Counted from the stretch's first letter, positions 1 to 64,000 are shown. The stretch is 64,000 nucleotides of DNA from Nitrospirota bacterium (GCA_015492645.1 WGER01000029.1:3621-67620); one strand, 5' to 3'. The notes: a model not told the origin generated them from the sequence alone. A program made the numbers and translations.

Positions 1-44
1 CTTCGGTTTAAAGAGGAAATTCTAAAAGGGCTTGCATCATCTCC

Positions 45-2612
45 ATGAAGGTCTATCTCATTGATGGAAATTCATACATTTACAGGGCCTTCCATGCAAT
101 AAAGGGGCTCAGCACGAGCAGGGGGATGCCCACCAATGCGGTCTTTGGTTTTGTGAAGATGCTCCTGAAGATCATACAGCAGAAGAGGCCTGATGCAGTG
201 GTGGTCGCCTTTGACTCACCTGCACCAACCAAAAGACACAGGATATACAGTGAATACAAGGCCCAGAGACCTGAGACACCACATCCCCTTCTTATACAGA
301 TACCCTATATAAGACGAATTGTGGATGCCCTCAGGATAAAGACATACGAGGTCCAGGGCTACGAGGCCGATGATGTACTGGCTGCACTCGCCATGGCAGC
401 AGCGAGAAAGGGCCTTCAGGTCTACATTGTGACTGCTGATAAGGATATGCTACAGATGGTGAATAAAAATATAAAGATATACGACCCTGTAAAGGACAGG
501 GTGATCGATAGGGACTATGTGGTAAAGAATCTCGGTGTACCGCCGGAGAGGATACCAGAGATGATGGCCCTGACAGGTGACAGTATAGATAACATCCCTG
601 GAGTGAAGGGCATTGGTGAGAAGACGGCCCGGATGCTGCTTTCAGAGCATAAACTCCAGGAACTGATTGAAGATCCCTCCCTTGTCCAGAATGAGAGGTT
701 GAGAAAGGCACTCATCCAACAAAGACAGAATATCCTCATGAGTCTTGAGTTGGCAAGGCTTGACCCTGCACTTGAGATCGACTTCTCCTGCGAAGAGGCG
801 CGTCTGAAGGAGCCTGACTGGCAGGAACTGCTCAGGCTATTCAGGGAACTGGAGTTCTGGAGCCTGATGAAGATGGTCCCGACCAAGGAGATACACAGGG
901 AGGTGATACTCTGGCGAGGGGATGAAATGGTGTTTGAACACTGCAGTGGCACAGTGGGGTTGAGGTACTATCCTGGTAAGGGTCTACCAGAGGGGGTGGC
1001 CCTACTCTGTCAGGGCACCCTCTATTATCTGCCCTTCGGGCATATAACACCAGGAGACGATATAAAGACACATATCAGGAGGATACTTTCAGACAGGAAT
1101 AACATCCTCTTTGGACATAACCTGAAGGAATCTCTCAGACCATTGCTCACTGAGGCACCGGTAGAGGCCGTGATGCAGGATGTAATGATAGCCTCATGGC
1201 TCCTGAACCCCAACAGGGCAGACCATGGACTCCAGGAACTCGCCTTAGAGCATATGACAATCAGGATACCGACCGTTTCAGATCTAAAAGGCAGAGACTC
1301 GGAGGGGTTAAAGGCCCTTGTAGGCACAGAGATGACGGTTATTGAGGACCTGAGAGAGGAACTCTTCAGGATGCTCAGGAAGGAGGGGATGATTGAACTC
1401 TACGAGCATATAGAGATGCCCCTCATAGAGGTCCTTGCTCATATGGAGAGGAGAGGCATAAAGGTGGACATCAAGGCACTCCAGGATCTATCTGCGAGGC
1501 TTTCAGACCTCATCACAGAGATACAGGAGAGGATATATACCCTTGCAGGTAAGAGATTCAATCTGAACTCACCCAAGCAACTCTCGGAGGTCCTCTTCAA
1601 GGACCTCGGACTGAAGCCAAAGAAGAGGACCAAGACCGGTTTCTCTACAGAGATGGCGGTCCTGCAGACTCTGGCTGAGGAGCATGAGGTCCCCAGAGAG
1701 ATCCTCCGCTGGAGGAGTTTGAGCAAGTTAAAGAGCACCTATGTGGACGCCCTTCAGAGGATGGTTGATCCGTTGAGCCAGAGAGTCCATACCACATTCA
1801 ATCAGACCGCCACCTCCACAGGCCGGCTCAGCAGCAGTGAACCAAATCTGCAGAACATACCGGTGAAGGGTGATTGGGGGGACGCCATGAGGAGGGTATT
1901 TATTGCTGAGGATGGATATGTACTTCTGAGTGCAGACTACTCCCAGATTGAACTCAGGATACTCGCCCATCTGAGTGGAGATGAGGGGTTGATACGGGCA
2001 TTCCTTGAGGATAGGGACATACATCGGGAAACGGCCCTCCAGATCTTCTCAGTGCAGGAGAATGAACTCAATGAGGATATGAGAAGGATTGCAAAGACGG
2101 TCAATTTCGGGATCGCCTACGGGATCTCCGCCTTTGGTCTGTCTGAGGCTACAGGCACCAGTATTGAAGAAGCCCAGATGTTTATTGACAGATACTTTGA
2201 GACCTTCCCCGGAGTAAAGAGATACGCTGAAGGGATAGTACAGGAGGCAAAGCGGCTCGGGTATGTGAAAACACTCTTTGGCAGAAAGAGGCAGATACCT
2301 GAACTCTTTTCATCCTCTCAGACTGAAAGGGCACTCGGGGAGAGGATAGCAATCAACACACCTGTACAGGGGACTGCTGCTGACATAATAAAGATGGCCA
2401 TGATCTCTATTCACAGGAGGCTCATGAGAGAGAACCTCAGGGCGAAACTACTTCTACAGGTCCATGATGAACTCCTCTTAGAGGTGCCTGAGGATGAAAT
2501 CGAGGAGGTAGAAAAGATGGTTAAGGAGGAGATGGAGTCCACTGTCAGGTTAAGGGTGCCTCTGAAGGTGGAGACAGGGATTGGCACCAACTGGGCCGAG
2601 GCCCATCCATGA
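45..2612 (+). CDS. polA: DNA polymerase I
   Basis: 5'-3' exonuclease N-terminus (LIDGNSYIYRAFHA, GYEADD, GDSIDNIPGVKGIGEKTA) and polymerase motifs ADYSQIELR, KTVNFGIAYG, LQVHDELL; the 3'-5' exonuclease region looks degenerate. Confidence 0.98.
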   Translation: MKVYLIDGNSYIYRAFHAIKGLSTSRGMPTNAVFGFVKMLLKIIQQKRPDAVVVAFDSPAPTKRHRIYSEYKAQRPETPHPLLIQIPYIRRIVDALRIKTYEVQGYEADDVLAALAMAAARKGLQVYIVTADKDMLQMVNKNIKIYDPVKDRVIDRDYVVKNLGVPPERIPEMMALTGDSIDNIPGVKGIGEKTARMLLSEHKLQELIEDPSLVQNERLRKALIQQRQNILMSLELARLDPALEIDFSCEEARLKEPDWQELLRLFRELEFWSLMKMVPTKEIHREVILWRGDEMVFEHCSGTVGLRYYPGKGLPEGVALLCQGTLYYLPFGHITPGDDIKTHIRRILSDRNNILFGHNLKESLRPLLTEAPVEAVMQDVMIASWLLNPNRADHGLQELALEHMTIRIPTVSDLKGRDSEGLKALVGTEMTVIEDLREELFRMLRKEGMIELYEHIEMPLIEVLAHMERRGIKVDIKALQDLSARLSDLITEIQERIYTLAGKRFNLNSPKQLSEVLFKDLGLKPKKRTKTGFSTEMAVLQTLAEEHEVPREILRWRSLSKLKSTYVDALQRMVDPLSQRVHTTFNQTATSTGRLSSSEPNLQNIPVKGDWGDAMRRVFIAEDGYVLLSADYSQIELRILAHLSGDEGLIRAFLEDRDIHRETALQIFSVQENELNEDMRRIAKTVNFGIAYGISAFGLSEATGTSIEEAQMFIDRYFETFPGVKRYAEGIVQEAKRLGYVKTLFGRKRQIPELFSSSQTERALGERIAINTPVQGTAADIIKMAMISIHRRLMRENLRAKLLLQVHDELLLEVPEDEIEEVEKMVKEEMESTVRLRVPLKVETGIGTNWAEAHP

Positions 2613-2644
2613 ACGGATTTCAGGTGACAGAGGACCTCACTCCC

Positions 2645-3565
2645 TCAAGAGAACCTCTGCCCCTCATTAATTCCCCTGCCTGCACCCTGCAGAAATTCCT
2701 TCACTGTCATCACCCTCTTGCCCTCGACCTGTAGCACCAGGATGCTTAATAGCCCATCTGAGGTCCCGACAAGCAGTTCTGTCTTGGTCCTCTTCACAAC
2801 CACCCCTGGAGGGCCTTCGCCTTCAACCACATCAGCCCTCAGGATCTTGAGCATTCTGCCGTCAAGGAAGGTATAGGCAGATGGCCAGGGGTACAGCCCC
2901 CTCACCAGGTTTCTTATCTGTACTGCAGGTATGTTCCAGTTTATATGTCCGTCAGACTTCCTGATCGGAGGGGCGTAGGATGGCTCCCCTACCTGTGGAT
3001 GGGGAGTAATCCTCCCGGACCTGAGCCCTTTCAATGTCTCGACCATCAGTTCTGCCCCCTCTATGGAGAGCCTCTGTGAGAGGCTGAGAGCATCGTCGTC
3101 TTCCTGAATTGGTACCCTCTTCTGCAGGAGTATATCTCCTGTATCGAGACCCTCATCCATCAGCATCGTGGTTACACCTGTCTCTTTCTCTCCTCTTATA
3201 ATCGCCCATTGTATGGGGGCTGCGCCTCTGTACTTTGGAAGCAGGGAGGCGTGGAGGTTGATAAAGGTGGTTACCTCCAGCAACTCAGGGGGTATTATCT
3301 TCCCATAGGCGACAACAATTGCGAACTCGGGGTTTATCTCTCTTATAACCTGGAGGACCGCCCCATTCCTTAGCCTTTCGGGTTGCAGGACCCTCAACCC
3401 CATCCCCATGGCCCATTCTTTGACTGGAGGCTGCTTGAGTGTATGACCTCTCCCTGAGGGCCTATCAGGTTGTGTAACCACAAGGGCTATTTCCTCCCCC
3501 TCCTGATAGAGCCGCTGGAATGTGGGAAGGGCAAACTCAGGGGTCCCGAAGAGTACGATCGGCAT
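2645..3565 (-). CDS. fmt: Methionyl-tRNA formyltransferase
   Basis: FGTPEFA, VVTQPDRP, INLHASLLPKYRGAAPI, MDEGLDTGD; directly downstream of def. Confidence 0.97.
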   Translation of the reverse strand: MPIVLFGTPEFALPTFQRLYQEGEEIALVVTQPDRPSGRGHTLKQPPVKEWAMGMGLRVLQPERLRNGAVLQVIREINPEFAIVVAYGKIIPPELLEVTTFINLHASLLPKYRGAAPIQWAIIRGEKETGVTTMLMDEGLDTGDILLQKRVPIQEDDDALSLSQRLSIEGAELMVETLKGLRSGRITPHPQVGEPSYAPPIRKSDGHINWNIPAVQIRNLVRGLYPWPSAYTFLDGRMLKILRADVVEGEGPPGVVVKRTKTELLVGTSDGLLSILVLQVEGKRVMTVKEFLQGAGRGINEGQRFS

Positions 3566-3573
3566 CCTGACGG

Positions 3574-4074
3574 TCAGACCCTTGTCTTCCTCAGATATCT
3601 CTTCTTAAAAAACTCCCTCTTAATCGGGCTCATCCTGTCAATGAATAGTATCCCGTTAAGGTGATCGATCTCGTGCTGTAATGCCCTGGCAAGCAGTCCC
3701 GCGGCCTCTATCTCCACAGGCCTGCCCTCTCTGTCGAGCCCCCTGACGAAGACCCTTTCTGACCTCCTTATGGTGGTTACATAGCCAGGGATGCTCAGAC
3801 AACCCTCTTCAGAGTCGATCTTGCCTTCGGCATCTATTATCTCTGGATTCAGGAGCACTATAAGGGGATGGTCCTCCTTATGGCTCACATCCACCACAAT
3901 CAGTCTCTTTGAGACTCCGACCTGTGGAGCCGCAAGGCCGATCCCGGGGGCGTCATGCATGGTCTCTATCATGTCCTCTATGAGATGCTGGAGATTTCCA
4001 TTGATCTCCTCTACTGGAAGGGCCTTCCTCCTCAGGACCGGATCAGGGAATTTCCTTATCTGAAGTACAGCCAT
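3574..4074 (-). CDS. def: Peptide deformylase
   Basis: GIGLAAPQVG, EEGCLS and QHEIDHLNG motifs; start set at ATG 4074 (MAVLQIRK), ORF track gives 4089. Confidence 0.97.
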   Translation of the reverse strand: MAVLQIRKFPDPVLRRKALPVEEINGNLQHLIEDMIETMHDAPGIGLAAPQVGVSKRLIVVDVSHKEDHPLIVLLNPEIIDAEGKIDSEEGCLSIPGYVTTIRRSERVFVRGLDREGRPVEIEAAGLLARALQHEIDHLNGILFIDRMSPIKREFFKKRYLRKTRV

Positions 4075-4211
4075 AAAAAACATTAACATATCCTGATAAT
4101 ATGAGTCAAAGACAGTGTGTTAGACCTGAATTTGCCGGGGAAATATCGTTGATCTTTTTGGAGTTCAGTGAATTATTATAGTAATAATAATATTGAACAA
4201 AGGAGGGCAGT

Positions 4212-4685
4212 ATGAGGGTGTATCTTGTCCAGCACGGGATACCTGAACCAGAAGAGGTTAATCCTCAAAGACCCCTGTCAAAGGAGGGTAGAGAAGAGGT
4301 GAAATCAGTGGCTGAGTTCCTGAGGAGGGCTGGTATAAACGTCTCGGTGGTGATGCACAGTGGAAAACTGAGGGCAAAGGAGACGGCGATGATATTCGCT
4401 GATAGACTACAGGTTGAAGAGGTCCATGAGACGGATGGCCTCAAACCACTTGATGAACCTTCAATATGGGCAGAAAGGCTCAAGGACATCCAGAGGGACA
4501 CCATGCTCGTAGGGCATCTTCCCCATCTGGAGAAACTGGCATCGCTCTTAATTGTGGGGGCCCCTGACAGAAGAATTGTGGCCTTCAGACAGGGTGGTGT
4601 GGTCTGTATCGAGAAGGACGGAGATGGCTGGGCAGTGAGGTGGGCCGTGATACCGGAGATTGTAAAAGAATTCTCTGAAATTTGA
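4212..4685 (+). CDS. sixA: Phosphohistidine phosphatase SixA family
   Basis: YLVQHG (RHG variant), RPLS.EG, HSGKLRAKETA, LVGHLP; SD AGGAGG upstream. Confidence 0.85.
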   Translation: MRVYLVQHGIPEPEEVNPQRPLSKEGREEVKSVAEFLRRAGINVSVVMHSGKLRAKETAMIFADRLQVEEVHETDGLKPLDEPSIWAERLKDIQRDTMLVGHLPHLEKLASLLIVGAPDRRIVAFRQGGVVCIEKDGDGWAVRWAVIPEIVKEFSEI

Positions 4686-4722
4686 CATTTATTGAATAAA
4701 ATAGTAAAATAGTTCTTGAACT
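4682..4722 (+). promoter_or_regulatory. Sigma70 promoter with adjacent palindromic operator upstream of the ArsR gene
   Basis: TTGACA (4682-4687), 17 nt spacer, TAAAAT (4705-4710), then palindrome AGTTC-TT-GAACT (4711-4722). Confidence 0.7.
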
Positions 4723-4723
4723 T

Positions 4724-5056
4724 ATGAATGAGAAGATAGACAAGAAGATATTCGAACTACAGGCTGATGTCTGTAAGACCCTGACCAATCCGAAGAGGCT
4801 GGAGATTATTCATGCATTAAAGAATGGAGAGAAGAGTGTTACTGAATTGGTCAACATCCTTGGTATACCAAAGGCGAATGTCTCCCAACACCTGGGGGTA
4901 TTAAGAAACAAGGGTATATTAAAGGCAAGAAGAGAAGGGGTAAATATATACTACAGGATATCCAACCCCAAGGTGATAGACGCCTGTACCCTGATGAGGG
5001 AGGTACTGCTGGAGCAGATCAGGGAGAGGAATGCGATATTAACCAACAGTGATTAA
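4724..5056 (+). CDS. ArsR/SmtB family transcriptional regulator
   Basis: [40 protein letters not shown] winged-HTH pattern. Confidence 0.92.
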
Positions 5057-7024
5057 CTGTTCCTTCAATTTCTTTATCTTGTCCCTGATCTCTGCAGCCC
5101 TTTCAAATTCGAGATTCTGTGCAGCCCTCTTCATTTCTTCCTCTAACTCCCTGATCGCCTCTTCATCCACTCTGTAGGGTTCAACAGGCTCTTCCACAAC
5201 AGGTACAGTCCAGTAGTCTGCCTCGTATATGGAAGAGAGTATGTCCTTTATCCTGCTCTTTACTGTTTCAGGTGTAATACCCATCTTCCTGTTGTACTCC
5301 ATCTGTATCTTTCTCCTTCTTTCTGTCTCCTCTATAGCCCTCTTCATAGAGCCTGTAATGGTGTCAGCATAAAGGATCACCTCACCGTTTACATTTCTGG
5401 CTGCCCTGCCTGCAATCTGGATGAGTGACCTCTCTGAACGGAGGAACCCTTCCTTGTCTGCGTCAAGCACAGCCACCAGGGAGACCTCTGGCAGGTCAAG
5501 CCCTTCCCTCAGAAGATTCACGCCTATCAGGACATCAAACTTGCCGAGACGGAGGTCCCTGATGATCTCCACCCTTTCAAGGGTATCTATATCGGAATGG
5601 AGATACCTTGCCCTGATCCCGAGTTCAGAATAATAGTCCGTGAGATCCTCTGCCATCTTCTTGGTGAGGGCCGTTACAAGTACCCTTTCACCGCGTTCTA
5701 CCCGCTTCCTTATCTCTCCCAGGAGGTCATCCACCTGTCCCTTTGCAGGTTTCACAGTGATCCTGGGGTCAACAAGACCAGTGGGCCGGATTATCTGTTC
5801 AACCACCCTTCCACCTGACTTCTCCAGTTCGTAGGGGCCGGGGGTGGCTGAGACATAGATTACCTGATTTACCCTGTGTTCAAACTCTTCAAACTTCAGG
5901 GGTCGATTATCCAGGGCAGAGGGGAGCCTGAAACCATACTCAACCAGTGTCTCCTTTCTTGATCTATCACCCTCGTACATCCCCCTCAACTGAGGGATGG
6001 TTACATGGGATTCGTCTATCACCAAGAGATAGTCATCAGGGAAGTAGTCCAGGAGAGTGAAGGGTGGCTCACCAGGTGCCCTTCCGCTGAGGTGTCTTGA
6101 ATAGTTCTCTATACCATGACAGTATCCGAACTCCCTCAACATCTCCATGTCAAACCGCGTCCTCTGTTCAATCCGCTGTGCCTCCAGATAACGGCCCTGC
6201 TTCATGAAGTACTGGACCCTCTCCTCGAGTTCCTCTTCTATTGCCCTGAGTGCCCTCTCAAGGCGGTCTCTTGGTGTAATCCAGTGACTGTTTGGATATA
6301 TGGCTATCTTTTGGAGCCTCCTCAGTCTCTCTCCCGTGAGTGGATCAAATTCATCTATCCTGTCTATCTCGTTACCGAAGAACTCTATCCTGATCCCCCT
6401 GTCGAGAGAGAAAGAGGGGTATACCTCTATCACATCACCCCGCACCCTCATCTTTCCCCTTCTGAACTCCCCCTCTGTTCTTTCATAGAGCATCTCAGCG
6501 AGTTTCCTCAGGATGGCATCCCTGTCTGTCCTCATACCCTCCTCTACTATGAGGTGCATCGCCATGTAGTCATCAGGGGAGCCTATTCCATAGATACATG
6601 AGACAGAGGCGACCACTATGGTATCTCTCCTTTCAAGCACAGCCCTTGTTGCAGAGTGTCTCATCCTGTCTATATCATCATTAATAAGGGCATCCTTTTC
6701 TATATAGGTATCTGTCTCGGGGATGTATGCCTCAGGCTGGTAGTAATCATAGTAACTGACGAAGAACTCAACTGCATTGTCAGGAAAGAGGGCCTTGAAC
6801 TCGCCATACAGTTGTGCAGCAAGTGTTTTGTTGTGGGCTATCACAAGGGTGGGCCTCTGTACATTTGCTATTATATTGGCAATGGTGAAGGTCTTGCCAG
6901 AGCCTGTCACGCCAAGGAGCACCTGGTGCTTCAGGCCCTTAAGTACACCCTCTGTCAATTCCCTGATCGCCTTCGGCTGGTCCCCCTTTGGTGTAAACTC
7001 TGATCTAAGAATAAACCTGTCCAT
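5039..7024 (-). CDS. uvrB: Excinuclease ABC subunit B
   Basis: [37 protein letters not shown]-terminal UVR domain. Confidence 0.98.
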
Positions 7025-7086
7025 ACTATTATTATAACCCCTGGCCAGAGAATGAATCTTTTATTCCTATGTGGTATAATTAAGCC

Positions 7087-8157
7087 ATGCGGAGAGGGGA
7101 ATATTCTGTGGTAATTGTAGACGATGAGGAGGTGGTGAGAGATGTACTTGGTGATCTCCTGAGGGATGAGGGGTATGAGGTATATGAGTTCGGGAGGGCA
7201 GAGGATGCCCTGGAATTTATAAAAAACAGAGAAGTCTGCCTCATTATAACTGACATCGTGATGCCAGAGATGGATGGACTCACCCTCCTGAAGAAGGTGC
7301 ACCAGGAGATCAATCCCCAGTTACCAGTGATAGTGATCACCGCCTATCCTGACCTCCAGAGGGCAATTGATGCCCTGAGAGAAGGGGCGTCAGACTTCAT
7401 CATAAAGCCCTTCAAGTCTGACCAGATACTGCATGCTGTCAGAAGGGCGATCACCTACTACGATCTGATACAACTGCAACTCGCCTACGAGGAGCACCTC
7501 GAGAGGACAGTGATGGAGAGAACAAGAGAACTGGAAAAGGCGCTGACATTACTGAGGGAGGCGAGCAATGAGATAACCACCAGGCTGGTAAGTGCCGCAG
7601 AGTACAGAGATGAAGACACTGCAGAACATATTAAGAGGATAAGCGCCTATTGTCAGAGGATAGCAGAGGCCCTTGGCATGTCCAAGGAATTTATAGAGGA
7701 TATAGGTCTTGCCTCCCAGATGCACGATGTGGGAAAGATAGGCATTCCTGACCAGATATTGCTGAAGCCAGGACCCCTCACAAGGGAGGAATTTGAGATC
7801 GCCAAGACCCATACCCTGATAGGATACGATATACTGAAGGATTCTAAGTTTCCTGTGCTCCAGATGGCAGCAAGGATCGCCCTCACCCACCATGAGAAAT
7901 GGGATGGGAGCGGTTATCCTAAGGGATTAAAGGCCGAGGAGATACCGATTGAGGGCAGGATCGTGATCATGGCAGACCAGTATGATGCCCTCAGGTCAAA
8001 GAGGCCCTATAAGGGGCCCCTCAGCCACCAAGATGTCTTCAGGGTAATCACCGAGGGCGATGGCAGGACAATGCCCTATCATTTTGATCCCCAGATACTC
8101 TCTCTCTTCAAGAAGATACACAGGGATTTTGATAGCATATACAATGAGTATCGGTAG
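7087..8157 (+). CDS. Response regulator with HD-GYP c-di-GMP phosphodiesterase domain
   Basis: REC domain ([17 protein letters not shown]) plus HDVGKIGIP and [11 protein letters not shown]. Confidence 0.93.
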
Positions 8158-8815
8158 GAAGGGCTATCTCGGTGGCACATTCAACCCCATCCACTACGGC
8201 CATCTCAGGATGGCTGAGGAGGTTCGGGAGGCCCTGAAATTAGAGAAGGTGGTGTTTATTCCTGCACCTGTACCTCCACTGAAAGACAGAGATATCGCCC
8301 CTCCAGAACTGCGGCTTCAGATGGTCAGGCTGGCGGTAGAGGGGAACCCCTTTTTTGAGGTATCAGACCTGGAGTACCAGAGGACCGGTAAGTCCTATAC
8401 TGTGGATACGATGAGGTTACTGAGACAGATGGAGCCTGAGGTGGAACCTGTCTTTATCCTTGGACTGGATGCCTTTTTAGAGTTACCACAATGGCACAGA
8501 CCTGAGGAGTTGATCAGCCTGTGTGACTTCGCTGTGGTCAGGAGGGCTCAGGCTGGTAAGGAGGCCCTGTTTGACTCGCCTTTTCTGAGCAGTTCAGAAC
8601 CGATTGAGGTTACCAGGGACTACGAGGTCTATCCCCTCCACGGTGAAAGGAGACTCTACTGGGTGAACTGCAGGGTCCTGCAGATATCCGCCTCTGACAT
8701 CCGAAAGAGATTGAGGGAGGGCAGGAGTATTAAATACCTGTTGCCTGAATCTGTTGAATCTTTTATAATTAGACAGGAGGTATATCTGAATAACGAAAGG
8801 GGTGGTCGATCGTAG
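8144..8815 (+). CDS. nadD: Nicotinate-nucleotide adenylyltransferase
   Basis: [24 protein letters not shown]; ATG 8144 chosen over the ORF-track start at 8060. Confidence 0.95.
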
Positions 8816-9186
8816 AAAGTCTTCAAAAGGCTAAACTGATAGCAAGGGCGGCCTCTGAGAAGAAGGCCCTGGACATACAGATCCTTGAGATAAAGAACCT
8901 TACTATAATTGCAGACTATTTTGTCATCTGTTCCGGTGAGACCCTTCCCCAGGTGAGGGCAATAACAGACAATATCGAAATGCAGATGGACAGAAGAGGA
9001 ATTACCCCCCACAGGATAGAGGGTTATACTCTGGGGCAATGGGTGTTAATGGATTATGGAGATGTGATCGTTCATGTCTTTGATGAAGAAAAGAGGAGAT
9101 ACTATGACCTTGAAAGGCTATGGATAGATGCACCAAGGGTAGGTGTTGAGGAAGAGGTTCAGGATAATATGGGTGGGAAAGACTAA
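8809..9186 (+). CDS. rsfS: Ribosome silencing factor RsfS, probable non-canonical ATC start
   Basis: Frame reads ...EKKALDIQILE...IADYFVICSG...QVRAI...WVLMDYGDVIVHVF...RRYYDLERLW; lies between nadD and rlmH; no ATG/GTG/TTG in frame before 8953. Confidence 0.9.
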   Translation: MVESLQKAKLIARAASEKKALDIQILEIKNLTIIADYFVICSGETLPQVRAITDNIEMQMDRRGITPHRIEGYTLGQWVLMDYGDVIVHVFDEEKRRYYDLERLWIDAPRVGVEEEVQDNMGGKD

Positions 9187-9589
9187 GGAGCCCTTTGTGC
9201 AGGAGGGTATAGAGAAATACCTCAAACTCCTTTCACCTCTTGCAGAGGTGGAGATAAAGACGATAAAAGAGGAGAGGGGGAAGGGGGTCAAGGAGGCATT
9301 GAGGAGAGAGGGAAAGAGGATCTGTGAGATGAGCGAAGAGTATATTCTCCTGGATGAGAAGGGGAGGATGATGAACACAATGGAATTTGCAGGATTCATC
9401 TCAGACAGAAGGGATATGGATTTTGTTCTGGGAGGTCCCTATGGGGTGGACGAAACCGTAAGGCAGAAGGCCTCCCTCATACTGTCTCTGTCACCCATGA
9501 CCTTCCCGCATGACCTTGTGAGACTCCTGCTCCTTGAGCAACTCTACAGGGCGGTTACAATACTGAGTGGAAGGAGGTATCACCACTGA
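9143..9589 (+). CDS. rlmH: 23S rRNA pseudouridine-1915 N3-methyltransferase
   Basis: WVGK, LLDEKG, FVLGGPYG, LSPMTFPHDLVRLLLLEQLYRA, C-terminal YHH. Confidence 0.96.
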   Translation: MLRKRFRIIWVGKTKEPFVQEGIEKYLKLLSPLAEVEIKTIKEERGKGVKEALRREGKRICEMSEEYILLDEKGRMMNTMEFAGFISDRRDMDFVLGGPYGVDETVRQKASLILSLSPMTFPHDLVRLLLLEQLYRAVTILSGRRYHH

Positions 9590-10899
9590 TGGCGAGATTT
9601 GTCTTCCTCATGTTGATATTGTATATCCTGGTGATGGCCATCTTTGGATACTTCAACAATACTACGGTGACGGTGGTACTCTTTAAGGACAGGACTGAGG
9701 AACTGCCCCTCTGGTTGCTGGTGTTCCTTTCTTCACTCATTGGAGCGGGTTTCCTCTTTGTGATATATATGGTAAGAGATACCAGAAGGCTCTTCAAGAA
9801 GATGCAGACACAGAAGGCACAGAAGAGGGCAGAAAAACTACAGGGCCTTTATTTAAAGGCATTGAATGAGGTCCATGCAGGAAAGGACGGAAGTGCAAAG
9901 GAGACCCTCTCATCGCTCCTGCAGATAGAACCCGATTATCTTCCAGGACTCAAAGTCCTTGCGGACCTGTCTCTGAAAGAGGGGAGGCTGGATGAGGCTG
10001 AAGAGAACTACAGAAAGGTACTCCAGGTCTCCAGAAATGACAGAGATGCCCTCTATGGACTTGCCTCTGTCAAGTTCAGACAGAAAAAGCCGGAAGAGGC
10101 CCTCTCCCTTATAGACGAGGTTATAAAGGCAGATAAGAGGGACCTCTCTGCCCTTTATTTGAAGAGACAGATTCTTGAGAGTATGAAGAAATGGGACGAG
10201 TTAATAGAACTACAGAGGTCGATCCTCTCCTTGAAAGATGAGCCTGAAGAGAGGCATTATCTGCAGGGCTACCTCTATGAGGCCGGTATGAAGGCGGTAG
10301 AGGAAGAAGACCCGGAGAAGGCGAAGAAACTCTTTAAAGAGGCCCTCAAACAGGACCACCGCTTTGTTCCGGCACATATCGGCCATGCAGAGGCGATGCT
10401 GATCGAGGACAGAGACAGAGATGCGATACATTACCTGGAGAGGGCATTCAGGGAGACCGGTTCCCTTGTGTTTCTTGCCCGGCTGGAGGACCTGCTACTC
10501 AGCCAGGGGGAGCCTTCAAAGATTATCCAGATCTATGAGGAGGCGTTAAGAGAGAAACCTGCAGATACCGCCCTCAGGTTCTTCCTTGCAAAACTCTACT
10601 ACAGACTCCAGATGCTTGACGATGCCCTTGAAACCCTGGACCAGATAGATGACCCGCAGGGTATCCCTGATATTGCCAGATTGAGGGTGGCTATATATCT
10701 ACAGAGGGGTGATTACCAGAAGGCGGCAGAGATGTTAAATTCCATCCTGGATATAAAAAATACCCTGAGGGTACCTTACTGCTGTTCAGAGTGCGGCTGG
10801 ATTCAAACGGAATGGACAGGTAGATGCCCTTTCTGTGGAAAATGGGATACCTTCTTTTTTAATCTTCATGGAAGATGTGAAAGAAAAGTCAGGATCTGA
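9589..10899 (+). CDS. LapA-like membrane domain plus TPR repeats plus LapB-type rubredoxin tail
   Basis: Two N-terminal TM helices with the N...V.V...LP pattern, TPR repeats, C-terminal CSECG...W.GRCPFCGKW. Confidence 0.75.
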   Translation: MARFVFLMLILYILVMAIFGYFNNTTVTVVLFKDRTEELPLWLLVFLSSLIGAGFLFVIYMVRDTRRLFKKMQTQKAQKRAEKLQGLYLKALNEVHAGKDGSAKETLSSLLQIEPDYLPGLKVLADLSLKEGRLDEAEENYRKVLQVSRNDRDALYGLASVKFRQKKPEEALSLIDEVIKADKRDLSALYLKRQILESMKKWDELIELQRSILSLKDEPEERHYLQGYLYEAGMKAVEEEDPEKAKKLFKEALKQDHRFVPAHIGHAEAMLIEDRDRDAIHYLERAFRETGSLVFLARLEDLLLSQGEPSKIIQIYEEALREKPADTALRFFLAKLYYRLQMLDDALETLDQIDDPQGIPDIARLRVAIYLQRGDYQKAAEMLNSILDIKNTLRVPYCCSECGWIQTEWTGRCPFCGKWDTFFFNLHGRCERKVRI

Positions 10900-11539
10900 G
10901 GTATCTACAAGACCCTACAGGGTCGGCAGAGTGGTGCTTGATACGAGTCTGTTTGTGAACCCTGAGGTGAGAAAGTACTTCGGGGAGACACCCACAGAGG
11001 CACTCGAGGGTTTTCTATTCCTGGCCGCTCAGATCCCCATCCTTGAGTTCTATATGCCCCCTTCTATCTTTAAGGAACTCCTTCACTTTGTTGACAAAGA
11101 GAAGATCTCTGGAGACCTCCTCCTGATACTACATCAGAAACCCCCGAGCAAGTATGAGATGTCCTGTCCTGCCTTCCTGCTGTATGAACTTATTGAGGAC
11201 ATCCGTAACAGGATAAATAAAGGCCTGAGGGTGGCAGAGTCGGCAGTGAGGACAGTGGGCAAAAAGAGGGAAGGTGAAGTTATACAGGAACTGAGGAGGA
11301 AATACAGGGAGGCCCTTAGAGAGGGTATTATTGACTCAAAGGAAGATGTGGACCTGATTCTGCTTGCAAAGGAACTGGATGCCCTCCTGGTTACAGCAGA
11401 CCACGGTGTAATAAAATGGGCTGAGAAACTGGGGATAAAATGGCTATTCCCAGAAAAGTTCAGGGAGTATCTGCTCAGTTCTATAAAAAAGGCAAAGCAA
11501 CTCCGTCCCGATTCTCAACCCTTTGAATCTCAGTCGTAG
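10868..11539 (+). CDS. Protein-only RNase P, HARP/Aq_880 family (PIN-like, also annotated as RNA ligase partner protein)
   Basis: VVLDTSLFVNPE, FYMPPSI, LYELIEDIRNRINKGLRVAE, LRRKYREALREGIIDSKEDVDLILLAKELDA, VTADHG closely follow the Aq_880 sequence as I recall it; ATG 10868 or GTG 10835. Confidence 0.9.
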   Translation: MEDVKEKSGSEVSTRPYRVGRVVLDTSLFVNPEVRKYFGETPTEALEGFLFLAAQIPILEFYMPPSIFKELLHFVDKEKISGDLLLILHQKPPSKYEMSCPAFLLYELIEDIRNRINKGLRVAESAVRTVGKKREGEVIQELRRKYREALREGIIDSKEDVDLILLAKELDALLVTADHGVIKWAEKLGIKWLFPEKFREYLLSSIKKAKQLRPDSQPFESQS

Positions 11540-12636
11540 AACCCGTAGCCCTTCAGTTTTCGCCTCAGGTCCTTTGTTCCCTTCTGATATGTCTTTGTGA
11601 ACGTGAGGAGATACTTTGAACCCTTCTTTTCAAGGCTCAGGAGTCTTGGACGTGTTCCTGTCTTCCTCAGATGTTCTATCAGGAGGTCCGCAGTCTCAGG
11701 TCTGTTCACTCTGACCCTGAAGGTCTCGGTTATGGGGTTGTCGTCTAAAACCACCTTCATCGCCTCGAGGAGACCCTCCATAAAGGAATCACCAATTGAT
11801 GCCTTAAGGTCCTCAGAAGGGGCCCTCGATGTCTCCAGAAGTATCGCACCTATTCTTAAAAGTCTCTGGATGTAGAATCCACCTGGTAGTTCAGACATGA
11901 GATGGGCCGTTGCCCTTATATCCCTCACACAGGAACTGAGGGTGACGTATTTTATCTCCTGTCTGCCGTCAAGGGATTTTAAGACCAGACCCTCCCTGCC
12001 CTCTCTGTCCAGTTCTTCTATAATCCTTCTGATAGCATCAGTGTCTCTTATTGTGAAAGGCCCCCATCTCCTGACACTCTTCACCCGGAGGGCATCCAGT
12101 ATCTCATACCTCTTCTGGACCGGCAGACTCCTTCCTGCCCTGTCTTTAATATCGAAGGCGAAAAAGTCGATGTCTTCATCCATATAGGGGATGCCTTCTG
12201 AGTTATAGGGGTTCTCAGGTCCCACTACCTCCACGCAGAGGGTGTAGTCAGGATACCTCTCAAAGAATTCAGCAGGAATGAATTCATTCACCCTGTCCAT
12301 TGTGAAGGGACATATGAAGCCTCCCCTTGTGAAGGCATAGACAGTGTCGCCCACTCTCCGCAGTCTAACGTTGTAGCCATCCATCTTCTCCTCTGCATAA
12401 AATGGTCCAGTGATATTTCTCTCAATCCCCTTTTCAAGGACAAGGACCCTCTTGATCCTCTGAAATCCCTTCAGGAAGCCACCATCCCAGAAGACGGTAC
12501 CTCTCAAGAATTCCCCTGCGTCCTTCTTCAGGCGGTAAAATATCCTCCCCTCAAACTCATAAAAGTCCAGGTTATCCCTGTTTATCCGTTTCTCAGGTAG
12601 AAATCTTTTGAGGTACTCTCCGAAGATGCTCTCCAT
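11530..12636 (-). CDS. ATP-dependent RNA ligase, Rnl3/Pab1020 family
   Basis: Motif I EKMDGYN, TRGGFICPFT, motif III EVVGPENPY, IIIa FFAFDI, IV EGREGLVLK, V IKYVT. Confidence 0.9.
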   Translation of the reverse strand: MESIFGEYLKRFLPEKRINRDNLDFYEFEGRIFYRLKKDAGEFLRGTVFWDGGFLKGFQRIKRVLVLEKGIERNITGPFYAEEKMDGYNVRLRRVGDTVYAFTRGGFICPFTMDRVNEFIPAEFFERYPDYTLCVEVVGPENPYNSEGIPYMDEDIDFFAFDIKDRAGRSLPVQKRYEILDALRVKSVRRWGPFTIRDTDAIRRIIEELDREGREGLVLKSLDGRQEIKYVTLSSCVRDIRATAHLMSELPGGFYIQRLLRIGAILLETSRAPSEDLKASIGDSFMEGLLEAMKVVLDDNPITETFRVRVNRPETADLLIEHLRKTGTRPRLLSLEKKGSKYLLTFTKTYQKGTKDLRRKLKGYGFYD

Positions 12637-15268
12637 ATCTCTGGATTACAAATCTCCTCTCATCTGCCTCTGTCTTGAGATTCCCCCTGAGTCTCTCGTG
12701 GAGAAGGTCCTCCAGTATCTTTGAAAAGATTGGACCAGGGGTGAAACCCATCTCCAGGAGGTCCTTACCTCTGAGGGCAGGCCTCAGAGTTCTCAACTCC
12801 AGCAGGTATCTGGAGATGGCCCTCTCCACCCTCTTATTCTTAGATGTTGCCATTACAAAGAGTACAGTTTCAAGTGGCAGGGGATGGAGGAGTCTGTAAA
12901 TCTCCACAGGGTCATCGGTGGTCATCAGTCTTGAAGACAGAACCTCGTACTGTCCCAGAGACTGGCCTATCAGACGTTGCTGTCTGGGGGGTACGCCGAG
13001 TCTGTCTATGATATCTCTCCTGTCAGAAGGTGGGATTATTGACAGGAGCCCCATCAAATAGAGTGTCTCTTTCTGAACAGGCTCATCCAGAAAGAGGAGG
13101 TCAAACCATGTGAGTACATCCCTTATTGACTGGACTGTCTCCTTCAATGGTTTCTGTGGCTTCAGTGAGGGGTGCAGGGTCTCCAGGAGGCCGTACTGCG
13201 AGAGCCTCTGGATGCTCTGCAGGGGGTCTGTCTCCTTAAATATAAGGGCGAGTTCATCGTAGAGTCTGCTGCCGGTGAGTTTCTTAAACAGGTTCAGCCT
13301 CACAGCAGATCGTATAAGTCTCTCTGTATGTCTGCTGATCTTGAAGCCAAACCTCTCGGCAAACCTCACGGCCCTGAAGGCCCTCGTTGGGTCCTCAACA
13401 AAACTGAGGTTATGCAGGACTCTTATAACCCTCTCTTTGATATCCCTCTGTGCTCCGAAAAAGTCCAGAAGGAGACCGAACTCATCCGGGTTTAATTTGA
13501 TGGCAAGTGTGTTTATGGTAAAGTCTCTCCTGTAAAGGTCCTTCTTTATAGAGGAGGTCTCCACTCTTGGCAGTGCTGCAGGCCTGTCATAGTATTCAGT
13601 CCTTGCGGTGGCGATGTCGATAGTGAAGTCCTCCAGAGGTGCATCGGGATGTTCTGCCTTATTAAATATTATCTTAGCTGTGTTGAATCTCCTGTGTGTG
13701 ACCAGTTTCACACCTTTGAGTGTCCTGCTGAAGGATGTGGCAAAGGCGATGGCATCCCCCTCAATGACTATGTCTATGTCAAGGTTCTTCTGCCCCATCA
13801 GGAGGTCCCTTACAGAGCCTCCAACCAGATAGGCCCTGTAAGTCATCTCATCCGCGTGCCTGCCCACTTTCTCAAGTATCTTAAAGACAAAAGGTGGCAT
13901 CCTCTCTCTCAGCAGATGGGCCACATTTCTGCCAATAGAGGGTCTCTCATGAACCTCTGCCTCGTCCAGCCTCTTCCTCCTGAGAAGTTCATCATAAAGG
14001 GCTCGTAACAGATCTGTCCTGGTTATACACCCTACAACCCTCCCATCCTGTATAACAGGCATGAACCTCTGATTCTTTTCAACCATCGTCCTTTCCACCT
14101 CCTGCAGGGGGGTGTCTGGTGCGGTGGTCTCAGCATCAGTGGTGGTAAATTCCTGGACCTTACTCATTCCGAAACCATGCAGGATCGCCTTCTCAACCAC
14201 CTCTCTGGTGATAATCCCGAAATACCTGCCTGATTTGAGTACAGGCAGGACATTCACACCGTAACGGGTCATCAGGACCTCTGCCTTCTTTATCTCTGTA
14301 TTGTGTGATATCGTGATAACCGGTGAGGTCATTATATCCCTTACCACCTTCTGAGGCCTGATCAGCCCTGGAATCAATTGTAGTATCCTCTCCTCCACCA
14401 ACTCCAGTGGCACACCGCTTACTGTTGCCGAGCCTGCAGAGGGGTGTCCACCACCGTCAAAGTATTTCAGCAACTCTGTTACATCAAACTCCGGCACCCT
14501 GCTCCTGCAGATGATCACCACCTTCCCCTCCATTTCAAGGATCATAACCAGGGCATCAATCTCCTCCATATCCATTATCCTGTGGGCCAATCCTGCTGCA
14601 TCCACCACATACTCTGTCCTTGATGCCTTCACCACCCTGACCCTTATCCCGTACTGGTAGATATCCTGGAAAGATGAGAGGAGTTCGTTCAGGAGTCTGA
14701 TCTCCTCCCTCCCGAGTTCTATCTTTATATACTCTGAGACTATGTTCAGATTTGCTCCCTTTCTCAACAGATAGGCCGCTGCCTGCAGGTCCCTGAAGGT
14801 GGTGGTGGGGAAACGGAATGAGCCGGTCTCCTCGTATATCCCGAGACAGAGTACAGTCGCCTCAAGGGGGCTGATGGGGATCTGTTTCTTTACTATCTCC
14901 TCCACAAAGAGGGTGGCTGTCGCTCCTACCTCCTCTACAACCTCCACTGCTGCCCTTATCCTGTCCTCGGCCGAGGGGTGGTGGTCATAGAGGTGGACAC
15001 TTACACCGGGCATCTTCACCACATCCTCAAAGGGGCCGAGTCTTGAGGCCCTGGAGGTGTCAACCACTATCACCCTCTTTATACTTCCTATGTCAATATC
15101 CGAGGCCCTCAGTATCTGGAAGGGCTGGAACTTGTGGAGAAACTCCCTCACCTTTCTCTCCTCAGAGCCTGGCATCACGCAGACCGCATCTGGATAAATC
15201 TTCTTTGCACCGAGCATTGAAGAGAGGCAGTCAAAGTCGGCATTCAGATGACAGACAATTATATCCAT
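12593..15268 (-). CDS. DHH-DHHA1-CBS-fused class II tRNA nucleotidyltransferase, probably A-adding
   Basis: HLNADFD, YDHH, GGGHPSAG, CBS pair, YLVGGSVRD...DIDI, loop ARTEYY..PAALP, RRDFTIN, EDPTR. Confidence 0.88.
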   Translation of the reverse strand: MDIIVCHLNADFDCLSSMLGAKKIYPDAVCVMPGSEERKVREFLHKFQPFQILRASDIDIGSIKRVIVVDTSRASRLGPFEDVVKMPGVSVHLYDHHPSAEDRIRAAVEVVEEVGATATLFVEEIVKKQIPISPLEATVLCLGIYEETGSFRFPTTTFRDLQAAAYLLRKGANLNIVSEYIKIELGREEIRLLNELLSSFQDIYQYGIRVRVVKASRTEYVVDAAGLAHRIMDMEEIDALVMILEMEGKVVIICRSRVPEFDVTELLKYFDGGGHPSAGSATVSGVPLELVEERILQLIPGLIRPQKVVRDIMTSPVITISHNTEIKKAEVLMTRYGVNVLPVLKSGRYFGIITREVVEKAILHGFGMSKVQEFTTTDAETTAPDTPLQEVERTMVEKNQRFMPVIQDGRVVGCITRTDLLRALYDELLRRKRLDEAEVHERPSIGRNVAHLLRERMPPFVFKILEKVGRHADEMTYRAYLVGGSVRDLLMGQKNLDIDIVIEGDAIAFATSFSRTLKGVKLVTHRRFNTAKIIFNKAEHPDAPLEDFTIDIATARTEYYDRPAALPRVETSSIKKDLYRRDFTINTLAIKLNPDEFGLLLDFFGAQRDIKERVIRVLHNLSFVEDPTRAFRAVRFAERFGFKISRHTERLIRSAVRLNLFKKLTGSRLYDELALIFKETDPLQSIQRLSQYGLLETLHPSLKPQKPLKETVQSIRDVLTWFDLLFLDEPVQKETLYLMGLLSIIPPSDRRDIIDRLGVPPRQQRLIGQSLGQYEVLSSRLMTTDDPVEIYRLLHPLPLETVLFVMATSKNKRVERAISRYLLELRTLRPALRGKDLLEMGFTPGPIFSKILEDLLHERLRGNLKTEADERRFVIQRYGEHLRRVPQKIST

Positions 15269-15274
15269 AGGGAT

Positions 15275-16687
15275 TTACTTGGCCGGCCTCTCTGACACTA
15301 CAATCTTGTCTCTGCCCATCTGTTTGGCCCTGAACAGGGCATTATCTGCAAGGGTTATCAATCCATCAGAGTCTTTCACAGGGTGTACAGGCCAGCAGGC
15401 TACTCCCATGCTCACAGTGATCCTTTCCTTTCTGAGTATCTTGAAGGAGTGTCTCTTCACATACTGAGCCAGACGTTCTGCCTCCTTCAGTGCCCCGTCG
15501 AGGGATGTCTGGGGCAGAAGGAGGATGAACTCCTCACCTCCATATCTTGCAAAGACATCACTTCTGCGTGTGTGGCGTCTGACGAGCTGGGCAAATTCTC
15601 TCAAGACCTGATCTCCCACCCTGTGGCCATACCGGTCATTTATGTTCTTGAAGAGATCTATATCCATCATGATGCAACTGAGGGGATAGCCGTATCTCTG
15701 AGCCCTGCTGAACTCCTCCTCCAGCCTGTGATAAAAGTATCTGATGTTGTAGATGCCTGTCAGGTAGTCAGTTATGGCAAGTTTCTGGAGTCGTGTCTTC
15801 TCATTCTCTATCTTCTCAAAGAGGAAGGCATTATAGAGCACATTCGCTGCAATGTTGGCCACTATATTGCAGAGCCTCAGTTCCCTCTCATCAAACCCCT
15901 TGTGTGTCCTTGATGTCCTCAGAAAGAGGGTGCCTATCACCTCATCTCTGTAGATGATTGGTATAACCGCTATCGCCTTTATGCCTATTGGTGCTATAAA
16001 TCTCTGTACAGAACGCATAAGAGGCTCCTGCATCGCATCCTGAATCACCACGGGGCGCTTGTTCTTGAGGGCCTCCCTTATCTCAGGATATTTCCTGATA
16101 TCTATCCTGATATTGGTTATACTGGGGTCCTCAAAAGAGGAGACTACATAGGCATATCTCCGATCACCTAATCCTATACTCAGGATTGAACAACGGGTTA
16201 CGTCTATCATCTCTGAGATCTTTTTCACTATGTAGTAGAGTATCTTCCTTGGGTTAAGTGTGGAGGTGATCAGGTATGTAAGTTCAACAACGGCCTCCAG
16301 GTCTTTCCTCGCCTCATACAGACACCTGAACCAGCTCTTCCTCTCACGGGCTATCCTTATCTTTAGATCCAGGTCCTCTTCATGGAAGGGGGCTATCAGG
16401 TAGTAGTCTATATTATAGTTTATTACTGCATTTAGTGCCCTCGGGATGTTCTCCATGATGAGGGCAATCTTTGGTATATCGATCTCAATCTCTCTGAACT
16501 TTTCATTCAGTAGAGTGGCCTCTACAAGGAGGAGTTCATAGGAATCACTCTGTAAGTTCCTCACAAGACTCTTCAGAGTGGTTACATACTGTGGAGTATA
16601 GTTTCTCTGTTGAAAAAAGTCCTCAAGGAAGTTTCTCAACTTTAAAGACTTTTCATAGACCAATATATCCCTTTCGCCCTGTGTCAT
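15275..16687 (-). CDS. Diguanylate cyclase (degenerate REC, GAF, GGDEF)
   Basis: TDYLTGIYN, DIDLFKNINDRYGHRVGD, I-site RRSD and GGEEF active site. Confidence 0.93.
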   Translation of the reverse strand: MTQGERDILVYEKSLKLRNFLEDFFQQRNYTPQYVTTLKSLVRNLQSDSYELLLVEATLLNEKFREIEIDIPKIALIMENIPRALNAVINYNIDYYLIAPFHEEDLDLKIRIARERKSWFRCLYEARKDLEAVVELTYLITSTLNPRKILYYIVKKISEMIDVTRCSILSIGLGDRRYAYVVSSFEDPSITNIRIDIRKYPEIREALKNKRPVVIQDAMQEPLMRSVQRFIAPIGIKAIAVIPIIYRDEVIGTLFLRTSRTHKGFDERELRLCNIVANIAANVLYNAFLFEKIENEKTRLQKLAITDYLTGIYNIRYFYHRLEEEFSRAQRYGYPLSCIMMDIDLFKNINDRYGHRVGDQVLREFAQLVRRHTRRSDVFARYGGEEFILLLPQTSLDGALKEAERLAQYVKRHSFKILRKERITVSMGVACWPVHPVKDSDGLITLADNALFRAKQMGRDKIVVSERPAK

Positions 16688-16760
16688 CTTATTAAATTAT
16701 AACAGATTATCTCGATGAGTTGTACGATATAAACCTATGGTTGTATTTTTCTTAATCTAA

Positions 16761-16787
16761 AAACTTACACTTCCGAAGTGTGAGTTT
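16761..16787. promoter_or_regulatory. 27-bp near-perfect palindrome, candidate operator between divergent DGC and nadB
   Basis: AAACTTACACTTC-C-GAAGTGTGAGTTT, 13-bp arms with one mismatch. Confidence 0.5.
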
Positions 16788-16826
16788 CGGGGCATAAAAG
16801 TTGGCCAGAAGTTGTAAAATAACACT

Positions 16827-18404
16827 ATGCTGAGTTCTTGGGAGACCCTAAGCACCGATTTTCTTGTGATTGGTAGTGGTGTAGCAGGGCTGAGGGCTGC
16901 TGTTGAACTGAGTAAAGGGGGTGAAGTGCTTGTGGTCACGAAGGATGTAGTTACAGAGTCCAGTTCAGAGTATGCTCAGGGTGGTGTGGCAGTTGCGTTG
17001 AGTGACGAGGACGAGGTGGGTATCCACTTTGAGGATACCATAAGGGCAGGGGACGGGTTGTGCCGTGAAGAGGCTGTGAGGGTCCTTGTGGGAGAGGGGC
17101 CTGAAAGGATAATGGAATTGATTCAATGGGGTGCCGAGTTTGACAGGGTAGGTTCAAAACTCGATTTCGCCATAGAGGGGGCCCACTCCAGGAGAAGGGT
17201 CCTGCATGCCCATGGTGACTCCACTGGACAGGAGATAGTGAGGGTACTGATAGAAAAGATAAAGACCCTCAGAGGTGTGAAGAGAATGCCCTACAGTATG
17301 GCCGTTGACCTCTATGTGCAGGATGGGGTTTGCGGTGGTGCGATAGTGCTTAGGCCAACAGGTATATGTCTTATAAGGGCAAAGGCCACGGTGCTGGCCA
17401 CAGGAGGTGCCGGTCAGGTCTATGCAAGGACCACCAATCCCTCTGTGGCAACCTCTGATGGGGTGGGAATGGCATTCAGGGCTGGTGCGGTGGTTGAGGA
17501 TATGGAGTTCGTCCAGTTTCACCCGACAGCACTGTATATGGAGGGTGCCCCACAGTTTCTGCTCTCAGAGGCGATGAGGGGGGAAGGTGGGGTTCTAAGG
17601 AACATACATGGTGAGGCCTTCATGAAGAGGTACCATCCAGATGGGGACCTGGCTCCGAGGGATGTGGTCTCCAGGGCGATAATCTCTGAGATGGTCAGGA
17701 CGAAGAGCAGTCATGTCTACCTTGACATGACACACCTGGACGCCCAGTTTCTAAAGAGGAGATTCCCGAGGATATACAGGACCTGTCTGCAATGTGGTGT
17801 TGACATAACCTCCCAGAAGATCCCTGTATCACCTGCGGCCCATTATATCATGGGTGGCGTGAAGACGGATATAGATGGTCGTACAACGATCAGGGGTCTT
17901 TATGCAGCAGGCGAGACGGCATGTACAGGGGTACACGGTGCGAACCGGCTCGCCAGCAACAGTCTGCTGGAAGGGCTTGTGTTTGGTGCAAGGGCAGGGG
18001 TTGCAGCCCTTGAAGAGGCAGGCAGGGCTCTCTCACACATAAGAGAAATACCTCGCCATCTACTGGAAGGTATTGGTGAGATCTCAGGACAAGAGAGCCT
18101 GAGGGATGAAGTGAGGAGGGTGATGTGGGAGAGGGTGGGGATAATCAGGTGCAGGGAGTCACTACAGATTGCCAGGGATTTCTTGAGAGAGCATGCCTAT
18201 ATAACAGAGAAGCAATACCTCCGGAGAGAGGAACTTGAATTGAAGAATATCCTTACCACCGCCATGTTGATAACAGAGTCCGCCATGAGAAGGGAGTGTT
18301 CAATTGGTGCCCATTACCGTTCAGACTACAAACAGAGGGAGGGATGCCTCTACCATCAGGCAGTGGTATTGAGGGGAGACAGAATGGAGTTCTACAGGTC
18401 ATGA
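16827..18404 (+). CDS. nadB: L-aspartate oxidase
   Basis: GSGVAGL, AQGGVA, EGAHS, QFHPT, LSEAMRGEG, LAPRDVVSR, HYIMGG, HGANRLASNSLLE. Confidence 0.95.
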   Translation: MLSSWETLSTDFLVIGSGVAGLRAAVELSKGGEVLVVTKDVVTESSSEYAQGGVAVALSDEDEVGIHFEDTIRAGDGLCREEAVRVLVGEGPERIMELIQWGAEFDRVGSKLDFAIEGAHSRRRVLHAHGDSTGQEIVRVLIEKIKTLRGVKRMPYSMAVDLYVQDGVCGGAIVLRPTGICLIRAKATVLATGGAGQVYARTTNPSVATSDGVGMAFRAGAVVEDMEFVQFHPTALYMEGAPQFLLSEAMRGEGGVLRNIHGEAFMKRYHPDGDLAPRDVVSRAIISEMVRTKSSHVYLDMTHLDAQFLKRRFPRIYRTCLQCGVDITSQKIPVSPAAHYIMGGVKTDIDGRTTIRGLYAAGETACTGVHGANRLASNSLLEGLVFGARAGVAALEEAGRALSHIREIPRHLLEGIGEISGQESLRDEVRRVMWERVGIIRCRESLQIARDFLREHAYITEKQYLRREELELKNILTTAMLITESAMRRECSIGAHYRSDYKQREGCLYHQAVVLRGDRMEFYRS

Positions 18405-19822
18405 CTCGACACAGGACAAAGATACTCTGTACAATAGGGCCGGCAAGTGAACATCCCAAGACCATCCGTGCGATGCTTCGCGGAGGTATGGACGGGGCGA
18501 GGTTGAACTTCTCCCATGGCTCCCGTCAGTGGCATGCCTCTGTATATAACCGCCTGAGGGACCTCTCTACGGAGACAAACTCTCCCCTTTGCATACTGCA
18601 GGACCTGCAGGGTATCAAGATCAGGATTACCGATGTGGAGAGCCCCTTCAGACTCAACAGGGGTGAGGTGGTCAGGGTTGCACCAGGTACCGAGAGGACA
18701 AGCCATCAATGCATTGTGATTGATTATCCCCATCTGTTGAAGGACCTCAAGAGGGGTGACAGGATACTGATTGACGACGGTTTGATAACACTCGTTGTGA
18801 GGGACAAGGGGGCTGGTGGCCTGAGGGCAGTGGTAAAAGAGGGAGGGATAATAAGCAGTCGGAAAGGTGTGAACCTGCCTGATTCCAGGGTCTCTTTAAG
18901 CCCTTTTACTGACAAGGACAGAGAGGACCTTGAGTTTGGTCTCTCCCTCGGCGTGGATTATGTGGCACTGTCTTTTGTGAGGTCTCACAGAGAGGTGAAG
19001 GCCCTAAAGGAGTGGATGGCCGGCAGGGGACACCAATTACCTGTGATAGCCAAGATTGAGAGGCCTGAAGCAGTCTCGGATATAGACCGGATCCTTGATC
19101 TCTCAGAAGGGATAATGGTTGCCAGGGGAGACTTAGGAGTGGAGATGCCCCCTGAAGAGGTCCCGCTCATTCAGAAGGAATTGATAATAAAGGCCAATAG
19201 CAGGGGGAGACTGGTTATCACCGCCACTCAGATGCTGGAGTCTATGAAGGAACATACAAGGCCTACCAGGGCCGAGGTGACAGATGTGGCAAATGCTGTA
19301 TTGGATGGTTCGGATGTCCTGATGCTCTCTGCAGAGACATCGGCGGGCAGGTACCCTGTACAGGCAGTAAAGATGATGCAGAGGATAATCTCTGCCACAG
19401 AGAAGAGGCCCGCTGTCAGGGAGAACCTCTTCAGACACAATATGCTCCAGAAGAGGGATGATATGAGTTTTGCCGTTGCAGATGCAGCGGTAAGGGCTGC
19501 TGAAGATATAAGGGCCAGTTATATTGTGGCCCTTACAGAGTCAGGTTATACCGCCATGTTGATATCCAAGTTGAGGCCCTCTGTACCTGTTATTGCCTTC
19601 ACACCAGAGGAGAGGGTGCTCAGGGTTATGAGACTCTTCTGGGGGGTTAGCCCATTTATGATGGAGAGAAAGGCCCACTGGGATGAGATGGTGAGTGAGG
19701 TGGTGGAGTTGATGAGGCAGAGGGGGCTTATTAGGAGGACCGAGACCTTAGTGATAGTGGGTGGTGACCCTCCAGGTATGGGTATGACCAATATAATGAA
19801 GATCATCAGGGCAGGTGTCTGA
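18401..19822 (+). CDS. pyk: Pyruvate kinase
   Basis: TKILCTIGPAS, RLNFSHG, AKIE, MVARGDLGVE, ATQMLESM, PTRAEVTDVANA; ATG 18401 overlaps the nadB stop. Confidence 0.96.
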   Translation: MTRHRTKILCTIGPASEHPKTIRAMLRGGMDGARLNFSHGSRQWHASVYNRLRDLSTETNSPLCILQDLQGIKIRITDVESPFRLNRGEVVRVAPGTERTSHQCIVIDYPHLLKDLKRGDRILIDDGLITLVVRDKGAGGLRAVVKEGGIISSRKGVNLPDSRVSLSPFTDKDREDLEFGLSLGVDYVALSFVRSHREVKALKEWMAGRGHQLPVIAKIERPEAVSDIDRILDLSEGIMVARGDLGVEMPPEEVPLIQKELIIKANSRGRLVITATQMLESMKEHTRPTRAEVTDVANAVLDGSDVLMLSAETSAGRYPVQAVKMMQRIISATEKRPAVRENLFRHNMLQKRDDMSFAVADAAVRAAEDIRASYIVALTESGYTAMLISKLRPSVPVIAFTPEERVLRVMRLFWGVSPFMMERKAHWDEMVSEVVELMRQRGLIRRTETLVIVGGDPPGMGMTNIMKIIRAGV

Positions 19823-19824
19823 GT

Positions 19825-20607
19825 GTGGCAAGACCTCTCGGTCAGCATTTTCTGAATCATCCGGGTATCCTCAAAAGGATCGTGGATGTGGCTGATGTAA
19901 GACCAGAGGACCTTGTGGTTGAGTTTGGTGCGGGGAAGGGTTCTCTTACTGCCTTTATTGCGGAAAGAGGTTGCAGGGTAATCGCCATAGAACTCGACAG
20001 GACCCTTTACAGGGTCCTGAGAGAGAGGTTTAGATTTGCAGAAAATGTTGAGATCCTCCGCGAGGATATAATGAGGTTTGACCTGAACTCTCTCCCCCCT
20101 TATAAAATAGTTTCAAATATCCCCTATTACATTACAACTCCCATAATCTTTCGTCTGCTGGAGGAGGGCGGCAGTCTCCTCTTGGCTGTACTCACAGTAC
20201 AGAAAGAGGTGGCAGAGAGGATCATTGCACCAGCAGGGAGCAAGAGATACGGGGTCCTTTCCGTGATGGTGCAGATGGTGGCAGATGCTGAGATCGCCTT
20301 TTACATACCAAAGGGCCTTTTTGTGCCACCTCCAAAAGTCGACTCAGCAGTACTTAAACTCACAAAGAGGGCGTCGCCACGGGTCCCTGTCTCTGATATG
20401 AGACTATTCAAGAAGGTGGTGAAGACCGCCTTCAGACAGAGAAGAAAGTACATTGCCAATTCCCTCAAGGGCCTCATCTCTAACCCTAAGGACCTCCTTA
20501 ATGATATCGGGATAACCCCTACCAGAAGACCTGAGACACTCACAATTGAGGAGTTTGCCAGAATAGCAGAGGCTATTCAGTCTCGCAGGGAGGAACCCTC
20601 TCCTTAA
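19825..20607 (+). CDS. rsmA: 16S rRNA m6,2A dimethyltransferase
   Basis: LGQHFL, EFGAGKG, SNIPYYIT, QKEVAER, PPPKVDS. Confidence 0.95.
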   Translation: MARPLGQHFLNHPGILKRIVDVADVRPEDLVVEFGAGKGSLTAFIAERGCRVIAIELDRTLYRVLRERFRFAENVEILREDIMRFDLNSLPPYKIVSNIPYYITTPIIFRLLEEGGSLLLAVLTVQKEVAERIIAPAGSKRYGVLSVMVQMVADAEIAFYIPKGLFVPPPKVDSAVLKLTKRASPRVPVSDMRLFKKVVKTAFRQRRKYIANSLKGLISNPKDLLNDIGITPTRRPETLTIEEFARIAEAIQSRREEPSP

Positions 20608-21040
20608 GGCCCTTGAGGACCTCAGGTGTTAATGCCACCTGGAGTTTGTAGTCTTCAACTGCATACTGGTCTTTCTTCTTTATCAGGAGCCATTGCCCCT
20701 GTCGATTCTTCATCTTCAGCAGTACAAAGAGACCTCTGAGTCTTTTGCCTTTAAGGAAGAACTCCAGTTTCCCTTCCTCGATGCTTCCATCCCTCAATTC
20801 ATACTCTCCCGAATCCCAGATCACCACAGGACCGGCTCCGTAATGTCCCTCCGGGATGATGCCCTCGAAGGTGCCATACTCAATGGGGTGGTCAGAGACT
20901 TCAACAGCAAGCCTTTTGTCCTTTGGTGACATGGATGGCCCCTTTGGTACTGCCCAGGACTTGAGGACTCCATCCATCTCAAGCCTGAAGTCATAATGGA
21001 GTTTTCTTGAGTGATGCTCATGTACAACAAAATAGGGCAT
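20573..21040 (-). CDS. Stand-alone LigD-type 3'-phosphoesterase domain protein
   Basis: FVVHEH, HYDFRLE, LKSWAVPKGPS, KRLAV, DHPIEY, FEGIIPEGHYGAG, WDSG. Confidence 0.92.
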   Translation of the reverse strand: MPYFVVHEHHSRKLHYDFRLEMDGVLKSWAVPKGPSMSPKDKRLAVEVSDHPIEYGTFEGIIPEGHYGAGPVVIWDSGEYELRDGSIEEGKLEFFLKGKRLRGLFVLLKMKNRQGQWLLIKKKDQYAVEDYKLQVALTPEVLKGLKERVPPCETE

Positions 21041-21100
21041 TACAGGCCTCTCTTCTTTGTAGTATTATACACATTCTGATTGAAAGTCAATCGGTGAAAT

Positions 21101-21200
21101 TTGTCCCGAATTGCTGTTTGACTTTTGGTCAAAAACTCAGTAAGCGGTAGGGGCTCCCGCCGTCTTTTAAATTGTATTTCTAACGGCTATTCTGGACTAA
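21101..21200. mobile_element. Short MITE-like element with imperfect terminal inverted repeats
   Basis: Left TTGTCCCGAATTGCTGTTTGA versus reverse complement of right end TAGTCCAGAATAGCCGTTAGA (16/21); right end resembles 30094-30122. Confidence 0.45.
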
Positions 21201-21247
21201 CACGATTACTTGCCAAATTCTTGTTTGTTTTTTTATCGTAATATACT

Positions 21248-22438
21248 ATGCCTGAATACAGTGATATGTTCAACTTCCGGAGAATAAAGAGGTTACCGCC
21301 CTATGTCTTCGCCATCGTAAACCAGTTGAAGTATGAGGCAAGGAGAAGGGGGGAGGACATCGTTGACCTGGGGATGGGCAACCCTGATCTCCCTACCCCT
21401 GAGCATATAGTGGCAAAACTCTGTGAGGCTGCCAAAAACCCGAAAAATCACCGTTACTCAGCCTCAAGAGGGATAACCCAGTTGAGGATGGCCATCTGTG
21501 AGTGGTATAAGAGGAGGTTCGATGTGGAACTCGACCCTGAAACAGAGGCGGTGGTAACCATTGGTTCAAAGGAAGGCCTCAGCCACCTGGTCCTTGCTGT
21601 CATTGAGCCTGGAGATGTTGCCCTCACACCCACACCTGCTTATCCCATCCATCCGTATAGTGTTATAATCGCAGGTGGTGAGGTGAGACAGGTCCCGATC
21701 GGTCCAGATATAGACTTTCTGGAGGAACTCGAAAGGGCCTACAAAAACACCTGGCCAAGACCAAAACTGTTAATCATAAACTACCCCCATAACCCCACCA
21801 CAGAGGTTGTGGAAGACCTGGAGTTCTTCCGTCGGACTGTAGAGTTTGCAAAGGAAAACCGTCTTATGGTGATTCATGACTTCGCCTATGCCGACCTCTG
21901 TTTTGATAACTATGTAGCCCCCAGCATCCTCCAGGTCCCAGGGGCGAAGGATGTGGCTGTGGAGTTCTTCTCCATGACAAAGAGTTATTCCATGGCAGGC
22001 TGGAGGGTCGGTTTCTGTGTGGGGAACAGGGAAATGGTAGGGGCCCTCACAAAGATCAAGAGTTACCTGGATTACGGAATGTTTCAGCCAATCCAGATAG
22101 CAAGCATTGTGGCCTTAAGAGGTCCCCAGGACTGTGTTACAGAGATCAGAAAGACCTATGAGAACAGGAGGAATGTCCTGTGCAGGGGGCTGAACAGGAT
22201 AGGCTGGAAGGTCACCCCACCAAAGGCAACGATGTTTGTCTGGGCCCGGATCCCTGAACCTTATGTGAAGATGGGCTCACTGGAGTTTGCGAAGTTTCTT
22301 CTGAGAGAGGCAAAGGTGGCAGTCTCTCCTGGAATAGGATTTGGAGAGGGAGGAGACGAGTACGTAAGGTTTGCCCTTGTAGAAAATGAACACAGGATAA
22401 AGCAGGCGATACGCGGTATAAGGAGGCTATTCAGGTGA
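21248..22438 (+). CDS. alaC: PLP-dependent class I aminotransferase, AlaC-like
   Basis: [54 protein letters not shown]; upstream of hom. Confidence 0.75.
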
Positions 22439-23727
22439 ACATAAATGTGGGGATCATCGGCTTTGGCACGGTGGGCACAGGTACTGTAAAGATACTCCTC
22501 CAGAACGGTCCTCTGATAAAGGAGAGGACAGGCCTGAATATAAACATCAAGAGGGTGGCTGACCTCGATATAACACGTGACAGAGGCGTCTCTCTACCCT
22601 CAGAGGTCCTTACAACCAGGGCTGAGGATATACTGATGGATCCTGAGATCGATATTGTTGTGGAACTCATAGGGGGGATACATCCAGCCAAGGAGTTCAT
22701 AATGGAGGCCCTTGAAAGGGGGAAACATGTGGTTACAGCGAATAAGGCACTTCTGGCCACTGAAGGTGAAGATATCTTCAGGAAGGCAAAGCAGAGGGGG
22801 CTTCTGATCGGGTTTGAGGCATCCGTGGCAGGAGGAATCCCTATTATCAAGGTGTTGAGAGAGGCACTTGTCGCAAACAACATCCTGTCAGTATACGGGA
22901 TAATAAACGGGACATCCAATTACATACTCACCAAGATGTCCGAGGATTCCATGGACTTTCATGAGGCGCTCCAGAGGGCACAGGAAAAGGGATATGCTGA
23001 GGCAGATCCCACCTTTGATATTGAGGGGATAGACTCGGCCCATAAATTGACCCTCCTCGCCTCACTCGCCTTCGGGATCCCCCTCGCCTACAATTCCATA
23101 TATACTGAGGGCATCTCTCATCTGAAGGCAGAGGACATCACCTTTGCCGAGGAACTGGGTTACAAGATAAAACTGCTTGCCATAGCCAAGAAGGTGGACA
23201 GGGAGGTTGAATTGAGGGTACATCCCACCATGATCCCTCAGGGGTATCTGCTCTCCAAAGTGGATGGGGTACTTAATGCGGTATACGTGGTTGGTGATGC
23301 AGTTGGAGAGACCCTGTACTACGGTAGAGGTGCAGGGGCATTGCCTACAGGAAGCGCAGTCGTGGCCGACATAGTGGACATAGCCTCTGTAATAGCAGGC
23401 AGATGTATGCCTCCGAGGTCACACATCCCCGAAACGACCGATCTCAGGATTAAGCCGCATGAAGAGGTAGAGTGCATGTACTATTTCAGGTTCTCTGCGA
23501 TTGACAAACCGGGGGTCCTGTCCAAGATCTCGGGGATACTGGGGGCACATGAGATCAGCATCGCCTCTGTGATCCAGAAGGGCAGAAGGGTGGGTAAGGC
23601 GGTGCCTCTGGTGCTACTTACCCACAGGGCAAGGGAAGCGGATGTCCAGAAGGCCCTGAGAGAGATAAACCAGTTAGATGTGGTAGAAGGTGAGACGGTC
23701 CTCATAAGGGTGGAATCAGAGGAGTAA
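22435..23727 (+). CDS. hom: Homoserine dehydrogenase with ACT domain
   Basis: [47 protein letters not shown]-terminal DKPGVL. Confidence 0.96.
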
Positions 23728-23785
23728 TCATCTGTTATAATAGATAGCAGGCATGATGGAATAATTTAATTTTTTTGGAGCGGTA

Positions 23786-24031
23786 ATGGAAGATCTCAGA
23801 CCTGATAAAAAGATCGATATCAGGGGCCTTGTCTGTCCCTACACCTTTGTAAAGTCCAAACTCGCTATTGAGGATATGGAGGTGGGCGAGGTCTTAGAGA
23901 TACTTCTCGACTATGAAGAGGCGGCAAGGAATGTACCAAAGTCCATGCAGGAGCACGGACATACAGTCCTGAAGGTCGAGAAGGTGAATGACAAGGACTG
24001 GATAATTGTCGTGAGAAAGGAGCACGACTGA
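23786..24031 (+). CDS. TusA/SirA family sulfur carrier
   Basis: IDIRGLVCPY, GEVLEIL, NVP motif; 81 aa. Confidence 0.9.
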   Translation: MEDLRPDKKIDIRGLVCPYTFVKSKLAIEDMEVGEVLEILLDYEEAARNVPKSMQEHGHTVLKVEKVNDKDWIIVVRKEHD

Positions 24032-24837
24032 TGGAGTTCACAGACGAACAGATACACCGATACAGCCGTCACATAATCCTGCCCGAGGTGGGCGGAAAAG
24101 GACAGAAGAGGATTCTTCAGTCCCGTGTATTGATTGTAGGGGCTGGAGGTCTTGGCTGTCCTGTGGGTTACTACCTTGCGGCAGCAGGGGTGGGAACGAT
24201 CGGTATAGTTGACAGTGATACCATAGAACTGAGCAATCTACAGCGTCAGATAGCACACAACACAGAGAGGCTCGGGATGCCGAAGGCAGATTCTGCAAAA
24301 CTCACCTTTGAGGCCCTGAACCCAGATGTGACGGTCATACCTATAAAGGAGAGGCTCAATAAGGACAATATCCTGGATATAATCAGGGACTATGATATAG
24401 TGGTGGATGGCAGTGACAACTTTCCCACACGTTATCTTGTAAATGACGCCTGTGTGTTGACAGGAAAGCCCCTTGTGAGTGGTGCAATCCTGAGGTTTGA
24501 GGGACAGGTGACCACCATTCTGCCAAGGGATGGTCACTGTTACAGGTGTCTTTTTGAGGAACCACCTCCTCCGGGCCTGGTGCCTTCCTGTCAGGAGGCA
24601 GGAGTACTTGGTGCACTGCCAGGAGTGATAGGGGCCCTGCAGGCGATGGAGGTCCTCAAGTTGATATTACAGAAGGGAGAACCCCTTAAAAATCAACTCC
24701 TAATATACAATGCCCTCACAACCTCTTTCAGAAAGGTGAGGGTACCAAGACGGAGTGACTGTCCAGTGTGTGGCGACAGTCCCACCATAACAGAACTCCA
24801 CGATTACGAGGCAGAATACTGCCAGATGAGGTTCTGA
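24031..24837 (+). CDS. MoeB/ThiF family adenylyltransferase
   Basis: RYSRHIIL, GAGGLG, SNLQRQ, DGSDNF, CYRC, SCQEAGVLG, CPVC. Confidence 0.92.
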   Translation: MEFTDEQIHRYSRHIILPEVGGKGQKRILQSRVLIVGAGGLGCPVGYYLAAAGVGTIGIVDSDTIELSNLQRQIAHNTERLGMPKADSAKLTFEALNPDVTVIPIKERLNKDNILDIIRDYDIVVDGSDNFPTRYLVNDACVLTGKPLVSGAILRFEGQVTTILPRDGHCYRCLFEEPPPPGLVPSCQEAGVLGALPGVIGALQAMEVLKLILQKGEPLKNQLLIYNALTTSFRKVRVPRRSDCPVCGDSPTITELHDYEAEYCQMRF

Positions 24838-24841
24838 ACCT

Positions 24842-25723
24842 ATGGGAGTGAAGAAGGCGATACTGCCTGCAGCAGGTCTCGGTACAAGATTCCTTCCTGC
24901 CACCAAGGCATCTCCGAAGGAGATGCTCCCGATTGTGGACAAGCCAATGATACAGTATGCGGTAGAGGAGGCGGCCGCCTGTGGGATCAATGAGTTCATC
25001 ATCATAACAGGCAGGCATAAAAGAACCATAGAAGACCACTTTGATACCGTTTATGAATTAGAGGAGAACCTCAAACAAAAGGGTAAGGACACGCTTCTTG
25101 AGGAGATTAACCGTCTGAGCCATCTCAACTTTGCATATATAAGACAGGGCCGACCCCTTGGGCTTGGTCATGCAATCCTGAGGGCATGGCCTTTTGTGAA
25201 GGATGAACCCTTTGCGGTCCTTCTGAGTGACGACATTATCGCCCCTGAAGACAGACTCCTTCAGGAGATGATCAACCTTTACAATGAGATAGACTGCCCG
25301 GTGGTGGCCCTTGAGGAGGTCCCAACGGAAGAGATTCACCGTTATGGTGTGATTGCAGGAGAAAAGGAGGGGGAGAACGTCTTCAGGATTACCGACCTTG
25401 TGGAGAAACCAGAGCCTGCGGAGGCACCAAGTAACCTGGCAATTATAGGCAGGTACATCCTCACCCCTGATATCTTTAAGGTCCTTGAAAGGATGAAACC
25501 GGGGAAGGGAGGAGAGTATCAATTAACAGATGCCCTGAAGGATTTGCTTAGGAGGAGGTCCATTTACGGATATGTGTTTAGGGGGAAGAGATATGATGCA
25601 GGAGACAAGTTTGGTTTTCTTCAGGCCACAGTAGAACTGGCCTTAAGGAGTTCTGCTGTCTCTGAAAAATTCAGGTCCTACCTTATCGAGATTTCTGAAA
25701 GGCTGAAGACGGAACATTCTTAA
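24842..25723 (+). CDS. galU: UTP-glucose-1-phosphate uridylyltransferase
   Basis: PAAGLGTRFLPATKASPKEMLP, GLGHA, LVEKP, GRYIL, EYQLTD. Confidence 0.96.
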   Translation: MGVKKAILPAAGLGTRFLPATKASPKEMLPIVDKPMIQYAVEEAAACGINEFIIITGRHKRTIEDHFDTVYELEENLKQKGKDTLLEEINRLSHLNFAYIRQGRPLGLGHAILRAWPFVKDEPFAVLLSDDIIAPEDRLLQEMINLYNEIDCPVVALEEVPTEEIHRYGVIAGEKEGENVFRITDLVEKPEPAEAPSNLAIIGRYILTPDIFKVLERMKPGKGGEYQLTDALKDLLRRRSIYGYVFRGKRYDAGDKFGFLQATVELALRSSAVSEKFRSYLIEISERLKTEHS

Positions 25724-25729
25724 GGGTTA

Positions 25730-26089
25730 ATGTTAATAAGCAAGGATTTCCCTGTCAGATTTCAGGAAAGGCCCTATCCACCTGTTGACATTATAGAGAC
25801 GGATAGCAGTATAATTTTAGTGTGTGACCTGCCTGGTGTTGATCCAGAAGGTCTTATTCTCAAAATTTCAAGAACCCAGTTCTTCATCTGTGGAGTAAAG
25901 GGAGATACCCCCTCTGGAAGGAGATATATCTGTATGGAGAGGAGAAGGGGTGGGTTCTTTAGACTCCTGTCCTTACCCCTGCCGGTTGACCCTGAAGGTG
26001 CAGAGGCTGTATATTCAGAGGGGGTTTTAAGGATAAGAGTTCCAAAGGTGAAGGACAGGGTATATAAAATAAAGGTAGAAAGGGAGTAG
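25730..26089 (+). CDS. Hsp20/alpha-crystallin family protein
   Basis: [34 protein letters not shown]; upstream of lon. Confidence 0.88.
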
Positions 26090-26094
26090 GCCAG

Positions 26095-28476
26095 ATGGTT
26101 GAATATATCAAAGAAGAACAGCAGGTAGAGATACCAGCAACCCTGCCAGTGCTACCTGTACGGGATATAGTGATATTCCCCTACATGATAATTCCGCTAT
26201 TTGTGGGCAGGGAGAAGTCTATAAATGCGATTGACAGGGCGATCAATACCAACAGACTCATACTCCTCCTCACACAGAAGGATATGGCAATTGAAGATCC
26301 CACACCCGACGATCTCTACAGGGTTGGCACTGTTGCCTTAGTGATGAGAATGTTAAAACTGCCTGACGGACGGGTGAAGATACTCGTGCAGGGCATTTCA
26401 AAGGCTGAGGTTGTTGATCTGAAACTGAAAGACAACTACTATGAGGCAACCATCAAGAAGATAGAAGACAAGAAACCAGCAGAGTTGACCATTGAAGTGG
26501 AGGCCCTGATAAGGGCTGTAAAGGAACAACTTGACAGGGCTGTCTCTCTCGGGAAGACCATCCTTCCTGACATAATGGTGGTTATAGAAAACCTTGAGGA
26601 CCCTGGCAGGCTGGCAGATCTCGTTGCATCCAATCTCGGGTTAAAGACAGAGGTGGCACAGCAGATCCTTGAGATACCTGATGCGGTGCAGAGGCTGAGA
26701 AAGGTGAGCGAGATCCTTACGAGGGAGATCGAACTCCTGCAGGTTCAGCAGAAGATACAGTCAGAGGCGAGGGGTGAGATAGACAAGACACAGAGGGAGT
26801 ACTTCCTGAGGGAACAACTCAAGGCGATCCAGCGAGAACTGGGTGAGATAGACGAGAGGCTGGAGGAGATCAACGAGTTCAAGAAGAAGATACAAGAGGC
26901 GAAGATGCCAGAGCCTGTAAGGAAGGAGGCAGAGAAGCAACTGAAGAGACTGGAGAAGATGCATCCGGACAGTGCAGAGGCAGCCACTGTCAGGACCTAT
27001 CTGGACTGGCTGGTAGAACTGCCCTGGAGTAAATCCACCAAAGACACCCTTGATATAAAGAAGGCAAAAAAGGTGCTGGACGAAGATCACTATGACCTTG
27101 AGAAGGTGAAAGAGAGGATACTTGAGTACCTGAGTGTGAGAAAACTGAAGAAAAAGATGAAGGGACCAATCCTCTGTTTCATCGGTCCTCCAGGTGTGGG
27201 CAAGACCTCTCTGGGCAGATCAATAGCAAGAAGTCTGGGCAGGAAGTTCGTGAGAATGTCACTGGGAGGTGTAAGAGATGAGGCCGAGATAAGGGGGCAC
27301 AGGAGGACCTATGTTGGGGCCCTCCCAGGCAGGATTATCCAGGGGATCAAACAGGCAGGCACAAATAACCCAGTCTTTATGCTCGATGAAATAGACAAGA
27401 TCGGCATGGACTTCAGGGGTGATCCCTCTTCAGCCCTCTTAGAGGTCCTTGACCCGGAGCAGAACAATGCCTTTGTAGACCACTACCTGGGTGTCCCCTT
27501 TGATCTGAGCAATGTGATGTTTATCACCACAGGCAATGTGGTTGACACCATCCCGGGTCCTCTGAGAGACAGGATGGAGATCATATACCTGAGTGGATAT
27601 ACAGAGGAGGAGAAACTCGGTATAGCCAAGAACTATCTTCTGCCAAAGCAACTCGAGGCCCATGGGATAGATGAGAAGACCCTGAAGGTGACCGATTCGG
27701 CCCTGAGGCTTATCATCAGCCAGTACACCCGTGAGGCAGGTGTAAGAAACCTCGAGAGAGAGATCGCGAACCTCTGCAGAAAGGTTGCCAGAAAAATTGC
27801 AGAGGGGAAGAAGAAAAAGAGTTTCGTAATAACAAGCCGCAACCTCCATAAATACCTGGGTGCACCCAAGTACCTCCCGGAAGAGGAGTTGAAGGAAGAC
27901 GAGATCGGGGTGGCCACAGGGCTGGCATGGACCGAGACAGGTGGAGACATTATATACGTCGAGGCAACCACCATGAAGGGAAGAGGTAATCTGACCCTCA
28001 CAGGTCAGTTGGGCGATGTAATGAAGGAGTCTGCACAGGCTGCTCTCAGTTACATAAGATCAAAGGCGAAGAAGTTGGGCATAAAGGAAGATGCCTTTTC
28101 CAGGACAGACATACACATACATGTCCCGGCAGGTGCGATACCAAAGGATGGCCCCTCTGCTGGCATTACAATGGCTGTAGCCATAGCCTCGGCACTGACA
28201 GGCAGACCTGTGGACAAAAGGGTCGCCATGACGGGTGAGGTGACGCTTCAGGGGAGGGTGCTACCCGTGGGTGGACTGAAGGAAAAGATACTCGCTGCAA
28301 AGAGGATGGGTATCAGGAGGGTCATTATCCCCAAGCGGAATGAGAAAGACCTCGAGGACATACCCAGATATGTGAAGAAGGATATGGAGTTCATACTTGT
28401 AGAAAAGATGGATGAAGTACTGGCGATAGCGCTCAAGAAGAAGGCAAAAAAGGGTGGTACAACCAAAAGGTCATAG
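26095..28476 (+). CDS. lon: Lon protease
   Basis: [38 protein letters not shown]. Confidence 0.98.
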
Positions 28477-29467
28477 CCCCCTTAAGATAATCGGAGAACT
28501 CCAGTTAATCGAGGCTATAAGAAAGAGATTCAAACTGAGCGATGAGTCTGTACTTGTTGGCATCGGTGATGATGCCTCCTGCATAAAGGTCTCACAGGAC
28601 AATCTCATTGTCACAACTGACACCATGACAGAGGGTGTGCACTTTTTAAGACATCTCTTTACCCCTTACCAGATTGGTTATAAACTCACCACATCCTCTC
28701 TCAGCGATGTTTATGCAATGAATGGTATACCCCGCTGGGCTGTCCTCAGTCTCAGTTTACCTGAAGACTGGTCCTTTGGTGAGTTTGAAATGCTCCTGCA
28801 GGGGATTGAGGATGCAACCATGAATTACGGGATATCCCTTGTGGGTGGAGATCTTTCCGCATCAAAAAAGGCCCTAACCCTCAGCATGACCGTCCTCGGT
28901 ACAGCAACGGATATTGTGAGGAGAGATACTGCAAAGGTTGGTGACAGACTCTACCTTACAGGCCCTGTCGGTGAGGCAGCATTGGGGCTACAGGTCCTCA
29001 AGAGGATAAACAGATCTGTAGACATTGAAAGGGGAGAGAAGTTGCCAACCGAACTCCCCTGGGAATACATAGAACCTCTTCTGAGGAGGTTTCTCCTCCC
29101 TGATCTCATAAACCCTGCAGAGTTAGAAGTCCCCAAAAACGCCATGATAGACGTGAGTGATGGACTCTTTCTTGATCTCTATAGACTCTGCAGGGAGAGC
29201 ATAACCGGAGCCCGGATATACGAGGAAAGACTGCCTGTGACAGGACCTATGAAGAGGGCATCAGAGTACTTCGGGCTTTCCTTGGAGAAGGCGATATTCA
29301 GCGGTGGTGAGGATTACCAGTACCTGATCGCCTCTCCTGTGGAGATTACACTTGAGGGTCTTCATATGATCGGAGAGGTGGTGGAAGAGGAGATAACCAT
29401 CGTGAGGAAAGATGGCAGTATAGAACCGATACAGCCAGAGGGATACCAGCACTTTGTGGATAATTGA
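28454..29467 (+). CDS. thiL: Thiamine-monophosphate kinase
   Basis: [45 protein letters not shown]. Confidence 0.93.
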
Positions 29468-29888
29468 GAAACTGAAGGTCATCATTACAGTCAGGGAACG
29501 GCCAGAGAAGGTCTCCCTTTCATTCTCTATAGGTCTCTTTATAGGGCTTTCTCCCTTCCTCGGGATCCACACACTTCTTGCCATCCTTATAGCCCCTGTC
29601 CTGAGACTCAACATCTATGCAACACTTTCAGGTGTCTATGTCACAAACCCCTGGACACTTGTGCCGATCTATACCTTCTCCACCTGGGTAGGCACCCTGA
29701 TAGTGGGGGGCAATTATCTAAAGGAGATAGAATTCAGAGGACTCAGCATATTGAGCCTGTGGAAGGCCTTGAAATCACTCCTTCTGCCATTCTTTGTTGG
29801 CAGTCTCCTGGTCGCCTCTGTCGCATCGGTCCTGAGTTACTTTCTCCTCCTCAGATTTCTGAAGACCTTAAAAGGAAAGAATCCATAG
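29454..29888 (+). CDS. DUF2062 family membrane protein
   Basis: P..VSLSFSIGLFIGLSP.LG.HT, VTNPWT..PIY...WVG pattern. Confidence 0.8.
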   Translation: MWIIEKLKVIITVRERPEKVSLSFSIGLFIGLSPFLGIHTLLAILIAPVLRLNIYATLSGVYVTNPWTLVPIYTFSTWVGTLIVGGNYLKEIEFRGLSILSLWKALKSLLLPFFVGSLLVASVASVLSYFLLLRFLKTLKGKNP

Positions 29889-29923
29889 AGTTTTGCCAGA
29901 ACACCAAAGGACAATTCTGGGAT

Positions 29924-30066
29924 TTCAGCGATACCTTTAGTGCAGAGACCATTGTCACAGCCCCTGTGTTATAACTGAAGAAGTTACAACCTAATGTAAT
30001 AAAATTCATCGCATAATTTGTGTCCGAACCAGCACTGCCGCCTGAGGAATCTGTCGCATAAATCCT
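29924..30066. repeat. Dispersed ~140-bp repeat, copy 1
   Basis: Aligns by eye to 40539-40678 with few substitutions and a 5-nt indel; followed by TIR-like end at 30094-30122. Confidence 0.9.
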
Positions 30067-30244
30067 GTTCTGAAGCAGTCCCTGCAAAAGACGATTTCTT
30101 AACAGCAAATCTGGGTAACACGCATTTATGACTTTTGAGTCCTGCTTATGGTATTATTAAACGCTGGACAGAAAGTCGTAACTGTCCAGAGCAGGTCGAT
30201 ACACAGGCAACAGGTAGAAAATGCAACCCTTGAGAGGAGGCCCT

Positions 30245-30874
30245 ATGGCTGAGAATAACCTGGTGTGGCATAAACCATATGTGACAAGAAATGACAGAGA
30301 GGAGTTGAATGGGCACAGGAGTGTCTGTATATGGTTCACAGGGCTACCGAGTTCTGGAAAATCAACCATAGGGCATACCCTTGAAAAGAGGCTCCATAAA
30401 CTCGGTTGCAGGACGATGGTATTCGATGGTGACAACATCCGCCATGGGCTATGTGCAGATCTCGGTTTCAGTCCTGAAGACAGATCAGAGAATATAAGAA
30501 GGATATCTGAGGTGGCAAAACTATTCATAGAGGCAGGCGTGATCGTGATCACCGCCTTTGTCTCACCCTACAGGAAGGACAGACAGAGGGTTAGGGAACT
30601 CCTTGGCGATGACCTGATTGAGGTCTACTGTCGCTGCCCGGTAGATGTCTGCAGACAGAGGGACAGGAAAGGCCATTATGACAAGGCGATAAGGGGCGAA
30701 ATAAAGGAGTTCACAGGTGTCTCCTCTCCCTATGAGGAGCCTGAGTCTCCGGACCTGATTCTGGATACAGACAAACTCGATGTGGATGAGAGCGTCGAGA
30801 TACTATTGAATCTTCTGGTAGAAAGGGGGGTGTTACCCCTCAGTACCCTGAAAGGCCCTCTAAACAGGAGATGA
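30245..30874 (+). CDS. cysC: Adenylyl-sulfate kinase
   Basis: WFTGLPSSGKST, DGDNIRHGL, DRSENIRR, EFTGVSSPYE; SD GAGGAGG before ATG 30245. Confidence 0.96.
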   Translation: MAENNLVWHKPYVTRNDREELNGHRSVCIWFTGLPSSGKSTIGHTLEKRLHKLGCRTMVFDGDNIRHGLCADLGFSPEDRSENIRRISEVAKLFIEAGVIVITAFVSPYRKDRQRVRELLGDDLIEVYCRCPVDVCRQRDRKGHYDKAIRGEIKEFTGVSSPYEEPESPDLILDTDKLDVDESVEILLNLLVERGVLPLSTLKGPLNRR

Positions 30875-30876
30875 TC

Positions 30877-33153
30877 TCACCACACCATAAATAGCCTCCT
30901 GATATTTTTCACTTCCTCGATAACATCAAAGGGCCTGACAGGTCTCATAATCATATCCTTATACCTCTGGACAACCAGATCGTCACCCATGAGACTAACC
31001 CTTACGGCTCCGTCTCTGTCTGTCCTGTAGAGTTTTGTACCCCTGAGCCTCTGAAGCACCAGAGGATTGGGATGACCGTAGGGATTGCCTCTTCCAGCAG
31101 AGATGACCGCTATCTCAGGGGCAACAGTCTTTATAAACTCCTCTCTGCTTGAGGTGAGACTGCCATGATGGGCGACCTTGAGAACCCTGCTCCTGATGTC
31201 AACCGGCAGCCTCAGGATAGCCTCTTCTGCATCTGATTCGATATCTCCTGTGAAAAGCGTGGTGAGAGGCCCCACACCAAGGAGGAAGACAAGGCTCTGA
31301 TTGTTCTCCTCATCTCCTTTGAGACTGTAGTAACCCGATGAGGGATGAAGGACGGTAACTCTAAGGTCGCCCTTTTCAAGAACAGACCCTGCCTTAAGGC
31401 CCCTCTCAGCGACTCCTCTCAGAGGTGGATAAAATCTCAGAAGACCGTTGTGCCAGACCTCTCCTATCTTAAAATCATCCAGTAACCGCCAGAAGCCACC
31501 AGAGTGGTCTCTACCTGCATGACTTATCACTAAGGCATCCACCTCTCTTATTCCTTCATGTCTGAGATAACCGCTCACCTCCACACCAGAGTGTCCTGTA
31601 TCTATAACAATGGTGGTATCGCTGTCCTCTACCACCGCCGCGTCTCCCTGTCCCACATCCAGAAAGGTCACCCTGGGCAGTCTCTCCGGGATGAGGGAAG
31701 GAACAAGAGTCAAAAGAAAGATACTGATAGAACCTATGATCACCCACCTCCTGTTGAGCAAGACACCCAGGGGAATGAGATAAAAGGACAGCAACGTGGC
31801 TGCGGGGAAGCCCTTTACAGGGACCCAGATCAGGGGGTTGTCTGCCAGTTGCTGTACAGTCCAGTTCAGGACCCCGCAGCCCCAGTTCAGCAGAGATCCA
31901 AAGGGGAAGAGTCCTGTGGCAAGATAGCAGAGACTGCCCAGCAGTGCCAGAGGAAGCAGAAACATACAGACAAGAGGGGTCACTATGAGATTCATGGGGA
32001 TGCTCAACAGGGGTATATAATGGAAGAGATAACTGATCACCGGAAGAAGCCCGACAAAGGCACCTGTGCAGATGATGACCGTTCTAAGGGGTATCGTTAT
32101 AAACCTGTTCTTAAAACCCTTAAGAAGGACCTCGCCCATCTGGAGTGCAAAACCTATGGAGAGCACGGCAAGGAATGACATCTGGAAGGAAACCTCCCAC
32201 AGTGTCCCTGGCTCGATAAAAAGGATAACCATTGCAGCAAAAAGCACCCCATAGAGCCACTGGCCCCGCCTTCCGAGAAGGAGTGAAAATACAAACACCA
32301 CCACCATAATAAAGGACCTTATCGCTGGTATCCTTGCCCCTGACAGCAGGAGGTAAAAGATGAGAAGGGGAAATGAAAGCAGCATTGAGGTAACCTTCAG
32401 GTTCAGATATGAAGAGAGTCTGTAGAGCCTCCTCAGATCAAGGAGACCGAGCATCCATCTGTTGAGGTAAAAGACCATTAAACCGAGAATGCCAAAGTGT
32501 GTCCCTGATATGCTCAACAAATGGGCTATCCCTGCCCTCCCATATGTCATCCTGAGATCACCTCCTGTGGTATGACCAATTACTATGGCAGACATCAGTT
32601 CTGCCACATCAGACCTGAAGTTTTTTTGGAAGTATCTGAATAGGTTCCACCTGAGCCTCATGGGTAGCCACCTTAAGTCCTTCTGCTCAGATAGATAAAA
32701 CCTTTCAGGGATAAGTAACAGATCATACCTTGGTGTGATGGCCCCCGGGTTGTATCTCTTATGGAGAGGCACTATCCTGCCTGTTCCTTTCAAAACAGTA
32801 CCTGGCGGAAGGGGGGTATGGAGGAATATCCCGGCAGATGATGCTCCTCTCAGATACACCTCCTGTATCCATCCCCTTTCCGTCTTCTTTGGGAGGTCTG
32901 CCACTGTAGCAACAAAGGATACCTCTGAAAAGAGTGGCTCTTTGGCATCCCTGTCCAGCAGACGGCAATAGGAATAAAGGATACAGACAATGAGTAGCAG
33001 GAACAAGGGAAAGGACCTCTTAATGCCCCATACTCTGTATAAAAAGACAGCCTGTAACGACAGTAAGATCAATAGAGACAATGGAAAGTAGGCCAGCAGG
33101 GACCCAAGGGCGAGCCCTTCAATAGCGAAGAGGTAAAACGCCAGGGGGTTCAC
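30877..33153 (-). CDS. comEC: DNA uptake protein ComEC/Rec2
   Basis: AHLLSISGTH, SFQMSF, FLDVGQGDA, SHAGRDHSGG, KVAHHGS, NPYGHP, RTDRDG. Confidence 0.93.
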   Translation of the reverse strand: MNPLAFYLFAIEGLALGSLLAYFPLSLLILLSLQAVFLYRVWGIKRSFPLFLLLIVCILYSYCRLLDRDAKEPLFSEVSFVATVADLPKKTERGWIQEVYLRGASSAGIFLHTPLPPGTVLKGTGRIVPLHKRYNPGAITPRYDLLLIPERFYLSEQKDLRWLPMRLRWNLFRYFQKNFRSDVAELMSAIVIGHTTGGDLRMTYGRAGIAHLLSISGTHFGILGLMVFYLNRWMLGLLDLRRLYRLSSYLNLKVTSMLLSFPLLIFYLLLSGARIPAIRSFIMVVVFVFSLLLGRRGQWLYGVLFAAMVILFIEPGTLWEVSFQMSFLAVLSIGFALQMGEVLLKGFKNRFITIPLRTVIICTGAFVGLLPVISYLFHYIPLLSIPMNLIVTPLVCMFLLPLALLGSLCYLATGLFPFGSLLNWGCGVLNWTVQQLADNPLIWVPVKGFPAATLLSFYLIPLGVLLNRRWVIIGSISIFLLTLVPSLIPERLPRVTFLDVGQGDAAVVEDSDTTIVIDTGHSGVEVSGYLRHEGIREVDALVISHAGRDHSGGFWRLLDDFKIGEVWHNGLLRFYPPLRGVAERGLKAGSVLEKGDLRVTVLHPSSGYYSLKGDEENNQSLVFLLGVGPLTTLFTGDIESDAEEAILRLPVDIRSRVLKVAHHGSLTSSREEFIKTVAPEIAVISAGRGNPYGHPNPLVLQRLRGTKLYRTDRDGAVRVSLMGDDLVVQRYKDMIMRPVRPFDVIEEVKNIRRLFMVW

Positions 33154-34493
33154 TCCTCACAGAGTCTCCTGATCGCCTCTGCCACCTCTTCTGCTATCTC
33201 ATGAACCTTCTCTGAATCAGGTCCCTCTACCATTACACGGATCTTACTCTCTGTACCCGAGGCCCTCACAAGGACCCTTCCATCAGGGGAAAGCCTCTTC
33301 TCTGCCTGTCTTACCAGTTCATGGACCCTCCTGTCTTCTACTATCCTTCTGTCTTTCACCTTCAAATTAACAAGGACCTGTGGATAGAGGAAGATGTCCG
33401 ACGTCAGTTCTGAAAGAGGTCTCTCCTTCTTTTTCATCAGATAGAGCATCTGGAGGGCGGTTACAGGCCCGTCTCCTGTGGTGTTGTAGTCAAAGAATAC
33501 GATATGTCCTGACTGCTCTCCTCCAAGGTTGTATCCCCCTTTTCTCATCTCCTCCACCACAAATCTGTCTCCAACAGGGGTCCTTACGACAGAGATACCC
33601 CGACTGTTCAGATACCTCTCCACTCCGAGATTGGTCATCACCGTCACAACAACTGTGTCCCTCTGGAGCCTTCCCTCCCTTTTCATCTCCTTTGCCCATA
33701 CTGCCATCGCCCTGTCACCATCCACCTCATTACCCTTTTCATCCACAAACATACATCTGTCTGCATCACCATCATGGGCTATTCCGAGGTCTGCCCCCTG
33801 CCTGAGCACCTCCTCCTTCAGGTGAGTCAGGTCAGTAGAGCCACAGCAGTGGTTTATATTTATCCCGTCCGGACTGTTGTTTATTGGTATCACCTCTGCT
33901 CCGAGTTCGCCAAGTACAGTTGGTGTGATCTTATATGCTGCACCATTGGCGCAGTCAACTACCACCTTCAGCCCCTCAAGTGTTACTCCCTTGGGAATTG
34001 TTGATTTTATAAACTCAATGTATCTTCCAGTGGCATCTTCAAGCCTGTAGGCCTTCCCTATGGAGGCCCCTGCAGGTCTCTGTCCCATATCACCTTCCAG
34101 TACAAGGGCCTCTATCGCCTCTTCCATCGAGTCAGGCAGTTTAAATCCGTCAGGGCCGAAAAACTTTATCCCGTTGTCCTGGAAGGGGTTGTGTGATGCA
34201 GAAATAACTATCCCTGCATCCATCCGCATTGTCCTTGTGAGAAAGGCGATCCCAGGAGTAGGGATGGGACCAACAAGGACCACATTCATCCCCATGGAAC
34301 ATATCCCGGAGGTGAGGGCACTTTCTATCATGTATCCCGAGAGCCTTGTGTCTTTACCTATCAGTATCCTGTTCCTTCCACCCTCTTTCTTCAGGACCCG
34401 TGCTGCGGCCATTCCTATCCTAACCACAGTCTCTGGTGTCATGGGTTCACTGTTTACCTGGCCACGGATACCATCAGTACCAAAAAGTCTCAT
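33150..34493 (-). CDS. glmM: Phosphoglucosamine mutase
   Basis: FGTDGIRG, ISASHNP, DGDADR, GGEQSGH, RASGTE. Confidence 0.96.
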   Translation of the reverse strand: MRLFGTDGIRGQVNSEPMTPETVVRIGMAAARVLKKEGGRNRILIGKDTRLSGYMIESALTSGICSMGMNVVLVGPIPTPGIAFLTRTMRMDAGIVISASHNPFQDNGIKFFGPDGFKLPDSMEEAIEALVLEGDMGQRPAGASIGKAYRLEDATGRYIEFIKSTIPKGVTLEGLKVVVDCANGAAYKITPTVLGELGAEVIPINNSPDGININHCCGSTDLTHLKEEVLRQGADLGIAHDGDADRCMFVDEKGNEVDGDRAMAVWAKEMKREGRLQRDTVVVTVMTNLGVERYLNSRGISVVRTPVGDRFVVEEMRKGGYNLGGEQSGHIVFFDYNTTGDGPVTALQMLYLMKKKERPLSELTSDIFLYPQVLVNLKVKDRRIVEDRRVHELVRQAEKRLSPDGRVLVRASGTESKIRVMVEGPDSEKVHEIAEEVAEAIRRLCEE

Positions 34494-34517
34494 AGGACCC
34501 CCCTCTTATTGTATTGG

Positions 34518-35183
34518 TCAAGACTGCCTTTCTCTCCATACAACCCTTACCGCATCCTGCATCAGCCTTACCCTCTTATGTGGAGGTATCAGACGGAGTT
34601 TCAACTCACCTGGACCTGGTTCCCCATTGCGGGTCTCGGTCCGTAACATCTCCTCCCTCAACTCTTCAGTACTCACATAATCTGTATTGGTGACTATCCT
34701 TGATGGACCCTCTATCTCAACCACAGGAGGTTCAACCTCAAGGACGTATCTGTCTCGGATACCCTTCGAGGTATTGAGTCTTACAGGCACTACCCTCCTC
34801 TGCCTCCTGTCAAGATAGAGTTTGATCTGTGTTGGATATATTTCGGAGATGGTGATTGCCGAAGGCACAGAGATATCCTTCTTGCTGAGTTCATACACCA
34901 CCTCACCCTCTGTAGTTCCTCTGAGGTCCACCCTCACCCTCAGGTCTTCCGGTTTCAAACTCCTCAGTATCCTCTCACTACCAAAGAGTGTCACCTTTAC
35001 AGTCTCTGTGTTCTTCTGCAGGAGTTCAAATCCCTGAGGGACATTGATATACTCAATGGGGAGTGCTAAGGTCATCTCTGAAACACCCTTTGCGGATATG
35101 ATATACCACAGCAAAATCGCTATCAACAGAGAGACCACCTTCAATCCCAGATTGCTCAAAACCATCTCTCTGGTAAACTTCAA
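34518..35183 (-). CDS. cdaR: CdaR/YbbR-like protein
   Basis: N-terminal TM (NLGLKVVSLLIAILLW) and YbbR-like repeat; lies between cdaA and glmM. Confidence 0.8.
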   Translation of the reverse strand: MKFTREMVLSNLGLKVVSLLIAILLWYIISAKGVSEMTLALPIEYINVPQGFELLQKNTETVKVTLFGSERILRSLKPEDLRVRVDLRGTTEGEVVYELSKKDISVPSAITISEIYPTQIKLYLDRRQRRVVPVRLNTSKGIRDRYVLEVEPPVVEIEGPSRIVTNTDYVSTEELREEMLRTETRNGEPGPGELKLRLIPPHKRVRLMQDAVRVVWRERQS

Positions 35184-35956
35184 CGGGACCTCCTTTCGGC
35201 CTTTCTCTCAGTGAAGACCCTTGTGAGGTAGTCCATAAGGGTCGCCATATCCATAGGCCCCTGAAGCCTGCCATATTCAGCCACTGAGATCATACCCGTC
35301 TCTTCTGATACCACAACAACCACTGCATCTGACTCCTCTGTAAGACCGAGAGCAGCCCTGTGCCTTGTTCCAAGGGAACGGCTGATATCTGATCTAAAGG
35401 TGATGGGGAGAAAGCATCCAGCAGCCACCACCCTCTCTCCCCTTATCACAACTGCACCATCATGTATAGGAGAGGAGGGATGAAAGATACTCAGCAGGAG
35501 TTCCTTTGAGACCCTTGCATCAAGGGGGGTACCGATCTCCACCAGTTCATTCAGTGCCATATCCCTCTCCAGCACTATGAGTGCACCTATCTTCCTGTTG
35601 GCCATTGTAATGGCTGCCCTTACTATCTCATCCACTGACTTCATCTCTGATGCAGGAGCAAGGGTGGGCATGAAGGGAGGCTGTCCCATCCTGGCAAGGG
35701 CCTTCCTTATCTCTGGTTGAAAGATGATGATAAGGGCAAGGACCACCTGGGCCCAGAAACTCTGAATGATCCAGTAAAGGGTGTGCAACTGGAGCAGGTC
35801 CGACAGAAAGAAAACACCGAGCAACACCAGAAGCCCCACTATCATCTGTATCGCCCTTGTCCCCTTTATGAGGAGTAAGACCCTGTAAACAACAAAGGCA
35901 ACAATAAGGATATCCAGTATGTCCTGCCATCTCAGATGTCTGAGGAGTTCCTTCAT
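35180..35956 (-). CDS. cdaA: Diadenylate cyclase CdaA
   Basis: Three TM helices, FQPEIR, GALIV, HDGA, GTRHRAA, VSEETG; start ATG 35956. Confidence 0.95.
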   Translation of the reverse strand: MKELLRHLRWQDILDILIVAFVVYRVLLLIKGTRAIQMIVGLLVLLGVFFLSDLLQLHTLYWIIQSFWAQVVLALIIIFQPEIRKALARMGQPPFMPTLAPASEMKSVDEIVRAAITMANRKIGALIVLERDMALNELVEIGTPLDARVSKELLLSIFHPSSPIHDGAVVIRGERVVAAGCFLPITFRSDISRSLGTRHRAALGLTEESDAVVVVVSEETGMISVAEYGRLQGPMDMATLMDYLTRVFTERKAERRSR

Positions 35957-35957
35957 C

Positions 35958-37316
35958 TTATGAGCCGTGGAGGTCTCTCTGGATGGGATCCTCTGATTCA
36001 GCCGCCTTTGGCTCAATAGGTAAAAGGATGCCCACCGTGCTGTTGTCCTCTGTCAGATACTTCCTGGCCACCCTCTGTACATCTTCAGGGCTCACCCTGT
36101 TAAGTGCCTCCAGATACCTCTCCTTCAGTTGCCACCCCCCTTTTATCTCGAACATGCCCAGTAGTTCTGCCTGGAAGAAAATAGAGTCCAGCCCCATCAA
36201 AAGCGACGCCTCTATCTGGTTCTTCGCTTTCTGCACCTCCCTTTCCGATGGTGGAGATTCCTTTATCTCCTCAATCACCTCCCAGAGGGCGTCCTCCAGT
36301 CTCTTAACATCTACACCTGATGAGGCGGTCGCCCCGGTAAAAAAGAGGAAAGGGTCAAGAGATAGAGAACTGTAGGAGGCAAAGGTCGATACCGCAAGTT
36401 GTTCCTCTCTCACCACACTCTTATACAATCTGCCACTCTTACCAGACAGTATTGAACTGAGGACCTCAAGGGGTGCACTGTCTGGATGGGGGAAAACGGG
36501 TGTATGAAAGGCCATAAGAAGAAAGGGTAGTTGGGCCTCTTTTTTTAGATAAACCCTCTTCTGGCCCCTCTGGGGAGGTTCCTCAGGTGAACTAACCTCA
36601 TCTGATGGGCATATCGGTGCATCAGCCAGTGAGTCCTTTATCTTCTCATATATAACCTCTGGTTCTACATCACCTGCAATCACCACAAAGGCATTGTCAG
36701 CACAGTAAAATCTCCTGTAGTGCCTCTCAAGGTCATCCTTTCCTATCCCTTTGAGGTCAGACATCCATCCTATTATCGGTCTTCGGTAGGGGTGCACCTT
36801 AAATGCGGTCGCCACCACCTCCTCATAGAGCAGACTCTGCGGGTCATCCTCATATCTGAGTCTCCTCTCTTCCATCACCACATTCCTCTCATACCTTACA
36901 TCCTCTTCGGTGAAGGTGAGGGCCTTCATCCTTTTGGCCTCAAGGGCAAGGGCGATATCAATCCTGTCAGATGGAAGTGTCTCGTAATACATGGTATAGT
37001 CTCTTGTGGTAAAGGCATTGTCCACCCCTCCATTCTTCTGGATCAATCTGGAGAACCCCTTTGTTCCTTTAAACATCATATGTTCCAGCAGGTGGCTGAT
37101 ACCACTCTTGCCACCAGGCTCATCTTTTGATCCTACCCTATACCAGATCTGGATTGTCACCAATGGTGCCTTATGATCTTCTGAGACCAGGACCTTCATC
37201 CCATTGGGTAAGAGAAACTCCCTCACCACCTGTCCCTGATATACAGAGACCTCTGATCCCTCTGCCCGGAGAGGCAACAGCAACACAAGGAGTATGAAAA
37301 CAGCAGTTATTCTCAT
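35958..37316 (-). CDS. M16 family zinc metallopeptidase with signal peptide
   Basis: HLLEHMMFKGT (HxxEH), NAFT, ERNVVMEE. Confidence 0.92.
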   Translation of the reverse strand: MRITAVFILLVLLLPLRAEGSEVSVYQGQVVREFLLPNGMKVLVSEDHKAPLVTIQIWYRVGSKDEPGGKSGISHLLEHMMFKGTKGFSRLIQKNGGVDNAFTTRDYTMYYETLPSDRIDIALALEAKRMKALTFTEEDVRYERNVVMEERRLRYEDDPQSLLYEEVVATAFKVHPYRRPIIGWMSDLKGIGKDDLERHYRRFYCADNAFVVIAGDVEPEVIYEKIKDSLADAPICPSDEVSSPEEPPQRGQKRVYLKKEAQLPFLLMAFHTPVFPHPDSAPLEVLSSILSGKSGRLYKSVVREEQLAVSTFASYSSLSLDPFLFFTGATASSGVDVKRLEDALWEVIEEIKESPPSEREVQKAKNQIEASLLMGLDSIFFQAELLGMFEIKGGWQLKERYLEALNRVSPEDVQRVARKYLTEDNSTVGILLPIEPKAAESEDPIQRDLHGS

Positions 37317-37813
37317 CTCAGGTCCTCTAATTCGTGGTGCATCTTTATGAACCTCTCTACGGATGGATGGTCCGGGCCAAGGACCCTTTTGAACCTCTCA
37401 AGCGCCTCTTCGTAGGAGACCTCCCTATCGCCATCTATGAGGTTGTCAGCATAGGCCACTATCTTTTCTTCCAGGGTCTCTGGTATATAGTCCCTGGGGG
37501 GCAGCCCCAGGGTCTCTGCCTCCTCCTTTGAAATCCCCGCGCCTATGTGTCTCTCCACTATCCTGATAATCCTCTCATCCACACCCCACTGCCTTGCCAT
37601 CTCTGCACCGACCACTGCATGGTTAATACCATGGGTCTTTGTCCTGCCTATGTCATGATATATCGCACCAAGTTCCACCAGTCTCCTATCCACAAGGGCA
37701 TTTAAAGAGTCCGCAATCCTGAGGGCAACCCTTCTGACAGCAAGGATATGGCCTCTCAACTCAGGGCCGCAGCCAAGACACTCAAGAAGCCTGGCTATCT
37801 CCCTCTCTTCCAA
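37313..37813 (-). CDS. HDIG-domain phosphohydrolase, TIGR00295-like
   Basis: HDIGR, HAVVG, ERHIGAG, PETLEEKIVAYADNL. Confidence 0.82.
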   Translation of the reverse strand: MEEREIARLLECLGCGPELRGHILAVRRVALRIADSLNALVDRRLVELGAIYHDIGRTKTHGINHAVVGAEMARQWGVDERIIRIVERHIGAGISKEEAETLGLPPRDYIPETLEEKIVAYADNLIDGDREVSYEEALERFKRVLGPDHPSVERFIKMHHELEDLR

Positions 37814-37819
37814 GGCCCC

Positions 37820-39904
37820 TTACTTCTCCTTCTCTTTCTCAGCCTTCTTCTCCTCTATTATCTTCTGGGCTATATGCGGGGGGACCTCTTCATAGTGGGA
37901 AAACTCCATGGTATAAAGGCCCCTACCTGAGGTGAGACTGTGGAGTTGGTTGGCGTAGGTAAGCATCTCTGCCATGGGCACAAGTGCTGTGATCTTCTGG
38001 TTGCCACCAGCCTGTGGTTCCATCCCCTGGACCTTCCCCCTCTTCGCATTCAGGTCTCCAATAACGGCTCCAAGGGTCTCTTCAGGGGTTATCACCTCCA
38101 CCCTCATGATGGGCTCAAGGAGTACGGGTTTGGCCTCCATTGCGGCCTTCTTTATGGCAAGGGAGCCGGCTATCTTGAAGGCGAGTTCAGAGGAATCAAC
38201 AGAGTGGTAGGAACCGTCATACAGTGTGACTCTGAGATCAACCATAGGATATCCGGCAAGTATCCCCTCTCTGAGCGCCTCTACTATACCCTTCTCCACA
38301 GCAGGTATGTACTGCTTGGGTATAACACCACCCACAATCTTGTCCACAAACTCAAAGCCTGCCCCCCTCGGCAGGGGCTCTATCTCTATCCAGCAGTCGC
38401 CATACTGTCCTCTACCACCGGTCTGCTTCTTGTATTTCCCCTGTGCCTTCGCTCTTCCCTTTATCGTCTCTCTGTAGGGCACTTTGGGGGTCTTCATCTC
38501 AACCTCAACACCGAACTTCCGCTGAAGCCTCTGTAATGCGACCTCAATATGTAGTTGGCCCATGCCTGACAGTATCAACTCATTCGTCTCCTCATCTCTG
38601 TGGTACCTAAGTGTGGGATCCTCCTCACCGAGTTTCTGGAGGGCAGCACTTATCTTCTCCTCATCGCCCTTACTCTTCGGGGCTATCGCATAAGAGAGGA
38701 TTGGCTCTGCAAACCTTACAGGCTCATACACAACAGGGGCACTCTCATCACAGAGTGTATCCCCTGTGTTGGTGTTTTTCAGTTTTGCCACAACAACGAT
38801 CTCACCAGGACCTGCTGTCTGGGCAGAGACCTGTTTCTTCCCAAGCAGGTAGGACACCTGTCCAATCCTCTCCTTGGTGTCTGTGGATGCATTATATACA
38901 GTGGAATCGGCCTTCAGCACCCCGGAATACACCCTCATTACTGTCAGTTTACCTGCAAAGGGATCTGAGATGGTCTTGAACACATAGGCGGAAAGGGGGG
39001 CATCCGGTGAGGGATTTCTTGTCACCTCTGTATCACCCTTGGGGTTCCTCCCCTTCAGTGGTCTTATACGTGCCATCTCCTCCGGTGAAGGCAGACACAG
39101 AAGGACGGCATCCATCAGGAGATCAACCCCGATGTTTGAGGTGGCAGAACCACAGACCACTGGTACAAACCTCCTGGTGAGGGAGCCCTCTCTCACCCCC
39201 TTCAGCAGTTCCTCCTCTGTCAACTCTCCCCCCTCCAGGTATCTCTCCAGCAATTCGTCATCCGCCTCTGCAATCTTCTCAACCAGTTTCTTCCTGTACT
39301 CCTCGACCTCCTCTGAGGAGGAGACATCTGTCTCTACCCTCTTACCTCCTTCCCATCTGTAGGCCTTCATCCTGATCAGGTCTACTATACCTGAGAAGGA
39401 CTCACCTTCCCCCATAGGGATGTTCAGAGGTATAGCCTCTGTCTCAAAGGCCTTCTCTATCTCTCCGATAGCACGTGAGAAGTTGGCATTCTCCTTGTCC
39501 ATCTTGTTGACAAAGATGAGCCTCGGTAGTTCATACTCACAGGCATACCTCCAGACCTTGTCCGTCTCTGCCTTCACCCCTGAGATTGCACTTACTATTA
39601 TTACCGCCCCGTCAGAGACCCTGAGACAACCCCTTGTCTCTTCAATGAAGTTCAGAAATCCTGGTGTGTCTATGATATTCAATCTATGGCCATTCCAGTC
39701 ACAGTACGCAACCGCAGAGGTGATGGACATCTTTCTCTCTATCTCTTCAGGCTCATAATCAGTAACGGTATTGCCTGCCTCTGTGGAACCAAGCCTGTCA
39801 ATCATTCCAGCCTGCAAGAGCATCGCCTCAACCAGAGAGGTCTTCCCTGCACCGCTGTGGGCTACGACCGAAAAGGTCCTCACTTTCTTCACATCCTTAA
39901 CCAT
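37820..39904 (-). CDS. fusA: Elongation factor G paralogue (EF-G2-like)
   Basis: AHSGAGKT, DTPG, NKMD, GMGQLH, KKQTGGRGQYG, YHSVDSSE; G2 motif RKMSI instead of RGITI; not in an rpsL-rpsG-tuf context. Confidence 0.88.
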   Translation of the reverse strand: MVKDVKKVRTFSVVAHSGAGKTSLVEAMLLQAGMIDRLGSTEAGNTVTDYEPEEIERKMSITSAVAYCDWNGHRLNIIDTPGFLNFIEETRGCLRVSDGAVIIVSAISGVKAETDKVWRYACEYELPRLIFVNKMDKENANFSRAIGEIEKAFETEAIPLNIPMGEGESFSGIVDLIRMKAYRWEGGKRVETDVSSSEEVEEYRKKLVEKIAEADDELLERYLEGGELTEEELLKGVREGSLTRRFVPVVCGSATSNIGVDLLMDAVLLCLPSPEEMARIRPLKGRNPKGDTEVTRNPSPDAPLSAYVFKTISDPFAGKLTVMRVYSGVLKADSTVYNASTDTKERIGQVSYLLGKKQVSAQTAGPGEIVVVAKLKNTNTGDTLCDESAPVVYEPVRFAEPILSYAIAPKSKGDEEKISAALQKLGEEDPTLRYHRDEETNELILSGMGQLHIEVALQRLQRKFGVEVEMKTPKVPYRETIKGRAKAQGKYKKQTGGRGQYGDCWIEIEPLPRGAGFEFVDKIVGGVIPKQYIPAVEKGIVEALREGILAGYPMVDLRVTLYDGSYHSVDSSELAFKIAGSLAIKKAAMEAKPVLLEPIMRVEVITPEETLGAVIGDLNAKRGKVQGMEPQAGGNQKITALVPMAEMLTYANQLHSLTSGRGLYTMEFSHYEEVPPHIAQKIIEEKKAEKEKEK

Positions 39905-39914
39905 ATTACCCCCT

Positions 39915-40370
39915 TTATGTTATAGATTCAGAAGTATCCCCTTCTGATGAGATGACCTCCTCCACGATCGGTTTGTACTCTATCCGTCTTTCCATCCTTG
40001 ATGTGATCAGCCTGACTATTACAAAGGCGAGACCGAAGGCCCCGAATCCCAGGGCAGCGGCGAGAAGATCAGGGTCAAAACCTCTGAAGACCCCCGACAG
40101 GATCTCCTTCCCCACTACTGCTCCGATTATAAGGGCAAGGGCCGGGATACCATAGATGATCACCGAGCCCTTCAGATAGGAATATGGCCTGAAGACCACC
40201 TTCACCCTGTCTCCCACCTCAGCCTTTGCCTGATTAAATGCCTCTATGATCGCTCCCCCCTCTGTAAGCATACACTTTCCCTCTGTACATTTATCGCAGA
40301 TACTCTTCCGTTCCACAAGGACCGTTGCAAGGACCCCCTCTGTCTTCTGCACAACACCAATCTCTTCCAT
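39915..40370 (-). CDS. RseC/MucC family protein
   Basis: MEEIGVV, CDKC...C, AEVGDRV, YGIP followed by two TM helices. Confidence 0.85.
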   Translation of the reverse strand: MEEIGVVQKTEGVLATVLVERKSICDKCTEGKCMLTEGGAIIEAFNQAKAEVGDRVKVVFRPYSYLKGSVIIYGIPALALIIGAVVGKEILSGVFRGFDPDLLAAALGFGAFGLAFVIVRLITSRMERRIEYKPIVEEVISSEGDTSESIT

Positions 40371-40410
40371 TCTTTAAGGATTTTAACAAAAAAACCCTCC
40401 TCACTTCCAA

Positions 40411-40678
40411 TACCGAAATTTGCTGTTAGAGTTTCTGTCAATGCTATAATAGCGCCCTAAATTGCCGTTAGAGTTTCAACCACAATGTGAGAGGATTCAC
40501 ACAGTAGGTAAGGCGGGTAGTGCTGGTGAGGCATCAAATTCAGCGATACCTTTAGTGCAGAGGCCAGTGCCACAACCTCTGTGTCTGAAGAAGGTTACAA
40601 CCTAATGTAATAAAACTCATCGCATAATTTGTGTCCGAACCAGCACTGCCCGCCTAAGGAATCTGTCGCATAAATCCT
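40411..40678. mobile_element. MITE-like structured element containing repeat copy 2 (40539-40678)
   Basis: Tandem TIR-like motif AATT(T)GCYGTTAGAGTTTC at ~40417 and ~40460; long imperfect inverted repeat 40492-40547 / 40619-40678. Confidence 0.6.
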
Positions 40679-40799
40679 TTTGAGTGATTAAGATAGGCAG
40701 CCTTTAAGGTAATACCATGCTAAATCCCTGCAGGTGCTGTAAGTAAACGTGGGGCAGTGCCTTGATGATTGAGGATCTGTCGTACACTCCTTTAACTTG

Positions 40800-40835
40800 G
40801 AATTCCCCGTGGTCTTGCCACGGGGTAGTTCATTA
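40800..40835 (-). repeat. GC-rich palindrome resembling an IS200/IS605 end hairpin; may also terminate mglA
   Basis: Minus strand reads ATGAACTACCCCGTGGCAAGACCACGGGGAATTC. Confidence 0.5.
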
Positions 40836-40865
40836 TCGCGGTTACAAGCCCTGGCCGGATGATGT

Positions 40866-41453
40866 TTAGTAGTTTTTCTTCAGTTCCTTCAGTATCTGTT
40901 TGCCTATGTCCTTTAGAGTCTCAAAAACCCCCACACCCTCAGTGGCTATCGCCTCATAGTAGGGGACATTATTGGGGTTCAGGACCCTCTGCATCTCTTC
41001 CACCGGTACTATATTGGGCAGGTCTCTCTTATTGTACTGGATGGTGAATGGGATCCTCTCCAGGTCATATCCATACTCTGCCAGGTTTATCTTCAGATCC
41101 TCCAAACTCTCGATATTTGCATCCATCCTCTCGATCTGGCTGTCAGCCACAAAGACCACACCATCCACACCCTTCAGAATCAGTTTCCTGCTTGCTGCAT
41201 AAAAGACCTGGCCTGGTACGGTATAGAGATGGAATCTCACCCTGAAACCCCTGATGTCTCCAAGCGCCAGTGGAAGAAAGTCAAAGAACAGCGTCCTCTC
41301 TGTCTCTGTGGCTAAGGAGATGAGTTTACCCTTCTGCTCTGGAGCCGTCTTTTTGTAGATATACTGCAGATTTGTGGTCTTACCACAGAGGCCTGGCCCA
41401 TAATACACAATCTTACAATTTATTTCCCGCGTGGAGTAATTGATGAATGACAC
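40866..41453 (-). CDS. mglA: Small Ras-like GTPase MglA
   Basis: MSFINYSTREINCKIVYYGPGLCGKTTNL, RTLFFDF, YTVPGQVFY, NKRDL. Confidence 0.96.
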   Translation of the reverse strand: MSFINYSTREINCKIVYYGPGLCGKTTNLQYIYKKTAPEQKGKLISLATETERTLFFDFLPLALGDIRGFRVRFHLYTVPGQVFYAASRKLILKGVDGVVFVADSQIERMDANIESLEDLKINLAEYGYDLERIPFTIQYNKRDLPNIVPVEEMQRVLNPNNVPYYEAIATEGVGVFETLKDIGKQILKELKKNY

Positions 41454-41462
41454 TTTCTTACC

Positions 41463-41951
41463 TTACCCAAAGAGTTTCTCAATATCTTCATCTGTTATAT
41501 CTGCAAAGGGAGATATCTCTTCCACCTTCTTTTCTGGTCTCCTGGTCTCGAGTTCACTGAAGACCTGTTCCAGCACCTGCGACGACTTCTTCACCCTGAG
41601 TCTGACAAGTCCGAGGGAAGACCTCTGATCAAATACCACCACGAGTATGACCTTATTTGCCACAAGGGAGATATGGATATTGTCCCTTTCACCCTCGTGA
41701 AAGAGTATGGAAAACTCCTTCTGGCCGAGCAACTTGGCGATACCACCTGTGGCTGCAATATTGCCGGCAGTCAGTGAAGCAAGCGCGGTTGTATCAATAT
41801 TTCTTGTTTCGCCCACGGAGGCGATGAGTTGTCCATTTCTGTCTACAAGGAAGACGAGTTTTGCGTTGGAGAGTTGATAGAGCCTTCTCAACTCCTCATC
41901 GATCCTCTTGAAGGCATCTTCATAGAGTACGAATTCAGCCATAGCCTTCAA
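41463..41951 (-). CDS. mglB: Roadblock/LC7 GTPase-activating protein MglB
   Basis: FLVDRNGQLIA, LASLTAGNIAATGG, EFSILFHEG, SSLGLVRLRVKK, DIEKLF; alternative start ATG 41942. Confidence 0.94.
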   Translation of the reverse strand: MKAMAEFVLYEDAFKRIDEELRRLYQLSNAKLVFLVDRNGQLIASVGETRNIDTTALASLTAGNIAATGGIAKLLGQKEFSILFHEGERDNIHISLVANKVILVVVFDQRSSLGLVRLRVKKSSQVLEQVFSELETRRPEKKVEEISPFADITDEDIEKLFG

Positions 41952-41969
41952 TGAGTTTCAAATCCTGTC

Positions 41970-42932
41970 CTAAGAGGCAGTCTCTTCTTCCTGATCCTTC
42001 CAGAATGCCTCCTCTCTCAAGAGTGCCTCCCACTCCCTGTCCACATATTCCTGAATCTGTTGAAGGATGTGCTCATTGTCGGGTGAGAAGAGGTGTCTGA
42101 ACCTGCCCTGTGTCTTCAGGAACTCCACAACGGGCCTCTTTTCCTTCGGTTTGTAGTTTATTGTGAGTCTGCCATTTTCATATTCGTACAGTGGCCAGAA
42201 GCAGGTCTCTACCGCCAGTTTCGTATCCTGTATCGTCGTGTTGGTGCCGGTCCTCCAGCCGCGGTTACAGTGGGCAAGGATATTAATAAAGGCGGGTCCA
42301 TCCACATCCAGGGCCTTACGGACCTTGGTCATCAGGTCACGCCAGTGAGCAGGAGTAGTCTGGGCTACATAGGGGATCCCATGGGCAGCCATTATCTTTG
42401 TGAGATTCTTTCTGGGTTGCAATTTGCCAGGGATCACCTTCCCAGCAGGTGAGGTGGTGGTATTAGCACCCAGCGGTGTGGCGCTCGAACGCTGAATACC
42501 CGTGTTCATATAGGCACCGTTGTCATAGCAGATATAGACTATATCATGACCCCTTTCCATCGCACCTGACAGGCTCTGGAAACCGATATCATAGGTCCCG
42601 CCATCACCGCCAAAGGCTATAAACTTTATCTTCCTGTCAATTTTGCCCTTCTTCCTGAGTGCCCTGTACATCGTCTCCACCCCTGATATGGTGGCTGCAG
42701 CATTCTCAAAGGCGGTATGGATCCAGGGTATCCTCCAGGCGGTATAGGGATATATGGTTGTGGAGACCTCAAGGCAGCCAGTTGCATTGGCAGCCACAAC
42801 AGGCACCTCTGCTGCAAGAAGCACCTGCCTGACGGCAATCGGTGCCCCACAGCCCGAGCAGAGTCTGTGACCTCCTGTGAGGAGTTCCTCCTTTTTCGAG
42901 AGTTCCTTTAATCTTAAAGGGGTTGTGCTCAT
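41970..42932 (-). CDS. porB: Pyruvate:ferredoxin oxidoreductase beta subunit
   Basis: GHRLCSGCG, ATGCLEV, FENAAA, GGDGGTYDIG, YDNGAYMNTGIQRS. Confidence 0.92.
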   Translation of the reverse strand: MSTTPLRLKELSKKEELLTGGHRLCSGCGAPIAVRQVLLAAEVPVVAANATGCLEVSTTIYPYTAWRIPWIHTAFENAAATISGVETMYRALRKKGKIDRKIKFIAFGGDGGTYDIGFQSLSGAMERGHDIVYICYDNGAYMNTGIQRSSATPLGANTTTSPAGKVIPGKLQPRKNLTKIMAAHGIPYVAQTTPAHWRDLMTKVRKALDVDGPAFINILAHCNRGWRTGTNTTIQDTKLAVETCFWPLYEYENGRLTINYKPKEKRPVVEFLKTQGRFRHLFSPDNEHILQQIQEYVDREWEALLREEAFWKDQEEETAS

Positions 42933-42952
42933 CTCTCCTCTCCTTATCTGAT

Positions 42953-44131
42953 TTATTCTCTCACACCGAGGTAGTCCTTCTGGACCTCTACCTCGCCGGT
43001 CTCAAGCACCTTCACCATTTGCTGAATCGCCTGTTCCGCATGCTCTGGCATAAAGTCCCTGCCACCAAGACCGTAGATCCAGTTCAACATGAGGGGTCTT
43101 GCCCCATTTGTAGTAAATGCAGAGGCCACCTCCATGTATGTGGGGCCAAAACCGCCAAAGGAGTCCGCCCTGTCAAGTACACCCACCACCTTTGCATTCC
43201 CTAAGGCCTCTGCCACCTCCCTGTAGGGGAATGGCCTGAAGAGCCTGGGCTTGAGCAGACCCACCTTAATACCTCTGTCCCTGTAACTGTCCACCACATC
43301 CTTCATGGTCCCGGCAGCAGAGTTCAGTATCACCACCGCAATCTCTGCATCATCGAGTCTATAGGATTCAAAGAGGCCGTAACTCCTGCCACTTATCCTT
43401 TCAAACTCCTTCGCCACCTCCAGCACGACATCTTTCACATGGAGCATCGCCTCGTGCTGCTGTCGCTTGAATTCCATGTAATAGTCAGGCAGGACAAGTG
43501 GGCCATAGGTGACCGGGTGATCCACATCAAGCAGGGGATAGGTAGCCCTGTACTCACCTACAAATTCCTTCACCACATCGTCAGGCAGAAGTTCCATACT
43601 CTCTATTGAGTGGCTTATTATAAAGCCGTCCATACAGACCATCACCGGAAGCCTCACATCAGGATGTTCTCCAATCTTTACTGCCTGGATCACATTGTCA
43701 TAGGCCTCCTGGGCATTCTCTGAGTACAGTTGTATCCATCCACTGTCTCTTGCCCCCATACTGTCTGAATGGTCTCCGTGTATGTTGATTGGTGCAGAAA
43801 GGGCCCTGTTTACCACCGGCATAACTATGGGAAGCCTCATACCTGAGGCGATATAAAGCATCTCCCACATCAGGGCGAGACCCTGTGAGGAGGTTGCTGT
43901 CATCACCCTCCCACCACCTGCAGCAGCCCCGATGCAGGCACTCATTGCACTGTGCTCACTCTCAACAGTTATGAGTTCTGTGTCCACCTCCCCATCAGCC
44001 ACAAAGGTGGCAAACCTCTGCATTATCTCTGTCTGGGGTGTTATGGGATAGGCGGCACAGACATCAGGATTAATCTGTTTCATTGCTGTGGCAACCGCCT
44101 GGTTACCAGTTAATGCGAGTTTCTTCCCCAT
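42953..44131 (-). CDS. porA: Pyruvate:ferredoxin oxidoreductase alpha subunit
   Basis: AYPITPQT, ESEHSAMS, TATSSQGL, NRALSAP, YGLGGRD; ATG 44131 overlaps the porD stop. Confidence 0.92.
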   Translation of the reverse strand: MGKKLALTGNQAVATAMKQINPDVCAAYPITPQTEIMQRFATFVADGEVDTELITVESEHSAMSACIGAAAGGGRVMTATSSQGLALMWEMLYIASGMRLPIVMPVVNRALSAPINIHGDHSDSMGARDSGWIQLYSENAQEAYDNVIQAVKIGEHPDVRLPVMVCMDGFIISHSIESMELLPDDVVKEFVGEYRATYPLLDVDHPVTYGPLVLPDYYMEFKRQQHEAMLHVKDVVLEVAKEFERISGRSYGLFESYRLDDAEIAVVILNSAAGTMKDVVDSYRDRGIKVGLLKPRLFRPFPYREVAEALGNAKVVGVLDRADSFGGFGPTYMEVASAFTTNGARPLMLNWIYGLGGRDFMPEHAEQAIQQMVKVLETGEVEVQKDYLGVRE

Positions 44132-44418
44132 CACTTGCCCTCCTCTACCATCACTATCGCCTTCTGCCCCTTCTTGCCCGGGCACTCATTGGCACAGATT
44201 CCACATCCCTTACAGTGTAGATAGTCAAAGTCCTCCCGCTTGCCATCCTTCACATTAACAGCCCCATCCGGACAGTAAATCCAGCAGAACAGACACTGTA
44301 TGCAGTTCTCAGGCTTCCAGACAGGCCTGAAGGCCCGCCATGAGCCTGTATTGTACTGCACTGCATTACCTGCATCCGGTATAACACCGCCCATCGGTAT
44401 ATCTCTCCATCCCTTCAT
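44131..44418 (-). CDS. porD: Pyruvate:ferredoxin oxidoreductase delta subunit, 2x[4Fe-4S]
   Basis: TGSWR..RP, CIQCLFCWIYCPD, CKGCGICANECP. Confidence 0.92.
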   Translation of the reverse strand: MKGWRDIPMGGVIPDAGNAVQYNTGSWRAFRPVWKPENCIQCLFCWIYCPDGAVNVKDGKREDFDYLHCKGCGICANECPGKKGQKAIVMVEEGK

Positions 44419-44990
44419 CCCTCTTTCACCTCCTCATAACCCCTTCTTGTTGCCTCAAGATTGGCAACTATCACCTTCTCTGAGAACTTACTCCCGAAAC
44501 TCGCCTTCACGTCCTCAAGAAGTGTATCAAGGTCAACAATACCTGATGCCCTGGCAAGGGCACCGAGCATAGTGGAATTCGGAAGTGGCCTTCCTATAGT
44601 GTCAATGGCAATCTTTGTGGCATCAACGGTAAATACCTTCTGAGTTGGTTTCAGATTCAGTTTCTGTCTCAACTCCTCAGGACTGTGAGAGGTATTCACC
44701 ACAAAGATGGCATCATCAGGAGCACCCTCGGTAACATCAATGCTCTCTATCAGGGTCGCATCCACTACCACCACTATGTTCGGCCTCGTTACCGGGGCAT
44801 GGATCCTCAATTCCCTGTCACTGATTCGGTTATAAGCCCTCACAGGGGCGCCTGCCCTTTCAGGTCCGTATTCAGGAAAGGCCTGGACATTCTTGCCCTT
44901 GCTAAGACACGCATCTGCAAGGACCTTTGCTGCCGTTACTGTCCCCTGACCTCCTCTGCCATGCCATCTGATCTCGATGGTTTCTCCCAT
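44415..44990 (-). CDS. porC: Pyruvate:ferredoxin oxidoreductase gamma subunit
   Basis: EIRWHGRGGQG, FPEYGPERAGAPV, NSTMLGA; SD GGAGGAG before ATG 44990. Confidence 0.92.
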   Translation of the reverse strand: MGETIEIRWHGRGGQGTVTAAKVLADACLSKGKNVQAFPEYGPERAGAPVRAYNRISDRELRIHAPVTRPNIVVVVDATLIESIDVTEGAPDDAIFVVNTSHSPEELRQKLNLKPTQKVFTVDATKIAIDTIGRPLPNSTMLGALARASGIVDLDTLLEDVKASFGSKFSEKVIVANLEATRRGYEEVKEG

Positions 44991-45014
44991 GTCTCCTCCC
45001 GAGATAATGAAGTT

Positions 45015-45044
45015 ATTGTAGAGGATTGAGCCTTTATAATGCAA
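45015..45044 (-). promoter_or_regulatory. Putative sigma70 promoter of porCDAB
   Basis: Minus strand TTGCAT, 18 nt spacer, TACAAT. Confidence 0.5.
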
Positions 45045-45050
45045 GTTAAG

Positions 45051-45089
45051 CACAGGGGGCTGAAGGCCCTTCAGGCCTTCAGCCCTGTG
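45051..45089 (-). terminator. Strong hairpin over the stop codon of the NuoG-like gene
   Basis: GGGCTGAAGGCC-CTTCA-GGCCTTCAGCCC, 12-bp perfect stem; no clear U-tract. Confidence 0.45.
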
Positions 45090-47071
45090 ACCTCCACCTG
45101 CCTCAGCCAGAGTAGCCTTGAGCCCTCTATCACAGAGTTGTTCAGGGCAGGGATGAGTTCTGATGGGTTGTACTGGAGGTCATCCCTCTTTCTTATCTCT
45201 GCTGGGGTGAGTGTTGGCTTGAATGCCTTGAGTTGTTTTTTAACATCAGCAGTCTTCGCCACCTTCAGTTCCTTCTCCATCACCTTTGAAAGCCCCCTCA
45301 GGGTCTCTCTCACTGTCCTTGACTCCCCGTAGGGATCCACCGCCTGCTCAACGGTCTTAAGATGTCCCATATAGTCCACGATACTACCAGACATCTCGTA
45401 CACAGTTGTGGTCGGCAGAACAAGGTCAGCCTCCATCGCAAGCGAACTCATATGTGTGTTCTGAACAACCAGAAAATCAACATCTTCAGGCCTCTTTATA
45501 GGCACCTCTCCCAGACAGTACATGACCCTTGTTGCACCACCTACAAGTTCCCTGTATCTATAACCACTACCGACGAAACCCATAAGGAGTGTCCCCTTCG
45601 CATTCGCCTCAACCGGCACAGAAAGCACCCCGCCCTTAAGGATACCGAAGGCCTTTGTAGACTCAAAGAATAAAGGAGTAGTGATGACCAAAGGGGAGTC
45701 TGCATCAACAAACATCTGGGCAGCCTTTTCGGCATCCTCGGTAACAGGGACATCCGGCAGGCTGACAGACTCGGGCTGTCTGAGACCCTTCTTTGATAGT
45801 GCCCGCAGCAGACTGCTGATCCCGGAGACCTCCTCTCCCTCCAGAACAACATGGGCAACATCCCCAAGAGTAGTTCCGCCTATCACCACCAGTTTCGCAC
45901 CCCTTGCCACCTTCTTTCTTATCGAGGCATCAAGGGCTGCCAGTACCCGATCCCACTGGGATGCAGACAGGCCGACAACCACCAGCAGGTCAGACTCCTG
46001 TATATCATAGGATGGACCGAGCAGTGAATCGGCATCTGCGTACAGGCTCACCGTGGAGTCATAACTGTTTATACCTGTGGACTCCGCAAAGGCCCTGAGC
46101 GTCAGGAGATCCTCATTCAGGAGGTTGCCTGTGGTGATGATTCCCACCTCTGCCGGATTTCTCATCGCCTCAGCCATACTCTCAAGCGCCTCCTGCCAAC
46201 TCACGGGCCTCAATTCCCCGTCAATCCTCTTGAGGGGCTCTGTTATCCTCTTATCAGAGTTTATAAAATCAAAACCGAACCTTCCATAGGCACAGATATA
46301 ATGGTCAACCCTCTCCTCAGGTGTGCCTATATTCACCTTTGCCACATCCCTGCCGTGTACACTCACCACCGTGCTACAACCACAGCCACAACCGAGACAC
46401 ACTGATCCGAACCTCCGGTACTCCCACTCCCTTCCCTTCCGCCATCTGTCAGCCTCAAGGAGGGCATTCACTGGACAGGCATCCACACAACTGCCACAGA
46501 AGGTACAGCCAGCCTCGTGCAGGGGTCTATCCTCTGCAGTCACCACCCTGGAACCCACTCCTCGGCCATAGAAGTCAAGCACAGAGGTCCCCTGTTCCTT
46601 ACAGACCCTCACACACCTCCCACAGAGTATGCAGTAGTCAGGGTCACGCTTTATAAAGGGGTTTTTGTCGTCCACAGGAAAACCAAACTTTTTACGGGTG
46701 AATGAACTCTCCTTCACCTCGTATTCATAGGCATACCTCTGAAGGTCACATACTCCCGCCTTCGTACAGGTCATGCAGTCAAGCGGATGCATGGAGACTA
46801 TCAGGTCCACCACAAACCGTCTCAACTCCCTTATCTTCTCACTGTCAGTGACCACATCAAGGTCCTCCTTCACACGGGTGTTACAGGCGATGGTCATCCT
46901 TCCACCAATCTCAACCATGCACATCCTGCAGGCACCTATCCCCTTCATCCCCTTGATATAGCAGAAATTGGGTATATGTATCCCCACAGACTCCGCAGCG
47001 TCAATCAGATTTACCCCTTCAGGAAGCCTGTATTCCTTACCGTCTATCCTCACCCTCACCTTCTTAGCCAT
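45071..47071 (-). CDS. NuoG/FdhA-like Fe-S protein with a molybdopterin-fold C-terminus lacking the catalytic Cys/Sec
   Basis: [2Fe-2S] (FC...GACRMC...AC), HPLDCMTC...C, CILCGRCVRVC, CTFCGSCVDACP, CLGCGCGC...C; the DxCxRxC/U segment of formate dehydrogenases is replaced by DSTVSLY. Confidence 0.85.
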   Translation of the reverse strand: MAKKVRVRIDGKEYRLPEGVNLIDAAESVGIHIPNFCYIKGMKGIGACRMCMVEIGGRMTIACNTRVKEDLDVVTDSEKIRELRRFVVDLIVSMHPLDCMTCTKAGVCDLQRYAYEYEVKESSFTRKKFGFPVDDKNPFIKRDPDYCILCGRCVRVCKEQGTSVLDFYGRGVGSRVVTAEDRPLHEAGCTFCGSCVDACPVNALLEADRWRKGREWEYRRFGSVCLGCGCGCSTVVSVHGRDVAKVNIGTPEERVDHYICAYGRFGFDFINSDKRITEPLKRIDGELRPVSWQEALESMAEAMRNPAEVGIITTGNLLNEDLLTLRAFAESTGINSYDSTVSLYADADSLLGPSYDIQESDLLVVVGLSASQWDRVLAALDASIRKKVARGAKLVVIGGTTLGDVAHVVLEGEEVSGISSLLRALSKKGLRQPESVSLPDVPVTEDAEKAAQMFVDADSPLVITTPLFFESTKAFGILKGGVLSVPVEANAKGTLLMGFVGSGYRYRELVGGATRVMYCLGEVPIKRPEDVDFLVVQNTHMSSLAMEADLVLPTTTVYEMSGSIVDYMGHLKTVEQAVDPYGESRTVRETLRGLSKVMEKELKVAKTADVKKQLKAFKPTLTPAEIRKRDDLQYNPSELIPALNNSVIEGSRLLWLRQVEVTGLKA

Positions 47072-47096
47072 TGAGTCCTCCTTTAAAGATTTTATT

Positions 47097-47696
47097 TCAG
47101 ACCCCCACCTGCTGGGGCTCTTGCTCTGCGACATCCACTATCTCTATCGCCCCATACTGGCAGACCTTTATACACTCACCACACCTGCTGCACCTCTTAT
47201 CCACTATCTCAAAGGGGAGATACCCCGTTCTATAGGGTGCCTTCTTCTCACCCACAATCGCAAAGTCCTTGCAGACCTCAAGACAGTCTCCACACATGGT
47301 GCATTTTTCAGGAATCACCCTGTATCTGATGAGCGCCTTACAGACCCTTTCAGGACACCTACCGGTGGCATGGGCGACATAGACATCCTCCTGCTCCTTT
47401 AGACTCTTCTCTATGTACTCAGCCACATCCTTTCCCCTCTTACACATAGAGGAGATGAACATCTTGGGAACAATCTCTCTTATCGCATCTATGTCCTCCC
47501 TGCCACCACGCCCCTCAATCAGGTTCCTCACCCTTATCCTCATCTCGTAACTACCCATCGGACAGGGCAGACACCTGCCACACATCGGCCCATCAATAAA
47601 CTCATCTAACAGACGTATCACCCTGTGAAGGAGACACCTTTCAGACTCGATCTCCTTAAAAATATCCTTCAGGGTCTTGGCCTTCTCATCACTCAT
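47097..47696 (-). CDS. Stand-alone HydB/NuoF C-terminal Fe-S module
   Basis: CGRCLPC...SMC, H...RC....C, CTMCGDCLEVC, CSRCGECIKVC; SD GGAGG before ATG 47696. Confidence 0.8.
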   Translation of the reverse strand: MSDEKAKTLKDIFKEIESERCLLHRVIRLLDEFIDGPMCGRCLPCPMGSYEMRIRVRNLIEGRGGREDIDAIREIVPKMFISSMCKRGKDVAEYIEKSLKEQEDVYVAHATGRCPERVCKALIRYRVIPEKCTMCGDCLEVCKDFAIVGEKKAPYRTGYLPFEIVDKRCSRCGECIKVCQYGAIEIVDVAEQEPQQVGV

Positions 47697-47707
47697 AGAT
47701 CCTCCTT

Positions 47708-49603
47708 TCAGACCTTCTCTGTAACTTCTTTTTTCCTCGGTACCTTCTCTATCTTTACAGCACCTATCGGACATGCCAGATAACAGGCCTTACACTTCAC
47801 ACAGACTGACTGGTCAATGTAGAATTTATCCCTCAGTTCCTTCACAGCCCCATATGCACATGCCTGCTTGCAGAGCCCGCAGAGGAAACACTCGGTATGT
47901 TCTATCCTGAAAAGTCCCAGCCCCTTACAGACCTTTGCCCTGCAGTACTTGTCGTAGATGTGTTCCTCGTATTCCTCTCTGAAGTACCTCAGGGTACTCA
48001 ACACGGGGTTGGGTGCACTCTGACCCAGACCGCACAGGGAGGCCGCCTTCACCCTATGGGCGAGTTTCTCAAGTCTCTCAAGGTCTTCAGGTTCGCCCTC
48101 ACCACAGACAATCCTGTCCATTATCTGGAGCATCTGGTAGGTACCTATCCTGCAGGGGGGGCACTTACCACAGGACTCTGCCTGGGTAAAACTCAAGAAG
48201 TATCTTGCCACATCCACCATACAGGTATCCTCATCCATCACCACCATCCCGCCTGAACCCATCATGGAGCCGAGTTCCCATAGAGAGTCAAAATCCACAG
48301 GGGTGTCCAGGTGCTCCTCAGGGATGCACCCCCCGGAGGGACCACCTGTCTGGACCGCCTTGAACTTCTTATCACCAATAATGCCGCCGCCTATATCGAA
48401 GATTATCTCCCTCAGGGTGGTACCCATCGGGACCTCCACCAGACCGGTGTTTTTCACCTTTCCTGTAAGAGCGAAGACCTTGGTCCCCGGTGAGTTGGGT
48501 GTGCCGATGCACCTGAACCAGTCTGCTCCCTTCTCTATTATCACGGGCACGCAGGCAAAGGTCTCCACATTGTTCAGGTTTGCCGGGTAGCCCCAGGGAC
48601 CACCCCCGGGCTCCGAGACCCTCGGTGGCCTCGCCCTCGGGAATCCCCTCTCACCCATTATGGAGGCAACCAGTGCCGTCGCCTCACCACAGACAAAGGC
48701 ACCTGCACCCTCACGAATATCGAGGAAGAAGTCAAAACCTGTGCCGAGGATATTCTCTCCCAGAAGCCCCAGGTCCTCTGCCTGCTGGATCGCTATCCTG
48801 AGGTTCTTCACCGCTAAGGGATACTCATGCCTCACATAGATGAAGCCATACCTCGCCCCAATCGCATATGCACAGAGGAGCATCCCCTCTATAAGGCTGT
48901 GGGGATCACCCTCCATGATTGACCTGTCCATGAACGCACCTGGATCACCCTCATCCCCGTTGGCTATTACCATCTTGATGTCACCAGGGGCGTGCTTCGT
49001 ATGCCTCCACTTTCTGCCTGCTGGAAAGCCTGCACCACCACGGCCGCGGAGATTAGCCCTGTCCACCTCATCAAGCACCTCGTCAGGGCTCATGCTACTA
49101 AGGGCCTTCTCAAGGGCCTTATACCCGCCAACTGCTATGTAGTGGTAGATGTTGCGGGGGTCTATTCTCCCGTTGTTCCGGAGGGCTACCCTCACCTGTT
49201 TCTTGTAAAAAGGCAACTCGTCCATCAGTTCATAGGGCTCTGAATAGAGGCTCTCCCTCTCCATCAGGTGTCTGACAGGATATCCCCCGGTGAGGGTCCC
49301 TGACACGATAGCCTCAGCGTCATCACTCCTGACCTTCCTGTAGAAGTAGCCGAAGGGTTCCACCTTCATCACCGGCCCCTTCTGACAGAGACCCTGGCAG
49401 CCCGTCCTCACAATCTGGACATCCAGACCCCTCTCTTTCGCCTTCTGTTCAATGGCCTCAATCACCTTCAGTGAGCCCGATGCCATACAGGCGGTCCCGG
49501 TGCAGGCTCTTATTATCTCCTTGTCTCTGGGGAAGGTCTCCTCCTGCAGAAGGAGCCTCAGGTTTCTCAGTTCCTCTATACTCTTAAGCCTTCCCATCAC
49601 CAT
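47708..49603 (-). CDS. HydB/NuoF-like FMN and NAD(H)-binding subunit
   Basis: N-terminal CTGTAC...GCQGLC, LRGRGGAGFP, GDEGDPGAFMDRS, GAFVCGE, GGPSGG, SCGKCPPC...LCGLG, two C-terminal CxxCxxCxxxC motifs. Confidence 0.92.
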   Translation of the reverse strand: MVMGRLKSIEELRNLRLLLQEETFPRDKEIIRACTGTACMASGSLKVIEAIEQKAKERGLDVQIVRTGCQGLCQKGPVMKVEPFGYFYRKVRSDDAEAIVSGTLTGGYPVRHLMERESLYSEPYELMDELPFYKKQVRVALRNNGRIDPRNIYHYIAVGGYKALEKALSSMSPDEVLDEVDRANLRGRGGAGFPAGRKWRHTKHAPGDIKMVIANGDEGDPGAFMDRSIMEGDPHSLIEGMLLCAYAIGARYGFIYVRHEYPLAVKNLRIAIQQAEDLGLLGENILGTGFDFFLDIREGAGAFVCGEATALVASIMGERGFPRARPPRVSEPGGGPWGYPANLNNVETFACVPVIIEKGADWFRCIGTPNSPGTKVFALTGKVKNTGLVEVPMGTTLREIIFDIGGGIIGDKKFKAVQTGGPSGGCIPEEHLDTPVDFDSLWELGSMMGSGGMVVMDEDTCMVDVARYFLSFTQAESCGKCPPCRIGTYQMLQIMDRIVCGEGEPEDLERLEKLAHRVKAASLCGLGQSAPNPVLSTLRYFREEYEEHIYDKYCRAKVCKGLGLFRIEHTECFLCGLCKQACAYGAVKELRDKFYIDQSVCVKCKACYLACPIGAVKIEKVPRKKEVTEKV

Positions 49604-50090
49604 TACTCCTTTCTATCGCCTCTATCACATCATCCACCTTCTTTGGAGTCAACTCACCAACCACCTCCTCATTTATGGTCACGACAGGGGCGAGCCCACA
49701 ACAGCCGACACATCCGACCGTCTCAAGTGTCATGGTGAGGTCAGGGGTGGTCTCACCCACATCTATCTTGAAGTGTTCCTGGAGCCTCTCGAGCACCTTT
49801 GGGGCCCCTCTCACATGACAGGCGGTCCCCATACAGACACGGACTATCTTCCTGCCCCTTGGTGTGAAGTGGAACTGATGGTAGAAACTGGCAACTGAGT
49901 ATATCTCTGCAAGGGGCAGTCCCAGTTTCCTTGACAGGTTCTGCAGGACCTCCGGTGGCAGATACCCATGCTCCTCCTGGATCCTGTGGAGGGTTGTTAT
50001 AAGAACACCCCTCTTCTTCTCATATTCAGACAGGATCTCACCCACCCTGCCAATCTCTCTTTCTACATCAAGACCCTCTACCACATCCAT
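49584..50090 (-). CDS. HydC/NuoE-like [2Fe-2S] subunit
   Basis: LHRIQEEHGYLP, VASFY, VCMGTACHVRG, GCVGCCGLAP. Confidence 0.93.
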   Translation of the reverse strand: MDVVEGLDVEREIGRVGEILSEYEKKRGVLITTLHRIQEEHGYLPPEVLQNLSRKLGLPLAEIYSVASFYHQFHFTPRGRKIVRVCMGTACHVRGAPKVLERLQEHFKIDVGETTPDLTMTLETVGCVGCCGLAPVVTINEEVVGELTPKKVDDVIEAIERSNGDGKA

Positions 50091-50102
50091 ATCTTACCTC
50101 CT

Positions 50103-52091
50103 CTACTTCAGACCCTCATGGGGTCTTGAGAGTTTCTCCAGTTTACGCCTGTCCTCCATACTCATCAGTTTGCGCTCCACACCGAACCTGCCCGGCTCGT
50201 ACTTCCTCAGTTTCAGGGCCTCGCGCTTCTTGTCTATATGTTCAAGGGCCTTCCTCAACATCACCTCTGGATCGGGTATAAATTCCAGTTTTCCACCAAC
50301 CCTCTGCTCCCATACCTCTGTCATTATCCTTTTCACCTCTGAACTCGCCTCCACCGGACTCTCCGAACCGAATATCACATACATGCCCGAGGCGACAAAG
50401 TATGTGCCTATCGCAAGGGCCTTCTCACTCATCCACTCAGGTGCAAGCCCTACTGCCGGCAGGTCTGAGATATCATCCCCGAGTCCACCTTCGTGTACCA
50501 TATGGGTCGCTATGGTGAGAATCCTTGAGTTGTCCACACATGCACCCAAGTGCAGAATGGGAGGACAGCCTATCGCCTCACAGACCTCCCTGAGCCCGGG
50601 ACCTGCCATCTCAAGGGCCACCTCGGGTCTCATGTAACCTGCCTTTGCACAGGCATGGGCACCGCAGCCTGTGGTCACCACAAGGACATCATTCTTGATG
50701 AACTCAATCGCAAGGTAATCATGATAACTGTCCTGCATTATCCTCGGGTTGTTACAACCAACTATGCCTGCCACACCTCTGATTCTTCCCGCCATTATCG
50801 CGTCATTAAGGGGTCTGAAGGAGGCCCTGAAACGGCCTCCCTGCATGTAGTCTATGTACTCATGAGAGAAGCCAGCAATAAGGGGGGATGTCTCATGAAC
50901 CCTGCTGCCTGAGGCGGTCCTGTTGGCATAGTTATCTATCGCGAGTCTCAGTATCTGCCTGGCGACCTCCTTTGCCCTCCGTTCATCATACTGGATATGC
51001 ACCGCATCCTTTATCTTCCCTTTGTAGGAGGTGGTTATCACCTTCGTATGGAACTTCTTTGAGGCCTCAACTATTGCGGGCATTATACACTGAACATCCA
51101 CCATCACTGCCTCTGCAAGTCCCGTCATGATCGCCAGTTCCTGGTTCAGAAAACCACCGGCAGTGGGGATACCATGCCTCATCAGGACCTCATTGGCAGT
51201 GCAGCACATACCGACCAGGTTTATCCCCTTCGCACCCTTCTGTCTTGCATACTCCAGTATCTCCGGCTCCTGGGATACCTCCACTATCATCTCAGCAAGA
51301 GTGGGCTCATGACCATGGACAACCACATTCACCTCGTCCTCTTTCATTATCCCGATGCTCGCCTGCGCCCTCACGGGTCTAGGTGTCCCGAAGAGGATGT
51401 CGGTGATATCGGTACTGAACATACATCCACCCCATCCATCGGCAAGGGAGACCTTGAGTGCTGCCATCATCAGGTTTTCAGGGTCCTGGTCCACACCCAT
51501 ATTCGTCCTGTGCAGGGCCTCTGCCACCTCCCTGTCTATTCCTCTCGGCACTATACCCCACTTTCTCCAGACCTCCTGACGCTTCTTCGGTGCCCTCTTC
51601 ACAAAGGCGATCTCACCCTTCTGCTGTCCGAACTGTTCAATGATCTTCAAAGCCACATCCTTTGCGACCTCCTCCTTCGTCCTACCCTCTGTGGGTATCT
51701 CCAGGATATCGGCCAGTTTCTTCAGTTTCTGGGTGTCCCTCACCTTGAAGTCAGGGGCCTCGCCGGTGGCCGCCTCAAGGAGTGTAAAGGCCATATCCCT
51801 TGCATGGTCACTGTGGGCAGCAGTACCCGCAGCCACCATCCTGAGGAAGTTCCTGGCAGACACAACGGGCAGTGTGGCCCCACATACACCCCTCGCTGTC
51901 TCCTCTGCATCAGGGCCAACAAGCCTGCATGGGCCCATAAAACAGATCTTACAGCATGCACCGCTGTGTCCGATAGGGCAGGGCTTCAGTTTCTCTGCCC
52001 TATCAAAGGCGGTCTCCAGTCCCTGGGCCTCAGCCCATTCTATAATCTCTTCTGCCACCTTATCTGCACTCTTTGGTGTCCTTGGTGCCAT
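50103..52091 (-). CDS. cooS: Anaerobic Ni-Fe carbon monoxide dehydrogenase catalytic subunit (CooS/AcsA)
   Basis: D/B cluster CPIGHSGACCKICFMGPC...VCG; C-cluster ligands HGHEP, MCCT, DVQC, GCNN, TGCG, ACVDNSR; SEKA. Confidence 0.96.
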   Translation of the reverse strand: MAPRTPKSADKVAEEIIEWAEAQGLETAFDRAEKLKPCPIGHSGACCKICFMGPCRLVGPDAEETARGVCGATLPVVSARNFLRMVAAGTAAHSDHARDMAFTLLEAATGEAPDFKVRDTQKLKKLADILEIPTEGRTKEEVAKDVALKIIEQFGQQKGEIAFVKRAPKKRQEVWRKWGIVPRGIDREVAEALHRTNMGVDQDPENLMMAALKVSLADGWGGCMFSTDITDILFGTPRPVRAQASIGIMKEDEVNVVVHGHEPTLAEMIVEVSQEPEILEYARQKGAKGINLVGMCCTANEVLMRHGIPTAGGFLNQELAIMTGLAEAVMVDVQCIMPAIVEASKKFHTKVITTSYKGKIKDAVHIQYDERRAKEVARQILRLAIDNYANRTASGSRVHETSPLIAGFSHEYIDYMQGGRFRASFRPLNDAIMAGRIRGVAGIVGCNNPRIMQDSYHDYLAIEFIKNDVLVVTTGCGAHACAKAGYMRPEVALEMAGPGLREVCEAIGCPPILHLGACVDNSRILTIATHMVHEGGLGDDISDLPAVGLAPEWMSEKALAIGTYFVASGMYVIFGSESPVEASSEVKRIMTEVWEQRVGGKLEFIPDPEVMLRKALEHIDKKREALKLRKYEPGRFGVERKLMSMEDRRKLEKLSRPHEGLK

Positions 52092-52134
52092 CTTATTTAC
52101 CTCCTTCGGTCATTATCTCAGGCACTGCCCGAGA

Positions 52135-54348
52135 CTATATAATCGGCTCCATCTCCAGGGCAGGATGTCCCACCTTCTGGAGCCATTCAAGCAGTTTCTC
52201 CGAATCCTCACATATCGTCTCATCGGCAATCTTGTCCAACAGATCAGGCACTCCTTCCTCAGCGGCCCTCTGCTGGAACTTCTCCTTCACCCTCTCCTTC
52301 AGGGCCTTGGTCATCCAGACTATCCTTTTAATACCACCGTCACCTGCAAGGAACTTCCTGCTCGTGATGAAGTTCACCCCTATCCCCATGAACCCGGGGG
52401 TCTGCACCCCTCCACCCACAGTGCCTGCCAGGGTGGAAAACTTCATCCCTATGGGGGTCATCCCTGTATGCCCCCTCTGTACAATCATCACCCCGTTTGC
52501 CTCAGGTATTATCGCCACAATACACTCAAAACAGCCGCAGGAGGTCATCGGGTTCTCCATTATTGTGTAGAGATTAAGGGTCTCAACCGCTCCTCCTGAT
52601 GCCTTCTTCAGGTATTCATCCACACCTGAGTATCTCCCATATCTCGGATCAATCAACTCACCCTTCGGTATGGGCTCATTCCCACCCGTTGGATCAATCT
52701 CGTAGGATGCCTTACAGTCGAGCCAGTTGTAGGCACCACAGAGACCAAGCCTTTCAGGGGTAATCACACACACATGGGTGGGAGCAAAACTCTGACACAG
52801 AAGGCAACTGTAAAAGGTGTCCACACTGTCATCTGTCAGGGCTGCAAGCCTCTCGTCCCTCGCCTTCCACTCCTTTCTCGCCTCCTCACGCCACTTTATC
52901 ACATCCTCCTCGTCGGTAAACAGTGTCACCTGGACCTTGTCCACAATCGCAGAGAACCTCTTGTGGGTCATCGCATGGTGTATCTTTCCAATATCCTCAA
53001 GGCTGAAGCCAGCCTGCTTTGCTGCGTGGCTTATACGTATCCAGTTTATATCCCTCTGGCCCATATGCCAGATACCCTGACCTTCGTTTATATTGTGGTG
53101 TAGCCTCCTTTCTATGATGGGCAGGAAGTCAGATTGTAGCCTCCTGCCGGCGACCTCCACCAGGATTCCCAGGGGCATCACTCCACCCTGCTCATACCGT
53201 TCCTTCCAGTTATTACCGACGATGTTTATCTTCCCGTCCTCTATCTCATCCATCTCTCTCATCCTCACCCACTCAAAGGCAGGTGAACGGGTTCCACCAA
53301 ATTCAATAAAGGTCTCCTCCTTCCTGATCCTCTCTCCCTCGAAGGCCGGTCCATAGGATATAGGGATCGGGGGTTTCTCCACGATCACCTTCAGTCCCCT
53401 CACCTCAATCGCCCTCTGGACGATCCTATCGTGGTCGAGTTCCTTGTCCACCTCTTCATAGGTGCACACACCTGTCGGATGGATTACAGGTACATCGGTG
53501 TCACAGATCGCAGGGAATCCCATGTTTATAGCCCCCGCTCCTGTGGCCCACTTTATGTCGTCCAGTTCACCCAGGACAAGGGCAAAGGCAAAGACACGGT
53601 CCTTCGTATACTTCAGGTTGGCCCTGTAATCACCAGGTTTATGTCCACCGAAAATGAGGGCCGCCCTGATCGCCCAGTCAAGGGCATAGAGGGTATGCTC
53701 GGTGGTGGTACCAAGAGGCACCACATACACATCCCAGCCCAGTTCAATCCCCTTACTCAGCAGTTGCCTGGTAACACTCGTCACCCTGCCCGTTTTGTCA
53801 GGGGCCTGCCCTGAGAGAAACACCAGTATGTTCTTCTCCTGCAGTTCCCTGACGATCTTTACTGCCGTGTCTTCATCAGGGGCGGCCCCGATGATTGCTG
53901 CAAACCCGGGCATCCTGCCGTCCACCAACTGGATACCCAGATTTCTCTGGATGGTATCAGTAATAAATCCGTTGTACTCGTAACCTGTTTCAGGGTCCCT
54001 GTCAGGCTCAAGCCCCTCAATGTACCTCAGGGCCAGGTATATCTCCTCACACCAGAGTGTGGCCATCCCTGAGTCTAGGGCCTCACCCAGATATGGCCTC
54101 CATAGATGCTCCTCAGGCTCCTCATGCAGCAGTTCTCTGGCCATCATGAGGGCCTCTTTCATATCCTTCAGTGTCTTCACCTCAAACCCGGTCATAGCAT
54201 AAATCATCGGCAGATAGAAGGCAGTATCGGGAAACTCGAACCGGTGGTCCTCACCTTTTTCTGCAATCACCTTCTGTAGGAGTTCCTCTGTCTGACGATA
54301 GACTTTATGGGCCCCCCTGATAGCAGCCGAGGCTATTATCTTCGACAT
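52135..54348 (-). CDS. acsB: Acetyl-CoA synthase catalytic subunit
   Basis: FPDTAFYLP, A-cluster CLLCQSFAPTHVC...GLCG, TSCGCFEC, GGGVQTPGF. Confidence 0.96.
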   Translation of the reverse strand: MSKIIASAAIRGAHKVYRQTEELLQKVIAEKGEDHRFEFPDTAFYLPMIYAMTGFEVKTLKDMKEALMMARELLHEEPEEHLWRPYLGEALDSGMATLWCEEIYLALRYIEGLEPDRDPETGYEYNGFITDTIQRNLGIQLVDGRMPGFAAIIGAAPDEDTAVKIVRELQEKNILVFLSGQAPDKTGRVTSVTRQLLSKGIELGWDVYVVPLGTTTEHTLYALDWAIRAALIFGGHKPGDYRANLKYTKDRVFAFALVLGELDDIKWATGAGAINMGFPAICDTDVPVIHPTGVCTYEEVDKELDHDRIVQRAIEVRGLKVIVEKPPIPISYGPAFEGERIRKEETFIEFGGTRSPAFEWVRMREMDEIEDGKINIVGNNWKERYEQGGVMPLGILVEVAGRRLQSDFLPIIERRLHHNINEGQGIWHMGQRDINWIRISHAAKQAGFSLEDIGKIHHAMTHKRFSAIVDKVQVTLFTDEEDVIKWREEARKEWKARDERLAALTDDSVDTFYSCLLCQSFAPTHVCVITPERLGLCGAYNWLDCKASYEIDPTGGNEPIPKGELIDPRYGRYSGVDEYLKKASGGAVETLNLYTIMENPMTSCGCFECIVAIIPEANGVMIVQRGHTGMTPIGMKFSTLAGTVGGGVQTPGFMGIGVNFITSRKFLAGDGGIKRIVWMTKALKERVKEKFQQRAAEEGVPDLLDKIADETICEDSEKLLEWLQKVGHPALEMEPII

Positions 54349-54387
54349 CCTGACCTCCTCGCTCCAGATTTTGTTTTCATCTCAACT

Positions 54388-54415
54388 TAAAAGAGCACCG
54401 GGTGGCCGATGCCCT
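54388..54415 (-). terminator. Intrinsic-terminator-like hairpin between acsC and acsB
   Basis: Minus strand AGGGCATCGG-CCAC-CCGGTGCTCT followed by TTT. Confidence 0.45.
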
Positions 54416-54473
54416 TAATAAAATTTTTAAACATTTAACTTTCTAAAGTCAATCTGTTTTTATCCAGACCCCT

Positions 54474-55820
54474 CTATGCTGCAACCTTCTGTCTGAGAAA
54501 GGAAGGCAACCCGTTCGCCTCCCTCGGGCCAACAGTCACTGTCCAGCCCTCCAGTTTCTCCTCAATCGCACCCTTCAGTATTGCAACATACCCGGGTATT
54601 ATCAGTTCCCTGTGTTTTATCTGGCTCTCTATCCCGCTTTCTTTGATGAAGTTGGCGATCTTTGCACCAGTAAATTTCCCTGCAGCCCAGGCGGTCAGCA
54701 CGCTCAGTCCCTCACAGTCCATAACAGCAAGCCAGGCCGGGACCTTGGAATTCTCAACCTCTCCAGAAACTATGAAGTAAGTGAGAGAGAAGTTTGTCGT
54801 GATGAGAAGCGGTGAATTCTCATCTGGCTCCCCGATCTTGTATATCTTCTGCTCCACCTGCATCGGCACCTGTGGATCAGTATAGATATTCTGTCTCAGG
54901 GTAAACAGGGCAAGGTTCTTCCACTTCTCTGCAGAGGACATCACCACCACAGAGGCGTACTTACATATCCCGAGGCCTGCAAGGAGTGTCTCATACAGTG
55001 GGTCTTCCCTCTGCACAAAGTTTATCACAGGATAACCGAGTGGCTTGAAGTTCTTCTTTATGGCTGCCCTCCTGATGAGGGTATTATGTTCCAGTATCTC
55101 AGGTGCCTTTCTCGCCCCTGAGTCTACCACAATATCCTCAACCCCTAAGGATTTCACCTTCTCTGTTAGTGCACTGAGGGCCTCCAGGTCGTCTGCCCTC
55201 ACACCCACAGAGGCCTTCGCCTCCTTCGCGATCGGGACCATCTGCTCAGCATTCGCCTCTGTTACCCCATATAGCAGTGCCCCCTTGCCTGAGAATAACC
55301 CCATGACCGTCTTTGCTGCATCTGGGCTCTCAGTAGATACAATCACAGGCACCTCCGGTGCCTTCTCAGCCACTGTCTTTGCAAGTGTCTCAAACCTTTC
55401 CACCTCACCAGAGGCGTTGGTGATACAGATCGCATCCACCCTCAGCAACTGCCCAACTCTGTTTATCTCAGAGGTGAGCACCGCCTGGACCTTTTCCATC
55501 TGTACAGCCTCATCCTCTGTATCCTTTATCTCAAGGGCCAGAACGGTCGGGTTTACGAATTTCTTTTCATGCCTGAACAGGACCGTCTCTTCTCCCATCT
55601 TCACGGCCTTATCCCCCGTACCCAGTGTGATAGGCCTCACTGGAGGGGCAGCAGCCTCACCCAGGATCCTCTTTGCCTCTTCTGAGACATCTGGACACTT
55701 GTCCAGTGATGTCTGACGCTGGGCGAGTTTCATTGCGAAGGCAAGGCAGGTAGGGAACCCGCATTTTTTACAGTTAGTCTTTGGAAGGAGTTTAAATATC
55801 TCAACACCTGTTAACGCCAT
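54474..55820 (-). CDS. acsC: Corrinoid Fe-S protein large subunit
   Basis: LPKTNCKKCGFPTCLAFA...CP, ETVLFRHEK, LRQNIYTDPQ, TTNFSLTY, SVLTAWAAGKF, GPREA. Confidence 0.96.
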   Translation of the reverse strand: MALTGVEIFKLLPKTNCKKCGFPTCLAFAMKLAQRQTSLDKCPDVSEEAKRILGEAAAPPVRPITLGTGDKAVKMGEETVLFRHEKKFVNPTVLALEIKDTEDEAVQMEKVQAVLTSEINRVGQLLRVDAICITNASGEVERFETLAKTVAEKAPEVPVIVSTESPDAAKTVMGLFSGKGALLYGVTEANAEQMVPIAKEAKASVGVRADDLEALSALTEKVKSLGVEDIVVDSGARKAPEILEHNTLIRRAAIKKNFKPLGYPVINFVQREDPLYETLLAGLGICKYASVVVMSSAEKWKNLALFTLRQNIYTDPQVPMQVEQKIYKIGEPDENSPLLITTNFSLTYFIVSGEVENSKVPAWLAVMDCEGLSVLTAWAAGKFTGAKIANFIKESGIESQIKHRELIIPGYVAILKGAIEEKLEGWTVTVGPREANGLPSFLRQKVAA

Positions 55821-55841
55821 CTCAAACCTCCAGGTCTTAGT

Positions 55842-56783
55842 TTAAGCGAACATCTCATCAATAAAGGTATTTACAAGGCTCACCGCATCGGGATGTCTCA
55901 TTATCAGCAGTTCTGCACCGGCGAGCATCAGTGTGGTTGCAGTAAGCGCCTCCCAGAGTATTCCCCTCTCCCTGAGACTGCCCCATTCTGGCAGATCCTG
56001 TTCTGAGGCCTGAGTTTCCTTTATCTTCCAGACATACATACCCACATCAGCCACCATTGGAGGCTGCATCACGGGATCTGCCTGTGCCAGTGCTGCAAGC
56101 CTGATCCTCTCCATCACCGAGTATGTATACTCAATCCCGTAACCAAGGGCAGAGCACATGGGGTCTGTAATCAGTCTCTCCTTCTCAAAGCCCATCTGGG
56201 TGATCAGGATATTCAACTGCTTGGAGAGGTTTATATCAAGTTCACTCATGGCGATCAGTTTGTGACCCGAGGCCATGGCTGCGGCTGCGATTGTCTTGTA
56301 ATTCGCCTCCTGTGCCTTACCTATCACACAATTACGGCCCTTTGATGCCTCTGCCACCTTTGGAAGGACCTCGGCATCTTTCTCAATATGGTTACTGCCA
56401 AGAATGATCAGTGGCACCTTTACGGCATTGAGGACATCCGTTACTACCTTCACTGCATCCTCTGCTGAGAGGTTCTTCTGATCAGGATGGGTACCGATGA
56501 GCCTCAGTGTGATGGACTTTGCCCCGAGGCTCTCCTGACAGAACTGGGCCCACTTTACAGGGTCATCGGAGACATCACTGTACGGCTCCCTCACCACCTC
56601 AGGCCAGTCCTGAGGGGGTACATCCTGTATCTCATAAGATATGAGGGGCCTGTGAGGTATCTCTCCTTCAAACCTGTGGAAGGGTAGGGTGTTTTCGCCT
56701 CCAAAGGTCTCCTGGACCTCCGTACCAATGGTTACTGGATAGACCCTTCCTCTAAAACTCTCTTTTGGCGGCGTAAAGGCCAT
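55842..56783 (-). CDS. acsD: Corrinoid Fe-S protein small subunit
   Basis: GGENTLPF, DPVKWA, DINLSKQLN, ALGYGIEY, MERIRLAAL, IMRHP. Confidence 0.94.
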   Translation of the reverse strand: MAFTPPKESFRGRVYPVTIGTEVQETFGGENTLPFHRFEGEIPHRPLISYEIQDVPPQDWPEVVREPYSDVSDDPVKWAQFCQESLGAKSITLRLIGTHPDQKNLSAEDAVKVVTDVLNAVKVPLIILGSNHIEKDAEVLPKVAEASKGRNCVIGKAQEANYKTIAAAAMASGHKLIAMSELDINLSKQLNILITQMGFEKERLITDPMCSALGYGIEYTYSVMERIRLAALAQADPVMQPPMVADVGMYVWKIKETQASEQDLPEWGSLRERGILWEALTATTLMLAGAELLIMRHPDAVSLVNTFIDEMFA

Positions 56784-56794
56784 CTCAACCTCCC

Positions 56795-57652
56795 TTACAT
56801 CTCAAGATAGGAATGGGCATAAAGGGTATTACCAAGTATAACATCAATCGTCTTCTTCATTACGGTCATCTTCTCTTTGTCCTCTATCTCCTCTCCATTG
56901 AGGACCTTATCAAAAAGGGGCTTTTCCTCCATCGCCTCCTTTATCTCTGCGGGGTCTGCAATGGCAGCATCGAGTCCGGCATTTAACAACATGAGGAAAT
57001 AGTACTTATTGAGTATCGGTCTTACATGTTTTGGGCAGCCATTTGAGACATTGCTGAGGCCCACCACGGTCTTCATCGGAGGGTCATTCAATTGCTTGAA
57101 GACCTCTATCGCCTTAATCACCTTAAGGGCCTGGTCCTGCGTCGTTGCTATCTGGAGCACCAAGGGATCAAGATAGACATTCTCCAGAGGAACACCGTAT
57201 TCCATAGCCCTTGCCATTATCTCTGCTGCAATGGCCGCCCTGTCATGCTCATCAGCAGGGAGCCCACCCTTACCAACAGTAAGGGCTATAATATCACAGT
57301 TGTACTTGGCTGCAAGTTCCAGCATCGGAAACCTCTCAGGATCGTTGGAGGTGGAGTTTATCATGGGTCTGCCATAGTCATTGTTATGGACCTTCAGTCC
57401 GGCCTCCACAGCATTATAATTTGTGGTATCAAGACATACTGGCAGTGGAACCGCCTCCTGTATTGTGGTCACCATCCACTGCATCAACTCCTCTCCACCA
57501 TCCTCTGCAGGTCCGATATTTGCATCAATCATGCCAGCACCGTTTTCGTACTGAATCCTGGCAATCTCCTGAATTGGCGCCTTGTCCCTCTTCATCATTG
57601 CCTCTCTGACCCTCTTTGCGATAATACTCAACTTCTCACCTATTATCAGCAT
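56795..57652 (-). CDS. acsE: Methyl-THF:corrinoid protein methyltransferase (pterin-binding TIM barrel)
   Basis: IIGEKL, IDAN.G, CLDTTN, INS, LDPLVL, GLSNVSNG, GLDAAIAD; first gene of the acs cluster. Confidence 0.9.
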   Translation of the reverse strand: MLIIGEKLSIIAKRVREAMMKRDKAPIQEIARIQYENGAGMIDANIGPAEDGGEELMQWMVTTIQEAVPLPVCLDTTNYNAVEAGLKVHNNDYGRPMINSTSNDPERFPMLELAAKYNCDIIALTVGKGGLPADEHDRAAIAAEIMARAMEYGVPLENVYLDPLVLQIATTQDQALKVIKAIEVFKQLNDPPMKTVVGLSNVSNGCPKHVRPILNKYYFLMLLNAGLDAAIADPAEIKEAMEEKPLFDKVLNGEEIEDKEKMTVMKKTIDVILGNTLYAHSYLEM

Positions 57653-57957
57653 ATCCCTTCTCCTTAATAAAGATAGTCTCTAAAGATAGGTCAAAAAGAA
57701 TAACATAAAAAAACTCAAATAGTAAAGAGGGATTTTTATTTATTTTTATTATGATAGGATTAATGAGGATGCCCCTGTCGGTGATCCATTCAGGTGTTCA
57801 TGATAATGCCTGTCCAGGCTTCTGCACATGTCTGAAGAAGTGGACAGGGAGTTCCAGGGGGTTACTTTGCCTGTTTTGCCCGAAAGTCTATCGGCAAACG
57901 GGATTGATCGATCTTGTTTTAATTTAATCAGTCACCACTGTCCTGATATAATAAATA

Positions 57958-59061
57958 ATGGCCCTTCAGAAGGTACAGGAAAAGGTCCTTTCGGGTAAGA
58001 GGCTTACTGAAGAGGAGGCCCTCTTACTCTACGATAGTGATGAGATTCATCAGATAGGCATCCTGGCTGACCATATGAAGGGCAGAATCAGTGGTGAGTA
58101 TGTCTATTTTATACTCAACAGACATATAAATCCTACCAACATCTGTGTTAATAGATGCGGATTCTGTGCCTTCAGCAGGTCCCCTGGTGAGGAGGGAGCC
58201 TACGAACTCACCACAGAGCAGATACTTCAGAAGATACAGGAGGCAAGGGAACCAATAAGGGAGGTACATATTGTGGGAGGCCTTCATCCCTTCTGGACGC
58301 TTGAACACTATACCGGGATGTTATCGACGATAAAGGAACACTTTCCCCATATCCGGATAAAGGCCTTCACCGCTGTAGAGGTTGACCATATCTCGAGGGT
58401 TAGCGGGCTTGAAGTGGGGGATGTCCTGAGGGCCTTAAAGGATGCAGGGTTAGACCTGATGCCAGGAGGTGGCGCAGAGATAATTGATCCTGAAGTGAGA
58501 AGGGCCCTCTGTCCTGAGAAGATATCTGGTCAGCGGTGGCTCCAGATTCACAGGACCGCCCATCGACTGGGGATAAAGACCAATGCCACAATGCTTTACG
58601 GGCACATAGAATCTCACATTCACAGGATAAGACACCTTGCTGCGCTCAGGAGACTACAGGATGAGACTGGTGGCTTTCAGGCATTCATCCCGCTCAGATA
58701 CCACCCCACCAAAGATGGCTCGAGGTCCTACCCCGGGATCGAGGACCTCAAGACAATAGCAATAAGCAGGCTCTTCCTTGACAACTTCCCTCATATAAAG
58801 GCCTACTGGGTGATGCTCGGTGAGAAACTCTCACAGGTCGCCCTCCTTTTTGGGGCCGATGACCTTGAGGGCACAGTGATAGAGGAGAGGATAACACATT
58901 CTACAGGCTCTCAAGGACCGGAATATCTCAGCCGTGAAGACCTTCTCTATCTGATCCAGAAGGCAGGGAAGGTCCCTGTAGAAAGGGACAGTTTCTATAA
59001 TCCCATAAGGGTGTATCATGAAGAGGTTGGACAAACAAGAGGCGTTGGAACTGTTCACTGA
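57958..59061 (+). CDS. mqnE: Aminofutalosine synthase (radical SAM)
   Basis: NRHINPTNICVNRCGFCAF, EVHIVGG, KAFTAVE, MPGGGAE, NATMLYGHIE, HIKAYWVM. Confidence 0.85.
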   Translation: MALQKVQEKVLSGKRLTEEEALLLYDSDEIHQIGILADHMKGRISGEYVYFILNRHINPTNICVNRCGFCAFSRSPGEEGAYELTTEQILQKIQEAREPIREVHIVGGLHPFWTLEHYTGMLSTIKEHFPHIRIKAFTAVEVDHISRVSGLEVGDVLRALKDAGLDLMPGGGAEIIDPEVRRALCPEKISGQRWLQIHRTAHRLGIKTNATMLYGHIESHIHRIRHLAALRRLQDETGGFQAFIPLRYHPTKDGSRSYPGIEDLKTIAISRLFLDNFPHIKAYWVMLGEKLSQVALLFGADDLEGTVIEERITHSTGSQGPEYLSREDLLYLIQKAGKVPVERDSFYNPIRVYHEEVGQTRGVGTVH

Positions 59062-60049
59062 GGCCCCTCTGCTTGAACTCGGCAGGATGGCGGACGAGGT
59101 AAGAAGGGAATTTCATCCTGAAGGGGTGGTCACCTTTGTGGTTGACAGAAACATCAACTACACCAATGTATGTATAAACAGATGCCTCTTCTGCGCCTAT
59201 TACCGTGACAGGGATGACCCTGAGGCGTTTATTTTAGACAGAGAGAGTCTGAGTCAGAAGATCAGAGAAACCCTGGAACTCGGAGGGACTCAGATCCTCC
59301 TGCAGGGCGGACTCCACCCCGACCTTGGTCTCCAGTACTACAGAGACCTTTTCCGTTTTATTAAATCCCGCTTTGGTATCCACATCCATGGGTTATCACC
59401 ACCTGAGGTGGTCTATATCGCAAGGAAGGAGGGACTGACCGTGAGGGAGACACTGCTCGCCTTGAAAGAGGCGGGTCTTGACTCCATACCCGGTGGAGGT
59501 GCTGAGATACTCTCTGATAGGGTACGTAAGGTCCTGAGTCCGAGAAAGATAGGGTCTTCAGAGTGGCTTGAGGTGATGGAGGAGGCCCACAGGATTGGCA
59601 TGAAAACAACAGCCACAATGATGTTCGGTTCTATAGAGACCCCTGAAGAGATAATAGGGCATCTGGAAGCGATAAGAGAACTACAGGACCGAACAGGGGG
59701 GTTCACCGCCTTTATCCCCTGGAGTTTCCAGCCCAAAAACACAGCCCTATCACATTTAAGGCCAGCCACTGCCACTGAGTATCTCAGGGTCTTAGCGATC
59801 TCAAGACTCTATCTTGACAATATAAGAAACATTCAGGCATCATGGGTAACACAGGGGCTGGGCATAGCTCAGGTGGCGCTGAGGTTTGGGGCGAATGATC
59901 TGGGCTCCACCATGATTGAGGAGAATGTCGTAAGGGCAGCGGGGGTGACTTACAGGGCGCACCTTCAGGATTTGATCCAGATCATAAGGGATGCAGGATA
60001 CAGAGCGGCCCAGAGGAACACCTTTTACGAAATATTACGGTATTTTTAA
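59018..60049 (+). CDS. mqnC: Cyclic dehypoxanthine futalosine synthase (radical SAM)
   Basis: VDRNINYTNVCINRCLFCAY, QILLQGG, SIPGGGAEIL, TATMMFG, QASWVTQG, GSTMIEENVV. Confidence 0.9.
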   Translation: MKRLDKQEALELFTEAPLLELGRMADEVRREFHPEGVVTFVVDRNINYTNVCINRCLFCAYYRDRDDPEAFILDRESLSQKIRETLELGGTQILLQGGLHPDLGLQYYRDLFRFIKSRFGIHIHGLSPPEVVYIARKEGLTVRETLLALKEAGLDSIPGGGAEILSDRVRKVLSPRKIGSSEWLEVMEEAHRIGMKTTATMMFGSIETPEEIIGHLEAIRELQDRTGGFTAFIPWSFQPKNTALSHLRPATATEYLRVLAISRLYLDNIRNIQASWVTQGLGIAQVALRFGANDLGSTMIEENVVRAAGVTYRAHLQDLIQIIRDAGYRAAQRNTFYEILRYF

Positions 60050-60090
60050 GGGGAAGGTAAAGAGGTGAAAATCATCTTTGGAGGTGATTT

Positions 60091-60690
60091 ATGAAGAAAC
60101 CTATAATGAAGGACTATATCCTGGAACTCCACGAGATGTGTGTGAAGGCAGAAGAGGCCCTTTCATCGCTTTATAATGCCTTTATCTATAATAAGGAGTC
60201 GTTCATTAAGGAAGCAGACAAATATATCAAAGAAATAGAAAAGAAAGAAAAGGACCTTACCCAGAAATTGATTGATCTGTCTGCCACAGATGAGGTGGCC
60301 CGTGTATACGTTACAGTGCCAGTACATCTGGAACGGATCGCCTCCAACCTGAAACACATAGCCAGGGCAATCTCAGCAAAGATAGAGGAAAACCTGCTGT
60401 TCAGTGATAAGGCGGTGGAAGAGATCAACTACCTCTTCAGCAGGGTCAAGGAGATGATAGCGAATCTGAGTGACCTTATGTTAGCCCGTAATATCTTTCT
60501 TGCAAACTATATAAGTGAATCAGAAAAGGATGTGGAGAGGGCCGCATCAGAGTATGCAACACTACACGAAGAACGATTGATTGAAGGTCTCTGCCTGCCT
60601 AAGGCATCAGGGGTGTATGTGGTACTGCTGGATTCGATAAAGAGAATTGCCTGGAATGCGAAGGAGATCGCCAGGAAACTATCAAAGTAG
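60091..60690 (+). CDS. PhoU-like helical bundle protein
   Basis: Two helical repeats ending HLERIA and SIKRIA; HEERL.EG.C resembles the C-terminal domain of Na/Pi cotransporters. Confidence 0.65.
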   Translation: MKKPIMKDYILELHEMCVKAEEALSSLYNAFIYNKESFIKEADKYIKEIEKKEKDLTQKLIDLSATDEVARVYVTVPVHLERIASNLKHIARAISAKIEENLLFSDKAVEEINYLFSRVKEMIANLSDLMLARNIFLANYISESEKDVERAASEYATLHEERLIEGLCLPKASGVYVVLLDSIKRIAWNAKEIARKLSK

Positions 60691-61591
60691 TTTCACTCCA
60701 TCATACCTCAGACTCACAGAAGAGGAACTGCTCAGGCGTGCAGAAGAGGCCCTTGAGATACTCCGTAACTGTACCCTCTGTCCGAGACACTGTGAGGTAG
60801 ATAGAGTTTCTGGAGAAAGGGGGTTTTGCAGAACCGGTGATATGCCGATCATCTCAAGTTGGGGGCCTCATTTTGGTGAAGAGCCACCACTTGTTGGTCG
60901 GGGAGGTTCAGGAACGGTCTTTTTCACACACTGTAACTTAGGGTGTCTTTACTGTCAGAACTACACAATCAGCCACCTTGGCGAAGGACAGGAGGTCTCC
61001 TTTGAGAAACTCGCCTCTGTGATGCTCTCACTGCAACAGATGGGCTGTCACAATATAAACCTTGTAACACCAACCCATCAGGTACCCATGATACTGATGG
61101 CCTTGGTGATCGCAAGACAAAGGGGGCTGAGTCTGCCCATAGTCTACAACTGTGGAGGCTACGAATCTGTACAGACCCTGAAACTCCTGGAGGGAATAAT
61201 TGATATCTACATGCCTGATTTCAAATACTGGGACAGTGATGTGGCCAAAAGGTATTCCCTTGCTGAGGACTACCCCGACAGGGCGAAAGAGGCCCTGAAA
61301 GAGATGCACAGGCAGGTAGGTGATCTTGTGATAAATGCCGAGGGGATTGCTGAGAGGGGTCTTCTGGTAAGACATCTGGTTCTGCCAGGTGGATTGGCAG
61401 GCACTAAAGAAGTGGTGAGATTTATTGCAGAGGAGATCTCACGGGATACATATATAAACATCATGGACCAGTACCATCCATGCTACAGGGCCTTTGATCA
61501 TCCACCCCTGGACAGGAGGATCACCTCTTCAGAGTTTAGGGAGGCGGTCGAGTTTGCAAGGAGGGCGGGACTCAGGAGGATACTCTACTGA
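60647..61591 (+). CDS. PflX-like radical SAM protein
   Basis: CTLCPRHC, HFGEEPPL, GTVFFTHCNLGCLYCQN, HNINLVTP, YMPDFKY, VRHLVLPG; start uncertain (TTG 60647 or ATG 60656). Confidence 0.88.
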   Translation: MPGMRRRSPGNYQSSFTPSYLRLTEEELLRRAEEALEILRNCTLCPRHCEVDRVSGERGFCRTGDMPIISSWGPHFGEEPPLVGRGGSGTVFFTHCNLGCLYCQNYTISHLGEGQEVSFEKLASVMLSLQQMGCHNINLVTPTHQVPMILMALVIARQRGLSLPIVYNCGGYESVQTLKLLEGIIDIYMPDFKYWDSDVAKRYSLAEDYPDRAKEALKEMHRQVGDLVINAEGIAERGLLVRHLVLPGGLAGTKEVVRFIAEEISRDTYINIMDQYHPCYRAFDHPPLDRRITSSEFREAVEFARRAGLRRILY

Positions 61592-61592
61592 G

Positions 61593-61859
61593 ATGTCACC
61601 CCTTTTGAAGATAGTCTTCAGTCGTTTAACCGTTACCACCCTCAGACAGGCCAAGAGGCTGGTAAAGATAGTAATCGGCTTCACCCTTCTGATAATTGGC
61701 CTGGTGATGATAGTCACACCGGGGCCGGCCACAGTCGTGATACCCCTTGCGCTTGGTATACTGGCAGGGGAGTTTCTCTGGGCCAAATGGCTCCTCAACA
61801 AATTCAATTATGGCCTCACCAGACTATGGGGGATAAGGTGGAAGAGAAGAAGGCACTAA
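61593..61859 (+). CDS. PGPGW-domain small membrane protein
   Basis: IGFTLLIIGLVMIVTPGPA...LAGEFLWA pattern. Confidence 0.75.
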   Translation: MSPLLKIVFSRLTVTTLRQAKRLVKIVIGFTLLIIGLVMIVTPGPATVVIPLALGILAGEFLWAKWLLNKFNYGLTRLWGIRWKRRRH

Positions 61860-62335
61860 TACTACTTCTTATCCTGACATTGATTGCCGGATGTGGCTAT
61901 TCTTTAAAAAGGCCCTATACCACCAGGACAGTACATCTCATAGATGTCCAGAATCTCACCACAGAACCCGGACTGGATGACCTCTTCAGAAGGGTGTTTA
62001 CTGAGATGGCACTCCTGTACAATGTGAAACTTGACAGGGAAGCGGACATACAGTTAGAGGTGAAAATCTCCCGATTCGATCTGCAGATAATAACCCTTAA
62101 GAGGGACCTTGCAGCAGAGTATTCAATAACATTAATGGCAGATGTCTCTGTCAAAACATCCTCAGACATCAGGAACCTGAAGAATGTCTCTTCTGACTAT
62201 CTTGAGACCTTTGTCTCTCCTCAGAGTGTCTCAGCAATTCAGGCAGAGAAGGAACTGGCCTCTGAGAGGGCCATGGCAGAACTCTGCAGAAAGATACTAC
62301 TGGAGATGGAGTTTAATCTCGGCATATGGGATTGA
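61838..62335 (+). CDS. lptE: LptE-like lipoprotein
   Basis: Lipobox LIAGC followed by GY, N.T.EPGL; conserved position upstream of holA. Confidence 0.7.
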   Translation: MEEKKALILLLILTLIAGCGYSLKRPYTTRTVHLIDVQNLTTEPGLDDLFRRVFTEMALLYNVKLDREADIQLEVKISRFDLQIITLKRDLAAEYSITLMADVSVKTSSDIRNLKNVSSDYLETFVSPQSVSAIQAEKELASERAMAELCRKILLEMEFNLGIWD

Positions 62336-63201
62336 AGAGACTTTTCAGGGAGATTGACAGGGGGCTCAAAAGCCCTGTGTATATAATATATGTGGAGGAC
62401 CCTTTCCTGATCACCCAGATCATAAATCGTCTCAAAGATGGTCTCCCTGAGCCGGAAAGGGAAATAGCCATAACTGTTTACGATTTTGATTCTGCAGAGA
62501 GGCCATCTATGAAAGACCTTCTCCAAGACCTGAATACTCCAGGATTCCTCGGGAAAAAAAAGACTGTCGTCTTAAAATGGGCTGACAGATTGAAGAAGAC
62601 AGAAAAAGAGGACCTTCTCGGTTATCTCGGAAATCCCTCCCCAGATGTGCATCTCCTTATTATTCTCAGACAATTGCGAAAGACAGAGGATCTGCCCGGG
62701 CAATTTCCTACATTCCACATCCATCTTAACCGGGGGAATCTCTACTCCTATATCAGGGATGTTGCGTCCCAGAAGGGGCTCAGACTTTCAGAGGAGATGG
62801 TTAAGGCAATCGCTATTGTTTCTGGTGGCGATGCTGGCCTGATAAACAACGAACTGGAAAAGTTGAGTCTTCTTGAAGGAACTTCATCCGACAAGGATTC
62901 AAGGAAAATCCTTAAACCCCACCTTCTATCTCAACCCTCAAATGTCTTCTCACTTGCAGAGGCAATCCTGAGAAGGGACAAACAGAGGGCCTTCCAATTG
63001 CTATACATGCTATCAGATTATGACCCCTCACAGGTGGTAGGTGCACTAAACTGGGCATTTAAAGAGTCATTGAAAAAGGGGGAACACTCACAGGATTTTT
63101 ATAGACAGGCATTTCAGATCCTGCTTGAAGCGGATCTGAATATCAAAAATACAAGAAAATATCCCCTGGAGCATCTGCTCTTCAGGCTGTTTCTTCTTTG
63201 A
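62326..63201 (+). CDS. holA: DNA polymerase III delta subunit
   Basis: PVYIIY.EDPFL, LNTPGFLG.KK.VV, NELEKL, NVFSLAEAI; lptE-holA/rpsT context. Confidence 0.82.
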   Translation: MGLKRLFREIDRGLKSPVYIIYVEDPFLITQIINRLKDGLPEPEREIAITVYDFDSAERPSMKDLLQDLNTPGFLGKKKTVVLKWADRLKKTEKEDLLGYLGNPSPDVHLLIILRQLRKTEDLPGQFPTFHIHLNRGNLYSYIRDVASQKGLRLSEEMVKAIAIVSGGDAGLINNELEKLSLLEGTSSDKDSRKILKPHLLSQPSNVFSLAEAILRRDKQRAFQLLYMLSDYDPSQVVGALNWAFKESLKKGEHSQDFYRQAFQILLEADLNIKNTRKYPLEHLLFRLFLL

Positions 63202-63463
63202 GGACCCTATTTGCCTTTTTCATCAGGCGTGATATCCTCCGTGAGGCCGTATTTCTATGGATTACCCCCTTTGAGGCAGCCTTGGATATGGTCCTTATGG
63301 CCTCCCTCAGGTGAGTCTGGAGTGCCTCACGGTCCTTCTCAAGGATAGCCATTTCCACCTTTTTTGTGAAGGTCTTGATACGACTCTTCCAACTCTGATT
63401 CCTGAGTCTCCTCTTTTCCGCCTGTCTCACCCTCTTGAGGGCACTCAAATTCTTCCTGGGCAT
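63182..63463 (-). CDS. rpsT: 30S ribosomal protein S20
   Basis: SALKRVRQAEKRRLRN, KAASKGVIHRNTASRRISRL. Confidence 0.96.
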   Translation of the reverse strand: MPRKNLSALKRVRQAEKRRLRNQSWKSRIKTFTKKVEMAILEKDREALQTHLREAIRTISKAASKGVIHRNTASRRISRLMKKANRVLKEETA

Positions 63464-63514
63464 CTACTCCTCCTCTTCAGTTTATTAGATTATATTTAAA
63501 AGATGATCAATTCA

Positions 63515-64000
63515 TCAACTCTTCTTCTCTGCACTCAGTGACTTCAGGACCTTTATCCCCAGCGGGGTAATGGTGTACCCCTTCCTCTGACTGCTCCTGA
63601 TAAGGTTCATCTCCTTCAACTGCTTCATGTTTCTCCTTATATGCTCTGCAGGTATCTTCAATTGCTTCTCCAGGTCCTTTGAGGGTATGTAACCATGTTC
63701 TCTAAGCAACTTCAGGGTCTTTATGATCCAGGGCCTTGCATTTTTCTGGTCAGCAATGATCAACTGCTCCTTCAGTTCATTCAACTCAGAATCCTTTACA
63801 TTGCCCATTGCCTTCTTGTAATCCTCGATGTCCTCCCCGATAAACTCGAACTCCACTCTCACTGCCCTCTCCTTCTCAAAATCCACCTCTCTGTCAGCAA
63901 GTTCCTCAAAATCTCTTCTGAACTCCTCGAGGCTCTTTGCACCACACCTCTTCGCCTCCTCTTCCGTTACCTCACTGAGCCTCTTAAAATCTACATCAAG
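63515..64000 (-). CDS. ASCH-like domain plus winged-HTH protein, 5' end outside the window
   Basis: Frame open to the window edge: LDVDFKRLSEVTEEEAKRCGAKSLEEF...VRVEF, then wHTH (IRRNMKQLKEMNLI...GYTITPLG). Confidence 0.6.
   Translation of the reverse strand, partial: LDVDFKRLSEVTEEEAKRCGAKSLEEFRRDFEELADREVDFEKERAVRVEFEFIGEDIEDYKKAMGNVKDSELNELKEQLIIADQKNARPWIIKTLKLLREHGYIPSKDLEKQLKIPAEHIRRNMKQLKEMNLIRSSQRKGYTITPLGIKVLKSLSAEKKS

Follow-up and report, generated by a model that had tools for sequence, protein, structure and literature searches.

Three adjacent, overlapping genes in a Nitrospirota genome, encoding a protein-only RNase P (HARP), a predicted Rnl3/Pab1020-type ATP-dependent RNA ligase and a DHH-CBS class II tRNA nucleotidyltransferase, raise the question of whether their products work together on tRNA ends. 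An earlier examination of the 64,000-nucleotide stretch of DNA analyzed here (the window), called below the sequence-only reading, proposed a tRNA end-processing, repair or circularization module in which the 5′-phosphate left by HARP and the 3′-OH end maintained by the nucleotidyltransferase (C, CC or CCA) are joined by Rnl3. The reading preferred here, with a probability of roughly 0.7, is that the locus is a member of the known HARP–Rnl3 pair with family-specific nucleotidyltransferase synteny and that it holds no dedicated three-enzyme module. The locus would then be the place where two housekeeping units, transcribed toward each other, come together in a hydrothermal-vent, Thermodesulfovibrionales-type genome.

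The HARP gene (positions 10835–11539, plus strand, 234 aa) begins with GTG, and its in-frame Met12, the ATG at 10868 used as the start in the sequence-only reading, is an alternative start. HARP and the ligase gene (11530–12636, minus strand, 368 aa) run tail to tail and share 10 nt at their 3′ ends (11530–11539), while the ligase start shares 44 nt (12593–12636, minus strand) with the end of the co-directional nucleotidyltransferase gene (12593–15268, minus strand, 891 aa). The arrangement is intact from 10835 (or 10868) to 15268, with both overlaps exactly as first described. Close relatives keep all three genes at 51–89% identity, so these are real genes and not chance open reading frames. 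The tblastn matches to the nucleotidyltransferase and ligase overlap by 41 nt in three of the relatives (L004, L005 and L008); the two genes are likely translationally coupled and, we infer, co-transcribed.

HARP is the final gene of a plus-strand unit in which nadD, rsfS, rlmH and a LapB-like TPR/zinc-ribbon gene (8060–10899), all housekeeping genes, abut or overlap one another. The opposing unit opens with a GAF-GGDEF diguanylate cyclase gene (15275–16687, minus strand), separated by 6 nt from the start of the nucleotidyltransferase gene, and would continue through the nucleotidyltransferase to Rnl3 as an accessory ligase. The GGDEF gene is adjacent in six of the eight family genomes checked and in further loci of the clade.

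HARP enzymes remove tRNA 5′ leaders and leave a 5′-phosphate, which is the role predicted here. In a profile search the window's protein matches PIN_5 at 8.4e-60, and it lies above the curated cut-offs of both PF08745 (202 bits, cut-off 27) and TIGR03875 (202 bits, cut-off 95.3). It aligns over the whole domain with the solved HARPs (PDB 7f3e, 8kd9, 7og5, 7e8k and 7e8j; E 7e-67 to 1.5e-43), scoring 229 bits against 7e8k, ‘RNA-free ribonuclease P’. All four catalytic aspartates (D36, D167, D171 and D189) are present and are identical in the alignments to 7e8k and 7e8j; numbering mapped from alignment offsets to 8kd9 equates them with D7, D138, D142 and D161, the catalytic aspartates reported for Aquifex aeolicus Aq880 (PMC8266387).

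Searches of the window's genome with RF00010, RF00011, RF00373 and PF00825 found no rnpB or rnpA, as the sequence-only reading had predicted. In this genome, scored as 100% complete, HARP is thus the sole recognizable RNase P, as in Aquificaceae, with the absence of rnpB judged from a draft assembly in 91 contigs. The closest two relatives (G008 and G021) likewise have no rnpB, and HARP-only Nitrospirae are already in print. Across the order, HARP alone is carried by 49 of 81 genomes, rnpB alone by 21, both by seven and neither by four. In 25 of 46 tRNA genes the nucleotide at position −1 is A, for which the background is 0.255; this is the same kind of bias as that reported for A. aeolicus, but weaker (38 of 44 there; PMC12439589).

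The association of HARP with the ligase, noted in the sequence-only reading, is broadly conserved. For comparison 80 ligase loci were kept and 304 further ones left out; in 63 of the 80, the gene directly downstream of the ligase is a convergent HARP, and the pair spans Nitrospirota, anammox Planctomycetota, Thermococci, Aquificaceae and Deltaproteobacteria-labelled metagenome-assembled genomes. Of 61 pairs, 31 have overlapping 3′ ends, and in 49 the ends overlap or lie no more than 50 nt apart. LapB–HARP adjacency, as in the window, occurs at 20 of the 80 loci. This tail-to-tail pair is a conserved functional association that has already been published by Seshadri and Gopalan (mBio 2025; PMC12153264), who name the order Thermodesulfovibrionales and report the ligase in 665 of 751 HARP genomes (89%), with co-localization in 127 of 164 bacterial cases. 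The window's pair belongs to the same two families (PF08745/TIGR03875 and PF18330/TIGR01209) and has the same bidirectional, abutting layout: the published pair has both genes within 5 kb, typically bidirectional, and those of the window are convergent with their 10-nt overlap. The main text of that report contains neither ‘nucleotidyltransferase’ nor ‘A-adding’ and describes no tRNA nucleotidyltransferase neighbor. In the order sampled here, HARP is present in all 19 genomes with a ligase match over the cut-off, whereas the ligase is found in only 19 of 56 HARP-bearing genomes, far under the published 89%, and is absent from the other 37, including all 14 in two HARP-only families.

The same report raises the idea that HARP and Rnl3 form a toxin–antitoxin-like or antagonistic cut-and-reseal pair (PMC12153264), to which the PIN-domain nuclease fold of HARP and the tight tail-to-tail linkage across phyla would be suited. 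As the sole RNase P, however, HARP is essential housekeeping in this genome; the 37 HARP-bearing genomes without a ligase, and a Thermococcus kodakarensis ligase knockout reported to have no growth defect (PMC12153264), also speak against the idea. Since HARP and Rnl3 are in addition convergent and not co-transcribed, we consider such a pair very improbable.

Rnl3 enzymes seal 5′-phosphate to 3′-OH ends of single-stranded RNA, which is a circularizing activity, and the window's ligase is predicted to do the same. Its profile scores are 293 bits for TIGR01209 (cut-off 137), 79 bits for PF09414 (RNA_ligase) and 68 bits for PF18330 (Lig_C, the Pab1020 C-terminal domain). It resembles PDB entries 8uce, 2vug (PAB1020), 3qwu and 5d1o (MthRnl) over its full length (1.9e-76 to 3.8e-39), of which 8uce was deposited as an ATP-dependent DNA ligase and 3qwu as a DNA ligase; with the archaeal Rnl3 enzymes (2vug, 8uce and 5d1o) and with 3qwu it has in common both its nucleotidyltransferase motifs and a C-terminal domain of the Pab1020 type. 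Lysine 84 in EEKMDG, which we take to be the motif I lysine (KxDG), is invariant among 15 aligned ligases, as are E215, G216, K220 and K229; the further motifs EGLVLK and KYVT, presumably those that follow motif I, are also present. In vivo substrates of Rnl3 are established in Thermococcales, where they are circular C/D box sRNAs, and we know of no bacterial counterpart of these RNAs.

The nucleotidyltransferase protein combines DHH, DHHA1, two CBS, PolyA_pol and PolyA_pol_RNAbd domains. All on the minus strand, an NrnA-like DHH-DHHA1 phosphoesterase domain (14369–15268, residues 1–300; NF053633 NrnA, 3.7e-16) is followed by a CBS pair matched by Pfam CBS in two stretches (13985–14353, residues 306–428) and by the class II nucleotidyltransferase module with PolyA_pol and PolyA_pol_RNAbd (12593–13936, residues about 445–891). 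All four DHH-family motifs are present, including DxD at 11–13, DHH at 95–97 and GGGH at 272–275, as are the nucleotidyltransferase motifs GGSVRD (483), DIDIV (497), RRDFTIN (580) and EDPTR (625). With the matches to PIN_5/TIGR03875, TIGR01209 and PolyA_pol plus DHH, and with the HARP aspartates, ligase K84 and the series from GGSVRD to EDPTR all in place, both the family assignments and the intact catalytic motifs claimed for the three proteins in the sequence-only reading stand, as does the background that it cites.

The enzyme is probably A-adding, judging from its sequence matches. It aligns end to end with NF041569, ‘A-adding tRNA nucleotidyltransferase’ (positions 1–879 of 880), and the genome resembles that of A. 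aeolicus, whose CC-adding and A-adding enzymes are split (4wby/1vfg; NF041569), in having both the long DHH-CBS-nucleotidyltransferase architecture and a second, short class II enzyme. The NF041569 score of 839 bits is nevertheless below the cut-off of 1440, and no match in the order's 81 genomes reaches that value. Aligned over residues 445–869, the module scores 279 bits against PDB 3h37, 227 against 4wby and 223 against 1vfg, so its closest solved relative is the Thermotoga maritima CCA-adding enzyme (3h37) and not the A. aeolicus A-adding one. The low score and this CCA-adding relative weaken the case for A-adding specificity. The short enzyme, a 385-aa open reading frame on another contig (C47), turned up where the sequence-only reading had suggested looking for a separate CC-adding enzyme. 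It has a split PolyA_pol match and a short segment before RRDFTIN, and is probably CC-adding, a reading that draws on the literature about a loop deletion.

CCA is encoded in all 47 evaluated tRNA genes and in the tmRNA gene of this genome. The DHH-CBS enzyme would therefore be a CCA-end repair enzyme that acts on eroded ends, and not the normal maker of the tRNA 3′-OH end, the part assigned to it in the sequence-only reading. It would restore lost 3′-terminal residues, most likely A76, with the short CC-adding-type enzyme. Hydrogenobacter thermophilus differs: there CCA is reported in only about a fifth of tRNA genes, and HARP is described as ∼10 times slower on CCA-bearing precursors (PMC12153264).

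Synteny across the order bears directly on the proposed module. The nucleotidyltransferase adjoins the ligase in all five ligase-bearing genomes of the window's family (G000, G008, G021, G044 and G077). Outside the family this is not so: in none of the 14 other ligase-bearing genomes of the order do the two genes lie within 10 kb of each other. Two of these carry them on a single contig, at distances of 11.6 kb and 1.57 Mb, 11 have them on different contigs and one has no nucleotidyltransferase match; in some of the 11 the ligase lies at a contig end (G013 and G022 among them), where adjacency across the break is possible. Among the 80 ligase loci the adjacency occurs in nine, all from the closest clade, and in none of the loci outside it that have usable upstream sequence. 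Outside one family, the inferred three-gene module thus fails on the refuting condition put forward with it, absence of the adjacency in related genomes, and the adjacency is not conserved beyond close relatives. The nucleotidyltransferase, moreover, is present in 80 of the 81 genomes with or without HARP or the ligase, whereas the ligase turns up in only 20 of the 81 (19 over the cut-off). One family member (G055) has nadD-rsfS-rlmH-lapB-HARP convergent with the nucleotidyltransferase and GGDEF genes and the ligase cleanly missing: the ligase was lost there while HARP and the nucleotidyltransferase stayed neighbors. The nucleotidyltransferase probably came to lie beside the pair by a rearrangement that was then passed down in a single family.

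Some observations are better accommodated by a module. The nucleotidyltransferase–ligase overlap of 41–44 nt is kept across the genera of the family, and overlap of this kind is frequently a sign that the products are functionally linked; the ligase sits in a predicted operon with the nucleotidyltransferase in all five ligase-bearing family genomes, and the convergent HARP of the window overlaps the ligase at its 3′ end. Elsewhere, a class Ic Glu/Gln tRNA synthetase gene lies divergently upstream of the ligase in eight Nitrospirota loci, and a gene for a tRNA_bind-domain protein directly upstream in nine loci. Because tRNA-related genes adjoin the ligase in these other lineages, some tRNA link of the ligase is not to be dismissed, although the locus itself argues only weakly for Rnl3 action on tRNA ends.

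A module would predict exactly the kind of molecule reported in Halobacterium salinarum, Haloferax volcanii and H. mediterranei, namely whole tRNAs in circular form with non-templated C, CC or CCA at the junction (PMC12558985); it could yield circles that protect tRNA from heat or store it, or could reseal broken tRNAs. These published circles are not tied to Rnl3, however, since TIGR01209 had no match in an H. volcanii genome used as a control, and circularization through the CCA end would leave a tRNA that cannot be charged. Set beside the restriction of the nucleotidyltransferase adjacency to one family, the mismatch between a universal nucleotidyltransferase and a patchy ligase, and the many HARP-bearing genomes without Rnl3, this leaves the three-enzyme module unlikely.

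In a further rival reading, the relevant partner of Rnl3 is a DHH-family phosphoesterase, here the N-terminal domain of the nucleotidyltransferase. Such an enzyme might act on RNA ends by healing or trimming them, or might remove small by-products, either ahead of the sealing step or following it; this heal-and-seal link in RNA repair would recur across several phyla. In the window's clade (nine loci) the DHH-DHHA1 domains near Rnl3 are fused to the nucleotidyltransferase; a TrkA_N-DHH-DHHA1 gene lies immediately and divergently upstream of Rnl3 in 20 of 23 anammox-type loci; and a 325-aa DHH-DHHA1 gene lies three genes upstream in seven of 15 Thermococci loci, with a DHH-DHHA1 gene within 8 kb in six of 20 further Thermococci genomes. 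DHH genes are few (three in each genome checked from Nitrospirota and anammox bacteria, five or six in Thermococcus), and by our own estimate the chance of immediate adjacency is ∼0.2–0.3% per lineage. The pattern was noticed post hoc, though, and it is uneven: no DHH gene occurs within 6 kb at the other Nitrospirota, Aquificaceae and Deltaproteobacteria-labelled loci, or within about 9 kb in 14 of the 20 sampled Thermococci. The DHH-nucleotidyltransferase fusion is also universal across the order, whether or not a ligase is present, and the three DHH proteins are alike only at the generic family level (E 1e-14 to 3e-5). A DHH phosphoesterase as the relevant partner is thus distinctly doubtful, and the recurrence of these genes near Rnl3 in three lineages is a weak, if new, lead. 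Both ideas could be combined, with the family's Rnl3 joining the HARP 5′-phosphate to the nucleotidyltransferase-maintained C, CC or CCA 3′-OH to give whole-tRNA circles as in haloarchaea, and DHH as the end-healing part of a cross-domain heal-and-seal pathway in Nitrospirota, anammox bacteria and Thermococci; we think this quite improbable.

Many of the ligase loci compared here belong to anammox Planctomycetota, a group that is not listed in the main text of the published account of the pair (PMC12153264). The outer flanks of the anammox-type loci differ between Scalindua-type and Brocadia-type.

Three overlapping genes form the core of the locus. [quoted passage not shown] It converges with the gene for a Pab1020-type RNA ligase (Rnl3; 11530..12636, minus strand, 368 aa), the two overlapping by 10 nt at their 3' ends, and the ligase gene shares a co-directional overlap of 44 nt with the gene for a DHH-CBS class II tRNA nucleotidyltransferase (12593..15268, minus strand, 891 aa). 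These ORF coordinates bear out the arrangement and both overlaps described in the sequence-only reading, and profile searches with Pfam and NCBIfam models agree with its family assignments. HARP matches PIN_5 (8.4e-60) and scores 202 bits against the TIGR03875 model, 'RNA ligase partner', whose cut-off is 95, and the ligase contains the RNA_ligase and Pab1020 C-terminal domains and matches TIGR01209 (293 bits, cut-off 137). The nucleotidyltransferase has the Pfam domain order DHH-DHHA1-CBS-CBS-PolyA_pol and matches the NF041569 model, 'A-adding tRNA nucleotidyltransferase', over its full length at 839 bits, which is below the model cut-off of 1440. Solved relatives are 7e8k, 7e8j, 8kd9 and 7f3e for HARP and 8uce, 2vug (PAB1020) and 3qwu for the ligase. 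For the nucleotidyltransferase part, 3h37 from T. maritima (279 bits) ranks ahead of 4wby (227 bits) and 1vfg (223 bits), two entries deposited under the name poly A polymerase that we take to be the A. aeolicus A-adding enzyme. The catalytic motifs, previously described as intact, are all in place: K84 of the ligase is invariant among 15 aligned ligases, the full set of DHH-family and class II motifs is found in the nucleotidyltransferase, and D36, D167, D171 and D189 of HARP correspond to the four Aq880 aspartates given in PMC8266387. In the alignment, the ligase start agrees with its homologues at the same first position.

The three genes lie in two converging runs. On the plus strand, nadD, rsfS, rlmH (a SPOUT methyltransferase) and a LapB-like TPR/zinc-ribbon gene abut or overlap one another, with HARP last. 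On the minus strand, a GAF-GGDEF cyclase gene ends 6 nt before the nucleotidyltransferase gene, and the ligase comes last. To judge from this layout, the ligase is likely translationally coupled to the nucleotidyltransferase, a tRNA 3'-end repair enzyme. A promoter/terminator scan, a weak one, shows the minus strand within 11530-16687 to be free of terminator-like sites; its counts of 13 terminator-like sites (shuffles: 9.4 +/- 3.6) and 20 promoter-like sites (shuffles: 11.3 +/- 4.0) therefore define no unit boundary. An Rfam search of the window yields no family reaching its gathering score. Among listed sequencing runs, the stretch occurs in four DNA runs from a single study and in no RNA run.

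HARP is the only recognizable RNase P of the host genome, since a search of the draft assembly (2.43 Mb in 91 contigs, scored 100% complete) for bacterial class A/B or archaeal RNase P RNA and for RnpA found neither. ARAGORN predicts 48 tRNA genes covering all 20 amino acids and SeC, plus a tmRNA, and the 3' CCA is genomically encoded in the tmRNA and in all 47 of the 47 evaluated tRNA genes. The CC- and A-adding enzymes therefore serve repair here rather than maturation, which corrects in part the earlier suggestion that HARP and the nucleotidyltransferase generate the ends used by the ligase. Permuted or split tRNA genes that would need a ligase were rejected, given the canonical genes for the 20 amino acids and SeC. 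The search for a separate CC-adding enzyme returned a second class II nucleotidyltransferase (385 aa, contig C47) with a split head-domain match and a short segment before RRDFTIN; the enzyme itself is present, and from these features, which are signs of CC addition, it may be CC-adding-like. An A precedes the tRNA gene, at position -1, in 25 of 46 cases (background 0.255, binomial p = 5e-5), and a G:C pair -1:73 is possible in only five of the 46. This bias has the same direction as that of A. aeolicus but is weaker than the 38 of 44 given in PMC12439589, where it is read as co-evolution of pre-tRNA and HARP. The evaluated tRNA set also encodes CCA throughout with HARP alone. According to PMC12153264, CCA in the precursor slows cleavage by the HARP of Hydrogenobacter about 10-fold, and such a penalty would be paradoxical here.

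The pairing of HARP with Rnl3 is already published, and the locus is a further case of it in which HARP is the sole RNase P. The ligase is carried by 665 of 751 HARP genomes, and the two genes are co-localized in 127 of 164 bacterial cases in a 'typically bidirectional' arrangement, with Thermodesulfovibrionales among the orders named (PMC12153264). The same study proposes repair, toxin-antitoxin activity, C/D-box RNA maturation and 5'-adenylation for the pair, of which the toxin-antitoxin reading was rejected here. Its main text mentions neither a tRNA nucleotidyltransferase (Table S1 may list neighbours) nor anammox Planctomycetota. HARP-only genera within Nitrospirae are on record in PMC6380272 and PMC8266387, and a literature search by title and abstract found no report linking Rnl3 to a DHH protein or tRNA nucleotidyltransferase.

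Synteny was compared across loci found with an alignment of 15 ligases as the query and one genome per species. One of the ligase homologues belongs to a named species, Dissulfurispira thermophila. A relative is encoded at 384 loci, and the best 80, which were kept, comprise Nitrospirota/Thermodesulfovibrionales MAGs, anammox Planctomycetota, Thermococci, one Aquificaceae MAG and a few MAGs labelled Deltaproteobacteria or Thermodesulfobacteriota. Among these best 80 of 384, tblastn places HARP directly downstream of the ligase on the opposite strand in 63, and in four of the other 17 the downstream sequence is shorter than 60 nt. By ORF clustering, the 3' ends of ligase and HARP overlap in 31 of 61 pairs, a count that rises to 49 when gaps of up to 50 nt are included, and among 828 clustered neighbouring ORFs HARP is the sole neighbour common across phyla. 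The nucleotidyltransferase is found upstream of the ligase in nine loci only (L004-L011 and L065; tblastn), all from the closest clade with ligase identity of at least 53%. One more locus of this clade (L012) is cut at the ligase start, and the remaining 70 have no upstream nucleotidyltransferase match by tblastn, four of them having less than about 310 nt upstream. Other neighbours of the ligase at these 80 loci were set aside as clade-specific and unrelated to RNA ends: argG, dprA, topA, FxsA, anthranilate synthase, aminotransferase, aldo-keto reductase, PCMT, DNA methylase, a sigma-54 regulator, biotin carboxylase, L10e and an MFS transporter.

Within the order, 81 genomes drawn evenly from 13 families were compared. 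HARP occurs in 56 and rnpB in 28 (49 HARP only, 21 rnpB only, seven both and four neither), so that the two are almost mutually exclusive. Five of the seven genomes with both belong to the window's family, in which five of eight genomes carry rnpB and HARP and three, from two genera, carry HARP only; rnpB is lost in the window's genus and in one other genus of the family. The ligase is present in 20 of the 81 genomes, and the 19 over the cut-off are all HARP-positive. Conversely, 37 of the 56 HARP genomes have no ligase, including all 14 in two HARP-only families, and the ligase is thus dispensable within the order, which argues against an obligatory role in the RNase P function of HARP. It also decays there. 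In G055 (contig C11, locus L104), nadD-rsfS-rlmH-lapB-HARP converges with nucleotidyltransferase-GGDEF and the ligase is cleanly absent, leaving a gap of ~170 nt, and in G053 (C10:6886-8074) the ligase match is split by an internal stop (TGA). The two halves of the locus lie apart in G033 and G066.

The DHH-CBS nucleotidyltransferase is found in 80 of the 81 genomes. It adjoins the ligase in all five ligase-bearing genomes of the window's family (G000, the window's own, and G008, G021, G044 and G077, with G021 counted across a contig break) and in no case among the 14 genomes outside it that carry the ligase, where the two genes are 1.57 Mb apart in G006, 11.6 kb apart in G053 and on different contigs in 11, G074 having no nucleotidyltransferase match. 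The reading we favour, at a probability of roughly 70%, is that the locus consists of two housekeeping units in which the HARP-Rnl3 pair is the only conserved association. In the window's family alone, the ligase would have come to follow a universal tRNA 3'-end repair enzyme in an operon; most simply, this rearrangement was fixed in the family ancestor and then inherited, and the ligase would be a dispensable passenger.

The sequence-only reading had instead joined HARP, the nucleotidyltransferase and Rnl3 into one module that processes, repairs or circularizes tRNA. Its family assignments and its HARP-Rnl3 link stand, but the third member is adjacent in one family only, and such a module now appears unlikely. 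Some link to tRNA is suggested by upstream genes in other lineages: among the best 80 of 384 loci, eight from Nitrospirota have a class Ic Glu/Gln tRNA synthetase gene upstream of the ligase in divergent orientation, and nine, all from Thermococci, have a tRNA_bind-domain protein directly upstream. In three haloarchaea, PMC12558985 describes complete tRNAs closed into circles through a C, CC or CCA junction, so the product that the module predicts can exist. A TIGR01209 search of the H. volcanii control genome gave no match, however, and Rnl3 is thus not implicated in those circles.

A second alternative, a heal-and-seal link between DHH proteins and Rnl3, is more doubtful still. It draws on DHH-DHHA1 near Rnl3 in three lineages that have only three to six DHH genes per genome, the domain being fused to the nucleotidyltransferase in the window's clade. 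Anammox Planctomycetota of Scalindua and Brocadia type (L039-L083) carry the HARP-Rnl3 pair, and in 20 of 23 such loci a TrkA_N-DHH-DHHA1 gene adjoins the ligase divergently upstream, the outer flanks of the Scalindua-type loci differing from those of the Brocadia type. In Thermococci, a 325-aa DHH-DHHA1 gene lies three genes upstream of the ligase in seven of 15 loci, and a DHH-DHHA1 gene lies at most 8 kb away in six of 20 further genomes, picked from high-scoring places on large contigs among 81 genomes with a match. The protein directly upstream of Rnl3 in L047-L059, L068 and L091-L096 has 244 aa (an alpha-helical domain plus tRNA_bind); it follows a DHH-DHHA1 gene, a small zinc-ribbon protein and an unassigned 360-aa protein, and the block remains close to the ligase also at loci where HARP is not its neighbour. 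Against this, the pattern was noticed post hoc and is absent from most lineages examined, and in the window's order the proximity is a by-product of the universal fusion protein. It is treated as a lead rather than a finding.

To our knowledge, no bacterial Rnl3 substrate has been described; either the tRNA-circle or the DHH reading, if true, would supply the first substrate for the pair. The locus is a clean bacterial case with HARP as sole RNase P, CCA encoded throughout and the ligase probably coupled to a 3'-end repair enzyme. Its interest lies chiefly in that coupling, in the all-CCA tRNA set alongside HARP-only RNase P, and in a family where both RNase P states are represented, which thereby offers a natural series for studying ribozyme replacement.

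Cyclic-di-GMP genes flank the locus on both sides: a response regulator with an HD-type phosphohydrolase domain (Pfam HD_5, HD; 7087-8157, plus strand), and the GAF-GGDEF cyclase (15275-16687, minus strand), whose gene immediately precedes the nucleotidyltransferase's NrnA-like DHH domain. The adjacency of GGDEF and nucleotidyltransferase genes is kept in six of eight family genomes checked and in more loci of the same clade. Among the host tRNA genes, ARAGORN assigns a 96-nt tRNA-Cys(GCA) at 14446-14541 of contig C19, compared with 76 nt for the tRNA-Cys on C29, the window's contig; a long variable arm may explain the length, or the tRNA may be an unusual one. The rsfS frame (8818-9186, plus strand) is open and conserved 5' of its first ATG, GTG or TTG at 8953, and relatives align from residue 1-2 of the frame at 8818 with 53-72% identity, so that the true start is non-canonical or lies further upstream.

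What the first reader, a model, noticed from the sequence alone, without database searches (positions are those of the whole stretch)
45071..57652. CODH/ACS cluster continuous with a HydBC-like module whose third subunit has no catalytic site: candidate electron-bifurcating CO dehydrogenase
Seen: acsE-acsD-acsC-acsB-cooS is followed after 12 nt by a HydC/NuoE-like gene, then an overlapping HydB-like gene, an extra Fe-S gene and a NuoG-like gene, all on one strand. The HydB-like protein has the N-terminal [2Fe-2S] domain, two C-terminal [4Fe-4S] motifs and the DEGDPGAFM and GGPSG signatures. The NuoG-like protein has a full Fe-S wire but neither an H-cluster nor the Mo/W-ligating Cys/Sec. Known: HydABC-type complexes bifurcate electrons between NAD(H) and ferredoxin using a hydrogenase or formate dehydrogenase head, and those signatures have been linked to bifurcating enzymes. 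Inference: the missing head could be CODH itself, giving a complex that couples CO/CO2, NAD(H) and ferredoxin for the Wood-Ljungdahl pathway. I am not aware of a biochemical characterisation of this arrangement.
Basis: partly seen in the sequence, partly recalled or inferred. Interest (0 to 1): 0.75.

Follow-up and report, generated by a model that had tools for sequence, protein, structure and literature searches.

The report
CO dehydrogenase wired to NADH/ferredoxin module
In this sulfur-cycle bacterium the carbon-fixing CO dehydrogenase gene is followed by four genes for a flavin and iron-sulfur module of the electron-splitting type that has no catalytic site of its own, so the enzyme is probably tied to both NADH and ferredoxin, an idea already in print but never tested.

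Summary
acsE-acsD-acsC-acsB-cooS is followed on the minus strand by a NuoE-like (BfuC), a HydB-like (BfuB), an extra Fe-S gene and a NuoG-like gene (BfuA) that lacks the Mo/W ligand.

That raised a rival, the Por-Bfu enzyme predicted in print. Synteny rejects it: POR follows the module in 1 of 45 related Nitrospirota loci, whereas a CooS gene precedes it in 47 of 49.

In a second class of the phylum cooS has left the acs operon and sits directly after bfuC-bfuB-FeS-bfuA. This was seen in 42 of 47 genomes; the other 5 break at contig ends. The module therefore follows CooS, not ACS or POR.

BfuB carries every sequence mark of bifurcating HydB. The genome's own complex I NuoF carries none.

The idea is not new. 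Schut et al. 2022 predicted "Codh-Bfu", which a 2025 paper says is still unpurified, and this scan has noted similar clusters elsewhere. This version differs in three ways: no CooF, a BfuA with all five clusters and a dead pterin domain, and a stand-alone copy of the BfuB tail.

Binding and bifurcation remain untested.

The parts
56795..57652 (-). acsE, methyl-tetrahydrofolate:corrinoid methyltransferase; first gene of the string
   Evidence: Pfam Pterin_bind 5.2e-18
55842..56783 (-). acsD, small subunit of the corrinoid iron-sulfur protein
   Evidence: Pfam CdhD 1.7e-42
54474..55820 (-). acsC, large subunit of the corrinoid iron-sulfur protein
   Evidence: Pfam CdhD 1.5e-94 plus FeS 2.8e-14
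52135..54348 (-). acsB, acetyl-CoA synthase
   Evidence: Pfam CODH_A_N, CdhC and ACS_CODH_B_C (5.7e-124)
50103..52091 (-). cooS, Ni-CO dehydrogenase with D-, B- and C-cluster ligands intact
   Evidence: Pfam Prismane 1.1e-163. Best PDB match 6t7j_B 5.9e-191, with 9fzy_B CODH/ACS beta 5.6e-179. C38, C46, C47, C50, C55, C70, H261, C296/297, C335, C446, C476 and C518 are invariant in 41 sequences.
49584..50090 (-). bfuC (HydC/NuoE-like, [2Fe-2S] C1); begins 12 nt after the cooS stop
   Evidence: Pfam 2Fe-2S_thioredx 9.7e-52
47708..49603 (-). bfuB (HydB-like): N-terminal [2Fe-2S]-type domain, FMN/NAD(H) site, [4Fe-4S] B1, C-terminal 2x[4Fe-4S] B3/B4; overlaps bfuC by 20 nt
   Evidence: Pfam. Best PDB matches are bifurcating enzymes over nearly full length: 7t2r_B 4.9e-221 (query 31-616) and 8a6t_B 7.6e-219 (query 4-616); the non-bifurcating 6vw7_B scores 5e-115. 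Carries DEGDPGAFM, GAGAFVCGE and GGPSGG.
47097..47696 (-). Extra Fe-S subunit, a stand-alone paralogue of the BfuB C-terminal part: B1-like [4Fe-4S], a Cys/His site, and 2x[4Fe-4S]. The longest ORF would start at 47774.
   Evidence: Pfam NADH_4Fe-4S plus Fer4. Matches 9n5u_B residues 435-599 at 2.4e-27. Invariant C21, C39, C42, C45, C85, H109, C114, C119 and two CxxCxxCxxxC motifs in 54 sequences.
45071..47071 (-). bfuA (NuoG/FdhA-like): ligands for one [2Fe-2S] and four [4Fe-4S], a pterin-type domain without Mo/W ligand and without the capping domain. The longest ORF would start at 47134.
   Evidence: Pfam. All 20 cluster ligands invariant in 15 sequences. Tyr stands at the Sec/Cys position.
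45035..45090 (-). Strong stem-loop across the bfuA stop codon, without a U-run; a possible partial terminator or processing site before porG
   Evidence: strand folding on 44985-45095: -41.3 kcal/mol, z -2.81. The terminator scan did not list it.
41970..44990 (-). porG-porD-porA-porB, four-subunit pyruvate:ferredoxin oxidoreductase. It is a neighbour and probably not part of the module.
   Evidence: Pfam POR, Fer4, POR_N/PFOR_II and TPP_enzyme_C. Found downstream of bfuA in only 1 of 45 related loci.

Best explanation
The four genes after cooS encode a HydABC-type (Bfu family) NAD(H)/ferredoxin flavin and iron-sulfur module that has no catalytic head of its own. Its head is the CO dehydrogenase CooS. 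Proposed path (inferred): electrons leave the CooS C-cluster through the B and D clusters. They enter the cluster chain of BfuA, either directly or through the extra Fe-S subunit, which is a copy of the BfuB tail and takes the place that CooF holds in the predicted firmicute enzyme. They reach the BfuB FMN / B1 / BfuC C1 site, where they are divided between NAD+ (at FMN) and ferredoxin (at the BfuB C-terminal clusters); the path runs in reverse for CO2 reduction. [quoted passage not shown] My thermodynamic inference is this: at the very low CO levels inside CODH/ACS the CO2/CO couple lies near the mean of the NAD and ferredoxin potentials, so such coupling would let the step run reversibly. 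Shown here: gene content, cofactor-binding motifs, bifurcating-type sequence marks, and conserved and rearranged linkage to cooS. Inferred: physical complex, electron path, and obligate coupling of NAD and ferredoxin.
For: (1) Linkage: among the 80 best of 354 relatives of BfuA in one-genome-per-species contigs, 49 loci hold at least 6 kb upstream. Of these, 45 have acsB-cooS directly before bfuC-bfuB-FeS-bfuA, 2 have a CooS paralogue cluster, and 2 have no CooS nearby. BfuA identity falls to 49% while the order holds. The downstream neighbour is not conserved. (2) Rearrangement test: in family f25, a different class of the phylum, the order is bfuC-bfuB-FeS-bfuA-cooS on a contig other than acsEDCB (L094, L095, L096). 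In 42 of 47 f25 genomes with the Fe-S gene, CooS lies within 5 kb on the same contig; the other 5 are cut by contig ends. AcsB lies on another contig in all 15 genomes where I compared coordinates. (3) Genus g10 keeps AcsB (14 of 14). The Fe-S gene is found in 1 of 14, and CooS in 0 of the 3 single-contig genomes searched (L097). (4) BfuB: nearly full-length best matches to structurally solved bifurcating enzymes. All three residue criteria of Losey et al. 2020 are met (section 17 read), while the genome's complex I NuoF shows the non-bifurcating pattern. The B3/B4 clusters, called essential in PMC11829005 (passages read), are present. (5) No other head: no Fe_hyd_lg_C in the genome. The Sec-FdhA has its own BfuBC. 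The two NiFe hydrogenases are an Mvh type and a cytochrome-b type, each with its own partners. (6) CooS-linked BfuBs form one clade (SH-aLRT 100) apart from the Fdh-linked ones (quick tree).
Against: No binding, activity or transcript data exist; no RNA holder was listed. All the synteny lies within one phylum and one BfuB clade. It therefore reflects one origin plus a few events (class-wide retention, one rearrangement, one duplication), not many independent associations. Two of 49 loci have the module away from acsEDCB-cooS (L073, L075). Families f22 and f23 have CooS and AcsB without the Fe-S gene, so CODH/ACS does not need the module. The loss of cooS and the module in g10 could be a single deletion of adjacent genes. 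CO is a stronger reductant than either acceptor, so bifurcation is not required thermodynamically under standard conditions, a point Schut et al. themselves raise. Sequence marks of 'bifurcating' beta subunits were derived from hydrogenases only.
Confidence: 0.55

Rival explanations
1. A non-bifurcating CO:NAD+ (or NADH:CO2) oxidoreductase. CooS passes electrons through BfuA to the BfuB flavin and NAD(H) only. The extra clusters are wires or stores, and ferredoxin is not an obligate co-substrate.
For: CO (-520 mV; table in PMC9304861) can reduce NAD+ directly. Non-bifurcating HydABC look-alikes exist (PMC7311640). An earlier scan note describes a CooS-NuoEFG cluster that lacks the ferredoxin-binding part (unchecked).
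Against: BfuB has the A/M, F and GGPSG pattern, the N-terminal domain and the B3/B4 clusters that non-bifurcating enzymes lack.
Confidence: 0.15
2. A free-standing Bfu-type module that does not bind CooS. It is co-expressed with the pathway and exchanges electrons through soluble ferredoxin, or serves a third partner that has not been recognised.
For: Two of 49 loci carry the module away from cooS. In many relatives BfuB has a C-terminal CBS pair, which suggests independent regulation. The genome has a second Bfu module whose FdhA-like subunit also lacks Cys/Sec (L090).
Against: A Bfu core without a third redox site would be an uphill NADH:ferredoxin reductase. Also, cooS moved together with the module when it left the acs operon in f25.
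Confidence: 0.15
3. Por-Bfu: the module belongs to the four-subunit pyruvate:ferredoxin oxidoreductase that follows it, as predicted for Dehalococcoides and syntrophs by Schut et al. 2022.
For: porGDAB lie 80 nt downstream on the same strand. Por-Bfu is in print.
Against: POR follows bfuA in 1 of 45 related loci with at least 4 kb downstream, and that one is the closest relative. A strong hairpin separates bfuA from porG. Published Por-Bfu has a short BfuA with A1, A2 and A4 only, whereas this BfuA has all five sets of ligands.
Confidence: 0.03
4. The head is a formate dehydrogenase or hydrogenase encoded elsewhere in the genome.
For: The best PDB match of BfuB is the NiFe-HydABCSL subunit. 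The genome has two NiFe hydrogenases and a Sec-FdhA.
Against: FdhA is fused to its own BfuA part and sits beside its own BfuBC. The hydrogenases are Mvh-type with an MvhD polyferredoxin and group-1-type with cytochrome b. There is no [FeFe] hydrogenase domain in the genome. None of these is linked to the module in any locus examined.
Confidence: 0.05

Closest known systems
Codh-Bfu / 'CodhABCSF' (predicted only): Schut et al. 2022, PMC9304861; Li et al. 2025, PMC12318220
   Same: A BfuBC core of the bifurcating type is encoded with a Ni-CO dehydrogenase. The proposed reaction is CO/CO2 coupled to NAD(H) and ferredoxin. Neither has been purified (passages read).
   Different: The published type has a monofunctional CooS plus CooF and a short Type 2 BfuA lacking A3 and A5; 4 sequences are counted, all in Firmicutes. 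Here CooS is the CODH/ACS subunit and there is no CooF. BfuA carries all five cluster sites plus a dead pterin domain. A stand-alone BfuB-tail paralogue is added. The host is Nitrospirota. The paper's supplementary tables could not be opened, so I cannot say whether such clusters are listed there under another label.
NiFe-HydABCSL of Acetomicrobium mobile (PDB 7t2r), a Type 3 Bfu
   Same: It is the best structural relative of BfuB (4.9e-221) and a good one of the BfuA N-terminal part (1.8e-50). In both, BfuA keeps the A3 cluster and the catalytic site lies on separate subunits.
   Different: The head there is a NiFe hydrogenase (S and L subunits). Here it is proposed to be CooS, with an extra Fe-S subunit.
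Nfn-Bfu / Stn transhydrogenase (PDB 9bov, 8oh5, 9n5u)
   Same: The A subunit also ends in a pterin-type domain and gives the best PDB match to residues 97-574 of BfuA. The BC core is the same.
   Different: NfnA carries an FAD/NADPH domain. BfuA here has no such domain (Pfam).
Hyl-type bifurcating formate dehydrogenase of Gottschalkia acidurici (HylABC-FdhF2)
   Same: The HydA-like subunit has lost its catalytic cluster and serves as a wire to a separate catalytic subunit (PMC6085437; PMC9304861).
   Different: There the dead domain is an H-cluster domain and the head is FdhF2. Here the dead domain is a pterin domain and the proposed head is CooS.
Respiratory complex I N-module (NuoEFG)
   Same: Same fold families. 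NuoG also has Tyr at the former Mo-ligand position.
   Different: The genome has a separate full nuo operon with its own NuoEFG (L088). That NuoF lacks the N- and C-terminal cluster domains and the bifurcating-type residues.

Membership tests
Bfu (HydABC-type) electron-bifurcating family | BfuB with a NuoF-type FMN/NAD(H) domain, an SLBB domain and the B1 [4Fe-4S] | tested here: met
   Pfam Complex1_51K 3.8e-41, SLBB 1e-06, NADH_4Fe-4S 1.4e-34
Bfu (HydABC-type) electron-bifurcating family | BfuB C-terminal domain with two [4Fe-4S] (B3/B4), absent from non-bifurcating homologues | tested here: met
   Two CxxCxxCxxxC motifs. The alignment to 7t2r_B runs to residue 616 of 631. The criterion is from PMC11829005.
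Bfu (HydABC-type) electron-bifurcating family | BfuB N-terminal thioredoxin-like domain (B5 site) | tested here: met
   Pfam 2Fe-2S_thioredx on residues 25-101, 2.5e-08. Four Cys are present.
Bfu (HydABC-type) electron-bifurcating family | BfuC with the C1 [2Fe-2S] | tested here: met
   Pfam 2Fe-2S_thioredx 9.7e-52, full length
Bfu (HydABC-type) electron-bifurcating family | Residue pattern of bifurcating beta subunits (Losey et al. 2020): A/E and M in the NADH site, F near FMN, GGPSG | tested here: met
   DEGDPGAFM, GAGAFVCGE and GGPSGG are present. The control, the genome's own complex I NuoF, has DEGEPGTFK, GAGAYICGE and no GGPSG. The criteria were read.
Bfu (HydABC-type) electron-bifurcating family | Mutually dependent reduction of NAD+ and ferredoxin by a third substrate | not testable with these tools
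   Needs an enzyme assay
Codh-Bfu as published (Type 2, CodhABCSF) | CooS encoded in the same cluster as BfuABC | tested here: met
   12-nt gap between cooS and bfuC. Conserved in 47 of 49 loci.
Codh-Bfu as published (Type 2, CodhABCSF) | A CooF (WorS-like polyferredoxin) subunit between CooS and BfuA | tested here: not met
   No CooF-type gene is in the string. The extra Fe-S protein is a BfuB-tail paralogue with a NADH_4Fe-4S domain.
Codh-Bfu as published (Type 2, CodhABCSF) | A short BfuA lacking clusters A3 and A5 | tested here: not met
   20 invariant ligands for five clusters, plus a 400-residue pterin-type domain
Molybdo/tungsto-pterin formate dehydrogenase (FdhA/FdsA) | Sec or Cys metal ligand followed by His; a C-terminal Molydop_binding domain | tested here: not met
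   Tyr-Ala stand at that position, against U-H in the genome's own FdhA. No PF01568 match.
Por-Bfu | POR genes conserved next to BfuABC | tested here: not met
   1 of 45 loci
Nfn-Bfu / Stn | An FAD/NADPH-binding domain in the A subunit | tested here: not met
   No Pyr_redox or Fer4_20 match in BfuA
Ni-CODH (CooS/AcsA) | Ligands of the D, B and C clusters | tested here: met
   Invariant C38, C46, C47, C50, C55, C70, H261, C296/297, C335, C446, C476 and C518. My mapping of these residues to clusters rests on recalled CODH-II numbering.

The most novel reading that the evidence does not exclude
In Thermodesulfovibrionia and a sister class, CODH/ACS works as a supercomplex with a Bfu module, so the CO2/CO step of the acetyl-CoA pathway is driven, or drained, by NADH and ferredoxin together. 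This would halve the low-potential ferredoxin needed per CO2 fixed, or allow acetyl-CoA oxidation at vanishing CO levels. The stand-alone copy of the BfuB tail would be a new kind of adaptor that plugs the CODH D-cluster into a BfuA whose dead pterin domain serves as the docking platform.
Probability: 0.35. Interest if true: 0.8.

Novelty: new variant of a known kind. Interest (0 to 1): 0.58.

Why it matters
How low-potential electrons reach the CO2-to-CO step is a central cost item of the Wood-Ljungdahl pathway. Outside the model acetogens it is usually assumed to be plain ferredoxin. A CODH tied to a bifurcating NADH/ferredoxin module would change energy budgets for a widespread group of subsurface and hydrothermal sulfur-cycling bacteria. 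It would also give the still hypothetical 'bifurcating CO dehydrogenase' a second, architecturally different candidate for purification. The f25 arrangement, where cooS is encoded with the module and apart from acs, is a clean natural experiment pointing to CooS as the partner. It offers a five-gene unit of about 7.3 kb (L094 7211-14555) for heterologous expression.

Tried and rejected
(1) Complex prediction of CooS (alignment A2) with the extra Fe-S protein (A3): no verdict, score 0.00 against a mark of 0.32. This is not evidence either way. CooS could only be sent as a monomer because of the size limit, although the D-cluster lies at the dimer interface (recalled).

(2) Expression: no RNA holder was listed for window 44200-52200. 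The four DNA holders all come from one hydrothermal-vent study, one of which may be the source.

(4) A conserved C-terminal extension of CooS of about 35 residues, beyond all solved CODHs, was considered as a docking peptide for the module. I rejected this because it is also present in the f23 CooS; no Fe-S gene was found in the 12 f23 genomes searched, and that f23 locus has no Bfu genes beside cooS.

(5) Por-Bfu was rejected on synteny.

(6) Looking beyond the phylum failed. The 80 loci kept from genome contigs are nearly all labelled Nitrospirota: one is labelled Deferribacteres and a few carry no phylum label. A protein search with the f25 Fe-S protein returned only Nitrospirae or Nitrospiraceae labels among the few named hits. 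The Atlas look-up lists look-alike stand-alone clusters in Bacillota and other phyla, but without context.

(7) The promoter and terminator scan found nothing above shuffled expectation.

(8) Literature: five full-text searches, and passages of PMC6305446, PMC5736913, PMC10203281, PMC6344411, PMC7325909, PMC12835891 and PMC9326234, gave no description of this Nitrospirota arrangement. PMC6305446 notes nuoEF near CODH/ACS in another phylum, without interpretation.

Full report
**What is there.**

The minus strand of window 57652-45071 carries nine genes with short gaps or overlaps:
- acsE, acsD, acsC, acsB and cooS.
- A NuoE/HydC-like gene (BfuC in the current nomenclature), 12 nt after cooS.
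- A HydB-like gene (BfuB), overlapping bfuC by 20 nt.
- A roughly 200-residue Fe-S protein.
- A 666-residue NuoG/FdhA-like protein (BfuA).

Homologue alignments favour the internal starts 47696 and 47071 for the last two.

These encode a four-subunit pyruvate:ferredoxin oxidoreductase (porGDAB, 44990-41970). An 80-nt spacer separates them from bfuA, and it holds a 17-bp stem-loop over the bfuA stop codon (-41.3 kcal/mol, z -2.8).

**The proteins.**

- **CooS** keeps the invariant Cys and His residues expected for the D, B and C clusters. It matches solved Ni-CODHs and CODH/ACS beta subunits at E-values down to 1e-191.
- **BfuB** aligns over nearly its full length to the beta subunits of structurally solved bifurcating enzymes. 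The matches are 7t2r_B (4.9e-221), 8a6t_B, 7q4v_B, 9bov_B, 8oh5_B, 9n5u_B and 7p5h_B. Non-bifurcating FdsB and NuoF chains match only the core, at 5e-115 or weaker.
- **BfuB cluster domains.** It has the N-terminal thioredoxin-like domain, the B1 cluster and the two C-terminal [4Fe-4S] motifs. PMC11829005 describes these additions as missing from non-bifurcating homologues and the last two as essential (passages read).
- **BfuB residue criteria.** It meets the three criteria of Losey et al. 2020 (section 17 read): DEGDPGAFM, GAGAFVCGE and GGPSGG. As an internal control, the NuoF of the genome's own complex I operon shows DEGEPGTFK, GAGAYICGE and no GGPSG.
- **BfuA** has invariant ligands for one [2Fe-2S] and four [4Fe-4S] clusters. 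Its pterin-type domain has no Molydop_binding cap.
- **The BfuA metal-ligand position.** The genome's own formate dehydrogenase reads ARY-U-HS there (a TGA read as Sec). BfuA reads SL-Y-AD, as do its relatives. Complex I NuoG also has Tyr at this position.
- **The extra Fe-S protein** is a stand-alone paralogue of the C-terminal third of BfuB. It matches residues 435-599 of 9n5u_B at 2.4e-27. It has invariant ligands for a B1-like cluster, a Cys3His site and two [4Fe-4S] clusters in 54 sequences.

**Which enzyme does the headless module serve?**

Schut et al. 2022 (PMC9304861; passages read) predict both a Codh-Bfu and a Por-Bfu. The window has CooS on one side of the module and POR on the other, so comparative genomics has to decide.

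1. **Synteny in close relatives.** A scan of one genome per species with a BfuA alignment found 354 relatives, of which the 80 best were kept. Nearly all are labelled Nitrospirota or Thermodesulfovibrionia.
   - I mapped the window's proteins onto these loci by tblastn.
   - Of the 49 loci with at least 6 kb upstream of bfuA, 45 show acsB-cooS-bfuC-bfuB-FeS-bfuA, 2 show a paralogous cluster headed by a CooS paralogue, and 2 show neither.
   - Of the 45 loci with at least 4 kb downstream, only one has POR, and it is the closest relative. Por-Bfu is therefore rejected.
2. **A second class of the phylum.** In family f25 (AcsB about 63% identical) the gene order is bfuC-bfuB-FeS-bfuA-cooS. The acsEDCB genes lie on a different contig and are followed there by a formate-dehydrogenase-type Bfu instead (L094-L096).
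   - In 42 of 47 f25 genomes with the Fe-S gene, CooS lies within 5 kb on the same contig. The remaining 5 are cut by contig ends.
   - So when cooS and acsB were separated, the module stayed with cooS.
3. **Genus g10** keeps AcsB in 14 of 14 genomes. The Fe-S gene is found in 1 of 14, and CooS in none of the three single-contig genomes searched. Its acs operon ends at acsB.
4. **A duplicated pair.** A CooS paralogue sits directly before a BfuB paralogue in the window's own genome (contig C25). In two other genomes it is followed by a full second set of bfuC, FeS and bfuA.
5. **No other candidate head in this genome.**
   - There is no [FeFe]-hydrogenase domain.
   - The Sec-FdhA is fused to its own BfuA part, next to its own BfuBC and the formate-THF ligase.
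   - The NiFe hydrogenases are an Mvh type and a cytochrome-b type.

**Limits of this evidence.**

- All of it lies within one phylum.
- A quick maximum-likelihood tree puts all CooS-linked BfuBs in one clade (SH-aLRT 100), apart from the Fdh-linked ones (the careful search did not finish). The data therefore reflect one origin followed by class-wide retention, one rearrangement and one duplication. They are not many independent associations.
- Two loci carry the module away from cooS.
- Families f22 and f23 have CODH/ACS without the Fe-S gene.
- The g10 loss may be a single deletion.
- No transcript data could be found.
- The one complex prediction allowed gave no verdict.
- Binding, electron path and bifurcation are inferred.

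**Mechanism proposed.**

CooS is the third-substrate head of a Bfu enzyme. Electrons from the C-cluster pass through the B and D clusters into the BfuA chain. They may pass through the BfuB-tail paralogue, which stands where CooF stands in the predicted firmicute enzyme. They then reach the FMN/B1/C1 site and are divided between NAD+ and ferredoxin, or run the reverse way for CO2 reduction.

My thermodynamic argument is inference. At the low CO activity inside CODH/ACS the CO2/CO couple rises from -520 mV towards the mean of the NAD and ferredoxin couples. That is the situation in which bifurcating hydrogenases operate. Schut et al. make the same point for low CO.

**Comparison with what is known.**

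The idea is in print but untested. [quoted passage not shown] A full-text search for Codh-Bfu and related phrases found 8 papers, none with biochemistry.

The published type has a monofunctional CooS with CooF and a short Type 2 BfuA, in Firmicutes. The present type differs in four ways:
- CooS is the CODH/ACS subunit.
- There is no CooF.
- BfuA is Type 3-like, with five clusters and a dead pterin domain. This recalls HylA, which lost its H-cluster, and the pterin-like end of NfnA, which gives the best PDB match to residues 97-574 of BfuA.
- A new subunit is added.

I could not open the supplementary tables of PMC9304861, so such clusters may be listed there among the unassigned clades.

Earlier notes of this same scan describe Bfu modules in or beside CODH/ACS operons of other genomes and phyla. 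One describes the same four-gene string, and one describes the BfuB-tail subunit. These are unchecked AI notes. I confirmed only the nature of the tail subunit and the cooS-adjacent string within Nitrospirota.

**Verdict.**

This is a new architectural variant of a predicted but uncharacterised enzyme type, with good comparative evidence that CooS is its partner.

Noticed in passing
G000 contig C25 (L091 7988-14128, minus strand): A second CooS-family gene (613 aa, 40% identical to the window's CooS) lies directly before a BfuB paralogue (723 aa, bifurcating-type motifs). LarC-like (Ni_insertion), PP-loop and LarB-like (AIRC) genes precede it. This CooS paralogue, and its counterpart in L063, lack the six residues GMCCTA that hold a C-cluster cysteine, so it may not be a normal CO dehydrogenase.
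   Followed up: partly
G000 contig C84 (L090 8-5105): Another BfuC, small ORF, BfuB and FdhA-like (817 aa, with Molydop_binding) string. Its FdhA-like subunit has Gly at the Sec/Cys position, so this would be a second module without a working pterin site. The contig is only 7.4 kb.
   Followed up: partly
G000 contig C20 (L089 8108-15317): BfuC-BfuB-FdhA with an in-frame TGA at residue 347 (ARY-U-HS), followed by a cNMP-binding protein and formate-THF ligase. This looks like a selenocysteine-type Fdh-Bfu for the methyl branch.
   Followed up: partly
whole genome G000: No match to the methylene-THF reductase family PF02219 in a genome rated 100% complete, although CODH/ACS and formate-THF ligase are present (FolD not searched). 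It is not evident which enzyme reduces methylene-THF.
   Followed up: no
related loci, e.g. L073 7027-9366, L013, L023: In many relatives BfuB is about 780 aa long and ends in a pair of CBS domains. The window's BfuB (631 aa) lacks them. This suggests nucleotide-sensing regulation of the module in those lineages.
   Followed up: no
L096 (G098 contig C1, acs operon of family f25): Where cooS has left the acs operon, acsB is followed instead by bfuC-bfuB and a split FdhA-like gene. Bfu modules thus sit beside both branches of the pathway, in different combinations in different classes.
   Followed up: partly
window 40866-41951, minus strand: A Roadblock/LC7 protein and a small Arf/Ras-like GTPase (an MglB/MglA-like pair) follow porB. 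They are conserved at 89-94% identity in the closest relative, L007.
   Followed up: no
window 57958-61591, plus strand: Divergent from acsE lie three radical-SAM genes. Two have CofH/MqnC C-terminal regions and are probably for futalosine-route menaquinone synthesis.
   Followed up: no
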